Source of the DNA: Gemmatimonadota bacterium
GTDB lineage: Bacteria > Gemmatimonadota > Gemmatimonadetes > Gemmatimonadales > GWC2-71-9
Assembly (NCBI GenBank): GCA_029863245.1
Contig: JAOTVV010000006.1
Span: forward strand, 35,362 to 99,361
Length of the DNA: 64,000 bases
Reading direction: 5' to 3'
In this document: positions 1-64,000 of the stretch, one piece after another
Layout: each line of letters begins with the position of its first letter
How positions within the stretch are numbered: position 1 is the stretch's first letter
Made by a program: the position numbers and the translations under genes
The notes under the pieces: model-generated
The model's database searches: none
Told to the model about the DNA's origin: nothing
Seen by the model: the letters and a program-made list of their open reading frames with translations, nothing else

Positions 1-313
1 TGTCGGCCGGGTCGTTCTGCCCGTCGGCATCCAGCGTGACCACAACGTCACCTCGTGCGGCGTCGAACCCCACCGCGATAGCGGCGCTCTGGCCGCTGCG
101 ACGCTCCAGGGTGATCACACGGAGCGCGGAAAACCGATCCTTCAGGCGGCCCAGCTCGGCGTCGGACCCGTCGGTCGACCCGTCGTCGACTGCGATGACC
201 TCGTAGGAAACCCCGCCGAGTGCCGACGCGATTTCTTCAAAGAGCGGCCCGAGATTCGGTTGCTCGTTGTGCACCGGCAACACTACGGATACCACGGCCT
301 GTCCCCACCTCAC
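1..313 (-). CDS. Family-2 glycosyltransferase (GT-A fold), N-terminal part; gene runs off the left edge
   Basis: Absent from the ORF track because it is open at the window edge. My reverse-complement translation from GTG 313 (alternative GTG 295) reads VVSVVLPVHNEQPNLGPLFEEIASALGGVSYEVIAVDDGSTDGSDAELGRLKDRFSALRVITLERRSGQSAAIAVGFDAARGDVVVTLDADGQNDPAD. It has the typical GT2 motifs VDDGSTD and DAD. Confidence 0.75.
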   Translation of the reverse strand, partial: MRWGQAVVSVVLPVHNEQPNLGPLFEEIASALGGVSYEVIAVDDGSTDGSDAELGRLKDRFSALRVITLERRSGQSAAIAVGFDAARGDVVVTLDADGQNDPAD

Positions 314-402
314 GGAGCTGAAGTCCGGGCTCCCCTGCCACCCCATCGCGCGACCGCCACCACCCCGGCCAGAACGTATGGCGCCCATGGATCCCAGGCA
401 AG

Positions 403-431
403 TTGACAGTCCCGGAGCGCGCGGGGTTATT
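403..431 (+). promoter_or_regulatory. Candidate sigma70-type promoter for the asparaginase-like gene
   Basis: Perfect -35 TTGACA (403-408), a 17-nt spacer, then -10-like GTTATT (426-431). It lies about 45 nt upstream of GTG 478. Pattern match only. Confidence 0.3.
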
Positions 432-477
432 TCGCGATGCCCGCAGATGGGGTTTTTCATCCGGAGGAGGTCTGATC

Positions 478-1527
478 GTGTCCGACTCGTACTCGCGCCG
501 AGAATTCCTCGGAGCCGCCTCGGGACTCACGGCTGGGGTCGCTTTGGGACCGGGCGTCCTGGCCGCTCGATCGGCTCCCGCGATTCACATCCGGCCTGCG
601 GCTATGAACGTGGTCGTGGCCTCTGCCAACGGCCTGCGCGGTGTGCAGCGGGCGGGAGAGCTGCTCGACCAGGGTATGGATACCCTCGACGCAGCCATCG
701 AGGGGGTCAAGATCCAGGAACTGGACCCGGATGACATGTCCGTCGGTTACGGAGGCCTGCCGAACGAGGAAGGCATCGTTCAGCTCGACTCCTCGTGCAT
801 GCACGGACCCACCCGCCGGGCCGGCGCAGTGGCGTCGCTCGAAGGCATCAAGACACCGAGCGTAGTGGCGAAGTACGTGCTGCTCTACACCGACCACGTT
901 CTCCTTGTCGGGCCCGGCGCGAAACGCTTCGCGCTCTCCTACGGTTTCCAGGAAGAAGACCTCCTGACGGACCGCGCCCGGGAAGCCTGGCTCCGCTGGC
1001 GGGCCCGTCGCGGTCCCGACGACAATTGGCTCGAGGTGCCGGATGACGAGCAGTTGTCGCGTGAGGAACACGGCACCATCAACATCAATGCCGTGAATGC
1101 CAGCGGGGATGTCTCGTCGGTCACCACGACGAGTGGGCTCTCCTGGAAGATCCCGGGGCGAGTCGGCGACTCGCCCATCATCGGAGCCGGGCAGTACACG
1201 GACAACGATGTCGGCGCGGCCGGATCCACCGGCCGGGGTGAGGCGTGCATCAAGGCGTGTGGCGCGTTTCTCACGGTCGAATTCATGCGACGCGGCATGG
1301 GTCCGTCCGACGCAGCGCTCGAGACCATGCGCCGCGTGGTCTCCACGACCGAGGCGCGGCTCCTCGATGAGCGGGGTCGACCGCGTTTCGGTCTCAACTT
1401 CTATGCGGTGAACAAGAAGGGTGAGTTCGGCGGGGCGTCCATGTTCGCCGGCGCTCGGTACGCCGCGTGGGACGGCACGGAAGCCAAGCATCACGACGCT
1501 GCCTACCTGTTCGAGCGGGAGCGGTGA
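478..1527 (+). CDS. Tat-exported Ntn-hydrolase, asparaginase-2 family (glycosylasparaginase / isoaspartyl peptidase-like)
   Basis: Track ORF 403-1527. I moved the start to GTG 478, which sits 7 nt after GGAGGAGG (463-470). The N-terminus is then VSDSYSRREFLGAASGLTAGVALG, with the twin-arginine consensus SRRxFL. The body shows HGTININAV...TTTSGLSWKIPGRVGDSPIIGAG...GSTGRGE, typical of the asparaginase-2 family. Confidence 0.85.
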   Translation: MSDSYSRREFLGAASGLTAGVALGPGVLAARSAPAIHIRPAAMNVVVASANGLRGVQRAGELLDQGMDTLDAAIEGVKIQELDPDDMSVGYGGLPNEEGIVQLDSSCMHGPTRRAGAVASLEGIKTPSVVAKYVLLYTDHVLLVGPGAKRFALSYGFQEEDLLTDRAREAWLRWRARRGPDDNWLEVPDDEQLSREEHGTININAVNASGDVSSVTTTSGLSWKIPGRVGDSPIIGAGQYTDNDVGAAGSTGRGEACIKACGAFLTVEFMRRGMGPSDAALETMRRVVSTTEARLLDERGRPRFGLNFYAVNKKGEFGGASMFAGARYAAWDGTEAKHHDAAYLFERER

Positions 1528-2705
1528 GGCCAACCCTCGTCTTTGCGCTCGTGGCTTTCGTCGCATCTCCGGGTGTGGCGCAGATCCCCGACGTGCCGAC
1601 CTTCGGGCGCGACTGGACGAGTCTCTCGTTCCCGTGGATCACCTGGGGCCCGACCGAAGGCCTCACCGCCGGGCTCTTCCACGCGCAGATCAATCAGCTT
1701 GGATACGGCGAGTGGGAGGCGCCCGAGCCGTATCGGGCGGCGGCTTCGCTGGACGGGCACATCTCGGCCTCCGGATCCAAGCGGCTCGAACTCGCGTTCC
1801 GTGCCCCCAAATGGGTCCAGGAATGGCGCTACGTCGTGACCCTGGAAGGCAGACGCGACGCCCGCGAGCGCTACTTCGGGATCGGCAACGCCAATGTGTA
1901 CGACGACGCGAACGAAACCGACGCCGTTCCCCATTTCTATCGCTCGGACAACACGCGATGGATCGCACGGAGTGAAGTCCAGCGCCGCGTCATCGGGCCG
2001 CTCCGTCTCCTGGCAGGTCTCCATTTGGAACGATGGCGGATCGATACGCTGTCCGGTCCCAGTCAGCTGGCGCAGGATCTGGCGGCCGGGGCTGATCCTT
2101 CTATCGGACAGGGAACGACCGATGCGTCGGCACGGATCGGCCTCGTCTTCGATACACGCAACGATGAGCCGGCTCCGACTCGTGGGCTCTTGATCGAGGC
2201 GATCGTCGGTATCGCCGACTCCGGCATCATTTCCGCAATGAGCTACACCCGCACCACGGTGTCGGCCACGGGCTATCTGCCAGCACTCCCGAATCTCACG
2301 ATTGCCGCCCGGGTCCTGGGCCAAACGATGAGCGGCGGCCCACGGCTCGGCTCCTATGCCTTGATCGAGGCCAGCGACCGTCCGTTCAGAGGAATCGGCA
2401 GTGCGGAATCCCACCGAGCCATCCCCGCCCAACGGCTGTTGGACGCGGACAAGCTCCTGGCCAATCTCGATGTGCGGTACGACTTCTTTGCCTTCCCGAC
2501 GCTGTTTCGCGTGACCGCCATCGGGTTCCTCGATGCCGCCCGTGTGTTTCCCGCCGGTGAGTTTAGCGTGACTACCGAGGACCTGATGGTCGGTGGAGGC
2601 GTAGGGCTCGTCGCGCAGTTCTTTCGGACCGGCATTCTGGGAACAACAGCCGGGATAGGCCCGGACGGCGTCGTGTGGTTCTTCCACACACGCTGGCCCT
2701 TTTGA
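1524..2705 (+). CDS. Omp85/surface-antigen (D15)-type outer-membrane beta-barrel protein
   Basis: Track ORF 1467-2705. GTG 1524 overlaps the upstream stop (GTGA) and gives the signal peptide VRPTLVFALVAFVASPGVAQ. The C-terminus ends ...VVWFFHTRWPF, an aromatic terminal residue typical of OMP barrels. Confidence 0.7.
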   Translation: MRPTLVFALVAFVASPGVAQIPDVPTFGRDWTSLSFPWITWGPTEGLTAGLFHAQINQLGYGEWEAPEPYRAAASLDGHISASGSKRLELAFRAPKWVQEWRYVVTLEGRRDARERYFGIGNANVYDDANETDAVPHFYRSDNTRWIARSEVQRRVIGPLRLLAGLHLERWRIDTLSGPSQLAQDLAAGADPSIGQGTTDASARIGLVFDTRNDEPAPTRGLLIEAIVGIADSGIISAMSYTRTTVSATGYLPALPNLTIAARVLGQTMSGGPRLGSYALIEASDRPFRGIGSAESHRAIPAQRLLDADKLLANLDVRYDFFAFPTLFRVTAIGFLDAARVFPAGEFSVTTEDLMVGGGVGLVAQFFRTGILGTTAGIGPDGVVWFFHTRWPF

Positions 2706-2982
2706 CGTGAAGCCCGACCTTACCGGCCGAGATTCCCCCGACCTGTGTCGAGCCCGCCTCTCGGTGCTGTTAGATTGCGGTATGCCTCCACACACTCTCC
2801 TGGTTCATCTCGTCCCGGAGAACGCCCGCCCGGGCATCTTCGCTCCGCCTGACCGTCGGTAGCCTCGCCCGGCGACGCCGCCTTTCGGTCTACGGCGTCA
2901 CAGAAACCCCGGCGTGGTGCGAACCGTGATCATCGTTGGCAGCGCCCGGCTGCCAGCCCAAGAGGTCGCTCAGGAGATAACC

Positions 2983-4293
2983 ATGGCTCAAGTCACCGTT
3001 CCAGCCGATCAGGTGTTTGCCATCCTCCGAGAGAACATCCTGGTCGACGGATTTCATATCGTGATCGACCTGAAGAAGTCCCACGGGTCGAAGATGGTCG
3101 ATGCGCTCAGCGGCAAGGAATACCTGGATTGCTACACGTATTTCGCCACGCTACCTCTCGGACACAATCACCCGAAGCTGGACGATCCGGCCTTTCGCGA
3201 GGTGCTCCTGCAGGCCGCGCTGGCCAACCCGGCCAATAGCGACGTGTATTCGCGGGAATACGCGGGCTTCGTGAAGACGTTTCGGGACGTCGCCGTGCCG
3301 GATGAGTTCCGGTACCTGTTCTTCGTCGCCGGCGGCGCGCTGGCCGTCGAGAATGCCATGAAGGCCGCGTTCGACTGGAAGGCACAGAAGAATCGCGCAC
3401 GCGGCGTCGAGGGAGGTGCGGACAAGATCCTCCATTTCCGGGATGCGTTCCACGGACGGAGCGGCTACACCCTCTCCGTGACCAATACCGACCCGCTGAA
3501 GACCGCCGATTTCCCGAAGTTCACCTGGCCCAGGATTTCCAATCCGAAGATCCACTTCCCCATCGACGTGGCCCGTGTCGCGGCTGCTGAGCAAGTCGCG
3601 GTGCGCGAAATCGAGTCGGCGTTCCAGCGGGATCCACACGGCATCGCGGCCATTCTCATCGAGCCGATCCAGTGCGAGGGTGGTGAGAACCATCTCAGGC
3701 CGGAGTTCTTCCGTCAGCTGCGTGCCATCGCGGATGAGCGCGAAGCACTCCTGATCTTCGATGAGGTCCAGACGGGCATGGGGATCACGGGATCCATGTG
3801 GGCCTTCCAAGGTCTCGGCGTCACTCCGGATCTTGTGGCCTTCGGTAAGAAGACTCAGGTGTGTGGCGTCATGTCTTCGCGCCGAATCGACGAGGTCCCG
3901 AAGAACGTGTTCCACGTCTCGTCGCGCATCAATTCCACCTGGGGCGGCAACTTGGTGGACATGGTCCGGTGCGCCCGGTACCTGCAGATCATCGCGGAAG
4001 ACGATCTGGTGGCCAATGCCGCGCGCGTCGGCGCCCAGTTCAAGAGCGAGCTTGAACGGCTCCAGGCAAGATTCCCCGTCGTCACGAACGCCCGGGGGAA
4101 GGGCCTGCTGCTGGCGATCGACCTGCCAGACACCGACACCCGGAAGCGCGTGCGCGAGGCCTGTTGGGATGCCGGGTTTGCGACCCTCGCCTGCGGACCC
4201 CGATCCATCCGGTTCCGCCCGGCGCTGGTGTTCACTGAGGCCAATGTGGAGCGTGCGACGTCGATACTGCAGAGTGTCTTGAAGGCGGTCTGA
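2983..4293 (+). CDS. lat: L-lysine 6-(epsilon)-aminotransferase, class-III PLP aminotransferase
   Basis: Track ORF 2914-4293. ATG 2983 is preceded by AGGAGA. The N-terminus MAQVTVPADQVFAILRENILVDGFHIVIDLKKSHGSKMVDALSGKEYLDCYTYFATLPLGHNHPKL and the region LIFDEVQTGMGITGSMWAFQ match lysine epsilon-aminotransferases as I remember them. Confidence 0.8.
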   Translation: MAQVTVPADQVFAILRENILVDGFHIVIDLKKSHGSKMVDALSGKEYLDCYTYFATLPLGHNHPKLDDPAFREVLLQAALANPANSDVYSREYAGFVKTFRDVAVPDEFRYLFFVAGGALAVENAMKAAFDWKAQKNRARGVEGGADKILHFRDAFHGRSGYTLSVTNTDPLKTADFPKFTWPRISNPKIHFPIDVARVAAAEQVAVREIESAFQRDPHGIAAILIEPIQCEGGENHLRPEFFRQLRAIADEREALLIFDEVQTGMGITGSMWAFQGLGVTPDLVAFGKKTQVCGVMSSRRIDEVPKNVFHVSSRINSTWGGNLVDMVRCARYLQIIAEDDLVANAARVGAQFKSELERLQARFPVVTNARGKGLLLAIDLPDTDTRKRVREACWDAGFATLACGPRSIRFRPALVFTEANVERATSILQSVLKAV

Positions 4294-4556
4294 ACCGCCG
4301 CGGTACGATACACACCATCCCACAGCGCGCGGAGGGCGTCGACCGTTGCCCGAAAACCGGCATACGGCACCCCCTCCTCCCAACTCTGCACTAGCTGTCG
4401 CTCGCTCGAAACCTTCACCCCGCACGCTCCTTTCCGGTACACCACACGGTGGAGCACCGGACGAGCCCCCAAACTTTCAAGGTACCGAATCCGTATCCGA
4501 CACGGCACCCTGACGCACAGCTTGGCAGCCGCACACCTCGGTGCTACCCTAGGGCG

Positions 4557-5177
4557 ATGGCTACCCACCCTCCTGCTCAGCCTTCGACGCGCCGTCGCAG
4601 CTCTCAGTCGACTCGCGACCGCATCGTGCGCGCCGCCATCGATCTCTTCACGACCCAGGGGTACCATGCCACCACGACTCCGCAGGTTGCAGCGGCCGCC
4701 GGCGTTGCGGAGGGGTCCATCTATCGGCACTTCGAGAGCAAGCAGGTGCTGCTGAACGAGTTGTACCGTGCGGCCCTCCGCCTGTTGCTCGCCCCGATCA
4801 CCGCGGCCACCGGCTCCTGTCGTGACCGGCTCGAACATATCGCTGCCACGTGGTGTGAAGTGGCCGGTCACGATCCTGCCCCTGTCAGGCTCGTCTTCTT
4901 CACTCGGTTCCCCGGCCTGCTCGATCCGAAGAGCCGGGATCTCGCGGCAGAGCTGCGAGTCGCCCTCGGTCGGATCCTGGTGGAGGGGAAGTCGTCCGGC
5001 GAGATCCGCCCGGGATCGGTGGATCTCTGGTCCGATCTCTGGATCACCATCATCGGCCTCCCCCTCGAGCGAATCTGTGACAAGACGTGGAGCGCGCGCG
5101 ATCCGATCACGCAGCTCGCGCTGCGGTCCGCGTGGCGTGCGATCCACCCCGACGAGGGGCATTCCACGGACGCGTGA
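4557..5177 (+). CDS. TetR-family transcriptional regulator
   Basis: Track ORF 4449-5177, with the start moved to ATG 4557. The TetR helix-turn-helix is RDRIVRAAIDLFTTQGYHATTTPQVAAAAGVAEGSIYRHFESKQVLL. Confidence 0.85.
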   Translation: MATHPPAQPSTRRRSSQSTRDRIVRAAIDLFTTQGYHATTTPQVAAAAGVAEGSIYRHFESKQVLLNELYRAALRLLLAPITAATGSCRDRLEHIAATWCEVAGHDPAPVRLVFFTRFPGLLDPKSRDLAAELRVALGRILVEGKSSGEIRPGSVDLWSDLWITIIGLPLERICDKTWSARDPITQLALRSAWRAIHPDEGHSTDA

Positions 5178-5198
5178 TCTGACGCGACCCCCACCCAC

Positions 5199-5212
5199 TC
5201 TGGACATCCAGA
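5199..5212. promoter_or_regulatory. Inverted repeat TCTGGA-CA-TCCAGA, candidate TetR operator
   Basis: Two 6-bp arms with a 2-bp spacer. It lies between the TetR stop (5177) and the NSS transporter start (5258). Short palindrome, position-based inference only. Confidence 0.25.
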
Positions 5213-5257
5213 CTCGGACACGTATCCTTTCACGACCTCTCGAAGCAGGAGATCCTG

Positions 5258-6634
5258 ATGCCCGATGCCCCAGCCTCCCCCGCCCGTGGCGTTTGGGGTT
5301 CCCGCGTCGGCTTCGTTCTCGCAGCCGCCGGTTCGGCGATCGGTCTCGGCAACATCTGGCGCTTCCCGTACGTGGTCGGCGAGAACGGTGGCGCCGTCTT
5401 CGTGCTCATCTACCTTGGGTTCGTCTTCTTGATCGGAGCGCCGGTCATGCTCGGGGAGCTGGCGCTCGGGCGTCGGACCGAGCGGAACCCGGTCGGCGCC
5501 TTTGCCGCGGTGGCGCCGGGGACGCTGTGGCGGTTCGTCGGCCTGCTCGGGGTGATCACGGGCGTGGGGATCCTCTCGTTCTATGGCGTCATCGCCGGCT
5601 GGACATTCGGCTATTTCCTCAAAACAGTGAGCGGTGGCTTCAACACCATCATCGCGCAGGAATCTGCGGCGGTGTTCGACGACTTCGTGTCCAACTGGAT
5701 GCTGAGCACCGGCCTGCTCGCCGCCTTCCTCGTGCTGACGGCGCTCATCGTGTGGCGCGGCGTGTCCCGCGGCATCGAGTTGATGTCGAAGATCCTGATG
5801 CCGATGCTGTTCTTCTTGCTGGCGGTGTTGGCGTTTCGCTCCGTGACGCTCTCGGGTGCACGAGAAGGACTCGAGTTCTATCTCGCGCCCGATTTTTCCA
5901 AGCTCCGGGCCCAGACGTTCCCGACGGCGCTTGGCCAGGCCTTCTTCTCACTGAGCCTTGGCATGGGCGCGATGATCACCTACGGCAGCTACATCAGGAA
6001 ACGAGAGGATCTCGTCGCGTCAGCGGGGATCGTCTGTCTGTTCGACACGATGATCGCCCTGCTGGCGGGTCTCATCATCTTTCCAGCGCTGTTCCATGCC
6101 GGGCTCGATCCTGCGTCCGGCGTCGGCCTGGTATTTCAGGTGCTGCCGCCGCTCTTCGCCACCCTGCCCGGCGGGCAGTTGTTCGGCTCGGCCTTCTTCC
6201 TGTTGCTCACCATCGCCGCACTGACATCTACCATCTCTCTGCTCGAGGTCCCCGTTTCGTACCTGATCGACGAGTGGAAGTGGTCGCGCGGCAAAGCCGT
6301 CCTGGTCACGACACTCGGCACCGCGCTGCTCGGTGTCCCCTCGGCCCTCGCATTCGGCGCCGTGGGGCTGTTCAGCAGTGTTCCTGGAGCGAACGTCGAC
6401 TTCCTCACACTCATGAACATCGTATTCGGCAACTACTCGCTCTCTGTGGGTTCGCTGCTCTTGGCGGTGTTCATCGGTTATCGCTGGGGGGTGGCGGGTG
6501 CAGCGAAGGAAATCGAGTTGGAGGGCGTCGCCTTCGGACTCCGACCGGTGTGGGCGTTCCTCATTCGGTTCCTATGTCCGGTCGCAGTTGCCGTCATCAT
6601 CGTGTACATCGTCCTGACCGGCAACTACTTCTAG
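5258..6634 (+). CDS. Sodium-dependent transporter, neurotransmitter:sodium symporter (NSS/SNF) family
   Basis: RBS AGGAGA upstream. NSS signature GSRVGFVLAAAGSAIGLGNIWRFPYVVGENGG. Polytopic hydrophobic sequence throughout. Confidence 0.9.
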   Translation: MPDAPASPARGVWGSRVGFVLAAAGSAIGLGNIWRFPYVVGENGGAVFVLIYLGFVFLIGAPVMLGELALGRRTERNPVGAFAAVAPGTLWRFVGLLGVITGVGILSFYGVIAGWTFGYFLKTVSGGFNTIIAQESAAVFDDFVSNWMLSTGLLAAFLVLTALIVWRGVSRGIELMSKILMPMLFFLLAVLAFRSVTLSGAREGLEFYLAPDFSKLRAQTFPTALGQAFFSLSLGMGAMITYGSYIRKREDLVASAGIVCLFDTMIALLAGLIIFPALFHAGLDPASGVGLVFQVLPPLFATLPGGQLFGSAFFLLLTIAALTSTISLLEVPVSYLIDEWKWSRGKAVLVTTLGTALLGVPSALAFGAVGLFSSVPGANVDFLTLMNIVFGNYSLSVGSLLLAVFIGYRWGVAGAAKEIELEGVAFGLRPVWAFLIRFLCPVAVAVIIVYIVLTGNYF

Positions 6635-6674
6635 GCCGAGGCGGGCTTTCCGGGGGTGCTCCCGTAGCGACGGC

Positions 6675-7760
6675 TCAGGCGTACACGTCGTCGAGCGCCG
6701 AGGCGGGGGGCGGCATATTGCGGGAGCGGCTGTCGAGCGCCTCCGCCGCCGCCCGGTCGACTTCGCCTGCCACGTCGGCCTCGATCCGCTCCAACTCCTC
6801 ACGCGCAACGCCTATCGAGGCGAGGAACTCCTCGTACAAGCCGATCGGATCGCGCTTTCCCCAGTACGCAAACGTGGCGGCATCGAACAGTCGTCGCGCC
6901 TCCTGTTCGTCGTGGGTGGCATGCCCCCCCATGCGGAAGGTCTCGGCGTCGAGAATCACCGGGCCGTCGCCGGTGCGACATCGGTCCGCCGCGATCCGCG
7001 TGGCCGCGTAGGCGTCGACCACGTTGTTCCCGTCGAAGGACCATCCGGCGCAACCGTAGGCTTTGTGCACCTCGCTGAAGTCGGCGGGGCGATGGTGCTG
7101 CCGCACCGGCGTTCCCAGCGCGACCTGGTTGTTCTGGATGATGAAAATCACCGGCAGCCGCTGTGCAGCGGCGAAATTGAAGGCCTCGTGTGTCGGACCT
7201 GACTTCACCGACCCGTCTCCCACCCACGTCAAGGCCACCCCCGGCTCTTTACGGAGCCGAAAGGCCAATGCAATGCCGATAGTTACAGCCGGCATGTTGC
7301 CGATGCTTGAGATGGGCTGCAGCACGCGGTGCGCGAGCGCCCCGACATGACCATCCCGGCCCTTGGACGGGGAGTCGTAGGTGCCTAGGTAGCCCCGCAA
7401 CATGTCCGCCACCGCCATACCCATGTCGCAGCAGGCCCCGGCATTGCGGATCATCGGCGCCACCACATCGCGCTCCCGATCGAGCGAGTGCACCGGCCCG
7501 ATCGTCGTCGCTTCTTCGCCGGTTCCTAGCCACGCCTTGGAGATAACGCCTTGGCGCACCCAGCGTTTGAGCATGATGTCATGCAGTCGCGCGCGCACCA
7601 TGCCGGCATACAGACCCGTGAGGACGGTCCTCTCCAGTCGACCGACGATCTCCTTACGAGCCGGCACGGCCTCCCATGCCGCCGCGTAGCCGGCAACGAG
7701 CTCGGGATCGGGACGCCAGTCGACGTATTCGGGGGGATCGAATGCCGGGTAACGCTTCAT
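6675..7760 (-). CDS. Thiamine-diphosphate-dependent 2-oxoacid dehydrogenase E1 component, alpha subunit
   Basis: Track ORF 6675-7823. The likely start is ATG 7760 (MKRYPAFDPPEY). The TPP-binding motif is VGDGSVKSGPTHEAFNFAAAQRLPVIFIIQNNQVA (GDG...NN). The start is uncertain by 63 nt. Confidence 0.8.
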   Translation of the reverse strand: MKRYPAFDPPEYVDWRPDPELVAGYAAAWEAVPARKEIVGRLERTVLTGLYAGMVRARLHDIMLKRWVRQGVISKAWLGTGEEATTIGPVHSLDRERDVVAPMIRNAGACCDMGMAVADMLRGYLGTYDSPSKGRDGHVGALAHRVLQPISSIGNMPAVTIGIALAFRLRKEPGVALTWVGDGSVKSGPTHEAFNFAAAQRLPVIFIIQNNQVALGTPVRQHHRPADFSEVHKAYGCAGWSFDGNNVVDAYAATRIAADRCRTGDGPVILDAETFRMGGHATHDEQEARRLFDAATFAYWGKRDPIGLYEEFLASIGVAREELERIEADVAGEVDRAAAEALDSRSRNMPPPASALDDVYA

Positions 7761-7995
7761 GGCCGACGAGTTGCTCCAGGCTGAGACCGAGCCCAATATC
7801 CCCGACCACCCAACGACGAGCAAGATATCACCGATGCCATCGCCGAGCCGACCGAGCCGGTTGGTGAAATCGTTTTCCCCATGTCGTTCGCCGGGGTTTC
7901 ATCACCGAGTCCGGCAACGGACGTAGGCGCTCGTGCTTGGAGATGTGGTGATCAATCTCGACGTCCCGCAGGCGCGGTTCGAGCGTCCGTAACGC

Positions 7996-9069
7996 TTAAC
8001 GCAGGTGGGCCCGCAGCCTGTCCTTGTCGGCGTCGTCGAGTGCGTCGACCATCGCGTGTCCAAAGTCGAGCATCGTCGCGTACCGGTTGTCGGGTTCGTT
8101 CTCGAGCGCGGTCATGAGCACGGCCTCGAGTGCGTTGGGAAAGCCCGACCGCACCGACCCGAGGGGAATCGGCTTCCCACGAAGGCGGGCAATCATCATC
8201 TCCTGCGGCGTGCGTCCCTGAAACGGTAGCTTGGTCGTGAACAGCTCGTAGGCCACGATCCCGAGCGCGTAGACATCGCTCCGCCGATCCAATGACTTGC
8301 CGCGGATCTGTTCGGGACTCATGAACTCCGGAGTCCCGAGAATGATGCCGGTGGCCGTCAGCTTGGCGACGCCTGGGCTCGCGCGCCGCTCCTTGGCCAG
8401 CCCGAAGTCCATCACGACTGCGATCTCGCCACCCGAAGCGTGGGGAACGAGCATGATGTTTTCGGGCTTCAGATCTCGATGGACGATGTTCAGATCGTGC
8501 GCATGGTGGAGACCAGCACAGCACTGTGCCAGGATTTTCACCCCCTCGGGCAGCGCCATGGCACCGATCTTCACCTCACGATCCGAGAGGAGCTCACCGC
8601 GGAGGTACGGCATCACCAGGTAGATGAGTCCGTCCTCAGTCTCGCCGAGTCGCAGGATCCTGCAGGCGTTGGGATGCTCGAGACGCATGGCGAGGCCGGC
8701 TTCGCGGCGCAGCCGTTCCACGGAGCTCTCATCCGTGCCGAGCTTCGGGCTGAGGATCTTGATGGCCACGGACTGGTCGGTGTTCAGATCGCGAGCCTCG
8801 TACACGAAGGCCATTCCACCTTCGCCGAGCATGCGGAGCACTTCGTAGCGCCGATCGAGCACTTCACCCTTGAGTGCGCCCGCTCGGCTGATGCTCGGAC
8901 CCTCTCGCGGTGTCATCACCTGCCGCACGAGGGTCCGCTGTTCGCCGGACGCGGTCGGGATCGGCTTGCCGCCCAACCCACCGACGTCTACGAGCGGACT
9001 CCCGTCCTTGGGGCAGAACCTGGCCTCCCCGGCGTAGACAGCCTTGCAGCGTGGACAACGTCGACTCAT
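7996..9069 (-). CDS. Hanks-type Ser/Thr protein kinase with N-terminal zinc ribbon
   Basis: N-terminus MSRRCPRCKAVYAGEARFCPKDG (CxxC...CP zinc ribbon). Kinase motifs are VAIKIL, HRDLKPENIM, DFGLA and GTPEFMSPEQ. No transmembrane or C-terminal sensor region is visible. Confidence 0.9.
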   Translation of the reverse strand: MSRRCPRCKAVYAGEARFCPKDGSPLVDVGGLGGKPIPTASGEQRTLVRQVMTPREGPSISRAGALKGEVLDRRYEVLRMLGEGGMAFVYEARDLNTDQSVAIKILSPKLGTDESSVERLRREAGLAMRLEHPNACRILRLGETEDGLIYLVMPYLRGELLSDREVKIGAMALPEGVKILAQCCAGLHHAHDLNIVHRDLKPENIMLVPHASGGEIAVVMDFGLAKERRASPGVAKLTATGIILGTPEFMSPEQIRGKSLDRRSDVYALGIVAYELFTTKLPFQGRTPQEMMIARLRGKPIPLGSVRSGFPNALEAVLMTALENEPDNRYATMLDFGHAMVDALDDADKDRLRAHLR

Positions 9070-10520
9070 GTGCGAACCAAGTTACGACCGGCACGCTTGG
9101 CGCGATACAGCGCGGCGTCCGCCCGATTGAGGGCGTTTTCCGGGCTGTCGATCTCTCCGGCCGGGATCGTGGTCACACCAATGGACGCGGTGATGGAGAG
9201 TCGAGTCCCGTCGGGGGAGAAGTCGTGTCGCTCGATCCGTTCCCGGAATCGCTCCGCGGAAGTGATCGCGCCCTCGAGCGGTGTTTCGGGGAGCAAGAGC
9301 ACGAACTCCTCGCCCCCGTAACGGGCCACCGTATCGACGCCGCGCACATGCGCCCGGAGCAGTTCGCCGACTTGTCGCAGGACTTCGTCGCCCACGAGGT
9401 GGCCACGCGCGTCATTGATCCGCTTGAAGAAATCCAGATCGACCATGACGATGCTCAAAGGCGAGCTGTAGCGACGCACGCGCTCGAGCTCGCGCTCGAG
9501 CACCTCCAGCAGGGCCCGCCGGTTGGCGCACCCGGTCAAGGAATCCGTCGTCGCGAGCCATTCATACCGCTCCTTGGCGGACTGGACGGTCTCGATTCGG
9601 TAGGCCTTCTCGATGACCCCGACGGCCGTGCGAATCACTCGCTCGGCGAACTCCATCACTTCTGGATCCAGCGGCGGCTCTTCCTGCAACGTCCGCAAGA
9701 AAAACACCCCCGTCTGAATGCCGTGCATCCCAAACGGCACGACGATCGCCGACCTCGTTCGGACAGCGACGCGTTGCCGCTCCCAATCCCCGCGCACCTC
9801 GGCAAACAGCGGATCCGTCCACACGTCTCGCACGAAGACCGCCTGGTCCTGCCCCAGGGCCTGTCGGATCTCCGGATACCCCGTCAGCTCGAGCTCCTTA
9901 TTGCGAATCGACGGGTCATCCGCCGCGACCACGATCCGCCCCCTCGACGCCCCTGGGGCGACGAGCACGATGGAGCACCGGGAGATTCTGAGGGCGTGTC
10001 TCACCCTTCGCGCCAGCACCACATAGATGTCCTCAGGCGCGAACGCCTCGGTCACCTCGTGGAGGATGTCGAGCATCTCGGCCCGAACCGAGGCCTCGAT
10101 GGCCGCGCGCTTGGCCTCTGCCCGTGCCTCCCGGAGCATACGGCTCGCACGGAGTTGCGCCTCCACCCGCGCTGCCAGCTCATCCGCGCGAAAGGGCTTG
10201 GGGATGAAATCCGCAGCCCCCAGGGAGAGCGATGTCACCGCCGCTTCCTCCGGGGACAAGACGGAGATCATCAGAACCGGCAGATCGCGCCAGCGCGCAT
10301 CCGCCTTGATCCGCTTCAGGAGCGCGATGCCATCCACCTGCGGCATCAGGATGTCGAGCAGCAGCAGATCCGGCGTCTCGCGTTCCAGGGCCTCCAGTGC
10401 TTCCTCACCGCTCTGAGCCGGAACGACCTCGTAGCCCTGCCGCTCGAGCGTCAGCGAAAGCGCCGTGAGCTGCGTGCGGTCGTCATCGACGACGAGGATC
10501 TTGGCGGGCTGTACGCTCAT
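9066..10520 (-). CDS. Response-regulator receiver - GAF - GGDEF diguanylate cyclase
   Basis: REC domain: KILVVDDDRTQL...LLLLDILMPQVDG. The central region is GAF-like. The active site is RYGGEEF, preceded by the I-site RGVD at the canonical RxxD-x5 spacing. The stop overlaps the kinase start (ATGA at 9066-9069). Confidence 0.9.
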   Translation of the reverse strand: MSVQPAKILVVDDDRTQLTALSLTLERQGYEVVPAQSGEEALEALERETPDLLLLDILMPQVDGIALLKRIKADARWRDLPVLMISVLSPEEAAVTSLSLGAADFIPKPFRADELAARVEAQLRASRMLREARAEAKRAAIEASVRAEMLDILHEVTEAFAPEDIYVVLARRVRHALRISRCSIVLVAPGASRGRIVVAADDPSIRNKELELTGYPEIRQALGQDQAVFVRDVWTDPLFAEVRGDWERQRVAVRTRSAIVVPFGMHGIQTGVFFLRTLQEEPPLDPEVMEFAERVIRTAVGVIEKAYRIETVQSAKERYEWLATTDSLTGCANRRALLEVLERELERVRRYSSPLSIVMVDLDFFKRINDARGHLVGDEVLRQVGELLRAHVRGVDTVARYGGEEFVLLLPETPLEGAITSAERFRERIERHDFSPDGTRLSITASIGVTTIPAGEIDSPENALNRADAALYRAKRAGRNLVRT

Positions 10521-10532
10521 GACGGCCGCATA

Positions 10533-11501
10533 TCAGCTGAGTCCTTGCAGCGAGTTCACCATAGCAAGATCTACGTTGCCCCCGCTGACCACCAGCACGG
10601 TAGGGCCGTGCGGGACCAAGGCGCCGGTTCGGAGCGCGGCCGTGGTCACAGCGCCCGAGGGCTCGGCCGTCACACCCACCTCGCGGTGGAGCCAGACCGT
10701 GGCCTCGGCAATCGCCTCCTCCGGGACCCGCACCGCGTCGACCACGTCCCGCACATGGGCAAACGTTAGCGTTCCGACGGCCAACGGGAGGAGGCCGTCG
10801 GCCATGCTGGCCGTGCGCTCCAGCCGCACCGGATGACCCGCCGCCAAGGCGGCGTGCAGGGCCGCGGCGCCTTCGGGTTCCACCCCGGTCACGCGGGCCT
10901 CGGGACGGATCGCTCGCAGCGCCGTGGTGATCCCGGCGATCAACCCCCCGCCACCCACCGGGACGGCAACGTGCGCGATCTCGGGAAGCTCCTCGGCGAT
11001 CTCCAATCCGGTGGTTCCCTGGCCCGCAATGATGGCCGGATGATCGTACGGCGGGATGATCGTGAGCCCCTCGGCTTCGGCCATCGCGAGTGCCTTTCGA
11101 TAGCGATCCTCTGAGGTGCGCCCCGCAAACACCACTTCCCCGTCCCATCGCTTCACGCCCTCGATCTTCGTTGCTGGAGCGGTCTCCGGCATGACGACGA
11201 CCGCGCGGGCTCCCACCCGTTGCGCTGCGAAGGCGACCGCCTGGCCGTGATTCCCGCTCGAGTACGTGATGACACCGCGGCGGCGGGACTCCGGATCCAA
11301 TTGCCGAACAAAGGTCCAGGCGCCGCGGAGCTTGAAGGCTCCGGTCGGCTGCTGGTTCTCGAGCTTCAGATAGACAGGAACGCCGGCGGCTTCACTCAGT
11401 TGCGGGACGTGCTGGAGGGGCGTCCGCGCGGCAACTCCCACGATGCCGCGCGCCGCCTCCCGTATATCGTCTACCGTTACCTGGGCTGGCGTGGTGCCCA
11501 C
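10533..11501 (-). CDS. PLP-dependent threonine/serine dehydratase (threonine ammonia-lyase family)
   Basis: Motifs LKLENQQPTGAFKLRGA (PLP lysine) and YSSGNHGQAVAFAA. The GTG start at 11501 directly abuts the gyrA stop (11502-11504). Confidence 0.85.
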   Translation of the reverse strand: MGTTPAQVTVDDIREAARGIVGVAARTPLQHVPQLSEAAGVPVYLKLENQQPTGAFKLRGAWTFVRQLDPESRRRGVITYSSGNHGQAVAFAAQRVGARAVVVMPETAPATKIEGVKRWDGEVVFAGRTSEDRYRKALAMAEAEGLTIIPPYDHPAIIAGQGTTGLEIAEELPEIAHVAVPVGGGGLIAGITTALRAIRPEARVTGVEPEGAAALHAALAAGHPVRLERTASMADGLLPLAVGTLTFAHVRDVVDAVRVPEEAIAEATVWLHREVGVTAEPSGAVTTAALRTGALVPHGPTVLVVSGGNVDLAMVNSLQGLS

Positions 11502-14018
11502 TCACACATCCATTTCCCGCTGGTCTTGCCCTTCGGCGACGACCTCCGGAGCGGTTTCGTCAGCATCCACCTCCCCCGCCTCCCCCTCGTCCGGCACCAC
11601 CCGGGCCACGTCGACCACGGCGTCACCAAGATCGAGGTTCATGACCTTGACCCCCTGCGTATTCCGCCCGATGACGCGGATCCCGCTGACCGGCAGCCTG
11701 ATGATGACTCCGTGTCGAGTGACCACCATCAATTCGTCGGCCGGGAGCACCTCCTTCAGTGCAACCACGGCGCCCGTCTTGTCGGTGCGCTTGAGCGTAA
11801 TGATGCCCTTCCCGCCCCGCCTTTGCACCCGGTAATCGGTGAGCTCCGACCGCTTCCCCAGCCCACGCTCGGACACCACCAACAGCGTGGCGTCGCGTCG
11901 CACGACCACCATTCCGATCACGCGATCGTCGCCGCTCAGCTGAATCCCCCGCACGCCCGACGTGGCACGCCCCAACGGGCGTGCGTCCTTCTCGCCGAAC
12001 CGAATGCTCATACCGTCTCGTGTGGCGAGCACCACGTCGTTGGATCCGTCCGTGGTTTGGACCTCGATCAACTCGTCGTCGTCATCGATGTTGATGGCGT
12101 TGATGCCATTCGCGCGCGGGTTTCCGTAGGCTGACAAGACGGTCTTTTTGATCATCCCCTTGCGGGTCGCGCACAGCAGGTACTGGTCGTCGGTGAACCC
12201 GCGCACGGAAACAAATGCCGTGATGCGCTCGTCCGGCGTGATCTGAATGAGATTGATGATGGGCTTGCCCCGGGCCGCCCGCCCGCTCTGCGGGATGTCG
12301 TACACCTTGAGCCAGTACAGCTGCCCATTGTGCGTGAAGAAGAGCACGTAGTCGTGGGTCGAAGCGACAAAGAGGTGCTCGACCCAATCGTCCTCTTTGG
12401 TCCCCATCCCGTTGAGGCCGCGCCCTCCGCGCCGCTGGCGACGGTAGGTGGACACCGGAATGCGCTTGATGTAGCCGGAATGGGAGATGGTGACCACCAT
12501 GTCCTCTTCGGCAATCAAGTCTTCGATGGAGAACTCGCCCTCGTCGGCCACGATCTCCGTACGCCGCGGATCGCCGAACTTGGTCACCACGTCGTCGAGT
12601 TCCTCCTTGAGGATCTCCATCCGCGTGGCTTTGGATCCGAGGATGGCCTTCAAATCCTTGATCAGCTTCTGGACGTCCTTCAGCTCCGCGTCCAGCTTGT
12701 CGATCTCGAGTGAGGTGAGCCGCGCGAGGCGCATATTGAGAATCGCCTCACTCTGCTTTTCTGACAGTTCGAACCGCTCCCGCAATGCTGCGTCGGCTGC
12801 CGGGACGTCCTCGGCCTTCCGAATGATCTGTACGACTTCGTCGATGTTGTCGACGGCGATCTTGAGACCCTCGAGGATGTGCTCCCGACTCTGGGCCTCG
12901 AGCAGGTCGTGCTCGGCGCGTCGCGTGATCACCTCGTGGCGATGATCCACGAAGTGCCCCAACATCTCCTTCAGGTTCATCACCTTCGGCTGACCGTCCA
13001 CGAGCGCGAGCATGATGGCGCCGAACGTGGTCTGCATCTGCGTGTGCTTGTACAGGAGATTCAGCACGACCGTAGGATTGACGTCGCGCTTCAGCACCAC
13101 CACGACCCGCATGCCGTCACGATCGGACTCGTCCCGCAGGTCAGCAATGTCCGTGATCTTCTTCTGTCGAACGAGGCCCGCGATCTGCTCGACCAACCGG
13201 GACTTGTTCACCATGAAGGGGATCTCGGTCACGACGATCTGCGACTTCCCGGTGGACTCCTTCTCCTCAACCCGGGCACGGGCGCGCATGACGATTCGCC
13301 CGCGACCGGTGTCGTAGCAGTCCTTGATCCCCTCTCGGCCATAGATGAACCCGCCGGTCGGGAAATCGGGACCGCGGATGTGTTTACGCAGATCTCCGAT
13401 CGTGCACTCGGCATTGTCGATCAGATGCTTGATGGCTCCGACCACTTCGCCGAGGTTGTGCGGCGGAACGTTGGTCGCCATCCCGACGGCGATGCCCGAC
13501 GACCCGTTGACCAAGAGGTTGGGGAGCCGGGACGGGAGCACCGTGGGTTCCCGCAACCGGTCGTCGAAGTTCGGCGCGAACGACACCGTGCTCTTGTCGA
13601 TGTCTTCCAGCATCGCGACCGCGCGGGCCGTGAGGCGCGCTTCGGTGTAGCGGTACGCCGCGGCACTGTCGCCGTCGACCGAGCCGAAGTTCCCCTGCCC
13701 ATCGATCAGCGGATAGCGGAGCGAGAAGCCCTGCACCATGCGGACGAGCGCGTCGTATACCGCTGTGTCGCCATGCGGATGGTACTTGCCGAGCACGTCA
13801 CCCACGACCGTTGCGCTCTTCTTGAACGGACGGTTCGGCGCGAGGCCCAGCTCGTGCATGGCGTAGAGGATGCGCCGATGTACCGGCTTCAGTCCGTCGC
13901 GTACGTCGGGTAGCGCACGTTGGACGATGACGCTCATCGAATAGTCGATGAACGATTCCCGCATCTCGTCTTCGATGAGCCGCGGGAGAATGCGCTCGCG
14001 CTGGTTTGGTGCGGTCAT
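11502..14018 (-). CDS. gyrA: DNA gyrase subunit A
   Basis: Motifs [45 protein letters not shown] and the active-site tyrosine region [10 protein letters not shown]. Beta-pinwheel C-terminal domain and acidic tail. I prefer ATG 14018 ([10 protein letters not shown]...) over the track TTG at 14078, based on alignment length to E. coli GyrA. Confidence 0.95.
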
Positions 14019-14366
14019 TGGCGTGTCGGTTTGGCGACGAAAAATGGGGCCACGGGGACCCCAACGGAGGTCTGACAATAATAGTCGGTCACGGGGCCGA
14101 AATCAATGGTCAATCACACATCTAAATCAATGTACCGCAACCAATTACGCCAAACGACGCCAATGTCCTTTCGGGGGGGCCGAACACGGCGGTTTCGCGC
14201 CACCGTCGATCCCCTGCGAAGCCTTCACCTCCAGGTCCCCAGACGACGTGATCAACGTCGTGCAACCATTCGGTCGACGGCAGCATCTAATGTGGCAGAG
14301 GACATCGAATTGCAGCGGGTCCCGACCGTGATGACGCGGTCGACGATGCATGGGTCAGGAGTGAGC

Positions 14367-14597
14367 ATGGTACACCCCGCAGTCATCTCAACCTGGACGA
14401 TCACAGGAACACGGGCCGCGGCGCCACACCGCTCGGAGCGCTCAGCCGTGGTGACGAGCGTCCGCGCCGTCCGGACGGTGGGCGGCTACGCACTGTTCGA
14501 CGACTGGGGACGTTTCCTGGGGAGGATCGCGACGGTCGAGCACCCCACCTTTGGTCGGGGGGCGGACACCGTGTTGCTCAGACGTGAGGGTGGCTAG
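14367..14597 (+). CDS. Small hypothetical protein (76 aa), weakly supported
   Basis: This is the C-terminal part of track ORF 14106-14597. ATG 14367 lies 5 nt after AGGAG, and third codon positions are mostly G/C. I recognise no family. Confidence 0.3.
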   Translation: MVHPAVISTWTITGTRAAAPHRSERSAVVTSVRAVRTVGGYALFDDWGRFLGRIATVEHPTFGRGADTVLLRREGG

Positions 14598-14646
14598 CGC
14601 CTAGTTCACTCCCAGCCAGATGCACCCCAAAACGGACGTCGCACGG

Positions 14647-15708
14647 TCACACCGCGACCGTGATCTTCCCCATCTGCTCTCCCTGCTCCAGCCGCCGGAA
14701 TGCCTCCACCGCATCGTCCAGCGCGAACGTGGAGTCGATGACGGGACGGAGTCGGCCTTGGCCAAGCAGGTTCACTGCCTCGCGGAAATCCTCGGCACCC
14801 CCCATGGTGGATCCGAGGATGGTCCATTGGTACCAGAAGAGCCGCCGCACATCGACGTTCACCGCCGGACCCGTCGTCGCACCACAGGTGACCAACCGGC
14901 CTCCGCGGGCCAGCAGCTTGAGTGACCGGTCCCAGGTGGCTTCGCCAACGTTGTCGACGACGACGTCGACCCCTCGACGGTCCGTGAGCCGCCGGACGGA
15001 CTTGACGATGTCCAGCGCTCCATGGTTCAGGGTCTCGTCCGCGCCGAGCGCGCGAGCGGCCTCGAGCTTGGCATCACTCGACGAGGTCACGATGACACGT
15101 GCACCACACAACTTGGCTACTTGGAGCGCTGTCACCGACACCCCGCCACCGACCCCCCAAATGAGTACCGTTTCGCCGGCACGCAGGTGGGCGCGGGTCA
15201 CGAGCATCCGCCAAGCGGTGAGTGTGACGAGCGAGAACGCGGCCGCTTCGGCCCAGGAGATCGGTGGATGCGGCCCAGGCGGCGTGGGCACGGCCGCGAC
15301 ATTCTGCTCCGGCACCACGATGTACTCCGCCAAGGTGCCGGGAACGTGCTCGCCCAGGAGTCGATAGGTCTCACAGAGCGAGTGCTCGCCACGCAGGCAG
15401 TAGCGGCACCGGGAGCAGGAGATCCCCGGGTTGAGCATCACCCGATCGCCCGGCTGGACGTGCTCAACGTCGTTGCCCACCGATTCGACGACACCGGCAC
15501 CGTCACCGCCGAGGATGTGTGGCAAGGCAAGCGCGAGACCCGGAAGGCCGCGAATCGTCCAGAGATCCAGGTGGTTGAGGGCCGCGGCCTCGAGCCGGAT
15601 CCGCACCTCCCCGGGGCCCCGGATCACGGGTGCCGGGACCTCATCGACGGCCAGCTGCGACAGATCGCCGTGGCCGCGCAGCACGAGCGCCTTCATCCGC
15701 TTGGACAC
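14647..15708 (-). CDS. Zinc-type alcohol dehydrogenase / quinone oxidoreductase (MDR superfamily)
   Basis: GroES-like N-terminal domain with the structural-zinc Cys cluster ISCSRCRYCLRGEHSLC. Rossmann motif VLIWGVGGGVSVTALQVAKLCGARVIV. Confidence 0.85.
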   Translation of the reverse strand: MSKRMKALVLRGHGDLSQLAVDEVPAPVIRGPGEVRIRLEAAALNHLDLWTIRGLPGLALALPHILGGDGAGVVESVGNDVEHVQPGDRVMLNPGISCSRCRYCLRGEHSLCETYRLLGEHVPGTLAEYIVVPEQNVAAVPTPPGPHPPISWAEAAAFSLVTLTAWRMLVTRAHLRAGETVLIWGVGGGVSVTALQVAKLCGARVIVTSSSDAKLEAARALGADETLNHGALDIVKSVRRLTDRRGVDVVVDNVGEATWDRSLKLLARGGRLVTCGATTGPAVNVDVRRLFWYQWTILGSTMGGAEDFREAVNLLGQGRLRPVIDSTFALDDAVEAFRRLEQGEQMGKITVAV

Positions 15709-15732
15709 GGGGTCGGCCGGAGCGTGGCCGGG

Positions 15733-17958
15733 CTAGGGCCGCAGTGTCGGTCGGAAGCTCGGTCGGACGAGCTGCTCGAAGTCGTTCTTCCGAGGGACTT
15801 CAGTCGGCTGACCGCCACCGATGGGGATCAGGAACAACCGGCGCGATGTTCCACCGGAGGGTCCGGGGGCCTCGATCGCCGCGGCAAGCAGGGTCCCATC
15901 CCCCGACAAGGCGAAATCGCTGATGACCACCGTGGGCTCGGTGAGTACTCGTGCTTCGCCCCCCAAACGCTGCCGCACGACGACCCACGTTGCCGTTCTC
16001 CCCGACCGCTCCTCGCGAAGCAGCACGATCGTATCGTCGTCGAGCCATGCGGGCACGCGCTCATGGGTCGACGGACCCGACTGGGAGACGTTCCGTTGAT
16101 TGGAGCCGTCGAGATTCATGATGTAGATCTCGTAGTTGCCGTCCCTAATCGACGAGAAGGCGATCCGAGTACCGTCTGGCGAGACCGCCGGCTCCATGTT
16201 CGCCTGACCATCGGTGAGTGACCGCTGGCCTGATCCGTCGGCCTGCATGATCCACAGCTGGGCGGTTCCGGAAGCGTCCGACTGGTAGACGATGCGGTTA
16301 CCGTCTGGCGTCCAGGCGGGCTCCGTCTCGTTCGCCACCGTGCCCGTGATCCGTCGCCGATTGGTCCCGTCGGCATCCACCACGTAGATCTCGAAATTCC
16401 CATCCCGATTGGTGGCATACGCGACGAGCGACCCGTCAGGCGAGTACGCCGGCCCGAGCTCGTCACCCGCATCCTCCGTGATGCGCACGAATCGACCTGG
16501 ATCCGCCCGCTCGAATGCGTAGAGGTCGGCACTGCCCTCCCGCGTGGACGTGACTATGATCTCCCCTTGCACGATAACGGTTGCGGTATCGGCCACTCCC
16601 CACGGAGTCGCTGCCGTGACGGTCGCTCGACCGAACGTGACCGGTGTCAGGTGGCCGTCGGGATCCACCATCACAACGCCCGGATCGGAGCTCGACCACG
16701 TGAGCTGCGACGCCGGCGCGAGCGGGTTACCAAGCCTGTCGGCGAAGGAGGCGCGAAGGGTGGCGCGATCCTTCAAGCCGAGGCCCAGGCGAGTGCGATC
16801 GAGAACGAGACCGGTGGAAACCACTTTGATCGTCCACGTCGCGTCCGGGAACCCCCGCACGAGGAGTCGCTGCGTGGTGGTACCGATCTTCCGGCCCGTG
16901 GCAGTCCCAGTCGGGGTGAGGCCGGCGATGGTCGTATCTTGGATGACCCACACTCGGGCCACGTCCGGTAGAGCCGAACTGTCAGCCGCGTACGCCGTGG
17001 CCTCGAAGGTGACCGAACCGCCAAGCGGCACCACCACCTCGCCCTGGCGTGGCTTGATGTCGACGAACGCCACCGGCTTGTGCACCGAGACCGCGAGCCG
17101 CGACTCCTGTCCGAAGCCGGACACCACGATCTCCGACAGCCCTGCCGACATGGCGGTGATGACCCCGACGGGTGAAACCGTCACGACGTCCGGGTTGGTG
17201 GAGCGCCACGTGTCGAGCTGCCGTGGGTCGACTGGCCGATTGCCCTGACTCGCTACCACCACCAGAATCGTATCCGACTCGAGCGGGGACAGGGACATCC
17301 TCGGCAAGAGGAACCCCCACGGTGCGAGCGCAACCTGGACCTGCACGCGGGCACTCAGCCCTCCGGGCGTGGTGGCCTCGATCGCCCCAACACCCGCGGC
17401 GATCCCGACCACCTTTCCAGTCCGATCGATGTCGGCGATCTCGGCGCGGAACGACCGCCAGGTCACCGGCTGTGGGGCGGCCGACGATCCGTCGTCCTTG
17501 AGGAACACGGCACGCAGCGGTAGACCCTCGAGCGGAAACAGGTACACCTGGGCAGGCTCGATCCGAAGGATCGTTGCGGCTCCCGACCCTGGCGCTGCAC
17601 GGGCCACCCCGCCCTGGACCTGAACTCCGACCGTCCTCCACTGATTGCCCGCCTGTATGGTCACCTGCGCAAAGCCGGGTGCCAGCCCAACGACATTGAC
17701 GACGCCCGGAGGAGCCGAGCGATCGATCTCCACCCGCGCAATGGCGGAATCCGTCACGGCCCAGCGGAACGTGATCCGACTGACCACGTCCCCACGACTA
17801 TTGTATGCGACCGCCAACACCTCTTGCCGCTCGCCCACGGCCAGCGACACCGAGGCAGGGATCACCTGAAGATCCGCCACCTGCGCAGCCAAACCAGCGG
17901 GCGCGCCCATCCAGAAAACGGCCGCCAAGAGCCCCAGTGTGGATCCGGTTCGAGCCAT
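15733..17958 (-). CDS. Secreted protein with Big_2-like Ig repeats and a TolB-like (PD40) beta-propeller
   Basis: Track ORF 15733-17991. ATG 17958 follows GGAG and gives the signal peptide MARTGSTLGLLAAVFWMGAPAGLAAQ. Ig-like segments repeat. C-terminal PD40 repeats include DGNFEIYVVDADGTNRRRIT, PAWTPDGNRIVYQSD, QLWIMQADGSGQRSLT and PAVSPDGTRIAFSS. Confidence 0.8.
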   Translation of the reverse strand: MARTGSTLGLLAAVFWMGAPAGLAAQVADLQVIPASVSLAVGERQEVLAVAYNSRGDVVSRITFRWAVTDSAIARVEIDRSAPPGVVNVVGLAPGFAQVTIQAGNQWRTVGVQVQGGVARAAPGSGAATILRIEPAQVYLFPLEGLPLRAVFLKDDGSSAAPQPVTWRSFRAEIADIDRTGKVVGIAAGVGAIEATTPGGLSARVQVQVALAPWGFLLPRMSLSPLESDTILVVVASQGNRPVDPRQLDTWRSTNPDVVTVSPVGVITAMSAGLSEIVVSGFGQESRLAVSVHKPVAFVDIKPRQGEVVVPLGGSVTFEATAYAADSSALPDVARVWVIQDTTIAGLTPTGTATGRKIGTTTQRLLVRGFPDATWTIKVVSTGLVLDRTRLGLGLKDRATLRASFADRLGNPLAPASQLTWSSSDPGVVMVDPDGHLTPVTFGRATVTAATPWGVADTATVIVQGEIIVTSTREGSADLYAFERADPGRFVRITEDAGDELGPAYSPDGSLVAYATNRDGNFEIYVVDADGTNRRRITGTVANETEPAWTPDGNRIVYQSDASGTAQLWIMQADGSGQRSLTDGQANMEPAVSPDGTRIAFSSIRDGNYEIYIMNLDGSNQRNVSQSGPSTHERVPAWLDDDTIVLLREERSGRTATWVVVRQRLGGEARVLTEPTVVISDFALSGDGTLLAAAIEAPGPSGGTSRRLFLIPIGGGQPTEVPRKNDFEQLVRPSFRPTLRP

Positions 17959-18166
17959 GGACTCCGTCACCCCGCGAGAGCCGTAAGTCAATATCGATAC
18001 TGAAGATATGTAGCGAAGCTAAGAGCCGTTACACACGGGTGTCAAGCGCAGAGCGCACTCGGGGCCGCTCGGATCGATCTCGAGGTGTCGCGGCTCCCCT
18101 TGCGCTCGACCCGACGTGTGCGGAAACTACGAGTGCCTCGGCATACCCTTTTGAAGGAGGCTCTAT

Positions 18167-18544
18167 ATGCCCTGGTCCTTCGACACCGGTGGCGGCCCGG
18201 GGATGTGGGATCCCATGCCACTAACTCCCCCCGTGAAACCTCCGGCGCCGCCAGAACCCACGGAGTATCTCTGGTCGAAACCAGAGCTCGAGAAGCCAGC
18301 CTCGCCGGCACCGAAGCCACAAGCTGCCCCCCCTGCGAAACCACCGACGCCCAAGCCCGAGGCGCGCAAGGTCGCGAAGCGGAAACCGGCTCGGAAGACG
18401 GCCAAGAAGCGGCCAGCGCGGAAAGCGGCCAAGAAGCGGCCGGCCAAGAAAGCGGCCACGAAGCGCCCCGTGAAGAAGGCCGCCAAGAAGCGACCGGTGA
18501 AGAAGGCCGCCAAACGCTCGTCCGCGAGTAAGCGGCGCCGGTAG
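18167..18544 (+). CDS. Histone-H1-like basic protein: Pro-rich N-terminus and Lys/Ala/Pro/Arg-repeat C-terminus
   Basis: Strong RBS GAAGGAGG 7 nt upstream of ATG 18167. The C-terminal half is KVAKRKPARKTAKKRPARKAAKKRPAKKAATKRPVKKAAKKRPVKKAAKRSSASKRRR. Confidence 0.65.
   Translation: MPWSFDTGGGPGMWDPMPLTPPVKPPAPPEPTEYLWSKPELEKPASPAPKPQAAPPAKPPTPKPEARKVAKRKPARKTAKKRPARKAAKKRPAKKAATKRPVKKAAKKRPVKKAAKRSSASKRRR
18362..18513 (+). repeat. Degenerate ~27-nt tandem coding repeats (AAKKRPxKK units)
   Basis: Repeated units gccaagaagcggcc.../gaagaaggccgccaagaagcgaccggt are visible by eye inside the 18167-18544 CDS. Confidence 0.6.
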
Positions 18545-18712
18545 GTTGCCCCGCTCTTGCACGCCTCTGCGTGCACAGATCGGTCCAAGAGGGAGAGCCG
18601 GGGCGTGTCCGGGGTGGTGGGGATGCCACACAACCGACGAGGAACGTGCGGTGAGAACGGCGCGTCGACAGTGTCACCGGGGTCGACGCGCGTTCGCACC
18701 CCGGAGGATAGC

Positions 18713-19204
18713 GTGAGCCATCGCAGCCTCGGCGCGGCGGTTCATCGCTGGTGGCTCGCGCCTATCCTGATCGGGCTCGCGCTGGCCGCGGTAGCGGGGT
18801 GCCAGCCCCGACCCGCCGAGACGGGTGGTTTGCTGGCCGAGGTCCGCGCGCTGCTCACCCGCTCGGCTGCCGCATGGAATGCCGGCGATCTGGATGGGTT
18901 CGTCTCGGACTACTCCGTCGATTCGCTTACGGCCTTTGTATCGGGCGGCCGTCCGCAGTACGGGTACGACTGGATCAGGAACCATTACGCTCCGACCTTC
19001 GCCGTCGGAGCGCAGCGGGACTCACTCAGGTTCGAGACTATCACGGCGAGATCGCTCGGTACCGCTCATGCCCTGGCCACCGCGCGGTTCGTGCTCTTCC
19101 GCCGGGATTCGGTCACCGCAAGCGGTCCCTTCACTCTCGTGCTCACCCGCACGGACGGACGCTGGCTCATCATCCATGACCATACGTCATCTGATCCGCA
19201 GTAG
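18713..19204 (+). CDS. Lipoprotein with SnoaL/DUF4440-like (NTF2-fold) domain
   Basis: Track ORF 18557-19204. GTG 18713 gives VSHRSLGAAVHRWWLAPILIGLALAAVAGC (lipobox). The body AAWNAGDLDGFVSDY...TLVLTRTDGRWLIIHDHTS resembles DUF4440/SnoaL-like proteins. Confidence 0.65.
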   Translation: MSHRSLGAAVHRWWLAPILIGLALAAVAGCQPRPAETGGLLAEVRALLTRSAAAWNAGDLDGFVSDYSVDSLTAFVSGGRPQYGYDWIRNHYAPTFAVGAQRDSLRFETITARSLGTAHALATARFVLFRRDSVTASGPFTLVLTRTDGRWLIIHDHTSSDPQ

Positions 19205-20537
19205 CGTCGGCATCTCACTGATCGTCACCCTCACCGCGGCATGCGAGCCGGGTGCTGGCACCACCGCCTACGTGGGCGCTGAGGTGTTCGACGGAACCGG
19301 GGCCCCGCTGCTCATGGACGCCGTGATCCTGGTAAAGGACGGACGGATCGAAGCCGTCGGCCCAGCGACGTCGATCGCCGTTCCCAAGGGAGCGGTCGAG
19401 GTACGGATCGACGGGAAGTGGGTCATTCCCGGGCTGATCGACGGGCACACCCACATCGAGCGGTGGACACTGGGTCGCTTTCTGGGCTACGGCGTCACCA
19501 CCGTGCGGGACATGGGCGGCATCCTCGACAGCGTGATCGCGCTGCGAGAAGCGGTCTCACTGGGGTCCACGCTCGGTCCCCGGATGTTTATCGCCGGCGC
19601 CATGATCGACGCGGCCCCGGCAACCTGGCCCAATGCCATCCAGGTCGGAACCACAACCGAGGGTCGAGCGGCCATCGACCGACTGGTGCTACTGGACGTC
19701 GACCAGGCGAAGGTCTACACCAAGGTGGATCGGCCGCTTCTCGAGGCCATCACCGACGAGGCCAACGTGCTGAACCTTCCGCTCGCCGCGCACCTCGGTC
19801 GCGTCGACGCGCTCACGGCGGCCCGGCTCGGTATCCGGTTCCTCGAGCACATGTCGGGCGTGGTGGAGGCTACCGCCACCGACCGTGGCCGGTATATCGC
19901 CGCGCACAACGACTTCTTTGGTGGGTGGAATCTTCAAGAGCGCACGTGGTCATCACTCGATTCCGCGGCCCTCGATCGCACCGCACGCGAGCTGGTGCAG
20001 CTCGGCGTCAGCATCGTGCCGACCCTGACATTTCACGAGGTTTGGGCCAACCTGACGAATCCGCGTTTCATCGAGCGGTTGGATCTCTCTGCCGTGCCAG
20101 AGACCGTGCGCCAGGACTGGGACATCCCGGATCTCATCTGGCGGGCGGACCTCGACGAGCAGCAGTTCCAGGCGTTCCGGCGAGCGCGACCCTATCAGGA
20201 CCGATTCGTTCGCATGTTTCATCGGCTCGGAGGATCGGTAATCGCCGGGTCGGATGCGCCGAATCAGCTGCTCGCGCCCGGAGCGAGCCTGCACGACGAG
20301 ATGGCGCTCCTGGTTCGCGCCGGCCTCTTACCGCGTGACGCTCTCTTGGCGGCGACCGGAACGACTGCTCGCCTCCTCGGCGCGGACTCGATCGGCGTCC
20401 TTCGCGCTGGCGCCCTGGCCGATTTCGTGATTTTGAACGCCAACCCATTGGAGGACATTCGGAACAGTCGCAACATCGACCGGGTCGTGTATCGCGGCGT
20501 GGCCTACACCCCGGCGGAGCTGAGGGAGAGACCGTGA
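19176..20537 (+). CDS. Metal-dependent amidohydrolase (lipoprotein)
   Basis: Track ORF 18825-20537. ATG 19176 gives MTIRHLIRSSVGISLIVTLTAAC (lipobox). Amidohydrolase motifs are VILVKDGRIEAVG, VIPGLIDGHTHIE and a C-terminal GSDAP motif. Confidence 0.8.
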   Translation: MTIRHLIRSSVGISLIVTLTAACEPGAGTTAYVGAEVFDGTGAPLLMDAVILVKDGRIEAVGPATSIAVPKGAVEVRIDGKWVIPGLIDGHTHIERWTLGRFLGYGVTTVRDMGGILDSVIALREAVSLGSTLGPRMFIAGAMIDAAPATWPNAIQVGTTTEGRAAIDRLVLLDVDQAKVYTKVDRPLLEAITDEANVLNLPLAAHLGRVDALTAARLGIRFLEHMSGVVEATATDRGRYIAAHNDFFGGWNLQERTWSSLDSAALDRTARELVQLGVSIVPTLTFHEVWANLTNPRFIERLDLSAVPETVRQDWDIPDLIWRADLDEQQFQAFRRARPYQDRFVRMFHRLGGSVIAGSDAPNQLLAPGASLHDEMALLVRAGLLPRDALLAATGTTARLLGADSIGVLRAGALADFVILNANPLEDIRNSRNIDRVVYRGVAYTPAELRERP

Positions 20538-22219
20538 GCATCGCGCGAGGACTCCTCCTAACCCTGGCCATTGTCACGGTTTCGGCTTGTGCGCCAGCCG
20601 ACAGACTGGACATCGTCTTCCAGGGCGGCTGGATCGTCGACGGCACCGGGAATCCCAGGTACCGAGCGGACATCGGCATCCGAGGCGACCGAATCGTGGC
20701 CATTGGCCGACTCGACGAGGCGCCCACGCGCGAGCGAGTCGACGTGTCCGGACTGATCGTCGCACCAGGCTTCATCGACATGCTGGGATGGTCCGACATC
20801 AAGGTGCTGGCCGACGGGCGGGCGGCGAGCAAGATCACGCAGGGGATCACGACCGAGATCACGGGAGAGGGGTCGTCCGTCGCGCCGCAGACCGATGCGA
20901 CAATCGCCGAGGATGCCGAGTACTACGCATCCCTGGGCGTGACCGTCGACTGGCGAGACCTGGATGGATATTTCCGGAGGCTCGAGCAAGCGGGCTCGGC
21001 CATCAACATCGCGACCTTCGTTGGTGCCACCCAGATCCGGAAGATCGTGCTTGGTAACGAGGATCGCGCTCCCACCGCAGACGAGATGGCCCGCATGACG
21101 GCGCTCGTCGATTCGGCGATGCACCAGGGAGCACTCGGTGTCTCCACGTCACTCGTGTACGCGCCAGCCTTCTATGCCACGACAGCCGAGCTCGTTGAAC
21201 TGGCCCGGGCCGCCGGACGACATGGGGGGATCTACGCCACCCACCTGCGCAACGAGGGCGCGGGGCTCGATGACGCACTCGACGAAGCGCTCGCCATTGC
21301 CCGCGCCGCCGACATCCCCGTCGAGATCTGGCATTTGAAGCGCGCCGGTCGGGAGACCTGGGGCGACATGCCGCGTGTACTGGCCCGCATCGACTCCGCG
21401 CGGGCGTCGGGCATCGACGTGACGGCAGACGTGTATCCGTACCAGGCGTCCGCCACTGGGCTTGCCGCGAGCATCCCACAATGGGCCCATGAAGGCGGGA
21501 CGGCCGAAATGATCGGGCGGCTTCGCGACCCGGCCGCCCGGCATCGCATCCGAGCCGACATGCTCGATCCTCCGGTCGGCGCCGAGAGCTTCTTCCGGGG
21601 CGCGGGAGGCGCACCGGGCGTCCTGGTTGCCGGCGTGCTGGCCGATTCTCTCAAGTACCTCGAAGGAAAATCGGTGGCGCAGATCGCGGCTCTCTGGGGT
21701 ACGGATCCCATCGACGCGCTCTTCGACCTCGTGATCAAGGACAATGGGAACACCGGCGCGATCTACTTCAGTATGAGCGAAGGCGACGTTCGGGCGGCGG
21801 TGGGCGAATGGTGGACCAGCTTCTGCACCGACTATGGCGCCGTCGCGCCCGACGGGATTCTCTCGCGAGACAAGGTGCACCCTCGGGTGTACGGCAGCTT
21901 CCCGCGTATCCTCGGCAGGTACGTGCGGGAGCATGGCGTGCTCAAACTCGAGGATGCCATCAGGAAGATGACATCGCAGCCCGCGCAGCGAGTGGGCTTG
22001 CTCGATCGCGGGCTCCTGCGACCCCAGATGGCCGCGGATATCACCGTCTTTGACGCACGCACGATTATCGATCGCGCGACGTTCGAAGATCCTCATCAGC
22101 CATCCGAAGGGGTGCGCTACGTGGTGGTCAACGGGCAAATGGTCTTGGAGAACGGCCAGCTCACCACGGCGAGACCCGGTCGTGGCCTGCGGGGTCCGGG
22201 ATGGACCGGCCCCCGGTAG
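20534..22219 (+). CDS. N-acyl-D-amino-acid deacylase (D-aminoacylase) family amidohydrolase (lipoprotein)
   Basis: GTG 20534 overlaps the upstream stop (GTGA). Lipobox LAIVTVSAC. Family motifs are DIVFQGGWIVDGTGNPRYRADIGIRGDRIVAIG and APGFIDMLGWSD. Confidence 0.85.
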   Translation: MSIARGLLLTLAIVTVSACAPADRLDIVFQGGWIVDGTGNPRYRADIGIRGDRIVAIGRLDEAPTRERVDVSGLIVAPGFIDMLGWSDIKVLADGRAASKITQGITTEITGEGSSVAPQTDATIAEDAEYYASLGVTVDWRDLDGYFRRLEQAGSAINIATFVGATQIRKIVLGNEDRAPTADEMARMTALVDSAMHQGALGVSTSLVYAPAFYATTAELVELARAAGRHGGIYATHLRNEGAGLDDALDEALAIARAADIPVEIWHLKRAGRETWGDMPRVLARIDSARASGIDVTADVYPYQASATGLAASIPQWAHEGGTAEMIGRLRDPAARHRIRADMLDPPVGAESFFRGAGGAPGVLVAGVLADSLKYLEGKSVAQIAALWGTDPIDALFDLVIKDNGNTGAIYFSMSEGDVRAAVGEWWTSFCTDYGAVAPDGILSRDKVHPRVYGSFPRILGRYVREHGVLKLEDAIRKMTSQPAQRVGLLDRGLLRPQMAADITVFDARTIIDRATFEDPHQPSEGVRYVVVNGQMVLENGQLTTARPGRGLRGPGWTGPR

Positions 22220-22243
22220 CCACCCCCGTGGTCCGCGACTCAC

Positions 22244-23131
22244 ATGACGACCGAGATCCGCACGGCGATTGAACGGACCACCGCGTTCTTCGAGGGACGG
22301 CACACCCGCCCGGCTGTCGTTGCCCGTCGCTGTGTTGGCCATCCCCGCCCCGAAGACGCCGAGCTCACCGAACATCTCGTTCGGGCTATCCGCCGCAAGA
22401 CCCGCATCGATGGGAGCGTTCACGGCTCCCTGATGGACACTGCCTGGGCTGCCTGGGAACTGCTGGAGCTCGGGTGCCAGGCCGATCACGCGGCAGTCAT
22501 CCGGACCGCCGGCTTCATCCTCCAAACCGAAGATCGGGACGGGCACTTTGGCGAGGGATGCGTCGACGAGCGGCATGTGCGGCACCGGTGCCGGCATTTC
22601 CTGAGCGGGTTCTTCTCCCCCGGATCGTGGGATCACCCGACTGCGCCGCTCGAGTTTCCCTCTGGCCTTAGGATCGATGATGAACAGGGCGCCAGGTTCG
22701 CCGTCAGCTGTTACGTCTTACGGAGCGTCCTCCGCGCCGGCGCAGATCGGCGCAGCGCCGTGCGGCGTCACGTCGACTCGCTCCTCTCGCTCTCCGCGCT
22801 CTGGGACGAAGACGGCGGCTGGGCTCCGGACCTCGTCATGGGTGCGCTGGGAGCGCTGGCCTACGCTTCGATCGACTATCGATCGAAGGTCGTCGGCCTC
22901 GGGCGGCGGATCCTGGATCGGCAGCAGAACGACGGCTCGTGGACCAACACGCACGCGTTCCACGCCTTGGAGATGTTCCTGGGCCTGACGGGACCGGAGG
23001 TGGTGGTGGCGGCCCGCCGCGCGGCGCCGGCCCTCATCGGGCGACAGACTCCCGAGGGGGCCTTCGATCCGACCGGCAACGAAGAGCCGGCGCTGATCGC
23101 CCTGCGTGTGCTTCTCCTCGCCGAGAGATAG
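22244..23131 (+). CDS. Hypothetical protein with prenyltransferase/terpene-cyclase-like alpha/alpha-toroid repeats
   Basis: Repeated segments of the type DGSVHGSLMDTAWAAWELLELG, DRDGHFGEG, QQNDGSWTNTHAFHALEMFL and QTPEGAFDP resemble prenyltransferase/squalene-oxidase repeats. Family assignment is from memory. Confidence 0.5.
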   Translation: MTTEIRTAIERTTAFFEGRHTRPAVVARRCVGHPRPEDAELTEHLVRAIRRKTRIDGSVHGSLMDTAWAAWELLELGCQADHAAVIRTAGFILQTEDRDGHFGEGCVDERHVRHRCRHFLSGFFSPGSWDHPTAPLEFPSGLRIDDEQGARFAVSCYVLRSVLRAGADRRSAVRRHVDSLLSLSALWDEDGGWAPDLVMGALGALAYASIDYRSKVVGLGRRILDRQQNDGSWTNTHAFHALEMFLGLTGPEVVVAARRAAPALIGRQTPEGAFDPTGNEEPALIALRVLLLAER

Positions 23132-23272
23132 GCCCTCGGCGGCGGACTCCGAACCCGCCTGCCGACCTGCTACCTTTCATCCTCGAATCACCACCGGGCA
23201 TGACCGTCGGGTTGACGGGTACCGATGGGCCCGTTCAGCGAATCACCCTTCATGGAAGGGCATGAGACATCG

Positions 23273-24358
23273 ATGGCCGACGCTCCGCGGGACCAGCGGC
23301 CGAGCATTCGACTGACGACACTGTCACACGGCGCAGGCTGAGCCTGCAAGCTCGGCTCCGCTGAGCTGGCGCAGGTCCTGCGCCACCTCCCCGCGGTCGA
23401 CGATCCGCGGGCGCTCGTGACAGCCCTGACACGCGACGATGCCGCGGTGTATCGCATATCCGACACCCGCGCCATCGTGGCGACGGTGGATTTCTTCACG
23501 CCGATCGTCGACGATCCGTACACGTTCGGGGCGATCGCGGCAACCAACGCGCTGAGCGATTTGTACGCGATGGGAGCGACGCCGCTCTTTGCGCTCAACA
23601 TCGTTGCGTGGCCTCGCGACCCTGAGGTGCTGGAACTGGTGGCCGACACCGTGCGCGGTGCCGTCGACAAGGCGCGCGAGGCAGGGATGTTCGTGCTTGG
23701 CGGCCACTCCATCGAGGACCCGGAGCCGAAGTTCGGCATGGTCGCCGTGGGGGAAGCGCACCCCGACCACCTGCTCACCAACGCAGGTGCGCAGCCCAAT
23801 GACTATCTGGTCCTCACCAAACCCCTGGGGACGGGCGTGCTCGCCACGGCACTGAAGCGCGGCACGATCACCGAAGGCGACATGACCAGGGCCATCACGG
23901 CCATGACCACCCTCAACGCAGGAGCCCTGGCGGCGGTGCGATCGGTGGGAAGCGCCGTGCACGCCGTGACGGACGTGACCGGATTCGGACTCGTGGGTCA
24001 CGCCTATAACCTGGTGGCGGCAAGCGGCGTCGGCGCCCGGCTGTTCGCCGATCGGGTGCCGGTTTTCCCCCAAGTCCCCGAGATGATTCGTACCGACGCG
24101 GTGCCGGGCGGTACTGTCCGCAATGCTGACGCGGCGAAGGCCTGGACGACATGGTCGTCGGACGTCGACCCGGTGGTCCGGACGATCCTCTGCGATGCCC
24201 AGACCTCGGGCGGACTCCTCATCGCCGTGGCCTCGGACGCCGTCGATGCCCTGGTGCAGGCCCTCAAACGGGAGAGGACCCCCTCGGCTGCCGTTGTCGG
24301 ACACGTCGTGGACCGCGGCAGCGGCACACCTATGGAGGTCGTACGGGATGGTACGTAA
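23273..24358 (+). CDS. selD: Selenide, water dikinase (selenophosphate synthetase) with in-frame UGA selenocysteine
   Basis: The track shows only 23417-24358. Reading the same frame upstream from ATG 23273 gives MADAPRDQRPSIRLTTLSHGAG-UGA-ACKLGSAELAQVL...TRDDAAVYRISD...VDFFTPIVDDPYTFGAIAATNALSDLYAMG. This is colinear with E. coli SelD (IRLTQYSHGAGCGCKISP...TRDDAAVY...[30 protein letters not shown]). The UGA at 23339-23341 sits at the Cys17 position. Confidence 0.9.
23339..23384 (+). other. UGA-Sec codon plus candidate bacterial SECIS hairpin(s)
   Basis: UGA at 23339-23341. Hairpin A is CCTGCAAGCTC/GAGCT-GGC-GCAGG (23343-23376). Alternative hairpin B is GGCGCAG-GTC-CTGCGCC (23368-23384). The apex of hairpin B, GCAGGUCCUGC, resembles the E. 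coli fdhF SECIS apex GCAGGUCUGC. Confidence 0.65.
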
Positions 24359-24956
24359 GCACAGAGACTTCGTGGCAGTTCACGCTGACGAGAGCTGCCT
24401 CGGCAACGGACGGGACGGCGCCAACCCCGGAGGGGCGGGCTCGCTGATCGAGGTCGGGACACGCGATGGTGTGGTCCGCCGTGATGTCCAGATCTCCTCG
24501 CCCGATACCACCAACAACCGCATGGCGCTCGCCGGAGGCGTCGCGACATTTGCCCTGCTGTCTCGTAAGGGAAACCGATTCCGCGTGCTCTACGTCTCTG
24601 ATTCGGAATACCTGGTCAAAGGGATGGCCGAGTGGGTGCCGGCCTGGATCGCCAATGGCTGGCGTCGCAAGGGCGGAAAGATCGAGAACCTCGAGCTGTG
24701 GCAGAGGCTCGTCCAGGCCGTCGCAGGACACGAGGTGACGTGGCACTGGGTGCGGGGCCACGCCGGGCACGTCAAGAACGAGTACGCGAACGATCTGGCG
24801 ATGTGGGCCGCCCAACAACAAACCCATTCCGCGGGCGCGGTTCCCTCCCGGTTCGAGGAATGGCTCGCCGACCATCAGGCCCGAGGGCATTTCGACGGCT
24901 ACGAGGCCGATGCAGACTTCGCCGAGCTCCAGACACGGGCGGCGGCGGCCACATGA
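24348..24956 (+). CDS. rnhA: Ribonuclease HI with a C-terminal extension
   Basis: Track ORF 24123-24956. ATG 24348 (MVRKHRDFVAVHADESCLGNG) overlaps the selD end by 11 nt. RNase H motifs are TNNRMALAG, YVSDSEYLVKGM and WHWVRGHAGHVKNEYANDLA. Confidence 0.85.
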   Translation: MVRKHRDFVAVHADESCLGNGRDGANPGGAGSLIEVGTRDGVVRRDVQISSPDTTNNRMALAGGVATFALLSRKGNRFRVLYVSDSEYLVKGMAEWVPAWIANGWRRKGGKIENLELWQRLVQAVAGHEVTWHWVRGHAGHVKNEYANDLAMWAAQQQTHSAGAVPSRFEEWLADHQARGHFDGYEADADFAELQTRAAAAT

Positions 24957-25453
24957 CGACCTCCAAGGATGGCGTCGCCGGGAACACGCATCCACTCAAT
25001 CGACTGCCCGACGGCGCGGAACCACAACTCGACCGCATTCCTTTGTTCGAGGTCTACATGCGGATGGCCGAGGAGCTGGCCAAGCGATCGACCTGCAACC
25101 GGCTCCAGGTCGGCACGGTGGTGACCGATGCTCAGCTGGAGAACGTGGTGGCGATCGGCTACAACGGGAACGCCAAGGGGCTACCCAACCGGTGTGACTC
25201 CACCGTGCCGGGGAACTGCGGATGCATCCACTCCGAGGTGAACGCGCTGGTGAAGGCACCGGGAGGAATGCGAGACAAGGTCCTCTTCGTGACCGACAGC
25301 CCCTGCGTAGCGTGCGCAAAGCTCATGATCAACGCCGGCGCCACACACGTGTTCTACCGCCGGCTGTATCGTGATCCCAGTGGGATCGAGCTGCTGGCTT
25401 CGTCGGGGGTGATACCCGTGCTATACGACCGCTGGGCAAACGCTTGGAGATAA
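24953..25453 (+). CDS. Deoxycytidylate (dCMP) deaminase, zinc-dependent
   Basis: Track ORF 24632-25453. ATG 24953 overlaps the rnhA stop (ATGA). CDA-fold motifs are CIHSEVNAL (HxE) and SPCVACAKLM (PCxxC). Confidence 0.85.
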   Translation: MTTSKDGVAGNTHPLNRLPDGAEPQLDRIPLFEVYMRMAEELAKRSTCNRLQVGTVVTDAQLENVVAIGYNGNAKGLPNRCDSTVPGNCGCIHSEVNALVKAPGGMRDKVLFVTDSPCVACAKLMINAGATHVFYRRLYRDPSGIELLASSGVIPVLYDRWANAWR

Positions 25454-25461
25454 CGCCGACC

Positions 25462-26145
25462 ATGGACGACGTCGATCGTCTCTTCCACTATCTCGTCAAC
25501 CACCTGGCGACCTCGGCACCGGAGTACCTGCGGCGTCCGTTCCAGGTGTCGGAACTGTACCAGAGGTTGATCCCCTATCGGCATCACCGAACCGCCTTGG
25601 GGTTCGGCGCAATCGAGGACTACGAGTTCGCCCTGCTCAAGTTACTGGCTGGTGAGCGAGGCTACGCTCACCTGGATCCCGACGATGCTCAACGTGCGCT
25701 GGCCTCCGAGCTCGAAGCCATCAGCCCCACCCCGGGCGCGTTTCGGGAATTCGCGGCGGCTTCGGTGACCCTCGATCAGCAGGCCGTGAAACGTCTTCTC
25801 GATCCGCAGACTGCGTACGCCCCAGCCGCAGCGGCACCCACAAACCCGTCCGCGTACGCGCCTCCGGCCATTACGAGACCGCCAGGGCCGCTTGCCGATT
25901 TCGCGGCGCATGCGACGAGCCCGATCGACATGATGCCGACCGGCCCGAACGACACCCGGCCCATCCGCTCTTCCGAACTGTGCCCCGGCTGCGGCGAGAA
26001 CCTGCCGACCGGCCGACCGGCCCACTACTGCCCATTCTGCGGACTGCGGCTCGGTGAAGTGGAGTGCCGGCAGTGCGGTGAGACACTCGACCTTGCCTGG
26101 GTCTTCTGTCTCACATGTGGCACCAAGATCGACGTCGCGCGGTGA
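25462..26145 (+). CDS. Hypothetical protein with C-terminal double zinc ribbon
   Basis: ATG 25462 lies 12 nt after GGAGA (the track start is TTG 25444). I recognise no family for the N-terminal domain. A Pro/Ala-rich linker follows. The C-terminus is CPGCGENLPTGRPAHYCPFCGLRLGEVECRQCGETLDLAWVFCLTCGTKI. Confidence 0.6.
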   Translation: MDDVDRLFHYLVNHLATSAPEYLRRPFQVSELYQRLIPYRHHRTALGFGAIEDYEFALLKLLAGERGYAHLDPDDAQRALASELEAISPTPGAFREFAAASVTLDQQAVKRLLDPQTAYAPAAAAPTNPSAYAPPAITRPPGPLADFAAHATSPIDMMPTGPNDTRPIRSSELCPGCGENLPTGRPAHYCPFCGLRLGEVECRQCGETLDLAWVFCLTCGTKIDVAR

Positions 26146-27221
26146 CCAAGCAGTTTCGCATCGCCGTCATTCCCGGAGACGGCATTGGGCCCGAGGTGAT
26201 CGACGCGGCGCTGCCCGCACTCGAGGCCGCCGCGGCCACCGAGGGCGCCAGAATGAACTGGCACCGGCTTCCCTATGGCGCCGATCATTACCTGGCAACC
26301 GGTGAGACGCTCCCGGATGCCGGGTTCGCCGAGCTGCGCGACGGGGTCGACGGGATCCTGCTCGGCGCCCTCGGTGACCCTCGCGTACCCGACAACCAGC
26401 ACGCGCGCGACATCCTGCTCGGTCTCCGATTCCGGTTGGATCTCTACGTCAACTTCCGGCCGTGCCGTCTGCTGCACCCGGCGCTCTGTCCCCTGCGTGA
26501 GCGGGATCCGCGCACTCCCGGTCGGTCGATCGACTTCGCGATCTTCCGTGAGAACACGGAAGGGGGCTATCTCGGCCAGGGGACCGCTGAGCACGTCGGC
26601 ACGGCCGAGGAGCGACAAGTCACGCACGAGATCCATACCGCACCCAAGGTGACGCGTATTCTCCGAGCTGCGTTCGAGTGGGCGAAGGCAAACGGCAGGA
26701 CCCGCATCACCATGTCGGACAAATCGAACGCCGTGCCCGCCCACCGCCTCTGGGGACGGCTGTTCGCCGAAGTGGGCGCGGCGTACCCCGACATCACGCA
26801 GGAGCATCGCTACGTCGATGCCCTGGCCATGGAGCTGGTGCGCGACCCGGAGCGGTTTCAGGTCATCGTCACCAACAACCTCTTCGGAGACATCCTGTCC
26901 GATCTCGGCGCGGAGTTGGTGGGCGGACTCGGGTTGGCAGCAAGTGCCAACATCCACCCCGGCCGTCCCGGACTGTTCGAGCCGGTGCACGGATCGGCGC
27001 CGACGATTGCCGGTCGTGGCATCGCCAACCCGTTGGCGAGCATCCTAAGCGGGAGCCTCCTGCTCGATCATCTCGGCCTGGCCGGTGCAGCCGAACGCCT
27101 CACCGCGGCGGTGCGAGCCGACCTCGATGCTGGGGTCACCACCCCCGATCTCGGGGGCACGGCCTCGACTACCGAGGTCGGCAGGTGGATCACCGCATGG
27201 CTGCAGCACTCCCGCTCCTAG
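26142..27221 (+). CDS. Isocitrate/isopropylmalate dehydrogenase-family oxidative decarboxylase (tartrate / 3-isopropylmalate dehydrogenase-like)
   Basis: GTG 26142 overlaps the upstream stop (GTGA). Motifs are FRIAVIPGDGIGPEV, NLFGDILSDLGAELVGGLGLAASAN and EPVHGSAP. Confidence 0.85.
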   Translation: MTKQFRIAVIPGDGIGPEVIDAALPALEAAAATEGARMNWHRLPYGADHYLATGETLPDAGFAELRDGVDGILLGALGDPRVPDNQHARDILLGLRFRLDLYVNFRPCRLLHPALCPLRERDPRTPGRSIDFAIFRENTEGGYLGQGTAEHVGTAEERQVTHEIHTAPKVTRILRAAFEWAKANGRTRITMSDKSNAVPAHRLWGRLFAEVGAAYPDITQEHRYVDALAMELVRDPERFQVIVTNNLFGDILSDLGAELVGGLGLAASANIHPGRPGLFEPVHGSAPTIAGRGIANPLASILSGSLLLDHLGLAGAAERLTAAVRADLDAGVTTPDLGGTASTTEVGRWITAWLQHSRS

Positions 27222-27304
27222 GGCACCCCCAGCCCGCCACGGCGCGCCTCATTGTGGACCGGTACGACCGGCGCCAACTTCATAGGGAGAACCCATAGGG
27301 GCCC

Positions 27305-28135
27305 ATGACCGATCTCGTACCCCAGACGTCCCGGATCGACCGCCCGGCGTTGGAGCGCATCATCAGGCGGGCTGCCGAGCTGCAGGCAAGCGCGCGGGAC
27401 ATTGGTGACGGACTCACCGAGCAGGATCTCCTGGACCTCGGCCAGGAGGTCGGGATCCCCGGCGGCTATTTGCAGCAGGCGCTGTTGGAAGAGCAGACCC
27501 GGACGGTAGCACTCACCGAACCGGGGGTCGGAGCGTGGCTCGCCGGCCCGCGGCATATCCTCACCCAGCGATCGATCCCTGGTGAGGCCGATCGCCTCCA
27601 GGCGGCCCTCAACCACTGGATGACGGCCGGGGAACTGTTGACCGTCAAGCGGAGATTCCCCGACCGGACCTCGTGGGAAGCTCGGCAAGACGTCTTTTCC
27701 TCGATCAAGCGAGAACTGAAAGTGGGTGGACGACCGTACCGACTCGCCCGCGCCAAGGAGATCGTCGGCCGAGTTACCCACCTGGAAGATGGCCGGGCGC
27801 ACGTCCAGCTGCTTGCCGACCTCTCCAACACACGGCGCGCGCATCTGGCCGGCGGCGCGACGCTCGGCGGCCTGGGTGCCGTGGCAACCGCTCTTGGCTT
27901 GACCATCGGCGTGGCCCTGCCCGTCGCGTTGATTCCTCTCGGCTTAGGCGCCCTATTGGGCACGATGGTGGCGCGGCGGCGGTACAGCCAGGTGGAGCGG
28001 GTGCACGTGGCCCTCGAGCAGGTGCTGGACCGACTGGAGCACGAAGAGGTCAAGCTCCCAGGCGGGCTGGATGGCCAACGAACGGGCGCGCTCGAACGGA
28101 TCGCCGGCGAGATCCGGCGAAGCCTCGGCATGTGA
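27305..28135 (+). CDS. Hypothetical membrane protein (soluble N-terminal domain, two C-terminal TM helices)
   Basis: ORF with a plausible ATG. The hydrophobic stretch GGATLGGLGAVATALGLTIGVALPVALIPLGLGALLGTMVA lies near the C-terminus. I recognise no family. Confidence 0.55.
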   Translation: MTDLVPQTSRIDRPALERIIRRAAELQASARDIGDGLTEQDLLDLGQEVGIPGGYLQQALLEEQTRTVALTEPGVGAWLAGPRHILTQRSIPGEADRLQAALNHWMTAGELLTVKRRFPDRTSWEARQDVFSSIKRELKVGGRPYRLARAKEIVGRVTHLEDGRAHVQLLADLSNTRRAHLAGGATLGGLGAVATALGLTIGVALPVALIPLGLGALLGTMVARRRYSQVERVHVALEQVLDRLEHEEVKLPGGLDGQRTGALERIAGEIRRSLGM

Positions 28136-28151
28136 CACAGGCACGAGCGAT

Positions 28152-28649
28152 ATGAGACGCCGAGGCATGGCACCCCGGACGAGCCTCGTCGCGAGCGGCG
28201 CCCTCGTGACGATCCTCGTTCTGTCCTGTGGAGGCGGGCTCCGACCGTATCTCACCCCCCTCCCCGACGCGGTTGTCGACACGCTCGCCGCGCTACCGGT
28301 AGATGTCATTCGCGAAATCGCCACACTCGTCACGGCTGAGGGTCTCGTCATCAGAATCTCGAGCCCAGAGGAGGGATACCTCGAGACCGAGTGGTACGAC
28401 GTCGGCACGGCGGTCCCCGGGGACACGCCTTTCACCGATCCGCGTCGCAGCACCCTGCTACGGTTCTTCGCCGACCCGGAAGCTGACGAGGAAACCCGTC
28501 TGTCGGCAGAGGCCGTCGTGCGCCGTACCCTCGACCCATCGGTCCCGTCTCGACAGGGTGAAATGATGGCCCCGCCGGGACACCCGGGAAACGAGATGCT
28601 CCGTCGAGTACTCGCAGCGCTCGACAGCCGATTCGGACCGGCGCGATGA
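28152..28649 (+). CDS. Hypothetical lipoprotein
   Basis: Track ORF 28071-28649. ATG 28152 gives MRRRGMAPRTSLVASGALVTILVLSCGGG (lipobox LSC). The stop overlaps the next start (ATGA at 28646). Confidence 0.55.
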   Translation: MRRRGMAPRTSLVASGALVTILVLSCGGGLRPYLTPLPDAVVDTLAALPVDVIREIATLVTAEGLVIRISSPEEGYLETEWYDVGTAVPGDTPFTDPRRSTLLRFFADPEADEETRLSAEAVVRRTLDPSVPSRQGEMMAPPGHPGNEMLRRVLAALDSRFGPAR

Positions 28650-29884
28650 CTTTCGGCCGGCTCGGCTCGGGCTCGCCTACGCCACTCGACGGCCGGGAAT
28701 GGGACGTTGCTGTCGTGGGGGCAGGACCAGCCGGTACAACGGCCGCTCACCTCCTCGCCAAGGAAGGGCACACGGTGCTGCTGCTCGACCGGGCACCGTT
28801 TCCGCGAGACAAGGCATGCGGAGATGCTCTGATCCCCGACACCCTCAACAGCCTCAGGCGATTGGGCCTCTACGAGGAGGTCCGGCAGGTCGCCCAACGA
28901 CTCGGCACGCTCTCAGCATATAGTCCCGCCGGCATTCGGGTGGACATCCCCGGAGAGTTCCTGACGGTGCGCCGGTACACGTTCGATGCCCTGTTGCTCC
29001 AGGGCGCGGTCGACAACGGAGCCACCTTCCACGTGGCACCGGTAGTCAGCATCGACTCGCGAGCGGACCGCGTGCGTCTCACGACGCGAGACGGCCTCAC
29101 CGTTACCGCCAAGGTGGGTATTGTCGCCACCGGGGCAGATACCTCTCTCTTTCGAGGGGGCTCGACGCCCCGACCGTCTGCACCGAGTGGCGTGGCGCTG
29201 CGATGTTACGTGCGCTCGCCCGTGTCGATCGATCGCCTGATCATTTCGTACGATCGGTCGATCGTGCCCGGGTATGCATGGATCTTTCCGCTCGGTGACG
29301 GCCTGTACAACGTGGGGTGTGGCATCTTCTATCGGCACGAGCGAAAGCGGCGGATCAATCTCCGGAAGACGTTCGCCACCTTCGTCGAGACCATTCCGCA
29401 GGCGCGTGATCTATGGGAGACGCAGTGCTCTGCGACGTCGCTGGTCGGCGCAAGGCTTCGGTGCGGCCTCGATGCCTCCATGGCATACGACGGCGCTCGT
29501 GTCATTGGCATCGGTGAGGTAATCGCTACCACGTTTCCCTTCACCGGTGAAGGCATCGGCAAGGCGATGGAGACGGGAGAGATCGCAGCAGCTTCGGTAG
29601 CAGAGTCGTTGCGGCAGGGTACGACCGACGCGCTGGCCAGGTTCCCCACCATCCTCGAGCGGCGTGTCGCGCCTCGCTACAGAGGCTACCGGCGAGCGGA
29701 GAACTGGGTGGCCCAGCATTGGCTAGCGGATCTCGTGGCCAGGCGCGTGCAGCGCAGTCCGTCGCTCGGCAAGGTCGCAGCGGGCATCATGAGCGAGACG
29801 GAAGATCCGCGGGCCCTGTTCTCATGGAAGGCCATACTGCCGTCCCTGAGGACATGGCGGTCGGCCCGCCGCTCTGGTACATGA
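28646..29884 (+). CDS. Geranylgeranyl-reductase-family FAD-dependent oxidoreductase
   Basis: Dinucleotide-binding motif WDVAVVGAGPAGTTAAHLLAKEGHTVLLLDR, followed by PRDKACGDALIP. Length and layout fit the geranylgeranyl reductase / FixC-like flavoprotein family. Confidence 0.75.
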   Translation: MTFGRLGSGSPTPLDGREWDVAVVGAGPAGTTAAHLLAKEGHTVLLLDRAPFPRDKACGDALIPDTLNSLRRLGLYEEVRQVAQRLGTLSAYSPAGIRVDIPGEFLTVRRYTFDALLLQGAVDNGATFHVAPVVSIDSRADRVRLTTRDGLTVTAKVGIVATGADTSLFRGGSTPRPSAPSGVALRCYVRSPVSIDRLIISYDRSIVPGYAWIFPLGDGLYNVGCGIFYRHERKRRINLRKTFATFVETIPQARDLWETQCSATSLVGARLRCGLDASMAYDGARVIGIGEVIATTFPFTGEGIGKAMETGEIAAASVAESLRQGTTDALARFPTILERRVAPRYRGYRRAENWVAQHWLADLVARRVQRSPSLGKVAAGIMSETEDPRALFSWKAILPSLRTWRSARRSGT

Positions 29885-30951
29885 CCGTATCGATGGCGGC
29901 GCCCGAGCACAGCGGGGCGTTCTGCGATGCGCTGCTGCCCAAGGTATCCCGCACCTTCGCCATTTGCATTCGCCTGCTCCCCCCGGGACTCGACCATTCG
30001 GTTCTCGTGGCCTACCTCCTCTGCCGGATCGCGGACACCATCGAAGACAGCACCGCGCTCGATCAGACGTCCAAGGAGCGGCTGCTGCTCGCGTTCGGTC
30101 AGGCTGTCGGGGATCCGAGAGATCCCGCGGAGTCGGTTCAGGAGGCCTTTCCGAATCCGACGAGCGACGAAGAGCGCCTCGCGCACCACGCCAACCTGGT
30201 GCTACAGGAGTTCCGCCAGCTATCGGAGACACAACAGGTGGCCATTCGGCCCTGGGTGCAGGAGATGAGTCGAGGTATGGCGGAGTTCACCCGACGCAAG
30301 GGCGCCGCGCGCGCCGCGCAGCTTGAGGCCCTCGGCACGGTCGCCGAACTGGACCGGTACTGCTACATCGTTGCCGGTACCGTCGGTCACCTCCTCACCG
30401 AGCTGTTCTATCTCCACTCCGGCACGTGGAGCCGTGCACGATACGATCGCCTCACGGCTCGCGCGACGAGCTTCGGACTGGGACTCCAACTGACCAACAT
30501 CATCAAAGACGTGGCCGACGACCGCCGGCGCGGATGGAGCTTCGTGCCCCAGGAGCTGTGCCAGCTGGCGGGCATCACGCCGGACGAGCTGCACGACGGA
30601 CGCCACACGGCGGCGGCGCTCCGGGTGATGCACCTGCTGATTGCCAAGGCCAAATCCCACCTGCTCGATGCACTGGAGTACTCGACGCTGCTTTCGCACC
30701 GGCAGTACGGGATCCGGCTCTTTTGCCTCACCTCTCTGTACTTCGCGGTCCAGACACTGCACCTCGCCGAGCGAGACGACCGGCTCTTGGACCCCGATCA
30801 CAAGGTGAAGATCACCCGTCCCGAGGTGCTGCGGACGATCGCGATGTCTCGGATCGTGGCCCCGAGCAACGCGGCAGTCCGTTGGTACTTCCGTCGCCTC
30901 GCGGGAGCCGCTTGGTCTCGAGAGCCGATCCCGGCCGTGCCAGCTACCTGA
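29881..30951 (+). CDS. Squalene/phytoene synthase-family head-to-head prenyl diphosphate condensing enzyme
   Basis: Track ORF 29719-30951. ATG 29881 overlaps the upstream stop (ATGA). Motif LLPKVSRTFAICIRLLP. Both Asp-rich motifs are present: LLCRIADTIEDS and NIIKDVADDRRRG. Confidence 0.8.
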   Translation: MTVSMAAPEHSGAFCDALLPKVSRTFAICIRLLPPGLDHSVLVAYLLCRIADTIEDSTALDQTSKERLLLAFGQAVGDPRDPAESVQEAFPNPTSDEERLAHHANLVLQEFRQLSETQQVAIRPWVQEMSRGMAEFTRRKGAARAAQLEALGTVAELDRYCYIVAGTVGHLLTELFYLHSGTWSRARYDRLTARATSFGLGLQLTNIIKDVADDRRRGWSFVPQELCQLAGITPDELHDGRHTAAALRVMHLLIAKAKSHLLDALEYSTLLSHRQYGIRLFCLTSLYFAVQTLHLAERDDRLLDPDHKVKITRPEVLRTIAMSRIVAPSNAAVRWYFRRLAGAAWSREPIPAVPAT

Positions 30952-30976
30952 TTCGAGCCCGAGACTGACAGGACCC

Positions 30977-32617
30977 GTGCCCTCCACCCCGGTCGCTCCC
31001 CCTGCGTACCGCGGAACGTTCCGAACCGACCTCCCGGCACGCGCGGCCTACAGCGAAGGCGCCGGTCCGTACCGCATCGTTCCGGCTGGGGTGGCCATCC
31101 CCGCGGACCTCGACGATGTGGTCCGCATCGTAGCTGCCGCGAACAGCGACGGGTGGTCGTTGATCCCGCGGGGCGCCGGAAGCGGCATTCCCGGCCACAA
31201 CGTGGGTGAGGGGATCGTGGTCGACCTTTGCCGGCTGACGGATCCCCTCACCGTTGCCGACGGGTTGGCAGTCGTGGGTGCCGCCGTCACCTGGCAGGCA
31301 CTCGATCGATTGGCGAGCGACCACGGTCTCCGCCTCCCTCCGAACCCGTCGAGCGGCGCCTTCTGCACCGTGGGTGGCATGGTGGCCACCAACGCCGCCG
31401 GCGCTCGATCGGTTCGGTACGGTTCCATTCGACCGTGGGTCGCCGGGCTGGAGGTCGTGACCGGGACGGGGGACGTGATCCACCTGGTCCGCGGGCACCA
31501 CGAGAGCCGGCCTCGACAGGATGTCCAACCGGTGGTGGCTCGCTTCGCCGATCGGGTTCACCCTCGCATCACGCAGGCGGCGGACACCATTGCGCGTCGC
31601 TTCCCCCGGACGCGAAAGAACTCCGCGGGCTATGCGCTCGATGCCTATCTCGCATCCGGTGATCTCCTGGATCTCCTGGTCGGGTCGGAGGGAACGCTCG
31701 GCATCGTCACGCAGGTTCACCTCCGACTCGCGCCCGTGCCGGCTGCGGTCGGTGGCCTCCTCATCGGAGTCGACCGGATCGAGCGGCTGGGAGAGCTTGT
31801 TGGCGGGCTCCTCCTTCTCGAGCCCGCGGCCCTCGAACTGCTCGACACCACCTTCCTCGCCCTCGCTGGCTTTCAGGGCGCCGATGCCCTACCGGGAATG
31901 GACGCAGTGCTCCTGGTCGACTTCGAGACGGAATCGCTTGCCGAGCTCGAAGCGGTTCTGGATCGGGCGGCGACCCTGGCGGGGCCCCGTGCCCTCATCC
32001 AGCAAGCCCTGACCAAAGACGAGCACGACCGCCTCTGGCAGATCCGACATGCAGCGAGCCCAGCCTTGGCCCGGTTACCCGACACCACCCGCTCGCTGCA
32101 GATCGTCGAGGATGGGTGCGTGCCGGTCGAGCACTTGGGCCGCTACCTCTCCGGCGTTCGCGCCATCGCCGACGCGGTGTCGATCGACGTGGTGGCGTTT
32201 GGGCACGCCGGCGACGGACACGTCCACGTGAACGCGTTGGTCGATACGACCGACACTTCGTTGGCCGCGCGGCTTCGCGAACTGCTCGAAAGGGTGACGA
32301 ATCTGGTGCTGGACCTCGGAGGAACGCCAAGCGGTGAGCACGGGGACGGTCGCCTTCGCGCTGGCGCCGTGTCCCGCATGTATGGAGACGAGGTGCTCGA
32401 GTTGTTTCGGCTGGTCAAGGAGACGTTCGACCCTCGGGGTGTGCTCAACCCGGGGGTGATCCTCGGCGGACCCGACGACCCGGTGGACCGACTCAAGGTC
32501 GGCCCTCAGGCGGTCCCGATCCCCGAGGCGGTTGCGTCCGCGCTTCGCGGCCTCGAGAGACGCGCGGAGTGGGGGCAGTCCCGCTTGGAGTTGCTTGGCG
32601 AGTCCAATCCGCGATAA
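30977..32617 (+). CDS. FAD-linked oxidase (PCMH-type FAD_binding_4; GlcD / D-lactate dehydrogenase / alkyl-DHAP-synthase superfamily)
   Basis: GTG start 26 nt after the upstream stop. FAD-binding segment [22 protein letters not shown], plus C-terminal [10 protein letters not shown] and GEHGDGRLR motifs. Confidence 0.8.
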
Positions 32618-32670
32618 TTCGGGGAGGTCGGTGGCGTCGGGAAACACCCACCTGTTCCGCTCGAGAGGCC

Positions 32671-33465
32671 ATGAGACAGTATCTCCATCTCCTCCAGCAC
32701 ATCCTCGACCACGGCCATCCGAAAGCCGACCGGACGGGAACCGGGACGCTGAGCATCTTTGGCCACCAGATGCGCTTCGATCTCGGCGAGGGGTTCCCGC
32801 TGGTCACGACGAAGAAGGTGTACCTCAAGGCGATCATTCACGAGCTGCTTTGGTTCACGCGGGGCGACACCAACGTCGGGTACCTTCGGCAGCACGGGGT
32901 CAGCATCTGGGACGAGTGGGCGGACGAGCACGGGGACCTGGGACCGATCTATGGAGCGCAGTGGCGCTCGTGGCCGGCTCCCGATGGTCGTACGATCGAC
33001 CAGCTGGCCGGCGTGGTCGAGCAGATCCGCCGCGATCCGGATTCGCGCCGCCATGTCGTCAGCGCCTGGAATCCTGCCGACCTGCCCAGGATGGCACTCC
33101 CTCCGTGCCACATCCTGTTCCAGTTCTACGTGGCAGACGGGCGGCTCTCGTGCCAGCTCTACCAGCGGAGTGCGGACGTGTTTCTGGGGGTCCCCTTCAA
33201 CATCGCCTCCTACGCGCTCCTCACGCTGATGGTCGCCCAGAGCACGGGGCTTGAGCCCGGTGAGTTCATCCACACGTTTGGAGACGCCCACCTGTACACC
33301 AACCACTTGGAGCAGGCCCGACTCCAGATAGGCCGCGATCCCCGATCGCTCCCGACGATGCGGCTCGACCCGGCGGTCAGATCGATCTTCGATTTCTCGT
33401 TCGAGAACTTCTCGCTCCAAGGCTACGATCCACATCCCCGGATCGCGGCACCCATCGCGGTGTGA
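32671..33465 (+). CDS. thyA: Thymidylate synthase (ThyA type)
   Basis: Track ORF 32569-33465. ATG 32671 gives [36 protein letters not shown]. Active site [14 protein letters not shown]. Confidence 0.95.
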
Positions 33466-33995
33466 TCGTCTCACTCATCGCCGCGATGGCGGAGAACCGG
33501 GTGATCGGATCCCGGGGAAGCCTGCCCTGGCACCTGCCCAAGGACATGCGTCGGTTCAAGACCCTGACGACCGACCACGCGGTGGTGATGGGACGGAAGA
33601 CATTCGAGACCCTGACCCAACCGCTGCCGCAGCGCCGCAACATCGTGATCACCTCCAACCGTGAGTACCGCGCCGCCGGCGCCGAAGTCGTCCATGGTCT
33701 CGACGAGGCCCTGGCGCTGGTTGGGCACGAGGAGGAGGTGTTCGTGGCGGGCGGTGGGCAGGTCTACCGACTCGCCCTGCCGCACGCCTCCAGGATCTAC
33801 CTCACCGTCGTGCACGCGACCTATGACGGCGACGCCTTCTTCCCTGAATTCCCCGAGGGCGACTGGCTGCTCGTCAGCGATCACACCTTCCCCACCGACG
33901 AGCGGCACGCGGTGCCGTTCAGCTTCCGCGAGTACCATCGACCCACTCCCTCCAGAGGCGTTCCGGTCTCCAAAAAAAAGCTCGACGGGTCCTGA
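33462..33995 (+). CDS. folA: Dihydrofolate reductase
   Basis: GTG 33462 overlaps the thyA stop (GTGA). Motif [49 protein letters not shown] ~19-aa C-terminal tail contains the A8 run (VSKKKLDGS). Confidence 0.9.
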
Positions 33996-34020
33996 TCGAC
34001 GGCTTCGCGAAGCGTCGAGC
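33972..34020 (-). terminator. Candidate intrinsic terminator that reads correctly only on the minus strand
   Basis: On the plus strand: A8 (33972-33979), then GCTCGACG (33980-33987) ... CGTCGAGC (34013-34020). On the minus strand this is an 8-bp GC stem with a structured 25-nt loop, followed directly by U8. Confidence 0.3.
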
Positions 34021-34066
34021 AGACCTGCGCGGAAGTGTCTCGGCAAAAATGACGTCGAAAAAACTA

Positions 34067-34095
34067 TTGCGTATCCGTTCATCATTCTTTATCGT
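34067..34095 (+). promoter_or_regulatory. Candidate sigma70-type promoter of the ATP-grasp/GNAT/KamA operon
   Basis: -35 TTGCGT (34067-34072), a 17-nt spacer, then -10 TATCGT (34090-34095). It sits in a locally AT-rich gap. RBS TGGAG lies 5 nt before ATG 34128. Confidence 0.3.
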
Positions 34096-34107
34096 GTTGC
34101 GCAACAC
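34094..34107. promoter_or_regulatory. Perfect 14-bp palindrome GTGTTGCGCAACAC, candidate operator
   Basis: Exact inverted repeat that overlaps the end of the putative -10 and the expected transcription start, 21 nt upstream of ATG 34128. Confidence 0.35.
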
Positions 34108-34127
34108 ACACTCGTTCTTGGAGTTCG

Positions 34128-35210
34128 ATGCGCATCGCACTCGCGTTCAACCAACGTCCGGAAGACGTCGTCGCCGATCACGGCGGCGACCGCCGGACCA
34201 CCTTCGAACCGCTCACCGACGAGTACGTCGAGTGGGATGACGCCGAGACGATCGCGGCGGTGCGCGACGCTCTCCAGGTCTTCGGGGACGTCGTGCCCCT
34301 CGAGGCCGTGGGCGACTTCCCGTGCAAACTCCGCGACGCCCGGGTGGACTTCGTCTTCAACATGGCTGAGGGCCACAGTGGTCCGAACCGGGAGGCACAT
34401 GTCCCGGCGATGGCCGAGTTCTTCGGCATTCCCTATCTGGGGAGTGATCCGCTCACGCTCGCGATCGCGCTCCACAAGATCCGGGCAAAGGAGGTCTTTC
34501 GGCAGCGCGGGGTGCCGACGCCGCCGTTCACCTGGATCGATTCCGAGGCTGATCTGTCGGTGCTGCGGAACGGGCATCCCTACCCGGCGTTCCTCAAGCC
34601 GGCCTGGGAGGGCTCCTCTAAAGGAATAGCGGAGGCCAACTACGCACGGACCCCGGCGGAGGCGGTCGAGCGCGCGCGGCATCTGCTGGAGGCCTATCGC
34701 CAGCCCGTTCTCGTGGAAGCGTTCCTCCCAGGTGAGGAGTTCACCGTCGCCGTCATGGGGAACGGGCTCGACGCGCGGGCACTGCCGCTCATCCGCTACC
34801 GGTTCGACGGCCTGCCGCCCGGCGCACTCCCCATTATGGGCTACGAGGCCAAGTGGAAGTGGGACGTGCCCGACACGCCGCTCGAGGTGCTCGAATGCCC
34901 CGCGGCGGTCGATGAGGAAGCCGCCGAGGCGGTGCGTCACACCGCCCTCGCCGCCTACCACGCCCTGGGCTGCCGCGACTGGGCTCGCGTCGATGTCCGA
35001 CTGGATGCCAGCGGTGCTCCACACGTCCTCGAGGTCAATCCCCTGCCCGGCATCATCCCCGACCCGGCAGCGAACAGCTGCTTCCCGCGCGCGGCGTGGA
35101 CGGCCGGGATGACCTACGACGACCTGATCCAGTCGGCCGTGCGGATCGCCTGGCGGCGGGTCACCGGTGGGGAACTCGCATCAGAACCCGTTTCAGGAGT
35201 CACGCACTGA
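34128..35210 (+). CDS. ATP-grasp ligase, D-alanine--D-alanine ligase-like (paralogue 1)
   Basis: Motifs MRIALAFNQ...VDFVFNMAEG...AEFFGIPYLGSDPLTLAIALHKIRAKEVFRQRGVPTPPF...FLKPAWEGSSKGI...EEFTVAVMGN...WARVDVRLDASGAPHVLEVNPLPG. This is the Ddl-type ATP-grasp layout. Confidence 0.8.
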   Translation: MRIALAFNQRPEDVVADHGGDRRTTFEPLTDEYVEWDDAETIAAVRDALQVFGDVVPLEAVGDFPCKLRDARVDFVFNMAEGHSGPNREAHVPAMAEFFGIPYLGSDPLTLAIALHKIRAKEVFRQRGVPTPPFTWIDSEADLSVLRNGHPYPAFLKPAWEGSSKGIAEANYARTPAEAVERARHLLEAYRQPVLVEAFLPGEEFTVAVMGNGLDARALPLIRYRFDGLPPGALPIMGYEAKWKWDVPDTPLEVLECPAAVDEEAAEAVRHTALAAYHALGCRDWARVDVRLDASGAPHVLEVNPLPGIIPDPAANSCFPRAAWTAGMTYDDLIQSAVRIAWRRVTGGELASEPVSGVTH

Positions 35211-36217
35211 ACATCGCGGCGATCTACGACGGCGGCGCAGAGAGCTGGAGTCCGGAGGACATCCGGGCCGTGCTCGCATCCGTCGCCACCGTGAGCCGCG
35301 TGCTAGAGACGGCGGGTCACGAGGTGACGCGCGTCTCCGTGCAGCCCGACCTCGCGTGGTTCGGCTCCGTGCGGGAGGCCGACCTGGTATTCAACCTGTG
35401 CGAGGGGGTCGGAGGCGTCAGTCGCCTGGAGGTCAACGTCGCCTCGATGATGGAACTGGCGGGGATTCCCTTCACCGGATGCTCGGCCTGGACGATGGCA
35501 GTGTGTCACCGCAAGCCGCTCCTCAACGCGTTCCTGGCGTCGCGGGGAGTGCCGGTTCCGCGCTGGCACGTCCCGGAAGGGGCGGCGGCCGTGCCCGACG
35601 ACTTCCCGCTCCCGGCGATCGTGAAGCCGGCCGCCGAAGACGCGAGCATCGGGATCGAGCAGGGATCGGTGGTCACCAGCCCCTCCGCCCTCCGCGATCG
35701 GGTGGCGCTGGTGCGGGAGCGGCATGGGACGGCCATCGTGCAGCAGTACATCGCCGGCCGGGAGCTGGCGGTGGGCTTCGTCGGTGACGGCATCCTCCCA
35801 CTGTCGGAAATCGACTTCACCCACCTGCCGGCCGGCGCTTGGCCGATCGTCTCGTTCGCCGCGAAGTGGCTCGAGGCGAGCCCGGAGTTCGCCGGGACCC
35901 AGCCGGTCTGTCCTGCGGACGTCGACGCCGACCTGGCCAACCGTATCGTGCAGATGGCGGCCTTGGCATGGCAGGCCGTCGAAGGTCGGGGATACGGGCG
36001 AGTCGATCTTCGGGTGGATGCGGATGGGAATCCCTGGGTCCTGGAGGTCAACCCCAATCCAGACCTCTCGGCCGACGCGGGGTTGGCGAACATGGCCCGA
36101 GCGCGTGGCTGGAGTTACGACCGGCTGGTGCTCCAGATCGTCGAGGCGGCTCGCAGTGGGCGGAGACAAAGCCCGGCCGTGCCGATCACTTCGACGCGTG
36201 AGGTCTCGCTCGCATGA
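35207..36217 (+). CDS. ATP-grasp ligase, D-alanine--D-alanine ligase-like (paralogue 2); start codon unresolved (CTG?)
   Basis: Track ORF 35096-36217. Homology to paralogue 1 begins at LNIAAIYDG (compare MRIALAFNQ). Between 35096 and that point there is no ATG, GTG or TTG in frame. CTG 35207 lies 7 nt after AGGAG and overlaps the upstream stop (CTGA). Motifs: ADLVFNLCEG, MELAGIPFTGCS, IVKPAAEDASIGI, GRVDLRVDADGNPWVLEVNPNPD. Confidence 0.75.
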   Translation: MNIAAIYDGGAESWSPEDIRAVLASVATVSRVLETAGHEVTRVSVQPDLAWFGSVREADLVFNLCEGVGGVSRLEVNVASMMELAGIPFTGCSAWTMAVCHRKPLLNAFLASRGVPVPRWHVPEGAAAVPDDFPLPAIVKPAAEDASIGIEQGSVVTSPSALRDRVALVRERHGTAIVQQYIAGRELAVGFVGDGILPLSEIDFTHLPAGAWPIVSFAAKWLEASPEFAGTQPVCPADVDADLANRIVQMAALAWQAVEGRGYGRVDLRVDADGNPWVLEVNPNPDLSADAGLANMARARGWSYDRLVLQIVEAARSGRRQSPAVPITSTREVSLA

Positions 36218-36735
36218 GCACCGCCGAGACGACCGTGACGATCGGCCCACTGCGGGCTGAAGACCGGGAGCGCGTCCGCGCGATGGTCGAGGCCACGCGT
36301 GTCTTCCGCTCCGACGAGATCACCGTGGCCCTCGAAGTGTTCGACGACCACATCACCCGTCCCGGCACCGACTACCACGCGATCGGCGCCTTCGACGATG
36401 ACGGACTGGTGGGCTTCACCCTATACGGTCCGACCCCTTGCACCAGCGCCACGTGGGATCTCTACTGGATCGTCGTCGATCCGGCGGCGCACCGACACGG
36501 GGTCGGTCGCAAGCTCATGGATCACACCGAACGGAACATCCGGATGCGGAAGGGGCAGCTGATCGTGGTTGAGACGTCGTCCCGCGACGACTATGGGCCG
36601 ACCCGGGGGTTCTACGATTCGATCGGGTACACCCGTGCTGCGCACATCGCGCAGTACTACGGTCCTCAGGACGATCTGATCGTCTACACCAAGCATCTCG
36701 CTCCTCCCGCAAAAGAGATGGCACACCATGGCTGA
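36214..36735 (+). CDS. GNAT-family N-acetyltransferase
   Basis: ATG 36214 overlaps the upstream stop (ATGA). The acetyl-CoA binding motif A is WIVVDPAAHRHGVGRKLMDH. Length is 173 aa. Confidence 0.85.
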   Translation: MSTAETTVTIGPLRAEDRERVRAMVEATRVFRSDEITVALEVFDDHITRPGTDYHAIGAFDDDGLVGFTLYGPTPCTSATWDLYWIVVDPAAHRHGVGRKLMDHTERNIRMRKGQLIVVETSSRDDYGPTRGFYDSIGYTRAAHIAQYYGPQDDLIVYTKHLAPPAKEMAHHG

Positions 36736-37921
36736 ATGGCAGAAGCTCCTCCACGAGCGCGGTGTCCGCACGCTCCAGCAGCTCGTCGAACGGTTCGGGC
36801 CGGAGCACTTCCCAGACCTCGAGCGCCTTCAGCAGGCGGTGGACAACTTCGAGTTCCGGATCTCCCCCGCCATGGTGGACCTGATCCAGAAGCCCAATGA
36901 TCCGATCTGGCGGCAGTACGTCCCCGACCTGCAGGAACTCGAAGTCGTGGATGGCGTACTGGACAGCCTCAACGAGGAAGGCGACAGCCCGGTGCCCAAC
37001 ATCACGCACCGGTATCCGGATCGGGCGTTGTTCCTCGTGAGCCCGGTGTGCGCGTCGTACTGCCGGTTCTGCACCCGACGCCGCAAGGTGGGGGATCCCG
37101 AAAAGATCTCCATGGCCCAGCTCGAATCGAGCTTCCGGTACCTTCAGGAGCATGAAGAGATCCGCGACGTGATCCTCTCGGGTGGGGATCCTCTGCTTTT
37201 GTCGGATCGGCGACTCGATGCGATCCTCGGCCGGCTGCGCAAGATCCAGCACATCGAGGTCATCCGGATCGGTAGCCGCATCCCGTGCCATCTCCCGGAG
37301 CGGATCACCCCGGAGCTCTGCGCAGTGCTGAAGAAGCACCACCCGTTGTACATCAACACCCACTTCAACCACCCGGCCGAGTTGACGCCCGCTGCGGTCA
37401 AGGGACTGGGCATGCTGGCGGACGCCGGAATTCCGCTAGGGTGCCAGACGGTACTCCTCAGCGGCGTGAACGACGATGTCGACGTCATGAAGGAGCTCAT
37501 GCAGAGGCTCCTCGTCGCGCGCGTGCGCCCGTACTACATCTTCATGTGCGATAACGTGGCCGGCGTGGAGCACTTCAAGGCCACGGTCGAAAAGGGCCTC
37601 CAGATAGTGAAGGGCCTCCGTGGCTGGACGAGCGGGCTCGCCGTTCCCCACTTCGTGATCGATGCCCCGGGTGGTGGCGGCAAGATTCCCCTGCTCCCGG
37701 AGTACGTCGAGTCGATCACGGACGACGAGATCGTGCTCAAGAACTATCGCGGCCAGCGCTACGTGTACCCGCAGGCCCGGTCGGAGGTGTTGGTCGCGGC
37801 CGGCGCAGCCGAGCCGGAGTACGAGCTGATGTCGCTGTTTGGCGACGAGCCATCGCCGGGATCCCCGCGGCCGCGTTCCCGCAACGGCACCCGCAAGGGG
37901 GCAAAGAAGAAACGCACCTAG
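36728..37921 (+). CDS. KamA-family radical-SAM / PLP amino acid 2,3-aminomutase (lysine 2,3-aminomutase-like)
   Basis: Overlaps the GNAT gene by 8 nt. Motif NITHRYPDRALFLVSPVCASYCRFCTRRRK carries the CxxxCxxC cluster. FVIDAPGGGGKIPL carries the PLP-lysine motif. The C-terminal tail is basic: SRNGTRKGAKKKRT. Confidence 0.9.
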   Translation: MAEWQKLLHERGVRTLQQLVERFGPEHFPDLERLQQAVDNFEFRISPAMVDLIQKPNDPIWRQYVPDLQELEVVDGVLDSLNEEGDSPVPNITHRYPDRALFLVSPVCASYCRFCTRRRKVGDPEKISMAQLESSFRYLQEHEEIRDVILSGGDPLLLSDRRLDAILGRLRKIQHIEVIRIGSRIPCHLPERITPELCAVLKKHHPLYINTHFNHPAELTPAAVKGLGMLADAGIPLGCQTVLLSGVNDDVDVMKELMQRLLVARVRPYYIFMCDNVAGVEHFKATVEKGLQIVKGLRGWTSGLAVPHFVIDAPGGGGKIPLLPEYVESITDDEIVLKNYRGQRYVYPQARSEVLVAAGAAEPEYELMSLFGDEPSPGSPRPRSRNGTRKGAKKKRT

Positions 37922-37949
37922 AGCGGCCTGCTGGCCGCTCTAGGTGCGT
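37912..37949. terminator. Perfect 17-bp hairpin between convergent genes (factor-independent terminator candidate, no U tract)
   Basis: ACGCACCTAGAGCGGCC (37912-37928), loop TGCT, GGCCGCTCTAGGTGCGT (37933-37949). It contains the aminomutase stop TAG (37919-37921) and ends 3 nt before the EF-G-like stop (37953). Confidence 0.45.
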
Positions 37950-37952
37950 GCC

Positions 37953-40058
37953 CTATCGGCCGTTGTCTTCTTCGAGTTGCTGCTTACGCTGCTCGCGGAC
38001 CTTCTCCGTGACGTCGGGCGGCACTTCCTGATAACTCGACAGTGACCAATGGAAGCCGCCCCGCCCGTGGGTCATCGAGTGCAGCTGGGTGGCGTACCGA
38101 TACAGCTCCGCCTCGGGAACGTACGCGCGCACTTTCGTCAACCGACCGTCACGCTCACTCCCCAGAATCTGCCCACGGCGGGAGGACAGGTCTCCCAAGA
38201 CCTCCCCCAGGTTGTCTTCCGGCGTCCACACTTCGACTTCGAGGATGGGCTCGAGCAGTACCGGCTTGGCGTTGGCCGCGACGTGCCGGAACGCCATGAT
38301 GCCGGCCATCTTGAACGACTGCTCGCTGCTGTCGACGTCGTGATAGGAGCCGTCGTAGCACTCGGCCTTGAAGTCCACAACCGGGAACCCGGCCGTCACG
38401 CCTCGCGCGGCTGCCTCCTGGATACCCTTGTCCACGGCCGGAATGTACTTCGACGGAATGACACCGCCCTTGATCTTGTCTTCGAACTCGTACCCCGACC
38501 CGCGCGGTAAGGGAGCGATCCGAATCCAGCAGTCACCGAACTGACCGCGACCGCCTGTCTGCTTCCTGTGCCGCCCCTGACCTTCGGCCTTCCCCTTGAA
38601 CGTCTCGCGATAGGCAATCCGCGGCTGGCCGAGCTCGGCATGGACACCGAACTTCCGCTCGAGACGCCCAACGATGATCTCGAGGTGGCGCTCGCCGCGC
38701 CCGCCGATCAGCGTTTGCCGCAGCTCTGCGTCGTAGCGGTGGTGGAAGGTCGGGTCTTCTTCGTGGAGTTTGTGCAGTCCGGTCGAGAGCTTGTCCTCCT
38801 CCCCGCGCTGCTTGACCTGGATCGACAGCACGGTCAACGGCTCGGGGAACGGGATCTTCGCCAACACCACCTGCGAGGCCTCGGTCGAGAGCGTGTCGTT
38901 GGTGTGGGTGTCCTTGAGCTTCGCAACGACCCCGATGTCGCCGACGTGGAGCATCGGGACCTCTGTCCGATCCCGCCCCTGCGCGATGGACAGATGGTTC
39001 AGCTTCTCCGACAAGCTGCGCGGAGCGTTGAACACCTCTGCGCCGTTCCTCACACTCCCGGCGTGGATTCGGAAAAAGGACACGTCTCCGACGTGCGGCT
39101 CCGACACGGTCTTGAAAACCTGTGCCACAAATGGGGACCCGTCGGCCGGGGTGAGCTCCACCGGCGTGGCCGCTCCCCATCGTTCGGCAACGACCGGCGG
39201 ACGCTCGGTCGGCGCGGGGACCAGCTCGGCGAGCTTCGACAACAATGCCTTGATCCCGTACGTCAGCGTCGCCGAGCCGCAGAGCAGCGGACAGATCTCT
39301 CCAGCGGCAACGCCCTGCTTCATCGCGTCGATCGCCTCCTCCCTCGTGATCTCCTCGCCCCCTAGATACCGCTCCAAAAGATCATCGCTGGTCGTGGCAA
39401 TCGTCTCTATCAGATCCTTCGAATACTGGTCGAACCGCTCCTGATATTCGGGCGGGATATCGACCTCGTCATACTCGCCGGTCTTGGTGCCCTTCTTATA
39501 GAGATGGCATTTCCTGGAAAACAGATTGATGATCCCGTGGAAGTCCGGCCCCTCGCCGACGGGAATCTCGATCGGGACCACCTTGGCGGTGAGATGGTCC
39601 TTGATGTCCCGATACACTTTCTCGAAATCGGCGTTGTCCTTGTCGAGCAGCGACAGGAAGAACAGTCGGGGCAGGCCACGCTCGGTTGCGTACTCCCACA
39701 CCTTCTCGGTGCCGACCTCGACACCCGACGTGGCACCGACCACGACCAGCGCGGCATCGGCGGCCGACATGCCGGCCAGCGCGTCGCCAATGAAGTCCAG
39801 ATAGCCAGGGGTGTCGATCAGGTTGATCTTGACGCCATTCCACTCAGCATGGGCGAGCGCCAGGCTGATGGAGTACTGTCGATCGATTTCGTCGGGAGTG
39901 TAGTCAGTGAGGGCAGTCCCCTGCGGGACCGAACCATGCCGTGTACTGGAGCCGGCCACGAACGCAAGCGCATCGACCAAACTCGTCTTCCCACTCGCGC
40001 CGTGGCCGACCACCGCGACGTTGCGGATCCTATCTCCTGTGTAGACCTTCACGGTCAC
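37953..40058 (-). CDS. Elongation factor G paralogue (EF-G2-like translational GTPase)
   Basis: G1 motif VAVVGHGASGKTSL, G3 motif LIDTPGYLDF, and full five-domain length (701 aa). The gene is not in an rpsL-rpsG-fusA-tuf context. Confidence 0.85.
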   Translation of the reverse strand: MTVKVYTGDRIRNVAVVGHGASGKTSLVDALAFVAGSSTRHGSVPQGTALTDYTPDEIDRQYSISLALAHAEWNGVKINLIDTPGYLDFIGDALAGMSAADAALVVVGATSGVEVGTEKVWEYATERGLPRLFFLSLLDKDNADFEKVYRDIKDHLTAKVVPIEIPVGEGPDFHGIINLFSRKCHLYKKGTKTGEYDEVDIPPEYQERFDQYSKDLIETIATTSDDLLERYLGGEEITREEAIDAMKQGVAAGEICPLLCGSATLTYGIKALLSKLAELVPAPTERPPVVAERWGAATPVELTPADGSPFVAQVFKTVSEPHVGDVSFFRIHAGSVRNGAEVFNAPRSLSEKLNHLSIAQGRDRTEVPMLHVGDIGVVAKLKDTHTNDTLSTEASQVVLAKIPFPEPLTVLSIQVKQRGEEDKLSTGLHKLHEEDPTFHHRYDAELRQTLIGGRGERHLEIIVGRLERKFGVHAELGQPRIAYRETFKGKAEGQGRHRKQTGGRGQFGDCWIRIAPLPRGSGYEFEDKIKGGVIPSKYIPAVDKGIQEAAARGVTAGFPVVDFKAECYDGSYHDVDSSEQSFKMAGIMAFRHVAANAKPVLLEPILEVEVWTPEDNLGEVLGDLSSRRGQILGSERDGRLTKVRAYVPEAELYRYATQLHSMTHGRGGFHWSLSSYQEVPPDVTEKVREQRKQQLEEDNGR

Positions 40059-40166
40059 ACCTCCTGGTCGGGGGGACTGGGAACATGCGCGGGAGATCCG
40101 GGCCCCGCAAGACCGTCGAACCGGCCCCTGTTCGGCCCAACTGCGCGGCGGGATTAGCTTACGGTC

Positions 40167-40883
40167 ATGGATCTCGACAATGCGATCTGCGTGGTGACCG
40201 GAGCCACCGAGGGCATCGGACGCGCCATTGCGGAGAGCCTGGCCAACCGCGGTGCCAGACTGGCCCTATGCGCCCGCACGGGGGCCAAGGTGACCACGAT
40301 CCTACAGCAGCTCACAGAGGAGGCGGGGTTCACGGTGGTGGGGCAAGCGTGTGACGTGGCCGACGAAGCGGACGTCACGCGGTTCGCGGCCTTCGTCCGC
40401 GACAGTCTCGGTCCGGTCGATGTCCTCGTCAACAACGCCGGCCTTGGCCACCGCGGACCGGTCGTCGAAATGAGCACGGCGGCCTTCGACGAGACATTCG
40501 CCGTCAACGTCCGCGGGACGTTTCTCATGACGCGGGCCTTCCTACCCGAGATGCTCGCGCGGGGTCGAGGCCACGTCGTGAACATCGCCAGTCTTGCAGG
40601 TCGAAACCCCGTGCCCAACGCCGCGGCCTACTCGGCCGCCAAACACGCCGTGCTGGGGTTCTCCAAGTCGTTGTTTGCCGAAGTGCGGCACCGGGGCGTT
40701 CGAGTAACCGCAATTTGTCCCGGGTCGGTGGCAACGCCCTTTTTCGAGAAATCCGGCATGGGGCTGGAGCATCCCGACCGCAAACTCCAGCCCGAGGACG
40801 TCGCCACTACCGTGATCGCCGCCCTCGACCTTCCCGATCGGGCCCTGGTTTCGGAATTGGACGTCCGCCCGACTAACCCGTGA
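40167..40883 (+). CDS. Short-chain dehydrogenase/reductase (classical SDR)
   Basis: Motifs VVTGATEGIGRAIA (TGxxxGxG), NNAG and YSAAKHAV (YxxxK). Confidence 0.85.
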   Translation: MDLDNAICVVTGATEGIGRAIAESLANRGARLALCARTGAKVTTILQQLTEEAGFTVVGQACDVADEADVTRFAAFVRDSLGPVDVLVNNAGLGHRGPVVEMSTAAFDETFAVNVRGTFLMTRAFLPEMLARGRGHVVNIASLAGRNPVPNAAAYSAAKHAVLGFSKSLFAEVRHRGVRVTAICPGSVATPFFEKSGMGLEHPDRKLQPEDVATTVIAALDLPDRALVSELDVRPTNP

Positions 40884-40887
40884 CGGC

Positions 40888-42252
40888 CTACTTCACATAG
40901 ACCGCCTTGATGTTCACGAACTCGCGAATCCCGAAAGCCGCGAGCTCTCTGCCATAGCCTGAGTCCTTGATGCCGCCAAAAGGCAGCCGCGGATCGGACT
41001 TGACGAACGCATTGACGAAGCACGCGCCGGCGTGCAGCCGATCTCTGGCAATGCGTTCCCCCCGTTCGGCATCCGACGTGAAGACCGCAGCACCAAGGCC
41101 AAAGGCCGAATCGTTGGCAATGCGCACGGCCTCGGTCTCATCGCGTGCCTCGATGACGGCTGCCACCGGCCCGAATAACTCGTCGTCATAGGCTGGCATC
41201 CCGGGTCGCACATCCGCCAGGACCGTCGGCGGGTAGAAGGCCCCCGGTCCGTCGGGTACCGTACCACCGAGCAGCAGCCGGGCCCCCCGCTCGACCGATC
41301 CCACCACCTGTTGGTGGAGCTCGTCGCGCAGATCGCGGCGTGCCAGGGGTCCCACGTCGACGGCACCAAACGGGTCTCCCATGGTCTTGTCGCGCATCAC
41401 CTCTACGTAGCGCCGCTCGAAAGCCTCCTTGATGCTGGCCACGACGATGAACCGCTTGGCGGCGATGCAGCTCTGGCCGCTGTTGATGAGCCGGGAGGTG
41501 ACGCAGGTGTCGACCGTCTCGTCCAGGTTCGCATCCTCCAACACCACATACGGATCGCTCCCCCCGAGTTCCAGCACGGTCTTCTTCAGCGCCGCGCCTG
41601 CCGCCGCAGCGACGGCCCGACCGGCGGGACCGCTGCCGGTGAGCGTTACGGCCTTGATCTGCGGCGCCTCGATCACACTCCGCACGCGCCCGGCACCGAT
41701 CACGAGCGTGCGGAAGACATCCGCCGGCATCCCAGCTTCGCGAAAAACCTCCTCGATCGCGAGCGCACAGCCCGTCACATTGGACGCGTGCTTGAGCACA
41801 CCGGTATTTCCGGCCATGAGCGCCGGTGCCGCGAACCGAAATACCTGCCAGAATGGAAAATTCCAGGGCATGACGGCGAGGACGGTCCCGAGCGGCCGGA
41901 AGGACACGTAGCTGCGCGTCGCGTCGGTTGCGACCGACTGATCGGCCAGGAAATCGGAACCGTGTGTCGCGTAGTACTCACACACCCAGGCGCTTTTTTC
42001 CACCTCCGCTTTCCCCTGAAAAAGCGGCTTCCCCATTTCCCTCGCCATGAGCGCCGAGTATTCCCCACCACGCCTTCGTAGCACGTCCGCGGCCCGGTGC
42101 AGAAGCCGTCCACGTTGCTCGATGTCTGTCTGACTCCACGCGGCGAACGCTCGATCGACCGCGTTTAGCAATGCCTTTACCTCGTCCGGTGAGGTCTCTT
42201 CGTACGCCGCGAGGAGCTCGCCGGTAGAGGGGTTGATGGTCTCGATGGCCAT
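40888..42252 (-). CDS. NAD(P)-dependent aldehyde dehydrogenase, succinate-semialdehyde dehydrogenase-like
   Basis: Motifs FPFWQVFRFAAPALMAGNTGVLKHA, VLELGGSDPYVV and NSGQSCIAAKRF (catalytic Cys). Confidence 0.9.
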   Translation of the reverse strand: MAIETINPSTGELLAAYEETSPDEVKALLNAVDRAFAAWSQTDIEQRGRLLHRAADVLRRRGGEYSALMAREMGKPLFQGKAEVEKSAWVCEYYATHGSDFLADQSVATDATRSYVSFRPLGTVLAVMPWNFPFWQVFRFAAPALMAGNTGVLKHASNVTGCALAIEEVFREAGMPADVFRTLVIGAGRVRSVIEAPQIKAVTLTGSGPAGRAVAAAAGAALKKTVLELGGSDPYVVLEDANLDETVDTCVTSRLINSGQSCIAAKRFIVVASIKEAFERRYVEVMRDKTMGDPFGAVDVGPLARRDLRDELHQQVVGSVERGARLLLGGTVPDGPGAFYPPTVLADVRPGMPAYDDELFGPVAAVIEARDETEAVRIANDSAFGLGAAVFTSDAERGERIARDRLHAGACFVNAFVKSDPRLPFGGIKDSGYGRELAAFGIREFVNIKAVYVK

Positions 42253-42355
42253 GGCTTCCTCGATGGTCGTGTGCTGGGGCGTTAGAACGGGATGGCGCGG
42301 AGGACCGAAACGGGCGCGCGCCCAACCGCACCACCTGCTCGTCTTCGCGGAAAAG

Positions 42356-42844
42356 CTATGCCGAGGGGGAGCGTCGCGAGAGGGGGAAGAGATCGTAGTA
42401 ACCGCTCACCAGCGCGAGGAGCGCCACGACGTACAGAATACCCGTCCCGGTTTGCCACGCCATGAGCCCGAGCGCGGCCCCAGCGGCCGTGCGAAGCACC
42501 CGATCCTGGGTGCTCAACCGCGCGGCTGCGGCCCGACCGGAAGCGGCCTGCTCAAACAACGACGTGAGCCGCGACCGTGACTGTGCGCCGACCAGTCGGG
42601 TCAGCTCCTGACCCCTGCGAAACGCGATGAAGGTGGGAATTCCACGCACGCCGAGTGATGCCGCAATGTCCGGCTCCGTGTCGGTATTCACCTTCCAGAC
42701 GTCGACCGTTCCGGAGAACTTATGTTGCAGCTCCTCGATGATGGGCGCCGTGGCGCGGCACGGACCGCACCACGGCGCCCAGAGATCGACGATAACCGGC
42801 CGGTCGCTCGCCTCGAGCCGCCTGCGGACCTCGGAGCCGGTCAC
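42356..42844 (-). CDS. Thioredoxin fused to a C-terminal DUF2892-like membrane segment
   Basis: Thioredoxin active site VIVDLWAPWCGPCR. The C-terminus QDRVLRTAAGAALGLMAWQTGTGILYVVALLALVSGYYDLFP resembles the adjacent DUF2892 protein. Confidence 0.8.
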   Translation of the reverse strand: MTGSEVRRRLEASDRPVIVDLWAPWCGPCRATAPIIEELQHKFSGTVDVWKVNTDTEPDIAASLGVRGIPTFIAFRRGQELTRLVGAQSRSRLTSLFEQAASGRAAAARLSTQDRVLRTAAGAALGLMAWQTGTGILYVVALLALVSGYYDLFPLSRRSPSA

Positions 42845-42851
42845 GGCTGCG

Positions 42852-43058
42852 TCACTGTGCCTTGTTGGTCCGGATCCTGAAGACCGAGTACGCTGGACAC
42901 CAGCCTACCAGGCCCGTGACCAACGGCAAGAACCCGAGATACTTGCACACGGTCCCGACCGTTCCCGTCACGACCCCTGCCCAGCCCAAGTACAGGAGAA
43001 CGATCCCGGCGATCACGCGGGCGATCCGATCCCATGCGGCCTCATTAATGAATTGCAT
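42852..43058 (-). CDS. DUF2892 (YgaP C-terminal-like) small membrane protein
   Basis: 68 aa: NEAAWDRIARVIAGIVLLYLG...LVGWCPAYSVF, which is typical of DUF2892. It lies 7 nt upstream of the thioredoxin fusion gene. Confidence 0.7.
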   Translation of the reverse strand: MQFINEAAWDRIARVIAGIVLLYLGWAGVVTGTVGTVCKYLGFLPLVTGLVGWCPAYSVFRIRTNKAQ

Positions 43059-43248
43059 GGACCCTCGTTACAGCGTTGGAATTCCAGCGTCTCATGGACG
43101 GGACCGCCTCGGGGAGGTCACACCGGCGCAGGCCGCCCGTTGGTTACCGAATCTGCTGCGACCCCAAGCCTAGCCTGGCCGGCAGCGCCGCGCCACACCC
43201 CAAAGCACAGCTTGCGAGAACTGCCAAGGACGTCCATACTCGGCGCCC

Positions 43249-44598
43249 ATGAGCGGCACGCCTCCGGCAGCCGGCTACGCCCGCCGCCTTGGTCTCTTCG
43301 ACGCAACGATGCTCGTCATTGGCGGCATCGTAGGTGCAGGCATCTTCCTCAACCCCGCCGTCGTCGCGCAGCGGGTCCCCACCCCGGGGCTCGCACTAGG
43401 CGTCTGGGTGCTCGGGGGGATCGTGGCCCTCGCCGGCGCCTTGTGCTTTGCCGAACTGGGCGCTCGCAAGCCTTTCGCGGGAGGGGGCTATGTGTACCTG
43501 CGGGACGCGTTCGGCCCTCTGCCCGCGTTTCTCTACGGCTGGACCCAGCTCCTCGTCATCAACAGCGGCGGGATCGCCGCCGTCGCCGTCACGTTTGCCC
43601 GCTACGTCACCGCGCTTGGTGGCTGGCCCACCGCTTCCAGCACCCCAATCGCGGTGGGCGCCATCGTATTTCTTTCCGGCGTCAACTACTTCGGGATTCG
43701 GCCCGGGGCGATCGTGCAAAACGTCTTCACAGTGCTCAAGATGCTGGCGCTCGCCGGATTGATCGTCGCCGGCTTCGTGCTCGCCGCCCCCGCCGTCACT
43801 GTGGCCGCGCCTCCGGCCGAGCTTGGACCGGCGGGGGTCGTGCGCGCCATCGGGGTGGCGCTCATCCCCGTTTTGTTCGCCTACGGGGGCTGGCAGAGCA
43901 CCAACTTCGTTGCCGAGGAACTGCGACATCCCACACGGGACCTGCCGCGGGCCCTAGTCCTGGGCGTCATCGGGGTCGTCGTGACCTACGTGTTGGCCAA
44001 CGCCGTCTATCTCCGGGTTCTCGGCCTGGACGGACTAGCGGCGAGCAGCGCTCCGGCCTTCGACGTCATGGAGCGACTGGCTGGACGCACGGGTTCAACG
44101 GCGATCACCGTGGGGATCATCATTTCGACCTTCGGATTCCTCAACCTCGCCGTTCTCGCGTCGCCGCGGGTGTATCAGGCAATGGCCGCCGACGGCGCGT
44201 TCGTGCGGGCAGCCGCTAGGCTCCACCCTCGGCATCACGTTCCCTCCACGGCGCTCGTCATTCAGGCCGCATGGGCCATCCTGTTGCTGTCGACCAAAAC
44301 CTACGAACAGCTGCTGGACTACGTCGTGTTCGCCGATTGGATCTTCTTCGGCCTCGTCGGTGCGACGGTCGTGTATCTTAGGATCCGGGAAGGGGACGCC
44401 GACCTCGCATTCCGCACCCCCGGCTATCCCTGGGTGCCCGTGTTCTTCGTCGCCACGGCAGGATTCACCGTCGTGAGTACGGTGGTCTCGAACGTGGGAG
44501 ACGCGGCCCTCGGCGCCCTTCTCATGGCAGCAGGCATCCCCGCGTTTCTCATCTGGCGCGCGCGCGAACGACGGAGATCACAGGAGCATGGATCGTGA
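43249..44598 (+). CDS. Amino acid permease (APC superfamily)
   Basis: Polytopic sequence. The N-terminal segment LGLFDATMLVIGGIVGAGIFLNPAVVA is typical of APC transporters. Confidence 0.85.
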   Translation: MSGTPPAAGYARRLGLFDATMLVIGGIVGAGIFLNPAVVAQRVPTPGLALGVWVLGGIVALAGALCFAELGARKPFAGGGYVYLRDAFGPLPAFLYGWTQLLVINSGGIAAVAVTFARYVTALGGWPTASSTPIAVGAIVFLSGVNYFGIRPGAIVQNVFTVLKMLALAGLIVAGFVLAAPAVTVAAPPAELGPAGVVRAIGVALIPVLFAYGGWQSTNFVAEELRHPTRDLPRALVLGVIGVVVTYVLANAVYLRVLGLDGLAASSAPAFDVMERLAGRTGSTAITVGIIISTFGFLNLAVLASPRVYQAMAADGAFVRAAARLHPRHHVPSTALVIQAAWAILLLSTKTYEQLLDYVVFADWIFFGLVGATVVYLRIREGDADLAFRTPGYPWVPVFFVATAGFTVVSTVVSNVGDAALGALLMAAGIPAFLIWRARERRRSQEHGS

Positions 44599-45404
44599 CT
44601 ACGAAACCCCAGGAGGATCCCGTCTTCCGAGCGGGCCTCCTATCCAATCGCGTTGCGGTGGTGACGGGTGGCGGGACCGGCATCGGGCTGGGAATCGCCA
44701 CCTGCCTCGCCAAGAGCGGTGCCGACGTGGCCATCGCCAGTCGCAAGACCGAGCACCTCGAGGCGGCAGCGAGCGCGCTCCGGGCGCACGGTACGCGAAT
44801 TCTCCCCGTCACCATGAACGTTCGGGAACCGGACTCCGTGCGCACGGCTATGCAGCGGATCGTCGGCGAATTGGGACGGATCGACGTGCTGGTGAACAAC
44901 GCCGCCGGAAACTTCTACGCGCCGTCCGCCGAGCTATCCCCGAACGGATGGCGAGCGGTCGTCGAAACCGACCTCTACGGAACCTTCTTCTGTTCCCAGG
45001 CCGTGTACCCGGTGATGGTTGGCCAGGGCGGTGGACGGATCATCTCCATTTCCATGACATTGCACTACCGTGGGTGGCCGCAGATGGCCCACGCGACTGC
45101 AGCCAAGGCCGGTGTCGACGCGCTCACCAAGACGCTGGCGCTCGAGTGGGCGCGGGACGGCATCACCGTGAATGCGGTCGCGCCCGGCCCGGTGCCCACG
45201 CACGGCGCCACCCAGGCGTTCGCCGGCGGTGACACCGACACCGATGCAATCGACGAGGAGATGCGACGGCGCATTCCGCTTGGTCGCTGGGGAACGCCCG
45301 ACGACATCGGGAACCTGATCGTGTACCTCGCAAGCCCCGCAGGCGCCTGGATCACCGGAGCCATTGTCGTCGTCGATGGAGGGAGCTCACTTGCCCACAC
45401 CTGA
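44595..45404 (+). CDS. SDR oxidoreductase, 2,4-dienoyl-CoA / trans-2-enoyl-CoA reductase-like
   Basis: GTG 44595 overlaps the upstream stop (GTGA). Motifs VAVVTGGGTGIGLGIA, NNAAGNF and AAKAGVDALTKTLALEW. Confidence 0.85.
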   Translation: MTTKPQEDPVFRAGLLSNRVAVVTGGGTGIGLGIATCLAKSGADVAIASRKTEHLEAAASALRAHGTRILPVTMNVREPDSVRTAMQRIVGELGRIDVLVNNAAGNFYAPSAELSPNGWRAVVETDLYGTFFCSQAVYPVMVGQGGGRIISISMTLHYRGWPQMAHATAAKAGVDALTKTLALEWARDGITVNAVAPGPVPTHGATQAFAGGDTDTDAIDEEMRRRIPLGRWGTPDDIGNLIVYLASPAGAWITGAIVVVDGGSSLAHT

Positions 45405-45870
45405 TCAGTCACCCCCCGTCCTCCCCAAGCTCAATCCCGACCAGCTCGCGGCATTTGCATCGCAGTGGAACGACCACCCGGGCATGCGCCATATGGGAGC
45501 ACGTCTCGACCTGACCGATCCTGGAACCGTGCGCGCCGTTGTCGACCCGATCAAGCCAGAGCATCGCGGCGGGTTGGGCACCGAAGCCGTGAACGGCGCC
45601 GTCATTGCAGGGGTGTTCGACCTCGTGATCGGCCTCGCGGGTTACCTCCAGACCGCCGGGCGCCGGGCAGGCGTTGCGCAACTCGGCATTCAGTTCCTTC
45701 GCCCGGTCCTCGGGGACCGGTTCGAGGTGCTGGGTCGACCGATACGCGTCGGCAAGACCCTCGTCTTCTGTACGGCCGAACTGCGGGACCAGGATGGCAG
45801 GCCCTGCGCTCGGTGCGATGGGATCGTCGCGGTGGCAGGAGGTGATGTGGGCGCCGGTCCCGCATTCTGA
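45391..45870 (+). CDS. PaaI/hotdog-fold thioesterase
   Basis: Track ORF 45364-45870. I prefer TTG 45391, which lies 5 nt after GGAGGGAG (ATG 45376 is also possible). Motifs HPGMRHMGARLDL, GGLGTEAVNGAVIAGVFD and a hotdog-like C-terminus. Confidence 0.65.
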   Translation: MPTPDQSPPVLPKLNPDQLAAFASQWNDHPGMRHMGARLDLTDPGTVRAVVDPIKPEHRGGLGTEAVNGAVIAGVFDLVIGLAGYLQTAGRRAGVAQLGIQFLRPVLGDRFEVLGRPIRVGKTLVFCTAELRDQDGRPCARCDGIVAVAGGDVGAGPAF

Positions 45871-45872
45871 CA

Positions 45873-47693
45873 ATGGATCCGACAGCGGGATTGAGCGTGG
45901 ACATCTTTCTTGGCCTCGCCGCCATCGTGGTCCTGGGGACCGCTGCCCACTGGTTGTCGTGGCGGCTCCGGCTTCCCGCAATCTTGTTGCTGCTCGTGGT
46001 CGGCTTCCTGGCAGGCCCGGTAACCGGGTTCCTCGATCCAGACGCCATCTTCGCCGACCTCGTCTTTCCCGTCGTCTCGCTCGCGGTGGCGATCATCCTG
46101 TTCGAGGGCGGGTTGAGTCTCGACATCGCCGAGCTCCGCGAGATCGGTGGCGTGGTCCGAAACCTCGTTTCGCTCGGCGTCCTGGTCACCTGGACCCTCG
46201 CCACCCTGCTCGGCCTCCTGCTGCTCGACCTCGACATTGGCCTTGCGTTGCTGCTGGGAGGCGTGCTGGTCGTCACGGGACCGACCGTGATCATCCCTCT
46301 GCTGCGCACCATCCGACCCAACCCTCGAATCGGATCGACCATCAAGTGGGAGGGGATCGTCAACGATCCGATCGGCGCAATCCTCGGAGTTCTCGTGTTC
46401 GAGGCGCTCGTGGCCGGCGGGTTCGAGGCGAGTATTGGCGCGGCCGTGAGTGGGATGCTGAAAGCGAGCGTGATCGGCGTTGTCTTTGGACTGGGCGGTG
46501 CCGCCATCATCGTTGTCGTGCTCCGCCGCCACTGGGCACCCGACTATCTCCAAAACCCGCTCGTGCTGGCACTGGTGATTCTCGTGTTTGCCGTCGCCAA
46601 CGCCATTCAGGACGAGTCGGGCCTGCTGGCGGTCACCGTCATGGGAGCCGCCCTGGCGAGTCAACGATTCGTGAGCGTGCGCCATATCGTAGAATTCAAG
46701 GAGAACTTGCGCGTACTGCTGATCGCCTCGCTTTTCATCATTCTCGCGGCCCGGCTTCCGCTCGAAGACCCCGACTACTGGAGCGCGGGGAGTCTTCTGT
46801 TTCTCGCCGCCCTGATCGTGATTGTGCGTCCGGCAGCCGTGGCCGTCGCAACCTGGCGATCGAGCCTCACGTGGCGCGAGCGCGTGTTTCTTGGCGTGAT
46901 GGCGCCGCGGGGCATCGTCGCCGCGGCCGTGGCCTCGGTCTTTGCCCTCCAGCTCACTGAGGCAGGCTACGCCCAGGCCGAACGCCTCGTGCCGCTCACG
47001 TTTCTCGTCATCGTCGGCACGGTGGGCTTCTACGGAATCGCCGCTCCACTGATTGCGCGCTCACTTGGCATTGCCACACCCAACCCGCAGGGGCTGCTCA
47101 TGATCGGTGCCGCTCCGTGGGTTCGGGAGGTGGCGGCCGTCCTGCGAGAAAAGGGAACGCAGGTGGTGCTTGCCGACTCCAATTGGGCCAACGTCGCGGC
47201 CGCCCGTCGCGAGGGGCTCGAAGCCCTCTACAGCAACGTGCTCACAGAGGGGGGGCTCGAGGAAATCGAGCGTAAGCTGGACGGCGTGGGCCGGTTCCTG
47301 GCCGTCACGCCCAACGACGAGGTTAATGCCCTCGCCACGCTTCACTTCGAGGATCTGTTCGATCGGTCGCAGATGTATCAGCTGCCACCCGATGCCACCG
47401 CGCGGGAGCGCCGCCAACGCGGTATCCCCGAGCATCTCCGGGGCCGATTCCTCTTCGGGCCCGACGCGACGCACGGCGAGATCACACGGCGTTTCGAGTC
47501 GGGGGCGGTCGTCAAGCGAACGCATCTGACGCCGGAATTCGATTTCACGGCGTTCCTCGCGCGAAGCGGTAACGACGCCATCCCCATGTTTGTCCTCAAG
47601 GAATCCGGCGACGTCGTCGTCCTCACGGCCCGCTCGCCTGCCGCGCCCAAGCCGGGGCAGATCCTCGTGAGTCTGGCCCCGGCCGAGGACTGA
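45873..47693 (+). CDS. Cation:proton antiporter (CPA1, Na+/H+ exchanger type) with C-terminal RCK/TrkA-like cytoplasmic domains
   Basis: About 400 aa of transmembrane domain (LFEGGLSLD motif). A soluble C-terminal region follows: LLMIGAAPWVREVAAVLREKGTQVVLADSN. Confidence 0.85.
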   Translation: MDPTAGLSVDIFLGLAAIVVLGTAAHWLSWRLRLPAILLLLVVGFLAGPVTGFLDPDAIFADLVFPVVSLAVAIILFEGGLSLDIAELREIGGVVRNLVSLGVLVTWTLATLLGLLLLDLDIGLALLLGGVLVVTGPTVIIPLLRTIRPNPRIGSTIKWEGIVNDPIGAILGVLVFEALVAGGFEASIGAAVSGMLKASVIGVVFGLGGAAIIVVVLRRHWAPDYLQNPLVLALVILVFAVANAIQDESGLLAVTVMGAALASQRFVSVRHIVEFKENLRVLLIASLFIILAARLPLEDPDYWSAGSLLFLAALIVIVRPAAVAVATWRSSLTWRERVFLGVMAPRGIVAAAVASVFALQLTEAGYAQAERLVPLTFLVIVGTVGFYGIAAPLIARSLGIATPNPQGLLMIGAAPWVREVAAVLREKGTQVVLADSNWANVAAARREGLEALYSNVLTEGGLEEIERKLDGVGRFLAVTPNDEVNALATLHFEDLFDRSQMYQLPPDATARERRQRGIPEHLRGRFLFGPDATHGEITRRFESGAVVKRTHLTPEFDFTAFLARSGNDAIPMFVLKESGDVVVLTARSPAAPKPGQILVSLAPAED

Positions 47694-47819
47694 TCTCCCC
47701 CGGAATCCCCTTTTCCTAGCATCCTCGATCGGAACCATCGCACGCGGTCCCGTTCTTGGTCTCGGAAGTGCTGGGATTGAGCGGACGGCTGCGGTGGCAA
47801 ACGCAGGCAATAGCGCCAA

Positions 47820-50800
47820 TCAGGCTCGACCTTCCGCACTCCCGAGCGGCTGGTCAATCGCCTCACGGACCTTGCCCAACAACTCCGCCACCGTCCACGG
47901 TTTCCGAAGAAACGGCACGTCTCGACCTTCCGGTCGCGCCTTGGAAACGTCTACTTCGGAGTACCCGCTCGTAAAGAGGAACTTCACGGCGTAGCCCCGC
48001 GTTTGGGCAGCTTCGAACAGCTGCATGCCACTGAGCTTGGGCATGACGAGGTCGGTGATGACGAGGTCGAGACTCGGCCCGTGATCGCGCAGGAACTCCA
48101 TCGCCTGTTGGCCGTTTTCCGCCGTGAGCACCCGGTATCCCTGCCGTTCCAGGATTCGCTGCACCGACCGCCGGATGGCCGCCTCATCCTCCACCACCAG
48201 GATGGTCTCTGTGCCGGTGGGCATGTCCTCGGACACCGCGGGCTCCGGGAGCACCTGCTCTTCGGTCGATGTCGGCACGTAGATCCTGAAGGTCGTGCCG
48301 AGCGCGGGCTCGCTGTACACGTTGATGTAGCCGGCGTGCTGCTTCACTAGTCCATAGACCATGGCGAGGCCAAGGCCCGTCCCTTGCCCCTGGGGTTTCG
48401 TCGTGAAGAACGGCTCGAAGATCCGCTCACGCGTGCGGGCATCCATCCCGGTCCCCGTGTCGCTCACCGACAGGCATTCGTACTCGCCTGGGACCCCCCA
48501 CCCGTGCGTCGTCCGATACTGCTCGTCGAGGGCGGCGTGGCGCGTCTCGATCCGGAGCACGCCACCTGCCGGCATCGCATCGCGCGCATTCGTCGCGAGA
48601 TTGAGCAGGATCTGCTCCATCGCACTGGGATTGGCATGGGCGAATCCGGCGTTCCCGGTCTCCAAGCGAATCTCGATGTTCTCGGGAAGCAGGCGACGGA
48701 GCATGGTCGACACCTGCCGGACGAATTGGCTCAGGTCCAGCGGTGACCGGTCGAGCTGTTCGCGACGGCCGAACGTCATGAGTTGCTTGATCATGTCGGT
48801 GGCGCGTCGCGCGGCCTTGCCGATCTCGTCGACGTCCTGGAGCACCTCGGTCTGCTCCGGCGGCAACGATTCCTGCAGCAGCTCCGTATTGGCCAGAATG
48901 GCAGTGAGGATGTTGTTAAAGTCGTGTGCGATACCGGCAGTGAGCTGGCCAACGGCCTCCATTTTTTGCGCGTGCCGCAGTTGGCTCTCCAGAGCCCGAC
49001 GCTCGGTGATGTCCTCGGCCACCATCTCGAAGTACTGCGCCCGACCGTTCGTGTCGTGGACCGGCCGGCCGCTGAGCCGCACCGCGAACAGGCTCCCGTC
49101 CTTGCGCCGCCACGTCGCCTCCACGCCGTCGATGCGATCGGCACCCGAGAACTCCTTGACGAGCCTGGCGCGCTCGGCTGCCCGGGCATAGACCTCTTTG
49201 GCCAAGTCGAGCTTCAGGACCTCTGCCTCGTCGTCGTAGCCGAGCATCTCCACCAGCGCTGGATTGGCCGCGAGGAACCTCCCTTCGGGACTCGAGCGAT
49301 AGATGCCGTAGAGCGCATGATCGATCAGGGCTCGCAGGCTCGACGCCGACTGCTTGAGCGCGGCCTCCGCCTTCTTGCGCTCGGTGATGTCACGAATGAC
49401 CCAACTGAAGAACTGCTGTCCCTGCACCTCCCACGATCCTACCGATATCTCCACGGGGAGCGTCGACCCGTCGCGTCGCCGTCCCACCGCCTCGATGATG
49501 CTCCCCGAGAGATCCATCGGCGCCACAGGTTGCTCGGGGGCCTCGGGGTCGCTCTCGGTCGGCTTACTAGATGGATCCGGGATGAGCTTCGCGATCGGCA
49601 GCAGGTGCATCTCGGCGCGGGAGTAGCCAAAGACCTGCTCCGCCGCATGGTTGCAGAACACGATGCGTCCCTGCGCGTCCGCGACGAGGATGGAATCGAC
49701 GGCCGATTCCGCCACGGCCCGGAACCGGTCCTCCCGCTCCCGCAGTGCTTCCTCCGCCGCCTTCCGCTCGGTCACATCGTGTGCCACCCTGATGAGGAGA
49801 TTGTACGGACCTTGGCTGTCGGTCCATTCCAGGCGCCGTTGCTGCCCTCGAACATCCACCACGACCCGCTCGTACGGACGGTCTCCGAGTGGCTCGCGGC
49901 CCGCAGCCTTCGACGCCACGAGGGTTTGCTCCCGCTCTCGTTCTTGTGGGTCGCTCACTGTCAGACGCCACCACCCATCTTCCAAGCACTCGTGTGGATC
50001 CAGGCCGAGAATCCGTCGCACCGACGGACTGACGTACCGAATCTCCCCGGTATCGTCAGCCACCACCACGAGATTTCCTACCGACTGCAAGATGCTGTCG
50101 GAGAGGCGCATCTTTGCTTCTGACTGTCGCCGTCTGGTGATGTCCTCCACCATGGCCACGACGAATTGCAGATTACCCTGCTCGTCGAGCAAGAGGGAAA
50201 GGGTCAGTCGCCCCCAGACCAGTGACCCGTCCTTGCGTAGGTACCGATTCTCGAGCACACCCACGGGCTGTCCTGTCTCGATCATCCGTCGCTTGAGCTC
50301 GAGCACTTCGGCGTAGTCCTTGGGATGACTGACGTCGGCGAGGGTCATCGCGAAGAGTTCATCCCGCGAATATCCGAGAAACCGTTCGATCGCCTCGTTG
50401 CAGCTCACGAACATGTTCTCGGGATCGACGATGGTCACGCCGATCCCAGCTCCCTCGAATACGGCTCGAAATCGATCCTGACTCTCTTTGAGCGCCTGCT
50501 CAGCCCCTCGGCGCTCGGTGATGTCTTCGCCGGACGAGAGCGTCCCCATCGGGACCCCATTGCTGTGCCGCAGGACGACGTTATGCCACGCGATGAGGCG
50601 GCGGGCGCCGCTGCGGGTCAGGATCGCGTTCTCGTAGTACTCCGGCAGGCCACCATCTCCCGACATCGCCGCCTCGAACACCGACCGAACGGTTTCCACT
50701 TCGTCCTGCGGCAGACAGGTCTCGAACCAGGGTTTCCCCACGATGGCCGACTCGCGCTCGTAGCCGAGAAGCCCGAGGCCTTTGCGGTTGACCAGTGCCA

Positions 50801-51359
50801 CCTTCCCCTGACGGTCTAGTCCTACGAAGATGACTTCGGCGAGGTCGAGATACTGCTGCGTTTGGCTCCACACCCTGCGCAGCTCTTCGGCCGACCGCGG
50901 GCGCTCGGTGATATCCCGGACGGCGAGCATGATGCAACCGAACGCGGGGTCGGCGAGCCGGTTGTTGCCGAGCACCTCGACCTCTCGCCAGGAGCCGTCG
51001 GCGTGCCGCACGCGGAGTTCGCGCGGCGGAGCCGAGCCCGTCTGTTCGAGCCCCTCCGCAAACGCCTGCTTGGCTCGAGGAAGATCGGTCGGATGCACCA
51101 GATCGAAGACGCTCTGGCCGACAACTGCGCTCTGTGGGTAACCCAACACCGCCGTGATCGCCGGGCTGACGTACGTGACGCAGCCAGCCTCGTCGAGCAT
51201 CACGACGATATCTCGGTCGAGCGCGAGTTCGACGACGGCCTGCCAGTCTAGCTGTCGATCCGGCCGGTCAGGTACCGTCTTGTGGGTTGGCCTGCGTCGC
51301 CACCACGCCAGCATCGGCACCGCTGCGGCTAGCACCGCTCCCAGATCGGCCGCGCTCAC
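47820..51359 (-). CDS. Hybrid sensor histidine kinase: 1 TM, about 6 PAS domains, HisKA, HATPase_c, REC
   Basis: By eye there are six PAS cores, for example [77 protein letters not shown] and [16 protein letters not shown]-box [14 protein letters not shown]-box [23 protein letters not shown]...LVITDLVMP. Confidence 0.9.
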
Positions 51360-51385
51360 GGGGTGCGTGTCTCCACTCCGCCTCC

Positions 51386-51781
51386 CTACCGCGATTCGGC
51401 GGCCATCACCAGCAGAGCCGCGAGGGCGGCCTCGAATTCGGTGGACTTGTCGAAGAAGTACGCTGCGCCGAGGGCGCGACAGCGTGTGCGGTAGGCTGCA
51501 TAGGGAAAGTTCGTCAGGACCATCACCTTGGGCGGCGAATCGAACTCCTGCAGGCGCTGCAGAACCGTGATGCCGCTCAGTCCGGGCATGCGGATGTCTA
51601 AGATGACGACATCAGGCTTCGTCTCCTGTGCCACCACCAACCCCGTCTCACCGTCCGATGCCTCGCCGACGACGTTCACGGCCTCGACCTCGGCGAGCAT
51701 CGCCACCAGTCGCTGCCGGATGACATCCGAGTCATCGACGATCAGCACGCTCAGCACTCGCCCACCTATTGCTGTTGCCAT
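51386..51781 (-). CDS. Single-domain (CheY-like) response regulator
   Basis: Track ORF 51386-51820, with the start moved to ATG 51781. REC motifs are VLIVDDSDVIRQRL and PDVVILDIRMPGLSG. No output domain. Confidence 0.85.
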   Translation of the reverse strand: MATAIGGRVLSVLIVDDSDVIRQRLVAMLAEVEAVNVVGEASDGETGLVVAQETKPDVVILDIRMPGLSGITVLQRLQEFDSPPKVMVLTNFPYAAYRTRCRALGAAYFFDKSTEFEAALAALLVMAAESR

Positions 51782-51952
51782 ATGGTTTTTCCCACCCAAG
51801 TGCCATGGTATCCTCCTCATGGGACGATAGCCTGCGGGCGGGACAGCGCGCAGTAAGCTCGGGACGGGTGAGGTCGTACGAAGAGGGGAGCGGACCCGGT
51901 CGGTCGAGTCCGACGCGTGTAGGGAATGTCTTACATGGCGAGCGTTAGCCGG

Positions 51953-52585
51953 TCAGGCCGTCAGTCCCTGCTCGATGGCATAGCGAATCAGTTCCGCGGT
52001 GGTCTTCAACCCGAGCTTGTTCAGGACCCGTGCCCGGTACGTGCTCACCGTCTTCGGACTCAAGGACATCTCGGCCGCGATTTCCTTGAGGCTCGTACCG
52101 GCGCCGAGACTCACGAGAACCTGATACTCCCGCTCCGATAGCCGATCGTGCAGGGGCCGATCGTACTCCGGATCGAGCTCGAAGGCCAAGGCTTCAGCCA
52201 GCGTCGAGGTCACGTACCGTGCACCCTGGTGGACACGCCGAATGGCTTCCGCCAACTCGCCGGGCGTGTGGTTCTTCGTCAGATAGCCGGCGGCTCCGGC
52301 CCGAAACGATCGCAGCGCGTACTGGTCTTCGGGGTGCGCGCTCACGACAAGCACTCGCAAGCGCGGATACGTCGAGCGCAGACGCTGCATCATCTCGAGA
52401 AACGGCAGGCCGGGCATGGAGATGTCCAGCAAAAGGACGTCTGCTGTCACGTCCTGCAGGAGTTCCTGAAGGCGATCGCCGTCAGCCGCTTCGCCCACGA
52501 CGGTCATGTCGGGATGCTCCGCGACGATGCGATGCAATCCCTCGCGAACGATCGGATGATCGTCGGCAATCACCAGACGAATCAC
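51953..52585 (-). CDS. NarL/FixJ (LuxR-type HTH) response regulator
   Basis: Track ORF 51953-52975. GTG 52585 overlaps the upstream kinase stop (GTGA). REC motifs are IRLVIADDHPIVREGL and VLLLDISMPG. The LuxR HTH is LSEREYQVLVSLGAGTSLKEIAAEMSLSPKTVSTYRARVLNKLG. Confidence 0.9.
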   Translation of the reverse strand: MIRLVIADDHPIVREGLHRIVAEHPDMTVVGEAADGDRLQELLQDVTADVLLLDISMPGLPFLEMMQRLRSTYPRLRVLVVSAHPEDQYALRSFRAGAAGYLTKNHTPGELAEAIRRVHQGARYVTSTLAEALAFELDPEYDRPLHDRLSEREYQVLVSLGAGTSLKEIAAEMSLSPKTVSTYRARVLNKLGLKTTAELIRYAIEQGLTA

Positions 52586-55500
52586 GGGGACCCCTTTTCT
52601 CGCCCGACGCGTGACAGGGGTAGACTCGCCCGCACGATCGTTCCGGCCCCGTCGCTGGACTCGATGTCCAGTGTGCCATCGAGCGCTGCGGCTCGCTCTC
52701 GCATGCCGATGAGACCGAGTGACCGAGTCCCGTCGAGGTTCAGTGCTGCGATGCCCTGCCCGTTGTCGTGCACCTCGAGCACCATGGCCCGGTCGCTGGT
52801 CCGCAGATCCACGACGACCTGGGATGCCTGCGAATGCCGGATGACGTTGGTGAGCGCCTCCTGCAAGATGCGGAAGAGGGCGGTGGCGCCGTCCCGGTTG
52901 ATCTCGACCTCCTCGACGTGTGCCACCACCTGGACCCCACTGCCAGCGCGACGCTGGAAATCGGCCGCCTGCCACTCGACAGCCGCCGAGAGGCCAAGAT
53001 CATCCAGCACCGACGGTCGGAGCCGAGATGACAGGTCACGCACCACATCGATGGTCTCGTCCACCAACGTCGTGAGCACCTGTCCACGCGCTCGCACCGC
53101 TTTCCAGTGCTTGGGAAACCGTCCAATGAGCCAGGTCAGATCCATCTTGATGCCGGTCAACGCCTGGCCGAGCTCGTCGTGGATCTCCCGTGCGATGGCT
53201 GTCCGCTCCTCCTCACGAACCGCTTGGAGCCGTGCCGCGAGTTGACGAAGTTGCTCTCGGGACCGGCGGACGGCCTCCTCTGCCCGCTTCCGCTCGGTAA
53301 CGTCGGTCGCGAACCACAGCATGTGACGCTCACCGTCGAGCTCGATGAACTCCGTAGAGAGCTGCACATCGTGGATGCCGCCAAGGCGGTCTCGCACCTG
53401 GCGGTCGACCCGCCGCATGCGCCCCGACTGCCGCAGTGCGTTCAACCAGGCTTCGCGCTCCCCCTCGTCTCCCCAAAAACCGAGGTCCGCTGCAGAATGC
53501 CCCACGGCCTCCTCTCGGGAATAGCCAGACAGCTTGGTGAACGCCTCGTTGATCTCGACGATCCGGCCATCGGTCGCTCGAGTGATGGCGATCGCGTCGG
53601 GGCTGAGCCCGAAGGCCTTGCGAAGGCGCTCCTGCGACGCCTGCAGCGCTTCCTCGGCCTGTTTGCGCGCGGTGATGTCGTAGAACGTCGTGTACGCCCG
53701 GTACGGTTCCGTCTCGCCCACGCGAAACTCCGGCACCGCGTTGATGTCGATCCAGCGCTGTCGCTCGCTCCTGGGATGGTAGACGCCCATGATCACGTTG
53801 CGGACAGCCATTCCGGTGCGCAGCGCCACCATGGATGGATGCTCGTCGGCCGGGAACGGCGAACCATCCTCACGCACCGATCGCCAACGGGGATCGGCAA
53901 AGGTTCGACCTTCCATCTCCGCCAGCGTGAGGCCGAGAATGCGCTCAGCGGCCGGATTGACGTCCACGATCACGCCCTTCCCATCCTGATACGTAACGCC
54001 TTGTGTCATGGTCTCGAACAGACGACGATGCCGTCCCTCGCTCTCGCGGAGCGCTGTGAGGGTCTCCATGCGCTCGGTGACGTCACGTGCTACCCCGAAC
54101 ATGCGGGTGACTCGCCCGTCAGCGTCCATCTGGGGCACCACTCGGTCTTCCATCCACCGATACTCTCCCGAGTCACGCTGCCGCAGACGGTATTCCCGGG
54201 TCACTCCCTCGCCGCTCTCCAGGACCCGCATCGTGGTCTCCGCGACTCGCTCTCGATCGTGAGGATGAACGGCCTGACCCCAGAGCTCGGGGTTGCGCAC
54301 GAAATCCTCACTGGTATACCCCAGAATCTGCTGCGTCCGGTCGGAGACGAACGTCACGGTGCCGGCCATGGGCTGTGCGGGGTCGATGTCGACTGCGTAG
54401 ACCACCTCGTCAATCTGCGCGAGCACCATGCGAAACTGCTCCTCACTCTCGCGCAACCGGAGTTCCGCCTGCTTGCGATCGGTCACGTCGATCTGGATGC
54501 CGTACATGGCGATGGGCTTCCCGTCATCGTCACACCGGATGCGCCCCCTGTCTCTCAACCAACGGACGGTGCCGTCGGGCCACCGCACGCGGTAGTCGGT
54601 GTCGAGGTCGCGCCTCCCGGCGACGGCATCCTCGACGTCTCGTTGCGCCGCGGCGCGGTCGGCCGGGTGGACGCTCTCGAGCCACCGTGTATAGCTGGGC
54701 TCCACCGAGTCCGGCTCGAATCCCAACAAGCGGTAGTTCTCTTCCGACCACGATACGGCGTTGGTTTGCATGTCCCAGTGCCATGCGCCCGCCTGCGCCG
54801 CTGCCAGTGCCTGTCGGAGGCGCTCCTCCCGATCCTGCAGTGCGGCTTCGGTACGTTTCCGGCTCGAGATGTCCTGAACGATCGAGAGCAGCGCGGGCTG
54901 GCCGTTGAAGAGCACGGGCTGGATGTTCATTAAGCTGTCGTAGAACCCTCCCCGCCTCCGCTTGAAGCGCACTTCATGCTGGCGGACTGCACCTCCCTCT
55001 GCGAGCGCATGGAAGACGCGCTCTCGATCGGCGGGATCGTAGTACAGGTCGGCGACGGTCTCCATCTGCTCGATGTCATCCGTCCCGTAGCCACCCGGCT
55101 CGAGCATCGCTGGGTTGAACGCCAGGAGATGCCCTTCGGTATCCGCGATGCCGATCCCTACCGGCGAGTGCTCGAACAGGATCCGGTACTTCTCCTCGCT
55201 CTCGCGGAGAGCGCTCTCTGCGCGCTTGCGGTCCGTCACGTCCTGGATCGACCCTCGCAGACCGCGGACCTGGCCGTCGGGCCCCATGACGGCCTCCCCA
55301 CGACCCAACACGTGCTGTACCGAGCCGTCCGCGTGGAGGAGTCGGTGCTCGAACTCGAACGGTTGCCCGGTACGTTCGGCTCGCTCGATGAGCCGCTCCA
55401 CATGTTCTCGGTCGTCGGGATGAAACGTCTCCAGAAAGTGCGCGTGCGATGGCCGCGTGTCTTCCGGGACACCGACAAAGCGATACATCTGCTCCGACCA

Positions 55501-56529
55501 AACCACCGTGCCGCTCGCGGCGTCCCATTCCCAACTGGCGAGCGATGCGAGCCGCTGCGCCTCCGCGAGCCGCCGCTCGCTTTGCCGCAAGGCTTCTTCG
55601 TTCATTCGGCTGGCTGTCACATCCATCACGGTGCCGGCAAGACGCACCACCCTCCCATTGTCACGGCCGGTTGGGCGGCCCCGAACTGCGAGCCACCGAA
55701 CCGACCCATCTCTCGTCGCGATGCGGTGATCGATGACGAGCGCGGCCTCGCCGCTCCGCGCCCTGCGCCACGCATCGTGGACCGCCTCACGATCCTCCGC
55801 TGGCACGAGACCGAGGTACACATCGAACGCCCCGGCGACGCGACCCGAGTCGAGGCCGAAGACCCGCTCCGCACCCTCTCCCCACCGCATCGCATCACTC
55901 TCAAGATCGAGTTCCCAGGTCCCGACCCGGGCAGCCTCCAGCGTCATCCTCAGTTGCTCAGCGTAGCGCCGCCGTTGCTCGTTTGCGGAGACGCCAACCT
56001 CCACGAACAGCGTGACGGCCGCCAAGGACCCCGCCACCCCCATCCAAAGCCGTCCTTGGGTGACAGCCACCTCGGGCAGGACCCCGGCACTATCACCCCA
56101 CACGAAGCCCAGGGCAGCGAGGGCTCCGAGAACGGCAAAGACGACCGCCGCACGGCGCCCCACCAGGTATCCCGCCGCCACCACCACGACCGGATAGCTC
56201 AGCACGGCCGGAGCCCGGATGCCACCGAACAGCGCGGCCCCGACGGTGATGATGATCCAAGCCACGCTGGTGAACCCGATGCTCACACCGCGAAGCGCAC
56301 CGCGTCGTACCAGCCACAGAGCGACAAGTGTCGTGGCGAGGAGGGTCGAGTGCAGCGCCCAGACCGGACCCGGTCGATCCGTCATCAGCGGCGTGAGCGG
56401 AAACAACGGCAAGAGCACGGCCGCCGTCCCCAGAAGCACCCAATGCATCAGCCACGCACTGCGTGTCTTCTCGGGATCCTCGAACCGTCTCGGCCCGAGC
56501 AGTCGCCACAATGAGGAGGAGGACTTCAT
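52582..56529 (-). CDS. Membrane sensor histidine kinase: N-terminal multi-TM domain, about 7 PAS domains, HisKA_3, HATPase_c
   Basis: About 190 aa of hydrophobic N-terminus. Seven PAS cores by eye: GTWELDL, ASWEWDA, VGIGIAD, GAWHWDM, VVYAVDI, GVTYQDG and DAIAITR. NarX-type H-box IAREIHDELGQAL. ATPase motif LGLIGMRERAAALDGTL. Confidence 0.9.
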   Translation of the reverse strand: MKSSSSLWRLLGPRRFEDPEKTRSAWLMHWVLLGTAAVLLPLFPLTPLMTDRPGPVWALHSTLLATTLVALWLVRRGALRGVSIGFTSVAWIIITVGAALFGGIRAPAVLSYPVVVVAAGYLVGRRAAVVFAVLGALAALGFVWGDSAGVLPEVAVTQGRLWMGVAGSLAAVTLFVEVGVSANEQRRRYAEQLRMTLEAARVGTWELDLESDAMRWGEGAERVFGLDSGRVAGAFDVYLGLVPAEDREAVHDAWRRARSGEAALVIDHRIATRDGSVRWLAVRGRPTGRDNGRVVRLAGTVMDVTASRMNEEALRQSERRLAEAQRLASLASWEWDAASGTVVWSEQMYRFVGVPEDTRPSHAHFLETFHPDDREHVERLIERAERTGQPFEFEHRLLHADGSVQHVLGRGEAVMGPDGQVRGLRGSIQDVTDRKRAESALRESEEKYRILFEHSPVGIGIADTEGHLLAFNPAMLEPGGYGTDDIEQMETVADLYYDPADRERVFHALAEGGAVRQHEVRFKRRRGGFYDSLMNIQPVLFNGQPALLSIVQDISSRKRTEAALQDREERLRQALAAAQAGAWHWDMQTNAVSWSEENYRLLGFEPDSVEPSYTRWLESVHPADRAAAQRDVEDAVAGRRDLDTDYRVRWPDGTVRWLRDRGRIRCDDDGKPIAMYGIQIDVTDRKQAELRLRESEEQFRMVLAQIDEVVYAVDIDPAQPMAGTVTFVSDRTQQILGYTSEDFVRNPELWGQAVHPHDRERVAETTMRVLESGEGVTREYRLRQRDSGEYRWMEDRVVPQMDADGRVTRMFGVARDVTERMETLTALRESEGRHRRLFETMTQGVTYQDGKGVIVDVNPAAERILGLTLAEMEGRTFADPRWRSVREDGSPFPADEHPSMVALRTGMAVRNVIMGVYHPRSERQRWIDINAVPEFRVGETEPYRAYTTFYDITARKQAEEALQASQERLRKAFGLSPDAIAITRATDGRIVEINEAFTKLSGYSREEAVGHSAADLGFWGDEGEREAWLNALRQSGRMRRVDRQVRDRLGGIHDVQLSTEFIELDGERHMLWFATDVTERKRAEEAVRRSREQLRQLAARLQAVREEERTAIAREIHDELGQALTGIKMDLTWLIGRFPKHWKAVRARGQVLTTLVDETIDVVRDLSSRLRPSVLDDLGLSAAVEWQAADFQRRAGSGVQVVAHVEEVEINRDGATALFRILQEALTNVIRHSQASQVVVDLRTSDRAMVLEVHDNGQGIAALNLDGTRSLGLIGMRERAAALDGTLDIESSDGAGTIVRASLPLSRVGREKGSP

Positions 56530-56569
56530 GTCATGCGCCTGTGGTTGAAGAACATGCTACGTCCCAATC

Positions 56570-57700
56570 TCAGTCTGTCGTTCGTGTCGAGGAGCCACCT
56601 GCGGCGTAGATTCGGCGTGCCGCGTCCCGTAAATCGGACCCGATCATGAGCAACTCGCCGACGTTTTCCAGCGTGAGCAATCCGACCAGAGTGTTGCCCC
56701 GCAGCACCGGAACACTCTGGCACTTGGCCTCTCGCATGCGCGACAGGACTCCGCGGAGCTCGTCGTCCTCGCTCGCGACCGGGCAATTCGGCTCCACCAC
56801 GTCGCCGACGGGCGTGCCAGGGCCCTTGTCCTTGACGGCCGCGACGAGCGTCGCTCGGGTCAGCAACCCCACAATGCGGTCGCCCTCGATGACCGGGAAG
56901 TCCTGCTGCGCTCCCGCGAGCAGAGCCTCGATGGCCTGCCCCAGGGTGTTGTCTCCCTCGAGAACCCGGTACCGGGTCATCATAGCGTCGCCCACGGTCA
57001 CGCCATCCAAGGCCGTCCGCATCTGGACCTGCCGCGACTCGGCCTGAGCGCCCAGATACACGAAGATCGCGATGAACACGAGGAAAGGATTGGGACCGAT
57101 CAGGCCGAGGAACCCAAAGACGATCGCCATGCCCTGGCCGACCGTCGCCGCCACCCGAGTGGACCGCGCATAGTCGAGTCGGTAGGCCAGCAACGCGCGC
57201 AGAATTCGCCCGCCGTCCATGGGGAACGCGGGTAGGAGATTGAACCCCACGAGCATGACGTTCACCCAGAGGAGCTGCGACGGCAGGTTGCCGCCGACCA
57301 CGGCGATCTCCTGCACCGGTCGGAGGGCGCCCCCCAGTGCCAACCCCAGAAACAGGAGCGCGGCGATCGCAACGTTCACCGCGGGGCCCGCCGCCGCCAC
57401 CAACAGCTCCTGCCGGGGTTCCGTCGGCATTCGCTCCAGCCGCGCGACGCCACCGATCGGCAACAGCGTGATGTCGCGGGTGCTGATCCCGAACCGTCGC
57501 GCTGTGAGCGCGTGACCCAACTCATGCAGAATGACGCAGGCGAAGACCGCCAGCACCAGCAGCACGCCTCCGACGATCGCCGGCAGGTTGGCCCCGCGAG
57601 CGACATGTACGACGATCACCCAGGCGATGAGGATGAGAAACGTCCAGTGTACTTGGATGCGAATGCCCGACACTCGACCGAGCTTCCAGGACCATCTCAT
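56570..57700 (-). CDS. Site-2 protease family (M50) zinc metalloprotease with CBS-domain pair
   Basis: Membrane N-terminal half with HELGHAL (HExxH) and NLLPAFPMDGG. C-terminal tandem CBS-like segments: VGDAMMTRYRVLEGD..., PVIEGDRIVGLLT, VPVLRGNTLVGLLT. Confidence 0.85.
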   Translation of the reverse strand: MRWSWKLGRVSGIRIQVHWTFLILIAWVIVVHVARGANLPAIVGGVLLVLAVFACVILHELGHALTARRFGISTRDITLLPIGGVARLERMPTEPRQELLVAAAGPAVNVAIAALLFLGLALGGALRPVQEIAVVGGNLPSQLLWVNVMLVGFNLLPAFPMDGGRILRALLAYRLDYARSTRVAATVGQGMAIVFGFLGLIGPNPFLVFIAIFVYLGAQAESRQVQMRTALDGVTVGDAMMTRYRVLEGDNTLGQAIEALLAGAQQDFPVIEGDRIVGLLTRATLVAAVKDKGPGTPVGDVVEPNCPVASEDDELRGVLSRMREAKCQSVPVLRGNTLVGLLTLENVGELLMIGSDLRDAARRIYAAGGSSTRTTD

Positions 57701-57838
57701 TCCGAAAACCCCCAGTTACCGGCGGACCTGCGCACACCCGAGATCATACCAACGTAGGGCCCTGCGGAAGATGAGGGCAACGATGCAGGCGCGCGCACCC
57801 TGAGACGCGGTGGCGAGGGGGGCGACGGTCCGCTGGCC

Positions 57839-60800
57839 TCAGGCCGAGCCTGCTGTTTCCCCGAGTGCGGACAGCAAGTACAGCATCACCGAGGCGTGCT
57901 CTTCTCGTACCCGTATGAGCAGATCCGCAACACGCCCGGCGTTCTCCTCACGGCTCTCCTTTTCGAGCGCTCCCAACAGTTCGTGTAACAGGGTCGCTCG
58001 GATAGTACCGGCCGCCGATTTGTAGGCGTGGGCAGCCTGGGTCACGCCCTCGACGTCATCCATGGCGGCGGCGCGCTCCAGCGTCGCCATTCGCTGCGGC
58101 GCATCAGCAAGGAAGAGCTCCAGCATTTCGTCGACGGCGTCGGCCGCCCCGGCCTCGCGCATGGTATCCTGAAACGCCGCGAGGTCGACGGCGGGGCGGG
58201 TCGAGTCAGCTGGCAGCACCTCGGATTCCCCTTCGGCGGTCTGCTCCCAGCCCTCGACGAGAGCAAACAGATCGTGCGGCTTAAAGGGCTTGACGAGGTA
58301 ATCGGTCATCCCGGCCGCACGGGCACGTCCCTGTTCTTCTTCGAGAGCGTGTGCGGACAGGGCGATGATGGGAACCGCTCCACCGGTAGGGAGTGCGCGG
58401 ATCTCGCGGGCAGCTGACAGTCCATCCAGCTCCGGCATCTGGAGGTCCATGAGCACCACGTCATACTCCTCGCGGCCCACTGCGTCGACCGCCTGGCGCC
58501 CGTTCTCCACCACGTCGACATCGTGTCCACGGCGCCGCAGCATCCTGGCGGCGACCTCCTGATTGACCGGGTTGTCCTCGGCTAGCAGGATGCGCAGACG
58601 CCGGCGGGCCTCCTCGATGGTGTAGCGCGTCACGAGCTGCGCGCCCTCATCGATCGTTCCCTTCCCCGAGAGGACCACCGCCGCCGCCTCGATCAAATCC
58701 GATCCGGAGACTGGCTTCGTGATGTAGCCCCGGATGCCGCGCTCCCGGCATCGTTCCGCGTCACCCCGGCGCCCCGCCGAGGTGAGCATCATCAGGCGGG
58801 TGTCCCCGAGCGCCGCATCTTCGCGGATGAGTTCCGCGAGCTGAAAGCCATCCCGCACGGGCATGTAGGCATCGATTACGGCCAGTGCGTATGGCGTCTC
58901 CTGCCTCGTCGCCTGACGTAGGGCGGCCAGTGCGTCGTCGGCCAACTCCTCCTCATGGACGACGGCCTCCGCCGCTTCGAGCATCCTCCGGAGGATTCGC
59001 CGATTGGTGGCGTTGTCGTCCACCACGAGCACTCGCGCGCCGCGAATCACCGCTCGATCGCGATGCACGGTAGGCGTCTCCTGATCGGGCACCTGCGGGA
59101 GCGAGAGCGTGAACCAGAACTCGCTTCCGCGACTGTCGTCGCTCCGCGCCATGAGCTCGCCACCCATGAAGTGAACGAGGCGACGCGAGATGGCCAGACC
59201 GAGCCCAGTGCCCCCGTAGCGACGGGTGGTCGACACGTCGGCCTGCGTGAACTCCTCGAAGATCGCCTCGAGCTTGTCCTGGGGGATGCCGATCCCGCTG
59301 TCCCGCACCGAAAACCGGATCTCTCGCTCACCATCCGAGGCCGGTGCCGCGCTGACCGTGACCACGATCTCGCCCTGGCTCGTGAACTTGATCGCGTTGC
59401 CGATCAGGTTGGTGAGCACCTGACGAATCCGGCTGGGATCGGAGCATACCGTGCGGGGCACCGCCGGTGACAGGTCGAGGATCAGCTCGACGCCTTTCTC
59501 GAACGCCCGCATCGCGAGCAACCGCACCACCGAATCCAACAGGGCGTGAAGGTCGAGGCTGATCTCCTCCAAGGTCACATGGCCTGCTTCGATCTTCGAG
59601 AAGTCGAGGATCTCGTCGATGACGTGAAGCAGCGATTCCGCGGACGTCCGGATCAGCTCGGCTGATTGGCGCTGCTCCGGGGTGAGTTCCGTATCGAGGA
59701 GCAGGTCGGTCATCCCCATGACCCCGTTCATGGGAGTGCGGATCTCGTGACTCATGTTGGCAAGAAACGCCGCCTTGGCCGCGGCCGCGTTCTCCGCCAT
59801 CTCACGCGCCTCCTCCAAAGCCGTCCGCGTGGCCGCTCGGTCGGTCACGTCCCTGGCCATCCCGCGGGCCCCGATGACTGCCCCTGACGCATCGCGCACG
59901 GGGCGTGCGGCATAGCTCAGGTGGCGAACCGACCCGTCGGCGTGGCGGTGAATCGTCTCGTAGTCACGGAGCTCCTCTCCGCGCAGCACCGTGCCGAAGG
60001 CCGCGAGATCCTGGTCCAGATAGTCCGGATCGACCACCTCGGCGAACGGACGTCCGACCATCGACACAGGCTCCCGCCCGTACACCCGCTCCGACGCCGT
60101 GTTGAGGAACGTCCACTTACCCTGACCATCGACCTGCCACACCAGGTCCGAAGCCGACTCGACCAACTCGCGGTACTGCTGCTCCGCCTCACGCATGCCA
60201 GCCTCGGCGCGCTTCATCGCCGAGATGTCGTCGTAGAGGACGAACCACGTACCGCGCCCGACGGCCTCACGAACGGGCGCGGCGGCCACCCGCACCCAGA
60301 CCAGCGACCCGTCTTTGCGCCGGCGCTGCACCTCCGCAATGACCGTCTCCCCGGCAGCTACGCGGTTTTCGAGTGCGCGGGCCACCTGCAGATCGCCCGC
60401 TGGGACCAGGAGGTCGTTCAGCTGGCCTCCCACGGCATCCTCCGGCGGGTACCCAAAGAGGCGCTCGAATGCCGGATTCGTGCCCAGGACGGTCCCATCG
60501 GAAGCCATGGCGACGAACGCGGTGGGGGCGCTGGCGAGGAGAGCCTCCAGGAAACTGCGCTCCTGCCGGGCCGCCGCCTCGCTCGATGCGAGCTCAGCGG
60601 CCGCCTGCAAGTACGCCACCAGTTGGCGGTGTGCCCGGTGGAACATGGTGGTCATCGTCCCGCCAAACAGGACGACCAGCAGGAATGCGATCACTTGGAG
60701 TCGCATGTTCCCGGCCGCGAGGATGCTGAGCGCGAGCGGCCCCATCAACGCGGCGGTCAGGCCGTAAAAGCTCCGGGCATCGGCCACGAGCGTATTCGTT

Positions 60801-61330
60801 GCGCCTGCCACGAACCCGGCAAACACCACCATGAGAAGGGCGAGATACTCGAACGGCAGGTCGACGACGACAACGGCAGGTCCGACGGCCCAGGCCAGAC
60901 CGGTGACTACGATGATGGCCCGGAGCATCCGGATGGCATAGGAGTACTCCGCCTGTGTCGCTGCCAGTCGGTGCCGAATGAAGAGCCTAGTGGCCGTCGC
61001 CGCCACGATGGCCACGAGCCACAGAAGGAGCGCAACGCGCGCGACATGGGGCCAGAAGAGCACCCCCATGAGCGCCGCGAATACCACGTGCATCACCTCG
61101 GCGGTGGGGCTCTCGGCCAGGAGGCGCGCCAGCAGGGCGTCGTGTACCTCCTTCGATGAGCGCTCCTGCTCGCGGCGGCTCTCAACGGCCACATCAGCCG
61201 CCTGCAGAAACGTCGCCCCTCCGGAACCCGGCCCGTCGAGCCTCGTCATCGCTTTGGATGCCTCAGTCGATCCCACATCGGTGTCCCCGGTGTGATGCCG
61301 GCCCCAGCCCGGCAGTGGCCAACCCACCAC
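57839..61330 (-). CDS. Hybrid sensor histidine kinase: multi-TM N-terminus, 2 PAS, HisKA, HATPase_c, 2 REC, HPt
   Basis: H-box LANMSHEIRTPMNGV, G-box GGTGLGLAIS. REC1 is VLVVDDNATNRR...VIDAYMP and REC2 is ILLAEDNPVNQE...VLMDLQMPELDG. C-terminal HPt motif AHAYKSAAGTIRA. The true start may be internal (for example ATG 61249). Confidence 0.85.
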   Translation of the reverse strand: MVGWPLPGWGRHHTGDTDVGSTEASKAMTRLDGPGSGGATFLQAADVAVESRREQERSSKEVHDALLARLLAESPTAEVMHVVFAALMGVLFWPHVARVALLLWLVAIVAATATRLFIRHRLAATQAEYSYAIRMLRAIIVVTGLAWAVGPAVVVVDLPFEYLALLMVVFAGFVAGATNTLVADARSFYGLTAALMGPLALSILAAGNMRLQVIAFLLVVLFGGTMTTMFHRAHRQLVAYLQAAAELASSEAAARQERSFLEALLASAPTAFVAMASDGTVLGTNPAFERLFGYPPEDAVGGQLNDLLVPAGDLQVARALENRVAAGETVIAEVQRRRKDGSLVWVRVAAAPVREAVGRGTWFVLYDDISAMKRAEAGMREAEQQYRELVESASDLVWQVDGQGKWTFLNTASERVYGREPVSMVGRPFAEVVDPDYLDQDLAAFGTVLRGEELRDYETIHRHADGSVRHLSYAARPVRDASGAVIGARGMARDVTDRAATRTALEEAREMAENAAAAKAAFLANMSHEIRTPMNGVMGMTDLLLDTELTPEQRQSAELIRTSAESLLHVIDEILDFSKIEAGHVTLEEISLDLHALLDSVVRLLAMRAFEKGVELILDLSPAVPRTVCSDPSRIRQVLTNLIGNAIKFTSQGEIVVTVSAAPASDGEREIRFSVRDSGIGIPQDKLEAIFEEFTQADVSTTRRYGGTGLGLAISRRLVHFMGGELMARSDDSRGSEFWFTLSLPQVPDQETPTVHRDRAVIRGARVLVVDDNATNRRILRRMLEAAEAVVHEEELADDALAALRQATRQETPYALAVIDAYMPVRDGFQLAELIREDAALGDTRLMMLTSAGRRGDAERCRERGIRGYITKPVSGSDLIEAAAVVLSGKGTIDEGAQLVTRYTIEEARRRLRILLAEDNPVNQEVAARMLRRRGHDVDVVENGRQAVDAVGREEYDVVLMDLQMPELDGLSAAREIRALPTGGAVPIIALSAHALEEEQGRARAAGMTDYLVKPFKPHDLFALVEGWEQTAEGESEVLPADSTRPAVDLAAFQDTMREAGAADAVDEMLELFLADAPQRMATLERAAAMDDVEGVTQAAHAYKSAAGTIRATLLHELLGALEKESREENAGRVADLLIRVREEHASVMLYLLSALGETAGSA

Positions 61331-61399
61331 CGACCATTCCGGGTCCTGGGGCTATCATCTACTATTCGGGCAACTTGCATCATACCTCAAGCTAGGCAT

Positions 61400-62809
61400 A
61401 TGGCACGCGTCACGAAAACCGTCCAGTTTCTCGGGGCCGCCGGGACCGTCACCGGATCCAAGCACCTGGTGTGCGCCAACGGCAGGCAGGTGCTCCTCGA
61501 TTGCGGCCTCTTCCAGGGACTCAAGGCACTCCGCGAGCGAAACTGGGAGGCGCCCGCCTTCGACCCAAGAAAGCTCGATGCCCTGGTCCTGAGCCACGCC
61601 CACATCGATCACAGCGGCTATCTGCCGTTGGTGGTCCGACGGGGATACCGGGGACCGGTCTACTGCACCCACGCAACGGCCGACTTGCTGCAGTACATGT
61701 TGACCGATTCCGCGTACCTCCAGGAGAAGCACGCCGCGCATGCCAACTACTTGGGCTATTCGCGTCACCGCCCCGCGTTGCCCTTGTATACGATGGCCGA
61801 CGCGCAGGCGGCCTTGGAGTTGCTCGTCCCACAACCGTTCGGGATGACCTTTCCCGTCACGCCGGGCATCGAGTCCACCTTCCGCACCGCCGGACATATT
61901 CTTGGCTCGGCGACCGTCGATACCGTCCTCGACGGCACGACGGGACAGACGCCGCTTCATCTCGTGTTTTCCGGTGATCTGGGGAGGTGGGGGCGGCCGA
62001 TCCTCCACGACCCACAGCCCGTACCACACGCCGATTACCTGCTCCTGGAATCCACGTACGGAAACCGCACGCACTCGCCCAACGTGGCCGACGACCTCAC
62101 GACGTGTGTGCGCACGGCGGCGGAGCGCGGAGGAGCGCTGCTCGTCCCCGCGTTCGCGGTGGGGCGCACCCAGGAACTGCTCTGGTGGCTGCGCCAGCTC
62201 GAGGATGAGGGACGGATACCGCGCTTACCCATCTATGTGGACAGCCCTATGGCCATCGACGTCACGGACACCTACCTCCGCCACACCGCGGAGCACGACG
62301 TCGATATGCGCCGGATCGAGAATCGAGGCCAACATCCCCTCTATCCGTCACACTTCACTTTGGCCAAGTCCCAGGAACAGTCGATGGCACTCAACGATCT
62401 CCGCGGGCCCATCATCATCATCTCCGCAAGCGGCATGGCCACGGGCGGGCGCATTCTCCATCACCTGAAGCTTCGCCTGTCGGATCGACGGACTACGGTA
62501 CTGCTGGTCGGGTTCCAGGCAGCCGGGACGCGGGGGCGGCGTCTCCAGGAAGGAGCCGACGAAGTCCGCATCCATGGAAAGGATGTGGTTGTTCGGGCGC
62601 AGGTCGACACCCTCGACGGGCTTTCAGCCCACGCCGATCAGGGAGAACTACTACAGTGGTTATCGGGGTTCGATGGACCTCCGAAAGGAATCCATCTCGT
62701 GCACGGAGAACCCACCGCGGCCGAAACCTTGGCGGCGGCGATCGAGACCCGATACGGATGGACGGCCCGGGTCGCCCAAGATGCGGCCACTGTTGAACTC
62801 ACCCCCTGA
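61400..62809 (+). CDS. Metallo-beta-lactamase-fold beta-CASP hydrolase (RNA-processing-nuclease-like)
   Basis: Track ORF 61292-62809, with the start at ATG 61400 (MARVTKTVQFLGAAGTVTGS). Motifs VLSHAHIDHSGYLP (HxHxDH), ESTYG and C-terminal SAHADQGELL. Confidence 0.85.
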   Translation: MARVTKTVQFLGAAGTVTGSKHLVCANGRQVLLDCGLFQGLKALRERNWEAPAFDPRKLDALVLSHAHIDHSGYLPLVVRRGYRGPVYCTHATADLLQYMLTDSAYLQEKHAAHANYLGYSRHRPALPLYTMADAQAALELLVPQPFGMTFPVTPGIESTFRTAGHILGSATVDTVLDGTTGQTPLHLVFSGDLGRWGRPILHDPQPVPHADYLLLESTYGNRTHSPNVADDLTTCVRTAAERGGALLVPAFAVGRTQELLWWLRQLEDEGRIPRLPIYVDSPMAIDVTDTYLRHTAEHDVDMRRIENRGQHPLYPSHFTLAKSQEQSMALNDLRGPIIIISASGMATGGRILHHLKLRLSDRRTTVLLVGFQAAGTRGRRLQEGADEVRIHGKDVVVRAQVDTLDGLSAHADQGELLQWLSGFDGPPKGIHLVHGEPTAAETLAAAIETRYGWTARVAQDAATVELTP

Positions 62810-62832
62810 GGACCGAGCCCCCTAGCAGGCAC

Positions 62833-62868
62833 AAAAAAAACCCCCGGTGCCCTCCCGTGCACCGGGGG
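62833..62868 (-). terminator. Strong intrinsic terminator reading on the minus strand (10-bp GC stem followed by U8)
   Basis: On the plus strand: A8 (62833-62840), CCCCCGGTGC (62841-62850), loop cctcccgt, GCACCGGGGG (62859-62868). On the minus strand the perfect 10-bp stem is followed directly by TTTTTTTT. On the plus strand no T tract follows the hairpin. Confidence 0.55.
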
Positions 62869-63161
62869 TAAGGGATTTCCCTCCGTAGCCTGGTTGTAAG
62901 CGCCACAAATCGGACTGGCGCAGGGCTTTGCCGATTTTCTGCCGGATTACATGCTCGACGATCCCGTTCGTCTTGCCTGCGGCCGACCTCAAAACCCCTC
63001 AGGCTGCGGCGGCGCCGCGAGCGCCGGCCCTTCCCTCAAAGGGCATTCCCGCAGTGGCCACCCATCAAGGATGACGGCTTACCTTACGCAGAAGCCTATG
63101 AAAATGGGGTGAAATCGGCCTGAATGCCGCTTCAGGCCTGGGCCGTTTCGCCCCGGAGCGC

Positions 63162-63189
63162 TTGACGGCAGGTCGGGTCGGGGCATACT
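63162..63189 (+). promoter_or_regulatory. Candidate sigma70-type promoter of the universal stress protein gene
   Basis: -35 TTGACG (63162-63167), a 16-nt spacer, then -10 CATACT (63184-63189). It lies about 65 nt upstream of ATG 63255. Confidence 0.3.
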
Positions 63190-63254
63190 CTCGCCTCGGG
63201 TGACCCGGACCGATCGAACGGATGCGCTGCCGGGCCCGATTGGAGTGGCTTCTT

Positions 63255-64000
63255 ATGACGTGGCATGCGGTTCTTGTCGGGGTTGATGCATCTCCGGCTG
63301 GCGGGCTGGCCGCAGCGTGCGGGTGGGCCGTGGCGGAAGCCGCCCGTGTGCCCTGTCATCTGGTGCATGCGGTCCGCGAGCCGTCGGGGCTCGCGCGCGC
63401 GGCGCGGGATTCCGCCGAACACCGTGTGATCAGCGAGCGTCTGGTCGCGAACGCCAGGGATATGGTGGGCGAGGTGGTTGGCTCCGCCGTCCCGGCCGCC
63501 ATGGAGTCACTGGAGATCCGGATCGGCAATCCGGGGTGGATCCTCGCGCAGGCGGTCAAGGAACGCGACGCAGGTCTATTGGTGTTGGGAGGAAAGCACC
63601 ACTCGGCACCCACGCGATGGTTTGGGGGCAGCACGGCCCATCACGCCGTGCGCGCCATCGACGTACCCCTCCTGGTTGCCGCCGCGCAATCGACCACCTT
63701 CGCACGCGTCCTCGTCGCAACCGATCTGTCGGACGCCGCCGCTGCGACCATTATGGCGGCCCAGTCCTTTGCCGGGCTGTTTGGGGCCACGGTTCGCGCG
63801 TTGCACGTCGTCGAGCCGCTCCCGTCAATTCCGGATGTCGGCATCGAGCCCGACGAGTGTGCGCATCTGGAGGTGGCCGAAGCCGAGACGAAGGCATCCC
63901 TGGCGGCGCTCGGCGTCGACCGCACCATCGAGGCCATCGTGCAGTGTGGTGCGCCGGCGCGCACGATCGCCGACCACGCGGCGGACTGGTCCGCCGACCT
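63255..64000 (+). CDS. Universal stress protein (tandem UspA domains), runs off the right edge
   Basis: Absent from the track because there is no stop in the window. My translation from ATG 63255 is MTWHAVLVGVDASPAGG...LLVLGGKHHSAPTRWFGGSTAHHAVRAIDVPLLV (Usp G-x2-G-x9-G-S/T motif). A second repeat follows: FARVLVATDLSDAAAATIMAA...VRALHVVEP. Confidence 0.75.
   Translation, partial: MTWHAVLVGVDASPAGGLAAACGWAVAEAARVPCHLVHAVREPSGLARAARDSAEHRVISERLVANARDMVGEVVGSAVPAAMESLEIRIGNPGWILAQAVKERDAGLLVLGGKHHSAPTRWFGGSTAHHAVRAIDVPLLVAAAQSTTFARVLVATDLSDAAAATIMAAQSFAGLFGATVRALHVVEPLPSIPDVGIEPDECAHLEVAEAETKASLAALGVDRTIEAIVQCGAPARTIADHAADWSAD

Follow-up and report, generated by a model that had tools for sequence, protein, structure and literature searches.

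The gene at positions 23273–24358 of the window (the whole 64-kb stretch of DNA that was analysed) most probably encodes a SelD protein that carries selenocysteine (Sec) as the catalytic residue of its N-terminal loop, read from an in-frame UGA with the aid of a hairpin at 23368–23384. From sequence comparison, we give this reading a probability of roughly 0.88. The features concerned are the following.

23254..23260, + strand: Shine-Dalgarno-like GGAAGGG, 12 nt 5′ of the start codon, read from the sequence.
23273..24358, + strand: predicted complete selD coding sequence of 361 codons, the 23rd of them for Sec, from translation and family profiles.
23273..23275, + strand: start codon ATG, 22 codons 5′ of the Sec codon; the aligned ATG is conserved in the clade.
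23339..23341, + strand: in-frame TGA, the putative Sec codon (residue 23), corresponding to Cys17 of E. coli SelD.
23349..23367, + strand: hairpin 1, AGCUCGGC-UCC-GCUGAGCU, 8 bp, loop UCC, −11.0 kcal/mol.
23368..23384, + strand: hairpin 2, the candidate SECIS apical stem-loop GGCGCAG-GUC-CUGCGCC, 7 bp, loop 23375–23377, over codons (L)AQVLR(H).
23417..23419, + strand: GTG at which the mechanical ORF call and public annotation both begin the gene, giving a 313-aa truncated product.
24348..24956, + strand: rnhA (RNase HI; PF00075, NF001236), whose ATG overlaps the end of selD by 11 nt.

The frame runs from the ATG to a TAA stop at 24356–24358 and contains a single in-frame TGA, confirming an earlier reading of the sequence alone, according to which the ORF track starts selD at 23417 and the frame is open back to ATG 23273 but for that one codon. 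When the stop was replaced by Cys, the 361-aa product matched the selD profile TIGR00476 with 372.5 bits (cut-off, 125); profile positions 1–310 aligned with residues 13–323, so that profile position 1 falls upstream of the TGA. The product also scored 353.5 bits against NF002098 (cut-off, 299) and contained the AIRS (PF00586) and AIRS_C (PF02769) domains, both above gathering. Its best match among solved structures was E. coli SelD (PDB 3U0O, E = 2.7e-73, residues 10–354), with residues 10–26, PSIRLTTLSHGAG[U]ACK, lying on chain positions 4–20, NSIRLTQYSHGAGCGCK. This alignment equates U23 with E. coli Cys17 and K26 with Lys20, and it shows that the Gly-rich N-terminal loop bearing the catalytic Cys/Sec and Lys20 is present in the full-length product. 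Two further claims of the sequence-only reading hold on this evidence: that the genuine SelD N-terminus lies upstream of GTG 23417, as seen from the profile match beginning at position 1 and from the structure alignment, and that the UGA falls on the catalytic Cys/Sec position with the Lys after it. We conclude that 23273–24358 is predicted to encode a full-length protein of the SelD family, with a predicted role in making selenophosphate from selenide at the expense of ATP. In public collections the 313-aa product is listed as ‘selenide,water dikinase’, and the records of relatives are likewise short (P0001–P0004, of which P0001 starts MTALTRDD, and many others, called at 310–330 aa).

Several observations bear on where translation starts. 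The GGAAGGG sequence, which we infer to act as a Shine-Dalgarno element, is retained in the close relatives L081, L083 and L086, and the remaining upstream region has diverged. Across the clade the DNA 5′ of the ATG is unalignable, and in four loci (L004, L098, L100 and L009) in-frame stops lie immediately 5′ of the conserved ATG. Six comparisons over the 22 codons that precede the UGA gave an excess of synonymous over non-synonymous differences in all cases but one (7 vs 3 against L087 and 10 vs 6 against L088, for instance), the exception being L081 (1 vs 2), where only three codons differ. A true start at GTG 23417, which orthologues might have revealed, found no support among them: the N-terminal loop is kept in frame, and full-length Cys forms exist.

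We compared 169 SelD loci drawn from genome and metagenome collections. At the position of the Sec codon, 95 distinct sequences have TGA and 59 have TGC or TGT in gapless register; the UGA aligns with the Cys of homologues, and the coding sequence is conserved on both flanks. TGA occupies the same codon in the four closest relatives (L081–L083 and L086; 83–94% protein identity). The nearest relatives, all of which have TGA, are from the MAGs GCA_039591075.1, GCA_039588955.1, GCA_041602035.1 and GCA_964348385.1, whose proteins have all been called in truncated form, at 313–329 aa. Within the Gemmatimonadota-type clade as a whole (51–94% identity), about 33 members have TGA and five have TGC (L005, L006, L008, L106 and L109). 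The gene rnhA, the 3′ neighbour of selD, lies outside the selenoprotein feature, and the gene calls in L081 and L083 also overlap selD by 11 nt. The gene order selD-rnhA-cda-DZR-isodh (with cytidine deaminase, zinc ribbon and isopropylmalate dehydrogenase) is common to Sec and Cys forms, indicating that the TGA and TGC genes are orthologues that differ by Sec/Cys replacement.

Two hairpins lie downstream of the UGA, as the sequence-only reading had stated; it had called them alternatives, but they stand in tandem, 23349–23367 and then 23368–23384, and are not mutually exclusive. We applied by hand to both of them the bSECIS model, which specifies an apical loop of 3–9 nt, an upper stem of 4–16 bp, a G in the first two loop positions, a UGA-to-loop distance of 16–37 nt and a minimum free energy no higher than −7.5 kcal/mol (PMC13188914). 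Hairpin 2 falls within all of these limits, with a stem of 7–8 bp (the possible eighth pair being U23367–A23385), a distance of 33 nt from the UGA and an energy of −11.3 kcal/mol for 7 bp, a value of −12.9 kcal/mol also having been computed. Its loop can be taken as GUC, or as G-GUC-C, which fits N1-G-[G|U]-N-N2. At 33 nt, the spacing approaches the published upper limit. The earlier suggestion that a hairpin with the apex GCAGGUCCUGC is SECIS-like and resembles the fdhF apex GCAGGUCUGC is upheld both by these values and by verification of the fdhF sequence.

Folding of the single sequence was uninformative (z = −1.65 against shuffles, not significant; 65.6% GC), and a loose filter for an open frame and a hairpin lets through 33 TGAs of the window; the case for a SECIS therefore rests on comparison. 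Hairpin 2 cells were paired at 82.1% in the 95 Sec forms, versus 46.5% in the 59 Cys forms. With the peptide fixed as xQVLR, at least 6 of the 7 pairs were present in 55/56 Sec forms but in only 1/8 Cys forms (Fisher, 1e-7), and all seven were present in 48 of the 56 Sec-type homologues encoding xQVLR. Given LAQVLRH and the codon usage of the window, 7/7 pairs would arise with a probability of 0.028; the most frequent outcome is 4–5 pairs, the number that the Cys forms show. The Cys form L005 encodes the same AELAQVLRHLP peptide, but with CUC CGG for the CUG CGC of the window, and its stem is broken. Orthologues of this kind, with the same peptide and synteny and differing only in Sec versus Cys, provide a natural control that pins the SECIS to hairpin 2.

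Covariation was also evident, and across phyla: in six of the seven pairs both partners have changed. Changes at the third position of the Ala codon go together with changes at the first position of the codon five further along, giving GCG/CGC (Arg), GCC/GGU (Gly) and GCU/AGC (Ser), and other compensatory changes yield ACG/CGU, UCG/CGA and CAA/UUG. A Val codon, GUN, always forms the loop. RNAalifold, applied to 33 clade sequences, returned a consensus of exactly hairpin 1 plus hairpin 2; applied to all 95 Sec sequences together it returned none, because two SECIS classes are mixed there. A search of the whole window against Rfam gave no match at gathering, and at E up to 10 the segment 23300–23440 gave only chance-level matches to unrelated families. 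Since not one Rfam family, whether of SECIS elements or otherwise, approached its gathering score here, we do not count the lack of a match against a bacterial SECIS. We conclude that hairpin 2 (23368–23384) is the predicted SECIS, to which SelB would bind.

Hairpin 1 lies outside the bSECIS limits on two counts: its loop has no G, and it is 15 nt from the UGA, short by one nucleotide. With random codon choice for KLGSAEL, the probability of its 8/8 pairs is 0.10 (mode, 6–7), and it is also found downstream of Cys codons in L005 and L106. Its cells were paired at 69.9% in Sec forms and 58.3% in Cys forms (Mann-Whitney p = 0.001). This modest enrichment, together with the RNAalifold prediction, could suggest that hairpin 1 is itself a functional SECIS, or that both hairpins form one composite, with hairpin 1 determining the effective distance. 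Hairpin 1 is moreover the nearer of the two to the UGA, resembling E. coli fdhF in that respect, and in Sec-SelD genes of the GPGDL type, including the BSepDB example, the sole hairpin is at the nearer position. We nevertheless consider such a role improbable, given the loop and spacing, the one in ten random KLGSAEL codings that pair completely and the persistence of the hairpin after Cys codons; its 5′ arm, which begins 8 nt after the UGA, would also be within the mRNA channel of the ribosome during decoding. Of the two hairpins, only hairpin 2 is Sec-specific as judged from the aligned forms. Hairpin 1 is probably a by-product of the palindromic codons for L-G...E-L, or a lower or spacer helix, and not the SelB-binding element; it may play a minor role as a spacer.

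If the UGA is read as Sec, translation would begin at ATG 23273 and, with UGA 23339–23341 in the ribosomal A site, the hairpin at 23368–23384 would recruit SelB with Sec-tRNA(Sec), whereupon SelB would insert Sec in place of termination. The recruiting element would be the G-C-rich 7-bp stem with its apex AG-GUC-CU, like the GGUC loop of fdhF, and the ribosome would by then have melted at least part of hairpin 1, which is situated between the UGA and the SECIS. The selenium donor for Sec-tRNA(Sec) is the product of SelD, so synthesis of the enzyme would depend on what it makes; positive feedback of this kind is a known feature of Sec-type SelD.

We searched for the Sec machinery and for other selenoprotein genes. 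ARAGORN found no tRNA in the 64-kb window and none in 33 of 34 related loci, a tRNA-SeC being present only in L076 (Peptostreptococcaceae). When the SelA and SelB of L076 were used as tblastn queries against the window and L001–L166, no match was obtained in the window or in the Gemmatimonadota loci; matches occurred only in Firmicutes, Verrucomicrobia, Chloroflexi and Actinobacteria-type loci. Pfam and NCBIfam profiles detected no SelA, SelB, SelU/YbbB or YqeB/C among about 50 ORFs of the window. In about 40 Gemmatimonadota-type loci, covering up to 21 kb around selD, selA, selB and tRNA-Sec were not found, and within 10 kb of selD they were absent from every such locus. In other phyla (L076 and others) the same methods located selA-selB-tRNA-Sec next to selD, indicating that the searches work. 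A scan of the window for coding potential across TGA junctions gave only same-frame neighbours (gyrA / PALP / GGDEF) and antisense artefacts, and the positives from the loose SECIS filter, selD excepted, were all inside known genes or at gene boundaries. In the literature, including the supplements of PMC5029168, we found nothing specific on selenocysteine in Gemmatimonadota.

That the UGA, the codons upstream of it and the SECIS appear to be under purifying selection argues strongly that the organism decodes UGA as Sec. The sequence-only reading had held that selD shows as much; the claim stands as a strong argument from conservation, but not as a demonstration. The genes selA, selB and selC are presumably present elsewhere in the genome. 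The Gemmatimonadota lineage is thus a probable Sec user, and other UGA-interrupted genes in the genome deserve to be checked as selenoproteins. A more speculative proposal, which we regard as unlikely, is that the SelD SECIS of the clade represents a distinct variant with two hairpins and long spacing and that the Sec apparatus is kept mainly or only for SelD, in a self-sustaining loop. The second part of this proposal arises because selD is unlinked to other selenium genes and no other selenoprotein candidate was seen in the 64 kb. In such a variant, the ribosome would melt a proximal helix constrained by coding, and SelB would bind a distal hairpin 33 nt from the UGA.

That selA, selB and selC were found neither in the window nor close to selD in related loci would also agree with the UGA being a true stop, in which case the gene would be a decaying pseudogene or would yield the GTG 23417 product only, the Sec machinery having been lost or never possessed. 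Public gene calls do give that 313-aa product, and ‘orphan’ selD genes are known (PMC5029168), which we count in favour of a true stop. However, the truncated product would have no Gly-rich loop with Cys/Sec17 and Lys20, and the 22 upstream codons, the start and the UGA are conserved in the clade down to about 52% identity, with mostly synonymous change. The SECIS hairpin has been kept against the expectation from codon usage, and the lineages that abandoned Sec here (the five TGC members of the clade) went to TGC and their hairpin decayed. A true stop is therefore very improbable.

Read-through by a route other than SelB, either under a reassigned code (UGA = Trp or Gly) or by near-cognate suppression inserting Trp or Cys, has nothing specific in its favour and comes into question only as the Sec machinery was not located. 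TGA terminates 26 of 40 genes in the window, indicating that the genetic code is not reassigned. Trp or Gly at the catalytic Cys/Sec position of SelD would inactivate the enzyme, and the hairpin is of the SelB-binding type and is lost where the codon is Cys; we judge read-through of this sort extremely unlikely. Finally, that the TGA is a sequencing or assembly error in an ordinary Cys-type selD is hardly credible, even though TGA is one base from TGC or TGT and Cys-type orthologues occur in the same phylum, given that the 147 nt from ATG to GTG, TGA included, are identical in two ENA metagenome assemblies (ERZ27296337 and ERZ27296478), that the 81 nt from TGA to GTG are the same in a Logan contig (SRR7133492) starting at the TGA, that all close relatives (L081–L083, L086 and L087) and about 30 further clade members have TGA, and that the Sec-specific hairpin is intact here, unlike in Cys forms. 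A correction of the TGA, which the sequence-only reading had allowed for, thus did not emerge from three independent assemblies or from the relatives.

Selenocysteine at the catalytic position of SelD thus remains the preferred reading, and the proper annotation of the gene is a 361-aa selenoprotein with transl_except Sec at 23339–23341, not a 313-aa fragment without the catalytic loop; the records of relatives (P0001–P0004 and the many others of 310–330 aa) need the same re-annotation. Among bacterial selenoproteins, Sec-type SelD ranks second in frequency. Gene callers routinely cut Sec-type selD genes short, and the selD of the window is an ordinary case. SelD has been described as one of the two bacterial selenoproteins with the widest distribution, and as often mis-annotated (PMC1794560, PMC13188914, PMC13326102). 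Being widespread and a textbook annotation failure, Sec-type SelD makes the present gene a mis-annotated one of a known kind, of value for annotation and of low surprise. As the sequence-only reading had itself remarked, Sec-containing SelD is an established class (PMC1794560, PMC13188914), and the selD of the window adds nothing new in kind.

Sec-type SelD proteins of the same TIGR00476 family occur in Haemophilus influenzae, Aquifex aeolicus and many Deltaproteobacteria and Clostridia, with SPS2 as the archaeal and eukaryotic counterpart. The gene of the window shares with them the loop G-x-G-U-x-C-K, the catalytic UGA and a SECIS in the coding region just downstream, as well as the failure of annotation and the replacement of Sec by Cys with remnant hairpins (PMC1794560). 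It differs from them in belonging to an uncultured Gemmatimonadota lineage whose public records hold the truncated protein only, and in not being linked to selA, selB or selC; it lies instead in a housekeeping cluster (rnhA, cytidine deaminase and isopropylmalate dehydrogenase). E. coli SelD (3U0O) is collinear over residues 10–354, with SIRLT..SHGAG-C/U-xCK identical in register, but it has Cys (TGC) and no SECIS, whereas the selD of the window has TGA, read as Sec, together with the predicted SECIS.

The SECIS of E. coli fdhF is likewise a G-C-rich hairpin inside the ORF, 3′ of the UGA. The apices are nearly identical, GCAGGUCUGC in fdhF (a sequence verified in 5,419 E. coli genomes) against GCAGGUCCUGC in the window, which is one base longer, and in both the G-U is exposed in the loop. 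Counted from the U of the UGA, however, this G-U lies at +37/+38 in the window and at +23/+24 in fdhF, 14 nt further away, and the stem in the window lacks the bulged U of the fdhF upper stem. In addition, the window has a separate 8-bp hairpin between the UGA and the SECIS, whereas fdhF has one long 40-nt stem. Hairpin 2 therefore resembles fdhF in the SelB-contacting apex and not in geometry, and it falls outside a narrowly defined fdhF type, in which the loop G23/U24 is some 20 nt from the UGA and the upper stem has the bulged U.

A second class of SelD SECIS, class B, is found in the GPGDL-type proteins of Chloroflexi, Deltaproteobacteria and Clostridia; the Acetomicrobium mobile SelD entry in the BSepDB paper is an example (PMC13326102). 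Its hairpin, GGUCC-R-GG-N-GACC, lies over the GPGDL codons at +16 to +28, and there is none at +30 to +46. The putative SECIS of the window shows the reverse emphasis, on the distal hairpin. Class B SelD and the SelD of the window nonetheless belong to the same family, have the UGA at the same position and carry a hairpin within the first 15 codons after it.

Across the whole window, 33 TGA codons satisfied a loose filter that required 20 open codons on both sides of the TGA and, 16-37 nt 3′ of it, a hairpin whose stem has 7 bp or more and whose loop contains a G. Therefore, at 65.6% GC a SECIS-like structure is by itself almost without specificity. The in-frame-TGA scan also flagged a region in which three genes share one reading frame:

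9066-14078, minus strand: gyrA, a PLP-dependent enzyme and a GGDEF response regulator

These are parted only by the TGA stops at 11502-11504 and 10533-10535, and they look like tightly packed ordinary genes, each with a start codon of its own.

The window carries further gene groups:

34128-37921, plus strand: a pair of neighbouring D-Ala-D-Ala-ligase-like ATP-grasp genes, then a GNAT acetyltransferase gene and a lysine-2,3-aminomutase-like radical SAM gene
47820-51359, 52582-56529 and 57839-61330, all minus strand: three PAS-rich sensor histidine kinases in a row
51953-52975: a LuxR-type response regulator

The first of these may be a cluster of the beta-lysine/N-acetyl-beta-lysine type. The kinases are very large (1163-1315 aa), and two of the three contain receiver domains and are thus hybrid.

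Directly 5′ of selD lies the following gene:

22244-23131, plus strand: a conserved 295-aa protein

This protein matched no Pfam or NCBIfam family and holds the same place in many Gemmatimonadota loci, beside Sec and Cys forms of SelD alike. At the other end, the rnhA start codon (ATG, 24348) lies inside the 3′ end of selD, giving an 11-nt overlap (24348-24358). Throughout the phylum the genes keep the order selD-rnhA-cytidine deaminase-double zinc ribbon-isopropylmalate dehydrogenase, which suggests that the partners co-transcribed with selD are housekeeping genes and not selenium genes.

Comparison of the first 66 nt 3′ of the Sec codon distinguished a second class among the Sec-type SelD genes, marked by the peptide GPGDL..KAL (loci L049, L052, L061, L063, L072, L078, L142, L146, L147, L150, L154, L155, L157, L162, L165 and L166). 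Within this segment their sole hairpin, GGUCC-R-GG-N-GACC, spans +16 to +28 as counted from the UGA; they have none at +30 to +46. SECIS placement thus differs between the classes, so that two placements occur within one protein family.

Five Cys-type orthologues (L005, L106, L006, L008 and L109) share the synteny of the window's selD. Two of the corresponding segments are:

L005, 10034-10099: Cys-type SelD
L106, 7180-7245: Cys-type SelD

All five retain hairpin 1, the 8-bp stem nearer the catalytic codon, and keep two to six of the seven pairs of hairpin 2 (five in L005, six in L008, two in L109). These partial hairpins look like remnant SECIS elements left by Sec-to-Cys conversion; remnant SECIS structures following such a change are known for SelD (PMC1794560).

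Follow-up and report, generated by a model that had tools for sequence, protein, structure and literature searches.

A locus probably centered on a squalene synthase in an inherited Gemmatimonadota gene array, and not a dedicated five-gene isoprenoid pathway

Enzymes that share the SQS_PSY fold and condense prenyl units head to head include the single-enzyme squalene synthases (SQS) of the Sqs/FDFT1 type (human 1EZF, fungal 7WGH, and bacterial Sqs encoded beside shc), those of the three-enzyme HpnCDE route to squalene, and the dehydrosqualene and phytoene synthases CrtM and CrtB; the described geranylgeranyl reductases (GGRs) include the archaeal DGGGPL reductase (3OZ2, 3ATR, 4OPC), ChlP/BchP, and mycobacterial MenJ. 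An SQS-like step followed by partial saturation has its nearest published analog in Botryococcus braunii race L, in which lycopaoctaene synthase (LOS), a specialized eukaryotic SQS paralog using GGPP, precedes saturation to lycopadiene (PMC4823828). An earlier note on a 64,000-nucleotide stretch of a Gemmatimonadota genome (the window) proposed a similar scheme for five adjacent genes, with an SQS-like enzyme making a C30 or C40 backbone, a GGR saturating it, an oxidase modifying it or forming an ether, and two envelope proteins handling the product. Here, we find it probable that this is a canonical SQS-centered locus lying in an inherited array, and that the five genes are not a dedicated saturated or ether isoprenoid pathway, a reading built on the directly observed gene identities, motifs, and pattern of neighbor variation.

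All five ORFs are found on the plus strand and co-oriented across 27305-32617 (Table 1), and the families previously assigned proved right, with matches to SQS_PSY, the GGR superfamily, and FAD_binding_4 with FAD-oxidase_C. The junctions that had been described can all be read directly: ATGA overlaps join the lipoprotein and GGR genes (gcgcgATGActt, 28646-28649) and the GGR and SQS genes (tacATGAccg, 29881-29884), the latter coupling reductase tightly to synthase, with a 16-nt gap from the p276 stop (28135) to an ATG at 28152, and a 25-nt gap from the SQS stop (30951) to the oxidase GTG (30977), which has AGGA 5 nt upstream. In public gene calls the lipoprotein begins at 28167 rather than at the ATG at 28152, the latter of which would give 165 aa. 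The five genes are putatively co-transcribed, and neither promoter-like nor terminator-like sites were found inside 27200-34200. Co-orientation, overlaps, and short gaps favor the five-gene pathway, but thyA and folA come next at comparable spacing, and the boundary of the five-gene set is arbitrary because thyA starts 53 nt past the oxidase stop and the same-strand run, of which the five genes are a part, covers ~18825 to 37921 (roughly 19 genes).

Table 1. Coordinates of the genes discussed, numbered from the first nucleotide of the window
Feature	Position	Strand	Basis or context
p276, 276-aa membrane protein	27305..28135	+	Hydropathy; conserved in Gemmatimonadota loci
lipo160, 160-aa lipoprotein	28167..28649	+	Lipobox; predicted BamC-like helix-grip fold
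Geranylgeranyl-reductase-family flavoprotein (GGR), 412 aa	28646..29884	+	TIGR02032, motifs
Sqs-type (FDFT1-like) squalene synthase (SQS), 356 aa	29881..30951	+	PF00494, TIGR01559, and PDB profiles; motifs
GlcD / D-lactate dehydrogenase / YdiJ-type FAD oxidase, 546 aa	30977..32617	+	PF01565 and PF02913
thyA	32671-33465	+	Context gene, continues the co-directional array
folA	33462-33995	+	Context gene, continues the co-directional array

Across Gemmatimonadota the co-directional run keeps its synteny, and it leads without a break into thyA-folA, which directly follow SQS in relatives lacking the oxidase. We suggest that it is a long array passed down vertically in the phylum, the order of which would be (variable members in parentheses) dCMP deaminase, zinc-ribbon protein, (IsoDH), (thiolase), (Band 7), p276, (3HCDH), (DUF2231), lipoprotein, (GGR), SQS, (FAD oxidase), thyA, and folA. 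No other isoprenoid, cyclase, or desaturase genes were found among the window ORFs scanned.

Judged by its sequence, the synthase is an ordinary one-enzyme Sqs/FDFT1-type squalene synthase. It matches SQS_PSY (PF00494) at E 2e-53 in Pfam, and among NCBIfam models TIGR01559 squal_synth scores highest (144.5 bits, full length), whereas the matches to HpnD (78 bits), HpnC (58 bits), and CrtB (55-66 bits) are partial and far below the cut-offs. Eukaryotic SQS in the PDB align colinearly over the full length (E 7e-25 to 1e-19), whereas CrtB (9e-12) and CrtM (1e-10 to 1e-7) align over a partial stretch only; these far better scores favor an SQS identity over HpnC, HpnD, CrtB, or CrtM, and unlike in the HpnCDE route, no HpnE/CrtN-type amine oxidase lies near the window SQS. 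Both of the Asp-rich motifs reported previously are present, DTIED at aa 52-56 (nt 30034-30048) and DVADD at aa 210-214 (nt 30508-30522), together with YCYIVAG, LFCLT, and VKITR. In alignment with the fungal SQS 7wgh the Asp-rich motifs, YCYxVAG (YCxxVAG in the wider Sqs/FDFT1 group), the second-step FC, and the VKIT(R/K) loop are kept, and the shared motif positions are invariant across 35 homologs.

Genomic context agrees with this assignment. Homologs with ~40% identity occur as fusions with squalene epoxidase, FPPS, HMG-CoA reductase (HMGR), or 3beta-HSD, and in Dyella, Pseudomonas, myxobacteria, and others a homolog lies immediately 5′ of a squalene-hopene cyclase (SHC) gene and an HpnG-like gene; the window SQS shares a clade with these SHC-adjacent and epoxidase-fused proteins, and in a neighbor-joining tree without support values it sits within a Gemmatimonadota clade beside Fibrobacterota and Calditrichota SQS. 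This grouping with ordinary SQS goes against the unusual or partly saturated pathway put forward in the earlier note. The window SQS does differ from the characterized or context-validated members in being only ~25-40% identical to them, in having no cyclase, epoxidase, or hpn gene nearby, and in being translationally coupled, as in other Gemmatimonadota, to a lipoprotein and in some lineages to a GGR.

An enzyme of this type would join two FPP molecules head to head to give presqualene diphosphate, which would then be rearranged reductively with NADPH to squalene, the predicted product. The TIGR01559 score falls short of the curated equivalog cut-off (286.75 bits), and the sequence therefore leaves room for another head-to-head product, such as a C40 lycopaoctaene-like hydrocarbon made from GGPP, or a pigment precursor (dehydrosqualene or phytoene). 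Sequence does not reveal product length, and the adjoining GGR would be consistent with saturation of the lycopadiene type, as has been suggested in Botryococcus. However, the window locus has no sign of the C40 specificity of LOS, a CrtM/CrtB-type product is unlikely because the NADPH-step residues FC and VKITR are kept, the CrtB and CrtM scores are much lower, and within the family, relatives are tied by adjacency or fusion to SHC or squalene epoxidase. We regard a product other than squalene as improbable.

The neighbors of SQS vary extensively. A tblastn survey over 80 genome loci, scoring presence at the SQS locus only, places the lipoprotein gene 5′ of SQS in 21 of 22 cases; a GGR gene is there in 7 of 23 loci, and an oxidase gene immediately 3′ of SQS in 13 of 25. 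Gene tables of the relatives agree. Among the 21 other species-level genomes with both flanks readable, three have GGR and oxidase together, four GGR only, eight oxidase only, and six neither, close to the expectation under independence. The complete five-gene arrangement recurs in two genomes (L008 and L009), and GGR, SQS, and oxidase occur together in a third (L032), as the five-gene pathway would predict, but both GGR and oxidase are missing in a relative whose SQS is 70% identical, and the same SQS appears to have moved, at 59-63% identity, into MAGs labeled Planctomycetota (possibly wrongly) with none of the neighbors. A special five-gene lipid pathway is unsupported because GGR and oxidase come and go independently, and adjacency alone is weak evidence because the whole region is strongly syntenic; we consider such a pathway highly improbable.

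Nor does the oxidase itself favor that pathway. Its FAD_binding_4 (PF01565) and FAD-oxidase_C (PF02913) domains both align with glycolate oxidase (9qgz, 8e-45) and LDHD (8jdc, 7e-42) in the PDB, as with D-2-hydroxyglutarate dehydrogenase; it scores 226 bits against GlcD (TIGR00387), and aa 10-496 are colinear with the N-terminal half of Escherichia coli YdiJ (201 bits). The HAGDGHVH (aa 410-417) and GEHG (aa 453-456) motifs align with those of GlcD and D-lactate dehydrogenase (HxGDGxxH and GEHG), and it is most likely a D-2-hydroxyacid dehydrogenase, with a putative substrate of the D-2-hydroxyacid type, although it falls under all equivalog cut-offs, lacks the Fe-S half of YdiJ, and has a ~50-aa C-terminal extension. 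Similarity to the alkyl-DHAP synthase AGPS is confined to aa 31-167, the generic FAD-binding domain, and we find no support for the ether-lipid role proposed previously. The oxidase gene follows SQS directly in half of the genomes, including the deep-branching L040 and L080, and neither sequence nor neighborhood comparisons demonstrate a link to isoprenoids.

Of the two upstream envelope proteins that had been tied to the product, the lipoprotein alone keeps a consistent link with SQS; p276 is often split off, with 3HCDH and/or DUF2231 genes lying between it and the lipoprotein in relatives, and these unrelated genes also count against the five-gene pathway. Hydropathy divides p276 into a soluble N-terminal domain (~180 aa), a hydrophobic hairpin of 45 aa (aa 181-225) in which LPVAxIP is conserved, and a C-terminal tail of 50 aa; p276 has no matches in Pfam, NCBIfam, or PDB profiles, and its gene is often directly 3′ of a Band_7 gene in Gemmatimonadota loci.

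lipo160 is the only near-constant SQS partner among the neighbors surveyed, and its stop overlaps the GGR start here, and the SQS start in relatives without GGR. It has an LSCGG lipobox with a Cys (Cys21) that is nearly invariant in 27 homologs, and no Pfam or NCBIfam matches. Only 29 homologs were found among 5.8 billion proteins, and every named one is from Gemmatimonadota, to which the family appears restricted in the proteins seen. The AlphaFold2 model (pLDDT 85, pTM 0.78) places a conserved EGYLETxW in a predicted beta-sheet region, and its top Foldseek PDB match is the N-terminal domain of BamC (NlpB; E 7e-5, target TM 0.54-0.58), also a lipoprotein with a helix-grip fold; the two do not match at the level of sequence, and lipo160 has one domain whereas BamC has two.

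The flavoprotein passes the GGR superfamily model TIGR02032 (164.8 bits, cut-off 158.8), and its GAGPAG (aa 25-30), DKACGD (aa 55-60), and YAWIFP...GCG (aa 210-226) motifs line up with the archaeal GGRs 3oz2 and 4opl. The GxGxxG, the Cys of DKxCGD aligned with the catalytic Cys of archaeal GGRs, and YxWxFP...GxG are retained; the flavoprotein is of the GGR rather than the FixC, hydroxylase, or halogenase type, and the features together identify it, in agreement with the earlier note, as a true GGR-family enzyme and predicted FAD-dependent isoprenoid C=C reductase. Unlike the known GGRs, it reaches no equivalog cut-off, scoring far below for MenJ (148 bits), archaeal DGGGPL reductase (93 bits), and ChlP/BchP (90 bits). 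It probably saturates isoprenoid double bonds, with squalene, or a quinone or polyprenol chain, as possible substrates.

If a quinone or polyprenol chain is the substrate, GGR would be a MenJ-like or polyprenol-type reductase acting on menaquinone or polyprenyl chains, and would stand beside SQS only by shared array ancestry. MenJ is its best equivalog-level NCBIfam match and is full length, JGI names some close homologs menaquinone-9 beta-reductase, one homolog lies 3′ of a Glycos_transf_4 (polyprenyl-phosphate transferase) cluster, and Acidobacteriota homologs have no SQS neighbor. Yet the score is far under the 700-bit MenJ cut-off, the database names are automatic, and GGR-SQS translational coupling is conserved in Gemmatimonadota, making this role rather unlikely.

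If squalene is the substrate, lipoprotein, GGR, and SQS could form a module in which GGR converts squalene to di- or tetrahydrosqualene, with the lipoprotein as a binder or carrier of the hydrocarbon in the envelope. Partly hydrogenated squalene of both kinds has been reported for haloarchaea, and the helix-grip fold is characteristic of proteins that bind hydrophobic ligands; lipo160 also gives weaker Foldseek matches to Bet v 1 and SRPBCC proteins. The 4-nt overlaps on both sides of GGR are seen again in relatives, members of the lipo160 family occur only alongside this SQS, and no cyclase lies within about 8 kb of any Gemmatimonadota locus examined. The SQS-adjacent Gemmatimonadota GGR copies cluster apart from non-adjacent homologs (neighbor-joining tree without support values), a sign of an ancient and quite plausibly functional pairing with SQS; such adjacency is limited to Gemmatimonadota in the sample. 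Against the module, GGR is missing from the locus in two-thirds of relatives, GGR homologs of ~50% identity outside the phylum are not near an SQS, the TM scores to BamC are modest, and BamC is a protein-assembly factor with, to our knowledge, no lipid ligand. As strong synteny also tempers the adjacency, we think the module unlikely.

In the preferred reading of an SQS-centered locus in an inherited array, lipo160 and SQS would be a stable, translationally coupled core, and GGR an old yet dispensable accessory gene wedged between them. Were the three-gene module nonetheless true, lineages without GGR would use plain squalene.

All five open reading frames between 27305 and 32617 lie on the + strand, as the earlier note had them, with ATGA stop/start overlaps at 28646-28649 and 29881-29884, read directly from the DNA, and gaps of 16 nt (28136-28151) and 25 nt (30952-30976); the first gap assumes a lipoprotein ATG at 28152, and public gene calls place that start at 28167. 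GC3 is ~0.8, which backs the reading frames of the five genes, and the window has a G+C content of 62-68%. The family calls are also upheld: Pfam and NCBIfam models give SQS_PSY for the synthase (SQS), the geranylgeranyl reductase superfamily for the flavoprotein (GGR), and FAD_binding_4 plus FAD-oxidase_C for the oxidase, and the DTIED, DVADD, and GxGxxG motifs are all present. The lipoprotein and the membrane protein at the head of the locus (p276) have no Pfam or NCBIfam match.

As a unit, the five genes have no real boundary, because thyA starts 53 nt past the oxidase, the same-strand run goes on, and no promoter- or terminator-like site was found inside the locus. The run spans ~18825 to 37921, and contains amidohydrolases, selD, RNase H, a dCMP deaminase, a zinc-ribbon protein, IsoDH, the five genes, thyA, folA, two Ddl-like genes, a GNAT acetyltransferase, and a lysine-aminomutase-like gene. 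Throughout the phylum, the SQS locus lies between genes of dTMP synthesis that run in its own direction, with the dCMP deaminase on one side and thyA and folA on the other, and the squalene genes look as if they sit within a nucleotide-metabolism array. Further along, the GNAT and aminomutase pair (36214-37921) resembles ablB/ablA of the N-epsilon-acetyl-beta-lysine osmolyte, extended by two ligases, and the Ddl-like/GNAT/aminomutase set (34128-37921) is kept in several relatives. Three very large multi-PAS sensor proteins are encoded close together elsewhere in the window, in which we found no Rfam family and no sign of a mobile element, with repeats at chance level only.

Features of the SQS locus and of the genes around it
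Feature	Coordinates (nt)	Strand	Remarks
dCMP deaminase	24953-25453	+	
p276, membrane protein	27305-28135	+	276 aa
p276 hydrophobic hairpin	27845-27982	+	aa 181-226; conserved prolines, LPVAxIP
Lipoprotein	28167-28649	+	160 aa
GGR, geranylgeranyl-reductase-family flavoprotein	28646-29884	+	
SQS, squalene synthase	29881-30951	+	
GlcD-type FAD-linked oxidase	30977-32617	+	
thyA	32671-33465	+	
folA	33462-33995	+	
Ddl-like ATP-grasp gene	34128-35210	+	
Ddl-like ATP-grasp gene	~35270-36217	+	
GNAT acetyltransferase	36214-36735	+	overlaps next gene
Lysine-2,3-aminomutase-like radical SAM enzyme	36728-37921	+	
Two hybrid histidine kinases, multi-PAS	47820-61330 region	-	1179 and 1163 aa; the 1163-aa one with two receiver domains and Hpt
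Multi-PAS HisKA_3-type histidine kinase	47820-61330 region	-	1315 aa

The synthase groups with ordinary squalene synthases in profile scores, PDB matches, motifs, and tree position. It matches PF00494 (SQS_PSY) with an E value of 2e-53 (aa 20-314 against profile positions 2-262 of 263). In squalene synthases Mg2+ and diphosphate are bound by two DxxED Asp-rich motifs, here DTIED (aa 52-56) and DVADD (aa 210-214), whose D52, E55, D56, D210, and D214 are invariant among 35 homologues. In the rat and human enzymes, the Tyr of YCxxVAG serves the first step, and the Phe of FCAIP and the VKI(R/T)K loop serve the NADPH-dependent second step. Alignment to the fungal SQS 7wgh pairs YCYIVAG with YCYYVAG, LFCLT with NFCAI, and VKITR with IKITK, and SRTFA, DTIED, and the second Asp-rich block are also kept; Y160, F281, C282, K310, and R313 are invariant in the same 35 homologues, and the aligned motif positions are all invariant or nearly so, down to 40% identity. 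Eukaryotic squalene synthases in the PDB match it from end to end (E 7e-25 to 1e-19), and the best NCBIfam model is TIGR01559, the one-enzyme squalene synthase, at 144.5 bits (aa 13-340 against model positions 4-312 of 337), short of its equivalog cut-off of 286.75 bits. HpnC, HpnD, CrtB, and CrtM were each rejected as identities: the profile matches are partial (HpnD 78 bits versus a cut-off of 279, HpnC 58 versus 250, CrtB 55-66 versus 480-550), and the PDB matches to CrtB (9e-12) and CrtM (1e-10 to 1e-7) cover one segment only. A neighbor-joining tree, calculated without support values, places the protein within a clade of Gemmatimonadota that adjoins the Fibrobacterota and Calditrichota sequences, a position that would fit vertical descent within the FCB group.

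Because the TIGR01559 cut-off is not reached, we infer, rather than assign, squalene from FPP and NADPH as the product. Members of the wider clade that are fused to squalene epoxidase or adjoin a squalene-hopene cyclase (SHC) give a contextual pointer in the same direction. A cyclase gene is present in the SQS locus of 16 proteobacterial and myxobacterial genomes, mostly immediately downstream of SQS, and several of these loci add an HpnG-like phosphorylase; homologues ~40% identical to SQS (representatives clustered at 50%) are often fusions with squalene epoxidase, farnesyl-diphosphate synthase (FPPS), HMG-CoA reductase, or 3beta-hydroxysteroid dehydrogenase (3beta-HSD). The architectures seen (homologues P0147, P0155, P0172, P0180, P0191, and P0249) are squalene epoxidase-SQS, squalene epoxidase-(partial cyclase-like)-SQS, FPPS-SQS-3beta-HSD, and an HMG-CoA reductase-FPPS-SQS protein of 1453 aa. 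With the sub-threshold TIGR01559 score on one side, and the catalytic motifs and these gene contexts on the other, a product other than squalene seems very unlikely, and we think it probable that the main reading as a whole, with SQS making squalene, is right.

The flavoprotein proves to be of the GGR type, as proposed, and not a FixC or aromatic hydroxylase. It passes the TIGR02032 superfamily model (164.8 bits; cut-off 158.8), its GAGPAG, DKACGD, and YAWIFPLGDGLYNVGCG segments align to the archaeal structures 3oz2 and 4opl, and compared with archaeal GGR structures it keeps the conserved Cys of DKACGD, near the flavin, and the YxWxFPx7-8GxG motif. FixC/ETF-quinone oxidoreductase (FixC 7koe, only E 1e-5) and aromatic hydroxylases match the Rossmann N-terminus alone, as do squalene epoxidase (SE) and FAD_binding_3, and we rejected the epoxidase with the GGR model passing its cut-off. 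The top PDB match is the flavin-dependent halogenase CmlS, also rejected: WxWxIP is absent, GYAWIFP standing against GWVWMIP of CmlS with Y in place of the first W and F in place of the I. Every subfamily cut-off lies above the GGR scores (MenJ 148 bits versus 700, BchP-ChlP 90 versus 343, DGGGPL reductase 93 versus 580), with MenJ the nearest. Squalene, or the chain of a quinone or polyprenol, may be the substrate; a MenJ-like or polyprenol role, for which MenJ is the closest subfamily and which would be compatible with the main reading, is unlikely without being negligible.

When the window's large and likely-coding ORFs were scanned with Pfam, neither SHC/OSC nor crtI/crtN, hpn, polyprenyl synthase, or UbiA turned up, nor any other squalene cyclase, epoxidase, or desaturase gene. 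GGR homologues of ~50% identity in Acidobacteriota and on unlabelled contigs lie among unrelated genes, without an SQS nearby. In a neighbor-joining tree, also without support values, the SQS-adjacent Gemmatimonadota GGRs are apart from the non-adjacent homologues, and since their subclades mirror the SQS tree, the pattern suggests that the GGR-SQS pairing is old and that GGR was then lost repeatedly.

The distribution of the neighbours was assessed in 80 SQS loci from a scan of a 185,579-species genome collection, in which the window's proteins were sought by tblastn; the counts take in those loci whose flanks were long enough to read. The lipoprotein is upstream of SQS in 21 of 22 readable loci, GGR is directly upstream in 7 of 23, and the oxidase directly downstream in 13 of 25. 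Where both flanks could be read (21 loci), three have GGR and oxidase, four GGR without oxidase, eight oxidase without GGR, and six neither; independence of the two genes would predict ~3.7 loci with both. Sister loci L014 and L017 differ solely in GGR, and a relative with 70% SQS identity (L094) reads p276, DUF2231, lipoprotein, SQS, thyA, lacking GGR and oxidase. Public gene calls give p276, DUF2231, lipoprotein, GGR, SQS, thyA in CP070716.1; Band 7, p276, 3HCDH, DUF2231, lipoprotein, SQS, thyA in Bacterium HR33; and Band 7, a p276-like gene, a 112-aa gene, GGR, SQS, thyA in CP070666.1. Cultured Gemmatimonas has p276, SQS, oxidase, the arrangement of L080. In many relatives (L003, L009, L011, L012, L023, L031, L049) a thiolase lies between the IsoDH or zinc-ribbon gene and p276, and some add Band 7 and 3-hydroxyacyl-CoA dehydrogenase genes; because L094 keeps only a 54-aa thiolase remnant (4830-4994 of that locus), gene decay appears to be ongoing at these junctions. 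All named close homologues come from Gemmatimonadota/Gemmatimonadales MAGs. The gene orders give the picture of an array inherited vertically, with a stable backbone and genes lost from or inserted at several junctions.

MAGs labelled Planctomycetota carry SQS of 59-63% identity nested in the Gemmatimonadota clade (L015, L016, L019, L022, L025-L027, L035, L038, L039); the gene was transferred horizontally, or else the MAGs are systematically mis-binned. These loci lack all four neighbours and instead encode 751-aa and 290-aa proteins without Pfam matches, as well as an FHA protein. Comparison of the gene just before SQS there with p276 and with the lipoprotein revealed no hidden kinship (hhalign probabilities of 0.07% and 1.1%).

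The oxidase has the FAD_binding_4 plus FAD-oxidase_C architecture and aligns over both domains to glycolate oxidase 9qgz (8e-45) and mitochondrial D-lactate dehydrogenase 8jdc (7e-42). Its HAGDGHVH and GEHG motifs pair with AHAGDGNLH and GEHG of 9qgz and with GHVGDGNFH and GEHG of 8jdc; in LDHD and D2HGDH structures such His...His and Glu motifs form the metal and substrate site. E. coli YdiJ, a D-2-hydroxyglutarate dehydrogenase, is colinear with it in its N-terminal half, and the oxidase reaches neither the GlcD (226 bits versus 568) nor the YdiJ (201 versus 1350) equivalog cut-off. An ether-lipid role as an alkyl-DHAP synthase, raised in the earlier note, does not hold up: matches to AGPS (2uuu, 4bby) cover aa 30-169 only, within the generic FAD-binding domain, and are much weaker (E 3e-14 to 2e-12) than those to GlcD and LDHD. 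Position alone ties the oxidase to isoprenoids, and half of the relatives have no oxidase there; the enzyme is probably a 2-hydroxyacid dehydrogenase that has nothing to do with the lipid. The proposal of one pathway for a saturated or ether isoprenoid lipid is largely refuted on its own terms, the synthase being an ordinary SQS with variable neighbours. Co-orientation and overlaps are as described, and even so we give scarcely any credence to the full five-gene pathway; the five genes are probably not one pathway.

Of the associations seen at the locus, that between lipoprotein and SQS is the most robust. Lipoprotein homologues number 29 in a collection of 5.8 billion proteins, every named one from Gemmatimonadota, and they occur on the same contigs as SQS wherever contigs could be matched; the lipoprotein stop overlaps the next start, whether that of GGR or of SQS. 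Among homologues the lipobox Cys is nearly invariant, and RPYLTPLP, EGYLETxW, and DPS..R..E....GH are conserved. In a confident AlphaFold2 model (pLDDT 85), the best PDB fold matches are BamC helix-grip domains (E 7e-5, target TM 0.54-0.58), followed by weaker matches to KA1/AMPK and Bet v 1/SRPBCC; beside the lipobox and this fold-level match, the lipoprotein has a single domain and no sequence or Pfam match to BamC.

The association of p276 is looser, with unrelated genes between it and the lipoprotein in many relatives, and it often directly follows a Band 7 gene. The protein combines a soluble N-terminal domain with a hydrophobic hairpin of 45 aa that contains prolines, and Pfam, NCBIfam, and PDB profile searches found no relative with an assigned function; Pfam on 13 homologues gave sub-threshold matches only (Sensor 0.0097, and Oleosin 0.003 in one member). 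A monotopic, lipid-droplet-like insertion of the hairpin is conceivable but unsupported, and the single-sequence AlphaFold2 model (pLDDT 41.5) is unusable.

In the main reading, the lipoprotein, then GGR where present, then SQS would form one translationally coupled stretch within a long transcript or array, and GGR would be a dispensable accessory isoprenoid reductase. A three-gene module making hydrosqualene and supplying its carrier would share this coupling and the mirrored GGR and SQS trees; set beside the scattered occurrence of GGR, we consider it unlikely.

No squalene cyclase was found within ~8 kb of SQS in any Gemmatimonadota locus, nor within that distance in the Fibrobacterota/Calditrichota loci (L041-L054, L061-L063, L084), which are flanked by housekeeping genes (lspA, rluD-like, dnaA, rsmB-like). 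A literature search found nothing specific on squalene, hopanoids, or a cyclase in Gemmatimonadota or Gemmatimonas, and a preprint on hopanoid distribution does not mention the phylum. We speculate that in Gemmatimonadota, and perhaps other FCB bacteria lacking a cyclase near SQS, squalene could be an end-product membrane lipid rather than a cyclase substrate, with an ancestral coupled lipoprotein-GGR-SQS unit yielding squalene or hydrosqualenes and the lipoprotein carrying them into the envelope; this is a long shot. Haloarchaea hold a pool of squalene and hydrosqualene, of which such a lipid would, if real, be the bacterial counterpart.

Much of the locus is routine annotation: a conserved array of housekeeping genes that holds an SQS, a reductase of the GGR family, and a flavoenzyme resembling 2-hydroxyacid dehydrogenases. 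It should no longer be treated as a candidate for making a new isoprenoid lipid, whether saturated or ether-linked. The remaining interest is mainly in the conserved lipoprotein-SQS pair and the fate of squalene in Gemmatimonadota: this phylum, common in soils and sediments yet little studied, retains a bona fide SQS without a nearby cyclase, and the almost invariable translational coupling of that synthase to a phylum-restricted lipoprotein of BamC-like helix-grip fold is a lead for triterpenoid handling in the diderm envelope.

Follow-up and report, generated by a model that had tools for sequence, protein, structure and literature searches.

Within a 64-kb window of Gemmatimonadota DNA (the whole stretch analyzed here), positions 34128-37921 hold four co-oriented, overlapping genes that encode two ATP-grasp ligases, a GNAT acetyltransferase and a KamA-family aminomutase. 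On balance, we think that the four genes probably form a single operon, complete in itself, for the biosynthesis of a small β-lysine-derived amide (pseudo-peptide), and its product is most likely a small acetylated β-lysine compound. The overlaps between the genes, the conserved position of an overlap, the gene order and the recurrence of the set across phyla indicate that the four genes are one functional unit.

Operon organization and flanking signals

The chain of overlaps described in the sequence-only reading (CTGA at 35207, ATGA at 36214 and 8 nt at 36728) agrees with both the gene coordinates and the N-termini of relatives, and the motifs listed there (CASYCRFC, PGGGGK, LEVNPLPG and LEVNPNPD) all occur in the ORF translations. 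In the ORF list the frame of ligase 2 is open from 35096 to 36217, and automatic gene calls put its start at GTG 35270 (315 aa), thereby losing the first β-strand. Comparison of about 75 related loci places the start of the conserved ligase 2 N-terminus exactly at the NTGA overlap, at which the start codon varies (ATG, GTG, TTG or CTG); we therefore assign the window's ligase 2 the CTG start given in Table 1.

Table 1. Positions of the operon genes and adjacent features in the window
Feature	Position	Strand	Remarks
Promoter gap	33996-34127		contains two palindromes
Palindrome GCTTCGCGAAGC	34002-34013		directly after folA stop; not conserved in relatives
Promoter-like pair	TTGCGT 34067-34072; TATCGT 34090-34095	+	17-nt spacing; read from sequence; conserved
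Palindrome GTTGCGCAAC, candidate operator	34096-34105	+	3' of TATCGT; conserved in relatives
Short 5' leader	34106-34136	+	anti-SD ACTC pairs with SD GGAG(T) at 34120-34124
Ligase 1 (Ddl-like ATP-grasp amide ligase, type A)	34128-35210	+	360 aa; ORF list and Pfam
Ligase 2 (Ddl-like ATP-grasp amide ligase, type B)	35207-36217	+	336 aa; CTG start
Small GNAT acetyltransferase	36214-36735	+	173 aa; Pfam and homology to PDB 2R7H
KamA-family radical-SAM/PLP 2,3-aminomutase	36728-37921	+	397 aa; lysine-type active site, shortened C-terminal domain
17-bp perfect hairpin	arms 37912-37928 and 37933-37949		separates convergent kamA and EF-G-like genes
EF-G-like gene	37953-40058		convergent with kamA

A promoter gap with a palindrome had been proposed upstream of the operon. 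The gap in fact holds two palindromes, and the promoter-like pair together with GTTGCGCAAC is kept in Gemmatimonadota relatives while the remaining intergenic sequence diverges. However, a scan with the sigma-70 consensus called no site in the gap, TTGCGT/TATCGT included, and for this reason we treat the pair as a putative promoter. In the leader, a second pairing (CGCA/UGCG) spans the ATG. The leader is predicted to fold weakly in the window (-6.3 kcal/mol, z -0.3) and strongly in relatives (-11.9 kcal/mol, z -5.5 at locus L010), and the AACTCC..GGAGTT repeat is found again in many of them. The hairpin reported downstream is present and perfect, but it covers the final codons of kamA, and the T-rich tail is found on the minus strand. 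It is at least as much a terminator of the EF-G-like gene, either shared with that gene or belonging to it. No salt-related or other regulatory signal was found that ties the operon to a physiological role.

Two subtypes of Ddl-like ligase

Both ligases match Pfam Dala_Dala_lig_C (E = 5.6e-33 for ligase 1 and 2.8e-28 for ligase 2), and their proposed paralogy is borne out by 35% identity to each other (E = 2e-40). The closest characterized relatives of both are D-Ala-D-Ala, D-Ala-D-Lac and D-Ala-D-Ser ligases, the nearest solved structures come from small-molecule ligases, namely Ddl and an L-amino-acid ligase, and E. coli DdlB matches just these two genes across the 64 kb. Each falls under every Ddl and Van cut-off (164 and 141 bits with the Ddl models, for which the cut-offs are 243-246). 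In DdlB numbering, the substrate-site residues H63, Y216 and L282 are changed in both ligases (to Glu, Trp and Cys or Gly, respectively) and ligase 2 further replaces S150, G276 and S281, such that ligase 1 carries the type A signature E63/S150/W216/G276/S281/C282 and ligase 2 the type B signature E63/A150/W216/D276/A281/G282. Both ligases retain K97, K144, E187, K215, R255, D257, E270 and N272; at position 180, ligase 2 has Gln in place of Glu. With catalytic and ATP-binding residues largely retained, both enzymes are predicted to be active.

We reject a housekeeping Ddl identity on the basis of the sub-cut-off scores, the replaced substrate-site residues, the tandem pairing and the fusions seen elsewhere, in line with the earlier view that the two ligases are not obviously the cell-wall enzyme. 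The claimed lack of cell-wall context also holds, with mur and fts genes absent among the annotated neighbors.

The aminomutase and the acetyltransferase

The aminomutase matches Pfam Radical_SAM and LAM_C, the latter match being limited to positions 2-60 of 127, and is similar to 2A5H (E = 2e-108). Only the generic family model TIGR00238 is reached (285 bits, cut-off 199); among specific models AblA scores best (431 bits, under its cut-off of 525), and for EpmB the score is 229 bits (cut-off 369). The enzyme retains CxxxCxxC, R134, D293, D330 and K337, and these four single residues are invariant among the KamA proteins of the cluster in all lineages examined. Because D293 and D330 are the pair that binds the side-chain amine of lysine, the substrate is presumably lysine, although the pair would be compatible with a different basic amino acid as well.

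The acetyltransferase matches Pfam Acetyltransf_7/1/10 and PDB 2R7H (E = 3.7e-31). The latter is the GNAT of the corresponding cluster in Oleidesulfovibrio alaskensis G20, a structure without assigned function that was deposited as 'putative D-alanine N-acetyltransferase'. AblB identity was rejected, as TIGR03827 is not matched.

Conservation within Gemmatimonadota and recurrence in other phyla

We compared 80 Gemmatimonadota loci, 73 of which are uncut by a contig end and hence long enough to judge. The order lig1-lig2-GNAT-kamA is found in 73/73 of these while flanking genes vary, and across the phylum the operon lies in conserved core synteny downstream of thyA-folA and is vertically inherited. 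Identity within the phylum is 75-86% for KamA versus 52-77% for the ligases, and such very high conservation of KamA would be unusual for a dispensable metabolite pathway. The EF-G-like gene, a translation GTPase paralog, stays close in most Gemmatimonadota loci and is missing from every non-Gemmatimonadota locus examined. No transporter gene was called within or adjoining the operon in the window or in the Gemmatimonadota loci, and the window has no deacetylase homolog.

Conservation of the neighborhood, which the sequence-only reading had left to comparison among genomes, extends beyond the phylum. The four-gene set recurs across several bacterial phyla, in some of them with fused genes. O. 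alaskensis G20 and Desulfovibrio mangrovi (Desulfovibrionales) carry all four in the order kamA-ligA-ligB-GNAT, and Woeseia has kamA, a single intact ligase, a shorter ligase-like ORF, a deacetylase and the GNAT. Among the 27 metagenome loci that are informative (i.e. that include enough upstream sequence), 19 have the four genes together, and a deacetylase gene, closest to acetylpolyamine amidohydrolases (E = 4e-66), is present in 13. The long metagenome contigs L088 and L090 contain all four genes in an order unlike that in Gemmatimonadota. MFS or DMT genes lie within or adjoin the cluster at L088, L090, L091 and L165; a transporter recurs in only 3/31 loci, and none of the other flanking families recurs in more than that number. 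The trio ligA-ligB-GNAT also occurs without a nearby KamA (in 3/27 metagenome loci and, besides these, at one Acidobacteriota locus and on a further contig), and β-lysine may therefore be non-obligatory for the family.

The 150 nearest ligase cluster representatives include 32 ligase-ligase fusions and five KamA-ligase fusions. Eleven of the 20 tandem ligase fusions that were typed are clearly A then B, and the ligase in every KamA fusion is of type A. The ligases fall into two paralogous subtypes, A and B, which are predicted to act as a pair.

Proposed pathway and alternative explanations

From the gene content, conservation, gene fusions and retained catalytic residues described above, we infer the following substrates, order of steps, product and role. 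The KamA-family enzyme would convert L-lysine to β-lysine, judging by its active-site residues. The type A ligase would form a first amide bond via an acyl-phosphate, with β-lysine or its acetylated form as one substrate, and the type B ligase would form a second. The GNAT would N-acetylate one amine, on either β-lysine or the product, which might cap and protect the molecule or neutralize charge; alternatively, its role could be self-protection or regulation rather than biosynthesis. Inputs would be lysine, acetyl-CoA and ATP. Dedicated precursor enzymes would be unnecessary, and the coupling partners may therefore be common metabolites, either more β-lysine or one of the proteinogenic amino acids. 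Outside Gemmatimonadota, the presence of a deacetylase and sometimes of MFS or DMT genes suggests that the acetyl group can be removed and that the product may exit the cell. For Gemmatimonadota, where the window yielded neither a deacetylase nor a transporter gene and the operon is passed on vertically, a cytoplasmic role as a compatible solute or polyamine-like cation fits best.

The same chemistry might instead yield an exported bioactive or scavenging metabolite, for instance a cationic antimicrobial resembling oligo-β-lysine or a compound that binds metals or surfaces, with acetylation as self-protection and deacetylation as activation. The pairing of GNAT with deacetylase suits this protect-and-release logic, as do the MFS or DMT genes of some clusters, and streptothricin-type antibiotics contain β-lysine. 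So do negamycin-type antibiotics (bioRxiv 10.1101/2025.05.27.656397). However, transporters are rare overall and uncalled at Gemmatimonadota operons, the window lacks the deacetylase, and core synteny with phylum-wide vertical inheritance is atypical of antibiotic clusters; we regard both export and this use of acetylation as unlikely. It is more doubtful still that the ligases attach β-lysine, or a short β-lysyl chain, to a protein lysine or C-terminal carboxylate and that the GNAT acetylates the adduct. Equally improbable is the corresponding view, in which the system would do with ATP-grasp enzymes what EpmA/EpmB do on EF-P, or would parallel RimK/LysX. Protein-modifying ATP-grasp enzymes do exist in RimK and LysX, and the extreme conservation of KamA is housekeeping-like. 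The KamA C-terminal domain is shortened, as for YjeK/EpmB (PMC2821294), and a translation GTPase paralog is near most Gemmatimonadota operons. Yet that neighbor is confined to Gemmatimonadota among the loci examined, the EpmB score is far too low, the operon lacks efp, an EpmA-like gene or a small carrier ORF, and the solved ligase relatives act on small molecules. A small-molecule product is favored over protein modification because relatives add a deacetylase like those acting on acetylpolyamines and, in some clusters, embedded transporters.

We consider it very improbable that the operon serves the cell envelope by providing an alternative dipeptide, possibly with β-lysine, for peptidoglycan or another envelope polymer. 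The characterized relatives of the ligases and the deposition name of 2R7H would agree with this, but neither the window nor any of the related loci examined contains a mur, fts, van or racemase gene, the residues with which DdlB holds D-Ala1 and D-Ala2 are replaced, and KamA fusion and an acetylpolyamine-type deacetylase are unparalleled in wall synthesis. Least probable of all is an abl-type system resting on KamA and the GNAT. This combination is the known abl logic (PMC1224877) and AblA is the best specific model for KamA, but that score remains under its cut-off, the GNAT does not match AblB, and lysine-fermentation families are absent among the called neighboring genes. Moreover, the ligases are translationally coupled, co-conserved across phyla and in some lineages fused to KamA.

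Comparison with known systems

A full-text literature search gave no description of this gene set and no characterized pathway matching it, and none of the full-text papers with both 'aminomutase' and 'ATP-grasp' concerns this cluster; the earlier proposal of a candidate undescribed system is thus supported. Comparisons of Ddl orthology, neighborhood and literature together support the sequence-only reading overall, with the product itself being a prediction.

In AblA/AblB, a lysine 2,3-aminomutase and an acetyltransferase encoded by a common operon make the osmolyte N-epsilon-acetyl-β-lysine in methanogens and some bacteria (PMC1224877). The operon studied here likewise combines a KamA-family aminomutase, with the lysine-binding Asp pair kept, and an acetyltransferase, but its KamA is sub-cut-off, its 173-aa GNAT belongs to the 2R7H family and two ATP-grasp ligases are integral to the unit. 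With Ddl and Van enzymes the ligases share the fold, Pfam Dala_Dala_lig_C and most ATP, Mg and catalytic residues; they differ in their sub-cut-off scores, changed substrate-site residues, two paired subtypes and absence of cell-wall gene context.

An acetyltransferase and one or more ATP-grasp ligases also make small N-acetylated peptides of common amino acids in Ngg/AsnO (N-acetylglutaminylglutamine amide) and NAT8L/RIMKLA (N-acetyl-aspartyl-glutamate). The Ngg and RIMKLA ligases are members of the RimK/GshB branch, and those pathways use no aminomutase, whereas here the ligases are Ddl-like and two in number and the β-amino acid would be supplied in cis. EpmA/EpmB resembles the operon in that the β-lysine for an ATP-dependent ligation comes from a KamA-family enzyme whose C-terminal domain is shortened; however, that ligase is a LysRS paralog rather than an ATP-grasp enzyme, and the present KamA scores far under the EpmB cut-off and lacks efp linkage.

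Blasticidin biosynthesis has an aminomutase and ATP-grasp pair in BlsG/BlsI. A comparable pair is encoded by pboF/pboG in the Pbo cluster of Pseudomonas syringae (PMC8473136), and the negamycin neg cluster combines β-lysine formation with an ATP-grasp enzyme (bioRxiv 10.1101/2025.05.27.656397). In these clusters, as here, a KamA-family aminomutase adjoins an ATP-grasp amide ligase, the presumed coupling enzyme for the β-amino acid. Unlike these large, lineage-restricted clusters with many tailoring genes, the operon described here is a minimal four- or five-gene module that occurs in multiple phyla and is vertically conserved throughout Gemmatimonadota.

Gene organization of the operon

Two Ddl-like ATP-grasp ligases, a GNAT and a KamA-family aminomutase are encoded by four genes whose junctions, as described in the sequence-only reading, are borne out by the ORF coordinates and the sequence: the two ligase genes overlap in CTGA (35207-35210), ligase 2 and the GNAT gene in ATGA at 36214, and the GNAT and kamA genes by 8 nt at 36728. 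All four motifs picked out in that reading (CASYCRFC, PGGGGK, LEVNPLPG and LEVNPNPD) are found in the translated ORFs, and the paralogy that it proposed for the ligases agrees with their similarity (35% identity, E = 2e-40).

Ligase 2 has a conserved N-terminus, (M/V/L)(K/R)(I/V)x(I/V)(I/L)YDGGAxDW. In all of the approximately 75 loci compared it begins precisely 3 nt ahead of the point where the ligase 1 stop codon ends, and the start codon at this fixed position is ATG, GTG, TTG or CTG depending on the genome. Because this N-terminus begins at the overlap in the related loci, we assign ligase 2 to 35207-36217, with the CTG of the CTGA overlap as its most likely start. The automatic gene call starts at GTG 35270, which is 63 nt late and removes the first β-strand. 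The ORF antisense to ligase 1 has the lowest third-position GC (0.72) of the filter-passing ORFs and is a shadow ORF cast by the GC-rich coding strand rather than a true gene.

Features of the operon, its surroundings and related loci (window coordinates unless a locus is named)
Feature	Position	Strand	Description
Ligase 1	34128-35210	+	ORF listing; Pfam Dala_Dala_lig_C, E = 5.6e-33
Ligase 2	35207-36217	+	Probable CTG start; frame open 35096-36217; Pfam Dala_Dala_lig_C, E = 2.8e-28
GNAT	36214-36735	+	ORF listing; Pfam GNAT domains
KamA-family protein	36728-37921	+	ORF listing; Pfam Radical_SAM and LAM_C
Promoter-like region	within 34067-34136	+	TTGCGT-17-TATCGT, then palindrome GTTGCGCAAC; conserved upstream of the ligase 1 gene in Gemmatimonadota loci L005-L055
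Antisense ORF	34089-35024	-	311 aa, opposite ligase 1
Hairpin	37912-37928 / 37933-37949		Perfect, 17 bp
EF-G paralogue	37953-40058	-	701 aa; no more than a few kb from the operon in most Gemmatimonadota loci, also where thyA/folA are lost
FAD-dependent oxidoreductase (lycopene-cyclase or geranylgeranyl-reductase-like) and squalene/phytoene-synthase-family gene	28646-30951		Upstream of a D-lactate/glycolate-oxidase-like gene
Three PAS-rich histidine kinases	47820-61330	-	Very large (1179, 1315 and 1163 aa); two hybrid
GNAT::deacetylase protein (related loci of other phyla)	L085 8629-10386; L088 6268-8004; L090 6250-7980		About 580 aa; weak N-terminal GNAT and acetylpolyamine-amidohydrolase-like domain

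Conservation of the gene set

The close homologs found for KamA and for ligase 1 belong to Gemmatimonadota MAGs, and contigs with an identical kamA gene and near-identical neighbors (99-100% identity) occur in several metagenomes. A ligase 1 profile scan of one genome per species gave 235 matches, and the best 80 of these 235, all from Gemmatimonadota, were examined. The order lig1-lig2-GNAT-kamA is intact in 73 of the 80 loci, the other seven are cut by contig ends, and there are no counter-examples. The neighborhood, which the sequence-only reading had taken as a unit, is thus kept in 73/73 uncut loci among these best 80, and it also occurs in other phyla. Identity across this set is 75-86% for KamA, 52-77% for the ligases and 42-68% for the GNAT. 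In a distant Gemmatimonadota subgroup thyA and folA are gone from the operon flank.

Outside the phylum the same families recur in other arrangements. The locus of Oleidesulfovibrio alaskensis G20 reads sigma-54 activator, kamA, ligA, ligB, GNAT (ligA and ligB encoding the type A and type B ligases), the D. mangrovi cluster has an extra GNAT::deacetylase fusion, two long metagenome contigs carry kamA-ligA-ligB-(DMT)-GNAT::deacetylase-GNAT with an adjoining MFS gene, and a Woeseia contig has a similar gene set. On one further contig, a KamA::ligase fusion is followed by an MFS gene and a second ligase. Scanning metagenomes with the GNAT family as anchor, we obtained 27 loci that extend 7 kb or more upstream of the GNAT. 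In 19 of them KamA, A, B and GNAT stand in that order; two have KamA, B and GNAT, three have A-B-GNAT without KamA, one has B-GNAT and two have the GNAT alone. A deacetylase gene is present in 13/27 of these loci, and no other flanking family appears in more than 3/31 loci. Acetylpolyamine amidohydrolases are the nearest relatives of the deacetylase domain (E = 4e-66); the GNAT::deacetylase protein of the other phyla matched no NCBIfam model, and a search of the window for deacetylase homologs found none.

We also surveyed fusions among the 150 best ligase 1 cluster representatives (50% identity clusters), which include 32 ligase-ligase tandems and five KamA-ligase fusions. Of the tandems that were typed, 11/20 are clearly A then B, and the KamA fusions have a type A domain in 5/5 cases. 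The fusions speak independently for joint action of the A/B pair and for type A as the aminomutase partner. On two contigs, one of them from Acidobacteriota, a GNAT follows an A::B fusion with no KamA nearby, indicating that the ligase pair and the GNAT are the deepest core and that supply of β-lysine in cis is frequent, not universal.

Related locus L092 (8001-11432) encodes a more distantly related tandem Ddl-like ligase of 724 aa next to a Peptidase_S58 gene of the DmpA/β-aminopeptidase family, with no KamA. This might be a related system for the synthesis and hydrolysis of β- or D-amino-acid peptides.

Identity of the aminomutase and the acetyltransferase

KamA belongs to the family defined by TIGR00238 (284.6 bits against a cut-off of 199.2), but it scores below the cut-off of each equivalog examined: AblA/KamA TIGR03820 (431.3 against 525.4), glutamate 2,3-aminomutase (388.8 against 650), arginine aminomutase (319 against 600) and EpmB (229.3 against 369.3). 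A glutamate, arginine or EpmB aminomutase identity was rejected on these scores. Glutamate 2,3-aminomutase has Lys/Asn where the lysine enzymes have an Asp pair, and KamA retains the pair. Aligned to the solved lysine 2,3-aminomutase 2A5H (E = 2e-108), KamA keeps C125, C129, C132, Arg134, Asp293, Asp330 and the PLP lysine K337; in 2A5H, Asp293 and Asp330 bind the ε-ammonium of the lysine substrate. The active-site residues of this set are invariant in cluster-linked KamAs of every lineage examined, fusion proteins included. Because the lysine-site residues are kept relative to 2A5H and across lineages, β-lysine is the best-supported predicted product. The C-terminal domain is shortened, with LAM_C matched only at positions 2-60 of 127, and the equivalent of the Zn-site Cys268 is Asp, so the full multimerization domain with its Zn site is lacking.

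The GNAT is a family member by Acetyltransf_7 (42.7 bits, cut-off 27) and Acetyltransf_1 (35.7 bits, cut-off 20.7). Its best NCBIfam match, RimI at 35 bits, is below cut-off, and the AblB model TIGR03827 is absent from its NCBIfam hits at E ≤ 0.01. With the AblA score below cut-off and no AblB match, we rejected an AblA/AblB identity for the pair. The GNAT is clearly homologous to PDB 2R7H (E = 3.7e-31), a structural-genomics entry without established function whose source organism is O. alaskensis G20.

The two ligases

Ligase 1 keeps all nine ATP/Mg/catalytic residues (K97, K144, E180, E187, K215, R255, D257, E270 and N272 in E. coli DdlB numbering), and ligase 2 keeps eight of the nine, with Gln at 180. 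By these residues both are predicted to be active ATP-grasp amide ligases. Their nearest solved relatives are Ddl enzymes, with an L-amino-acid ligase next, at a distance, and an E. coli DdlB query matched only these two genes in the 64 kb. Both lie far below the Ddl and Van model cut-offs: NF002378 (cut-off 243) gives 163.7 bits for ligase 1 and 141 bits for ligase 2, and TIGR01205 (cut-off 245.65) gives 138 and 127 bits.

Both also differ from Ddl within its D-Ala sites, for which we used the E15/S150/Y216 triad, H63, S281 and L282 (DdlB). Glu replaces H63 in all members and Trp replaces Y216 in the two window ligases; at L282 the window ligases have Cys or Gly, and most other type A members have Asp; ligase 2 is additionally replaced at S150, S281 and G276. 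Ligase 1 falls under the type A signature (S/T150, G276, S281, D/C282) and ligase 2 under type B (A/G150, W216, D/C276, A/G281, G282). On model cut-offs, substrate residues and gene context we rejected a housekeeping Ddl identity, in keeping with the earlier view that the ligases are not obviously the cell-wall enzyme.

Regulatory sequences and surroundings

At the promoter-like region upstream of ligase 1 a scan for consensus sigma-70 promoters called no site, so it is from conservation only that we propose a promoter. An Rfam search of the whole window gave no riboswitch or other known RNA at or above the gathering score. In the ligase 1 leader, AACTCC pairs with the SD GGAGTT, and CGCA with UGCG across the start codon, in a fold that relatives form strongly and the window sequence weakly; this pairing may mediate translational control. 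In the distant Gemmatimonadota subgroup (L056-L084) the leader, at about 30-60 nt upstream of ligase 1, has a terminator-like hairpin instead, GACCGC-N4-GCGGCC with T7; hairpin and T-run sit some 30 nt ahead of the start codon, 3' of a TATTCT box and immediately before the SD. It may be an attenuator, or else the terminator of the upstream gene.

The 17-bp hairpin that had been noted after the operon is perfect, but it does not belong to the operon only. It extends into the final codons of kamA and has its T-tract on the minus strand, and thus serves also, or mainly, as terminator of the convergent EF-G-like gene. kamA and this neighbor have the one hairpin in common; at 37900-37953 the A-rich codons of the Lys-rich KamA tail KGAKKKRT are the complement of the neighbor's terminator T-tract.

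The window is otherwise ordinary chromosome, with gyrA, an isocitrate or isopropylmalate dehydrogenase, and thyA and folA directly upstream of the operon, besides the EF-G paralogue, dehydrogenases, a permease, a Na+/H+ exchanger and large PAS histidine kinases. Since the EF-G paralogue is missing from the clusters of other phyla, its proximity is probably synteny within Gemmatimonadota only, and we rejected a functional tie to the operon. The two genes at 28646-30951 could form an isoprenoid or carotenoid pair. Between the kinases lie genes for a single-domain response regulator and an M50 protease/CBS protein.

Proposed pathway and alternatives

On balance, we favor a small-molecule pathway. 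KamA would convert lysine to β-lysine, the type A and then the type B ligase would form two successive ATP-dependent amide bonds, presumably in that order, and the GNAT would N-acetylate one amine. The ligation partners are probably common metabolites, because the pathway needs no further dedicated enzyme. The recurrent acetylpolyamine-type deacetylase points to a small-molecule target and to an acetyl group on an alkyl-amine, e.g. the ε-amine of β-lysine. More specifically, and more tentatively, the KamA/A/B/GNAT module (with or without the deacetylase) might make an undescribed metabolite class, an N-acetylated β-lysine-based oligo-amide, "peptidic polyamine" or new compatible solute, which would serve core physiology in Gemmatimonadota and be widespread among bacteria of sediments and soils, Desulfovibrionales included, with ATP-grasp protein β-lysylation replacing EpmA as a rarer alternative.

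Neither a deacetylase nor a transporter gene was found for the operon in the window, which together with vertical inheritance suggests an intracellular role in Gemmatimonadota; transporters in clusters elsewhere suggest export in some lineages. As a separate reading, an exported bioactive variant of the product could account for such transporters, and we regard it as unlikely. Protein β-lysylation would also use β-lysine and an ATP-grasp enzyme; the deacetylase speaks for a small molecule, neither epmA nor efp appears among the genes called or annotated in the window, and this reading is improbable. Use of the product in the envelope would fit the Ddl relationship of the ligases, and both the related loci and the annotated portion of the window lack mur/fts genes; we give it still less credence. 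Least probable of all, and very much so, is a plain Abl-type function, which the aminomutase and GNAT recall and the model scores of both argue against.

Although all enzyme families of the operon are well understood, no product has been assigned to their combination, which is fixed throughout Gemmatimonadota, a poorly cultured phylum, and recurs beyond it in Desulfovibrionales, Woeseia, Acidobacteriota (A::B plus GNAT) and many metagenome contigs. Identification of the product would give 2R7H a function and correct thousands of "D-alanine--D-alanine ligase" and "lysine 2,3-aminomutase" annotations. The product could be a new β-amino-acid metabolite bearing on stress physiology in soils and sediments, and an amide-ligase pair that may accept β-amino acids would be new enzymes. 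As O. alaskensis G20 carries the cluster and is culturable and genetically tractable, the pathway is testable now.

Comparison with known systems

The sequence-only reading could name no pathway for this combination, and our full-text literature searches likewise found no characterized pathway with the same gene set and no paper describing it. An earlier purely computational mention is possible, in that the 2009 amidoligase survey of Iyer et al. might include such neighborhoods. The enzymes and their chemistry are familiar; the module is conserved and widespread, without an assigned function or product. By the model tests its proteins fall outside the Ddl, AblA, AblB, EpmB and glutamate aminomutase equivalog families. 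The operon works like AblA/AblB, extended by ligases. NAGGN and NAAG are made by acetyltransferase and ATP-grasp logic, which the operon has in common with them. Ngg, however, is a fused GNAT and ATP-grasp protein that makes an N-acetylated dipeptide, whereas the operon has separate genes and Ddl-type ligases, so the likeness is one of logic only. Precedents for its adjacency of KamA-like and ATP-grasp genes are the negamycin cluster, where a KamA-like gene adjoins an ATP-grasp gene (bioRxiv 10.1101/2025.05.27.656397), and pboF/pboG, which show the same adjacency (PMC8473136).
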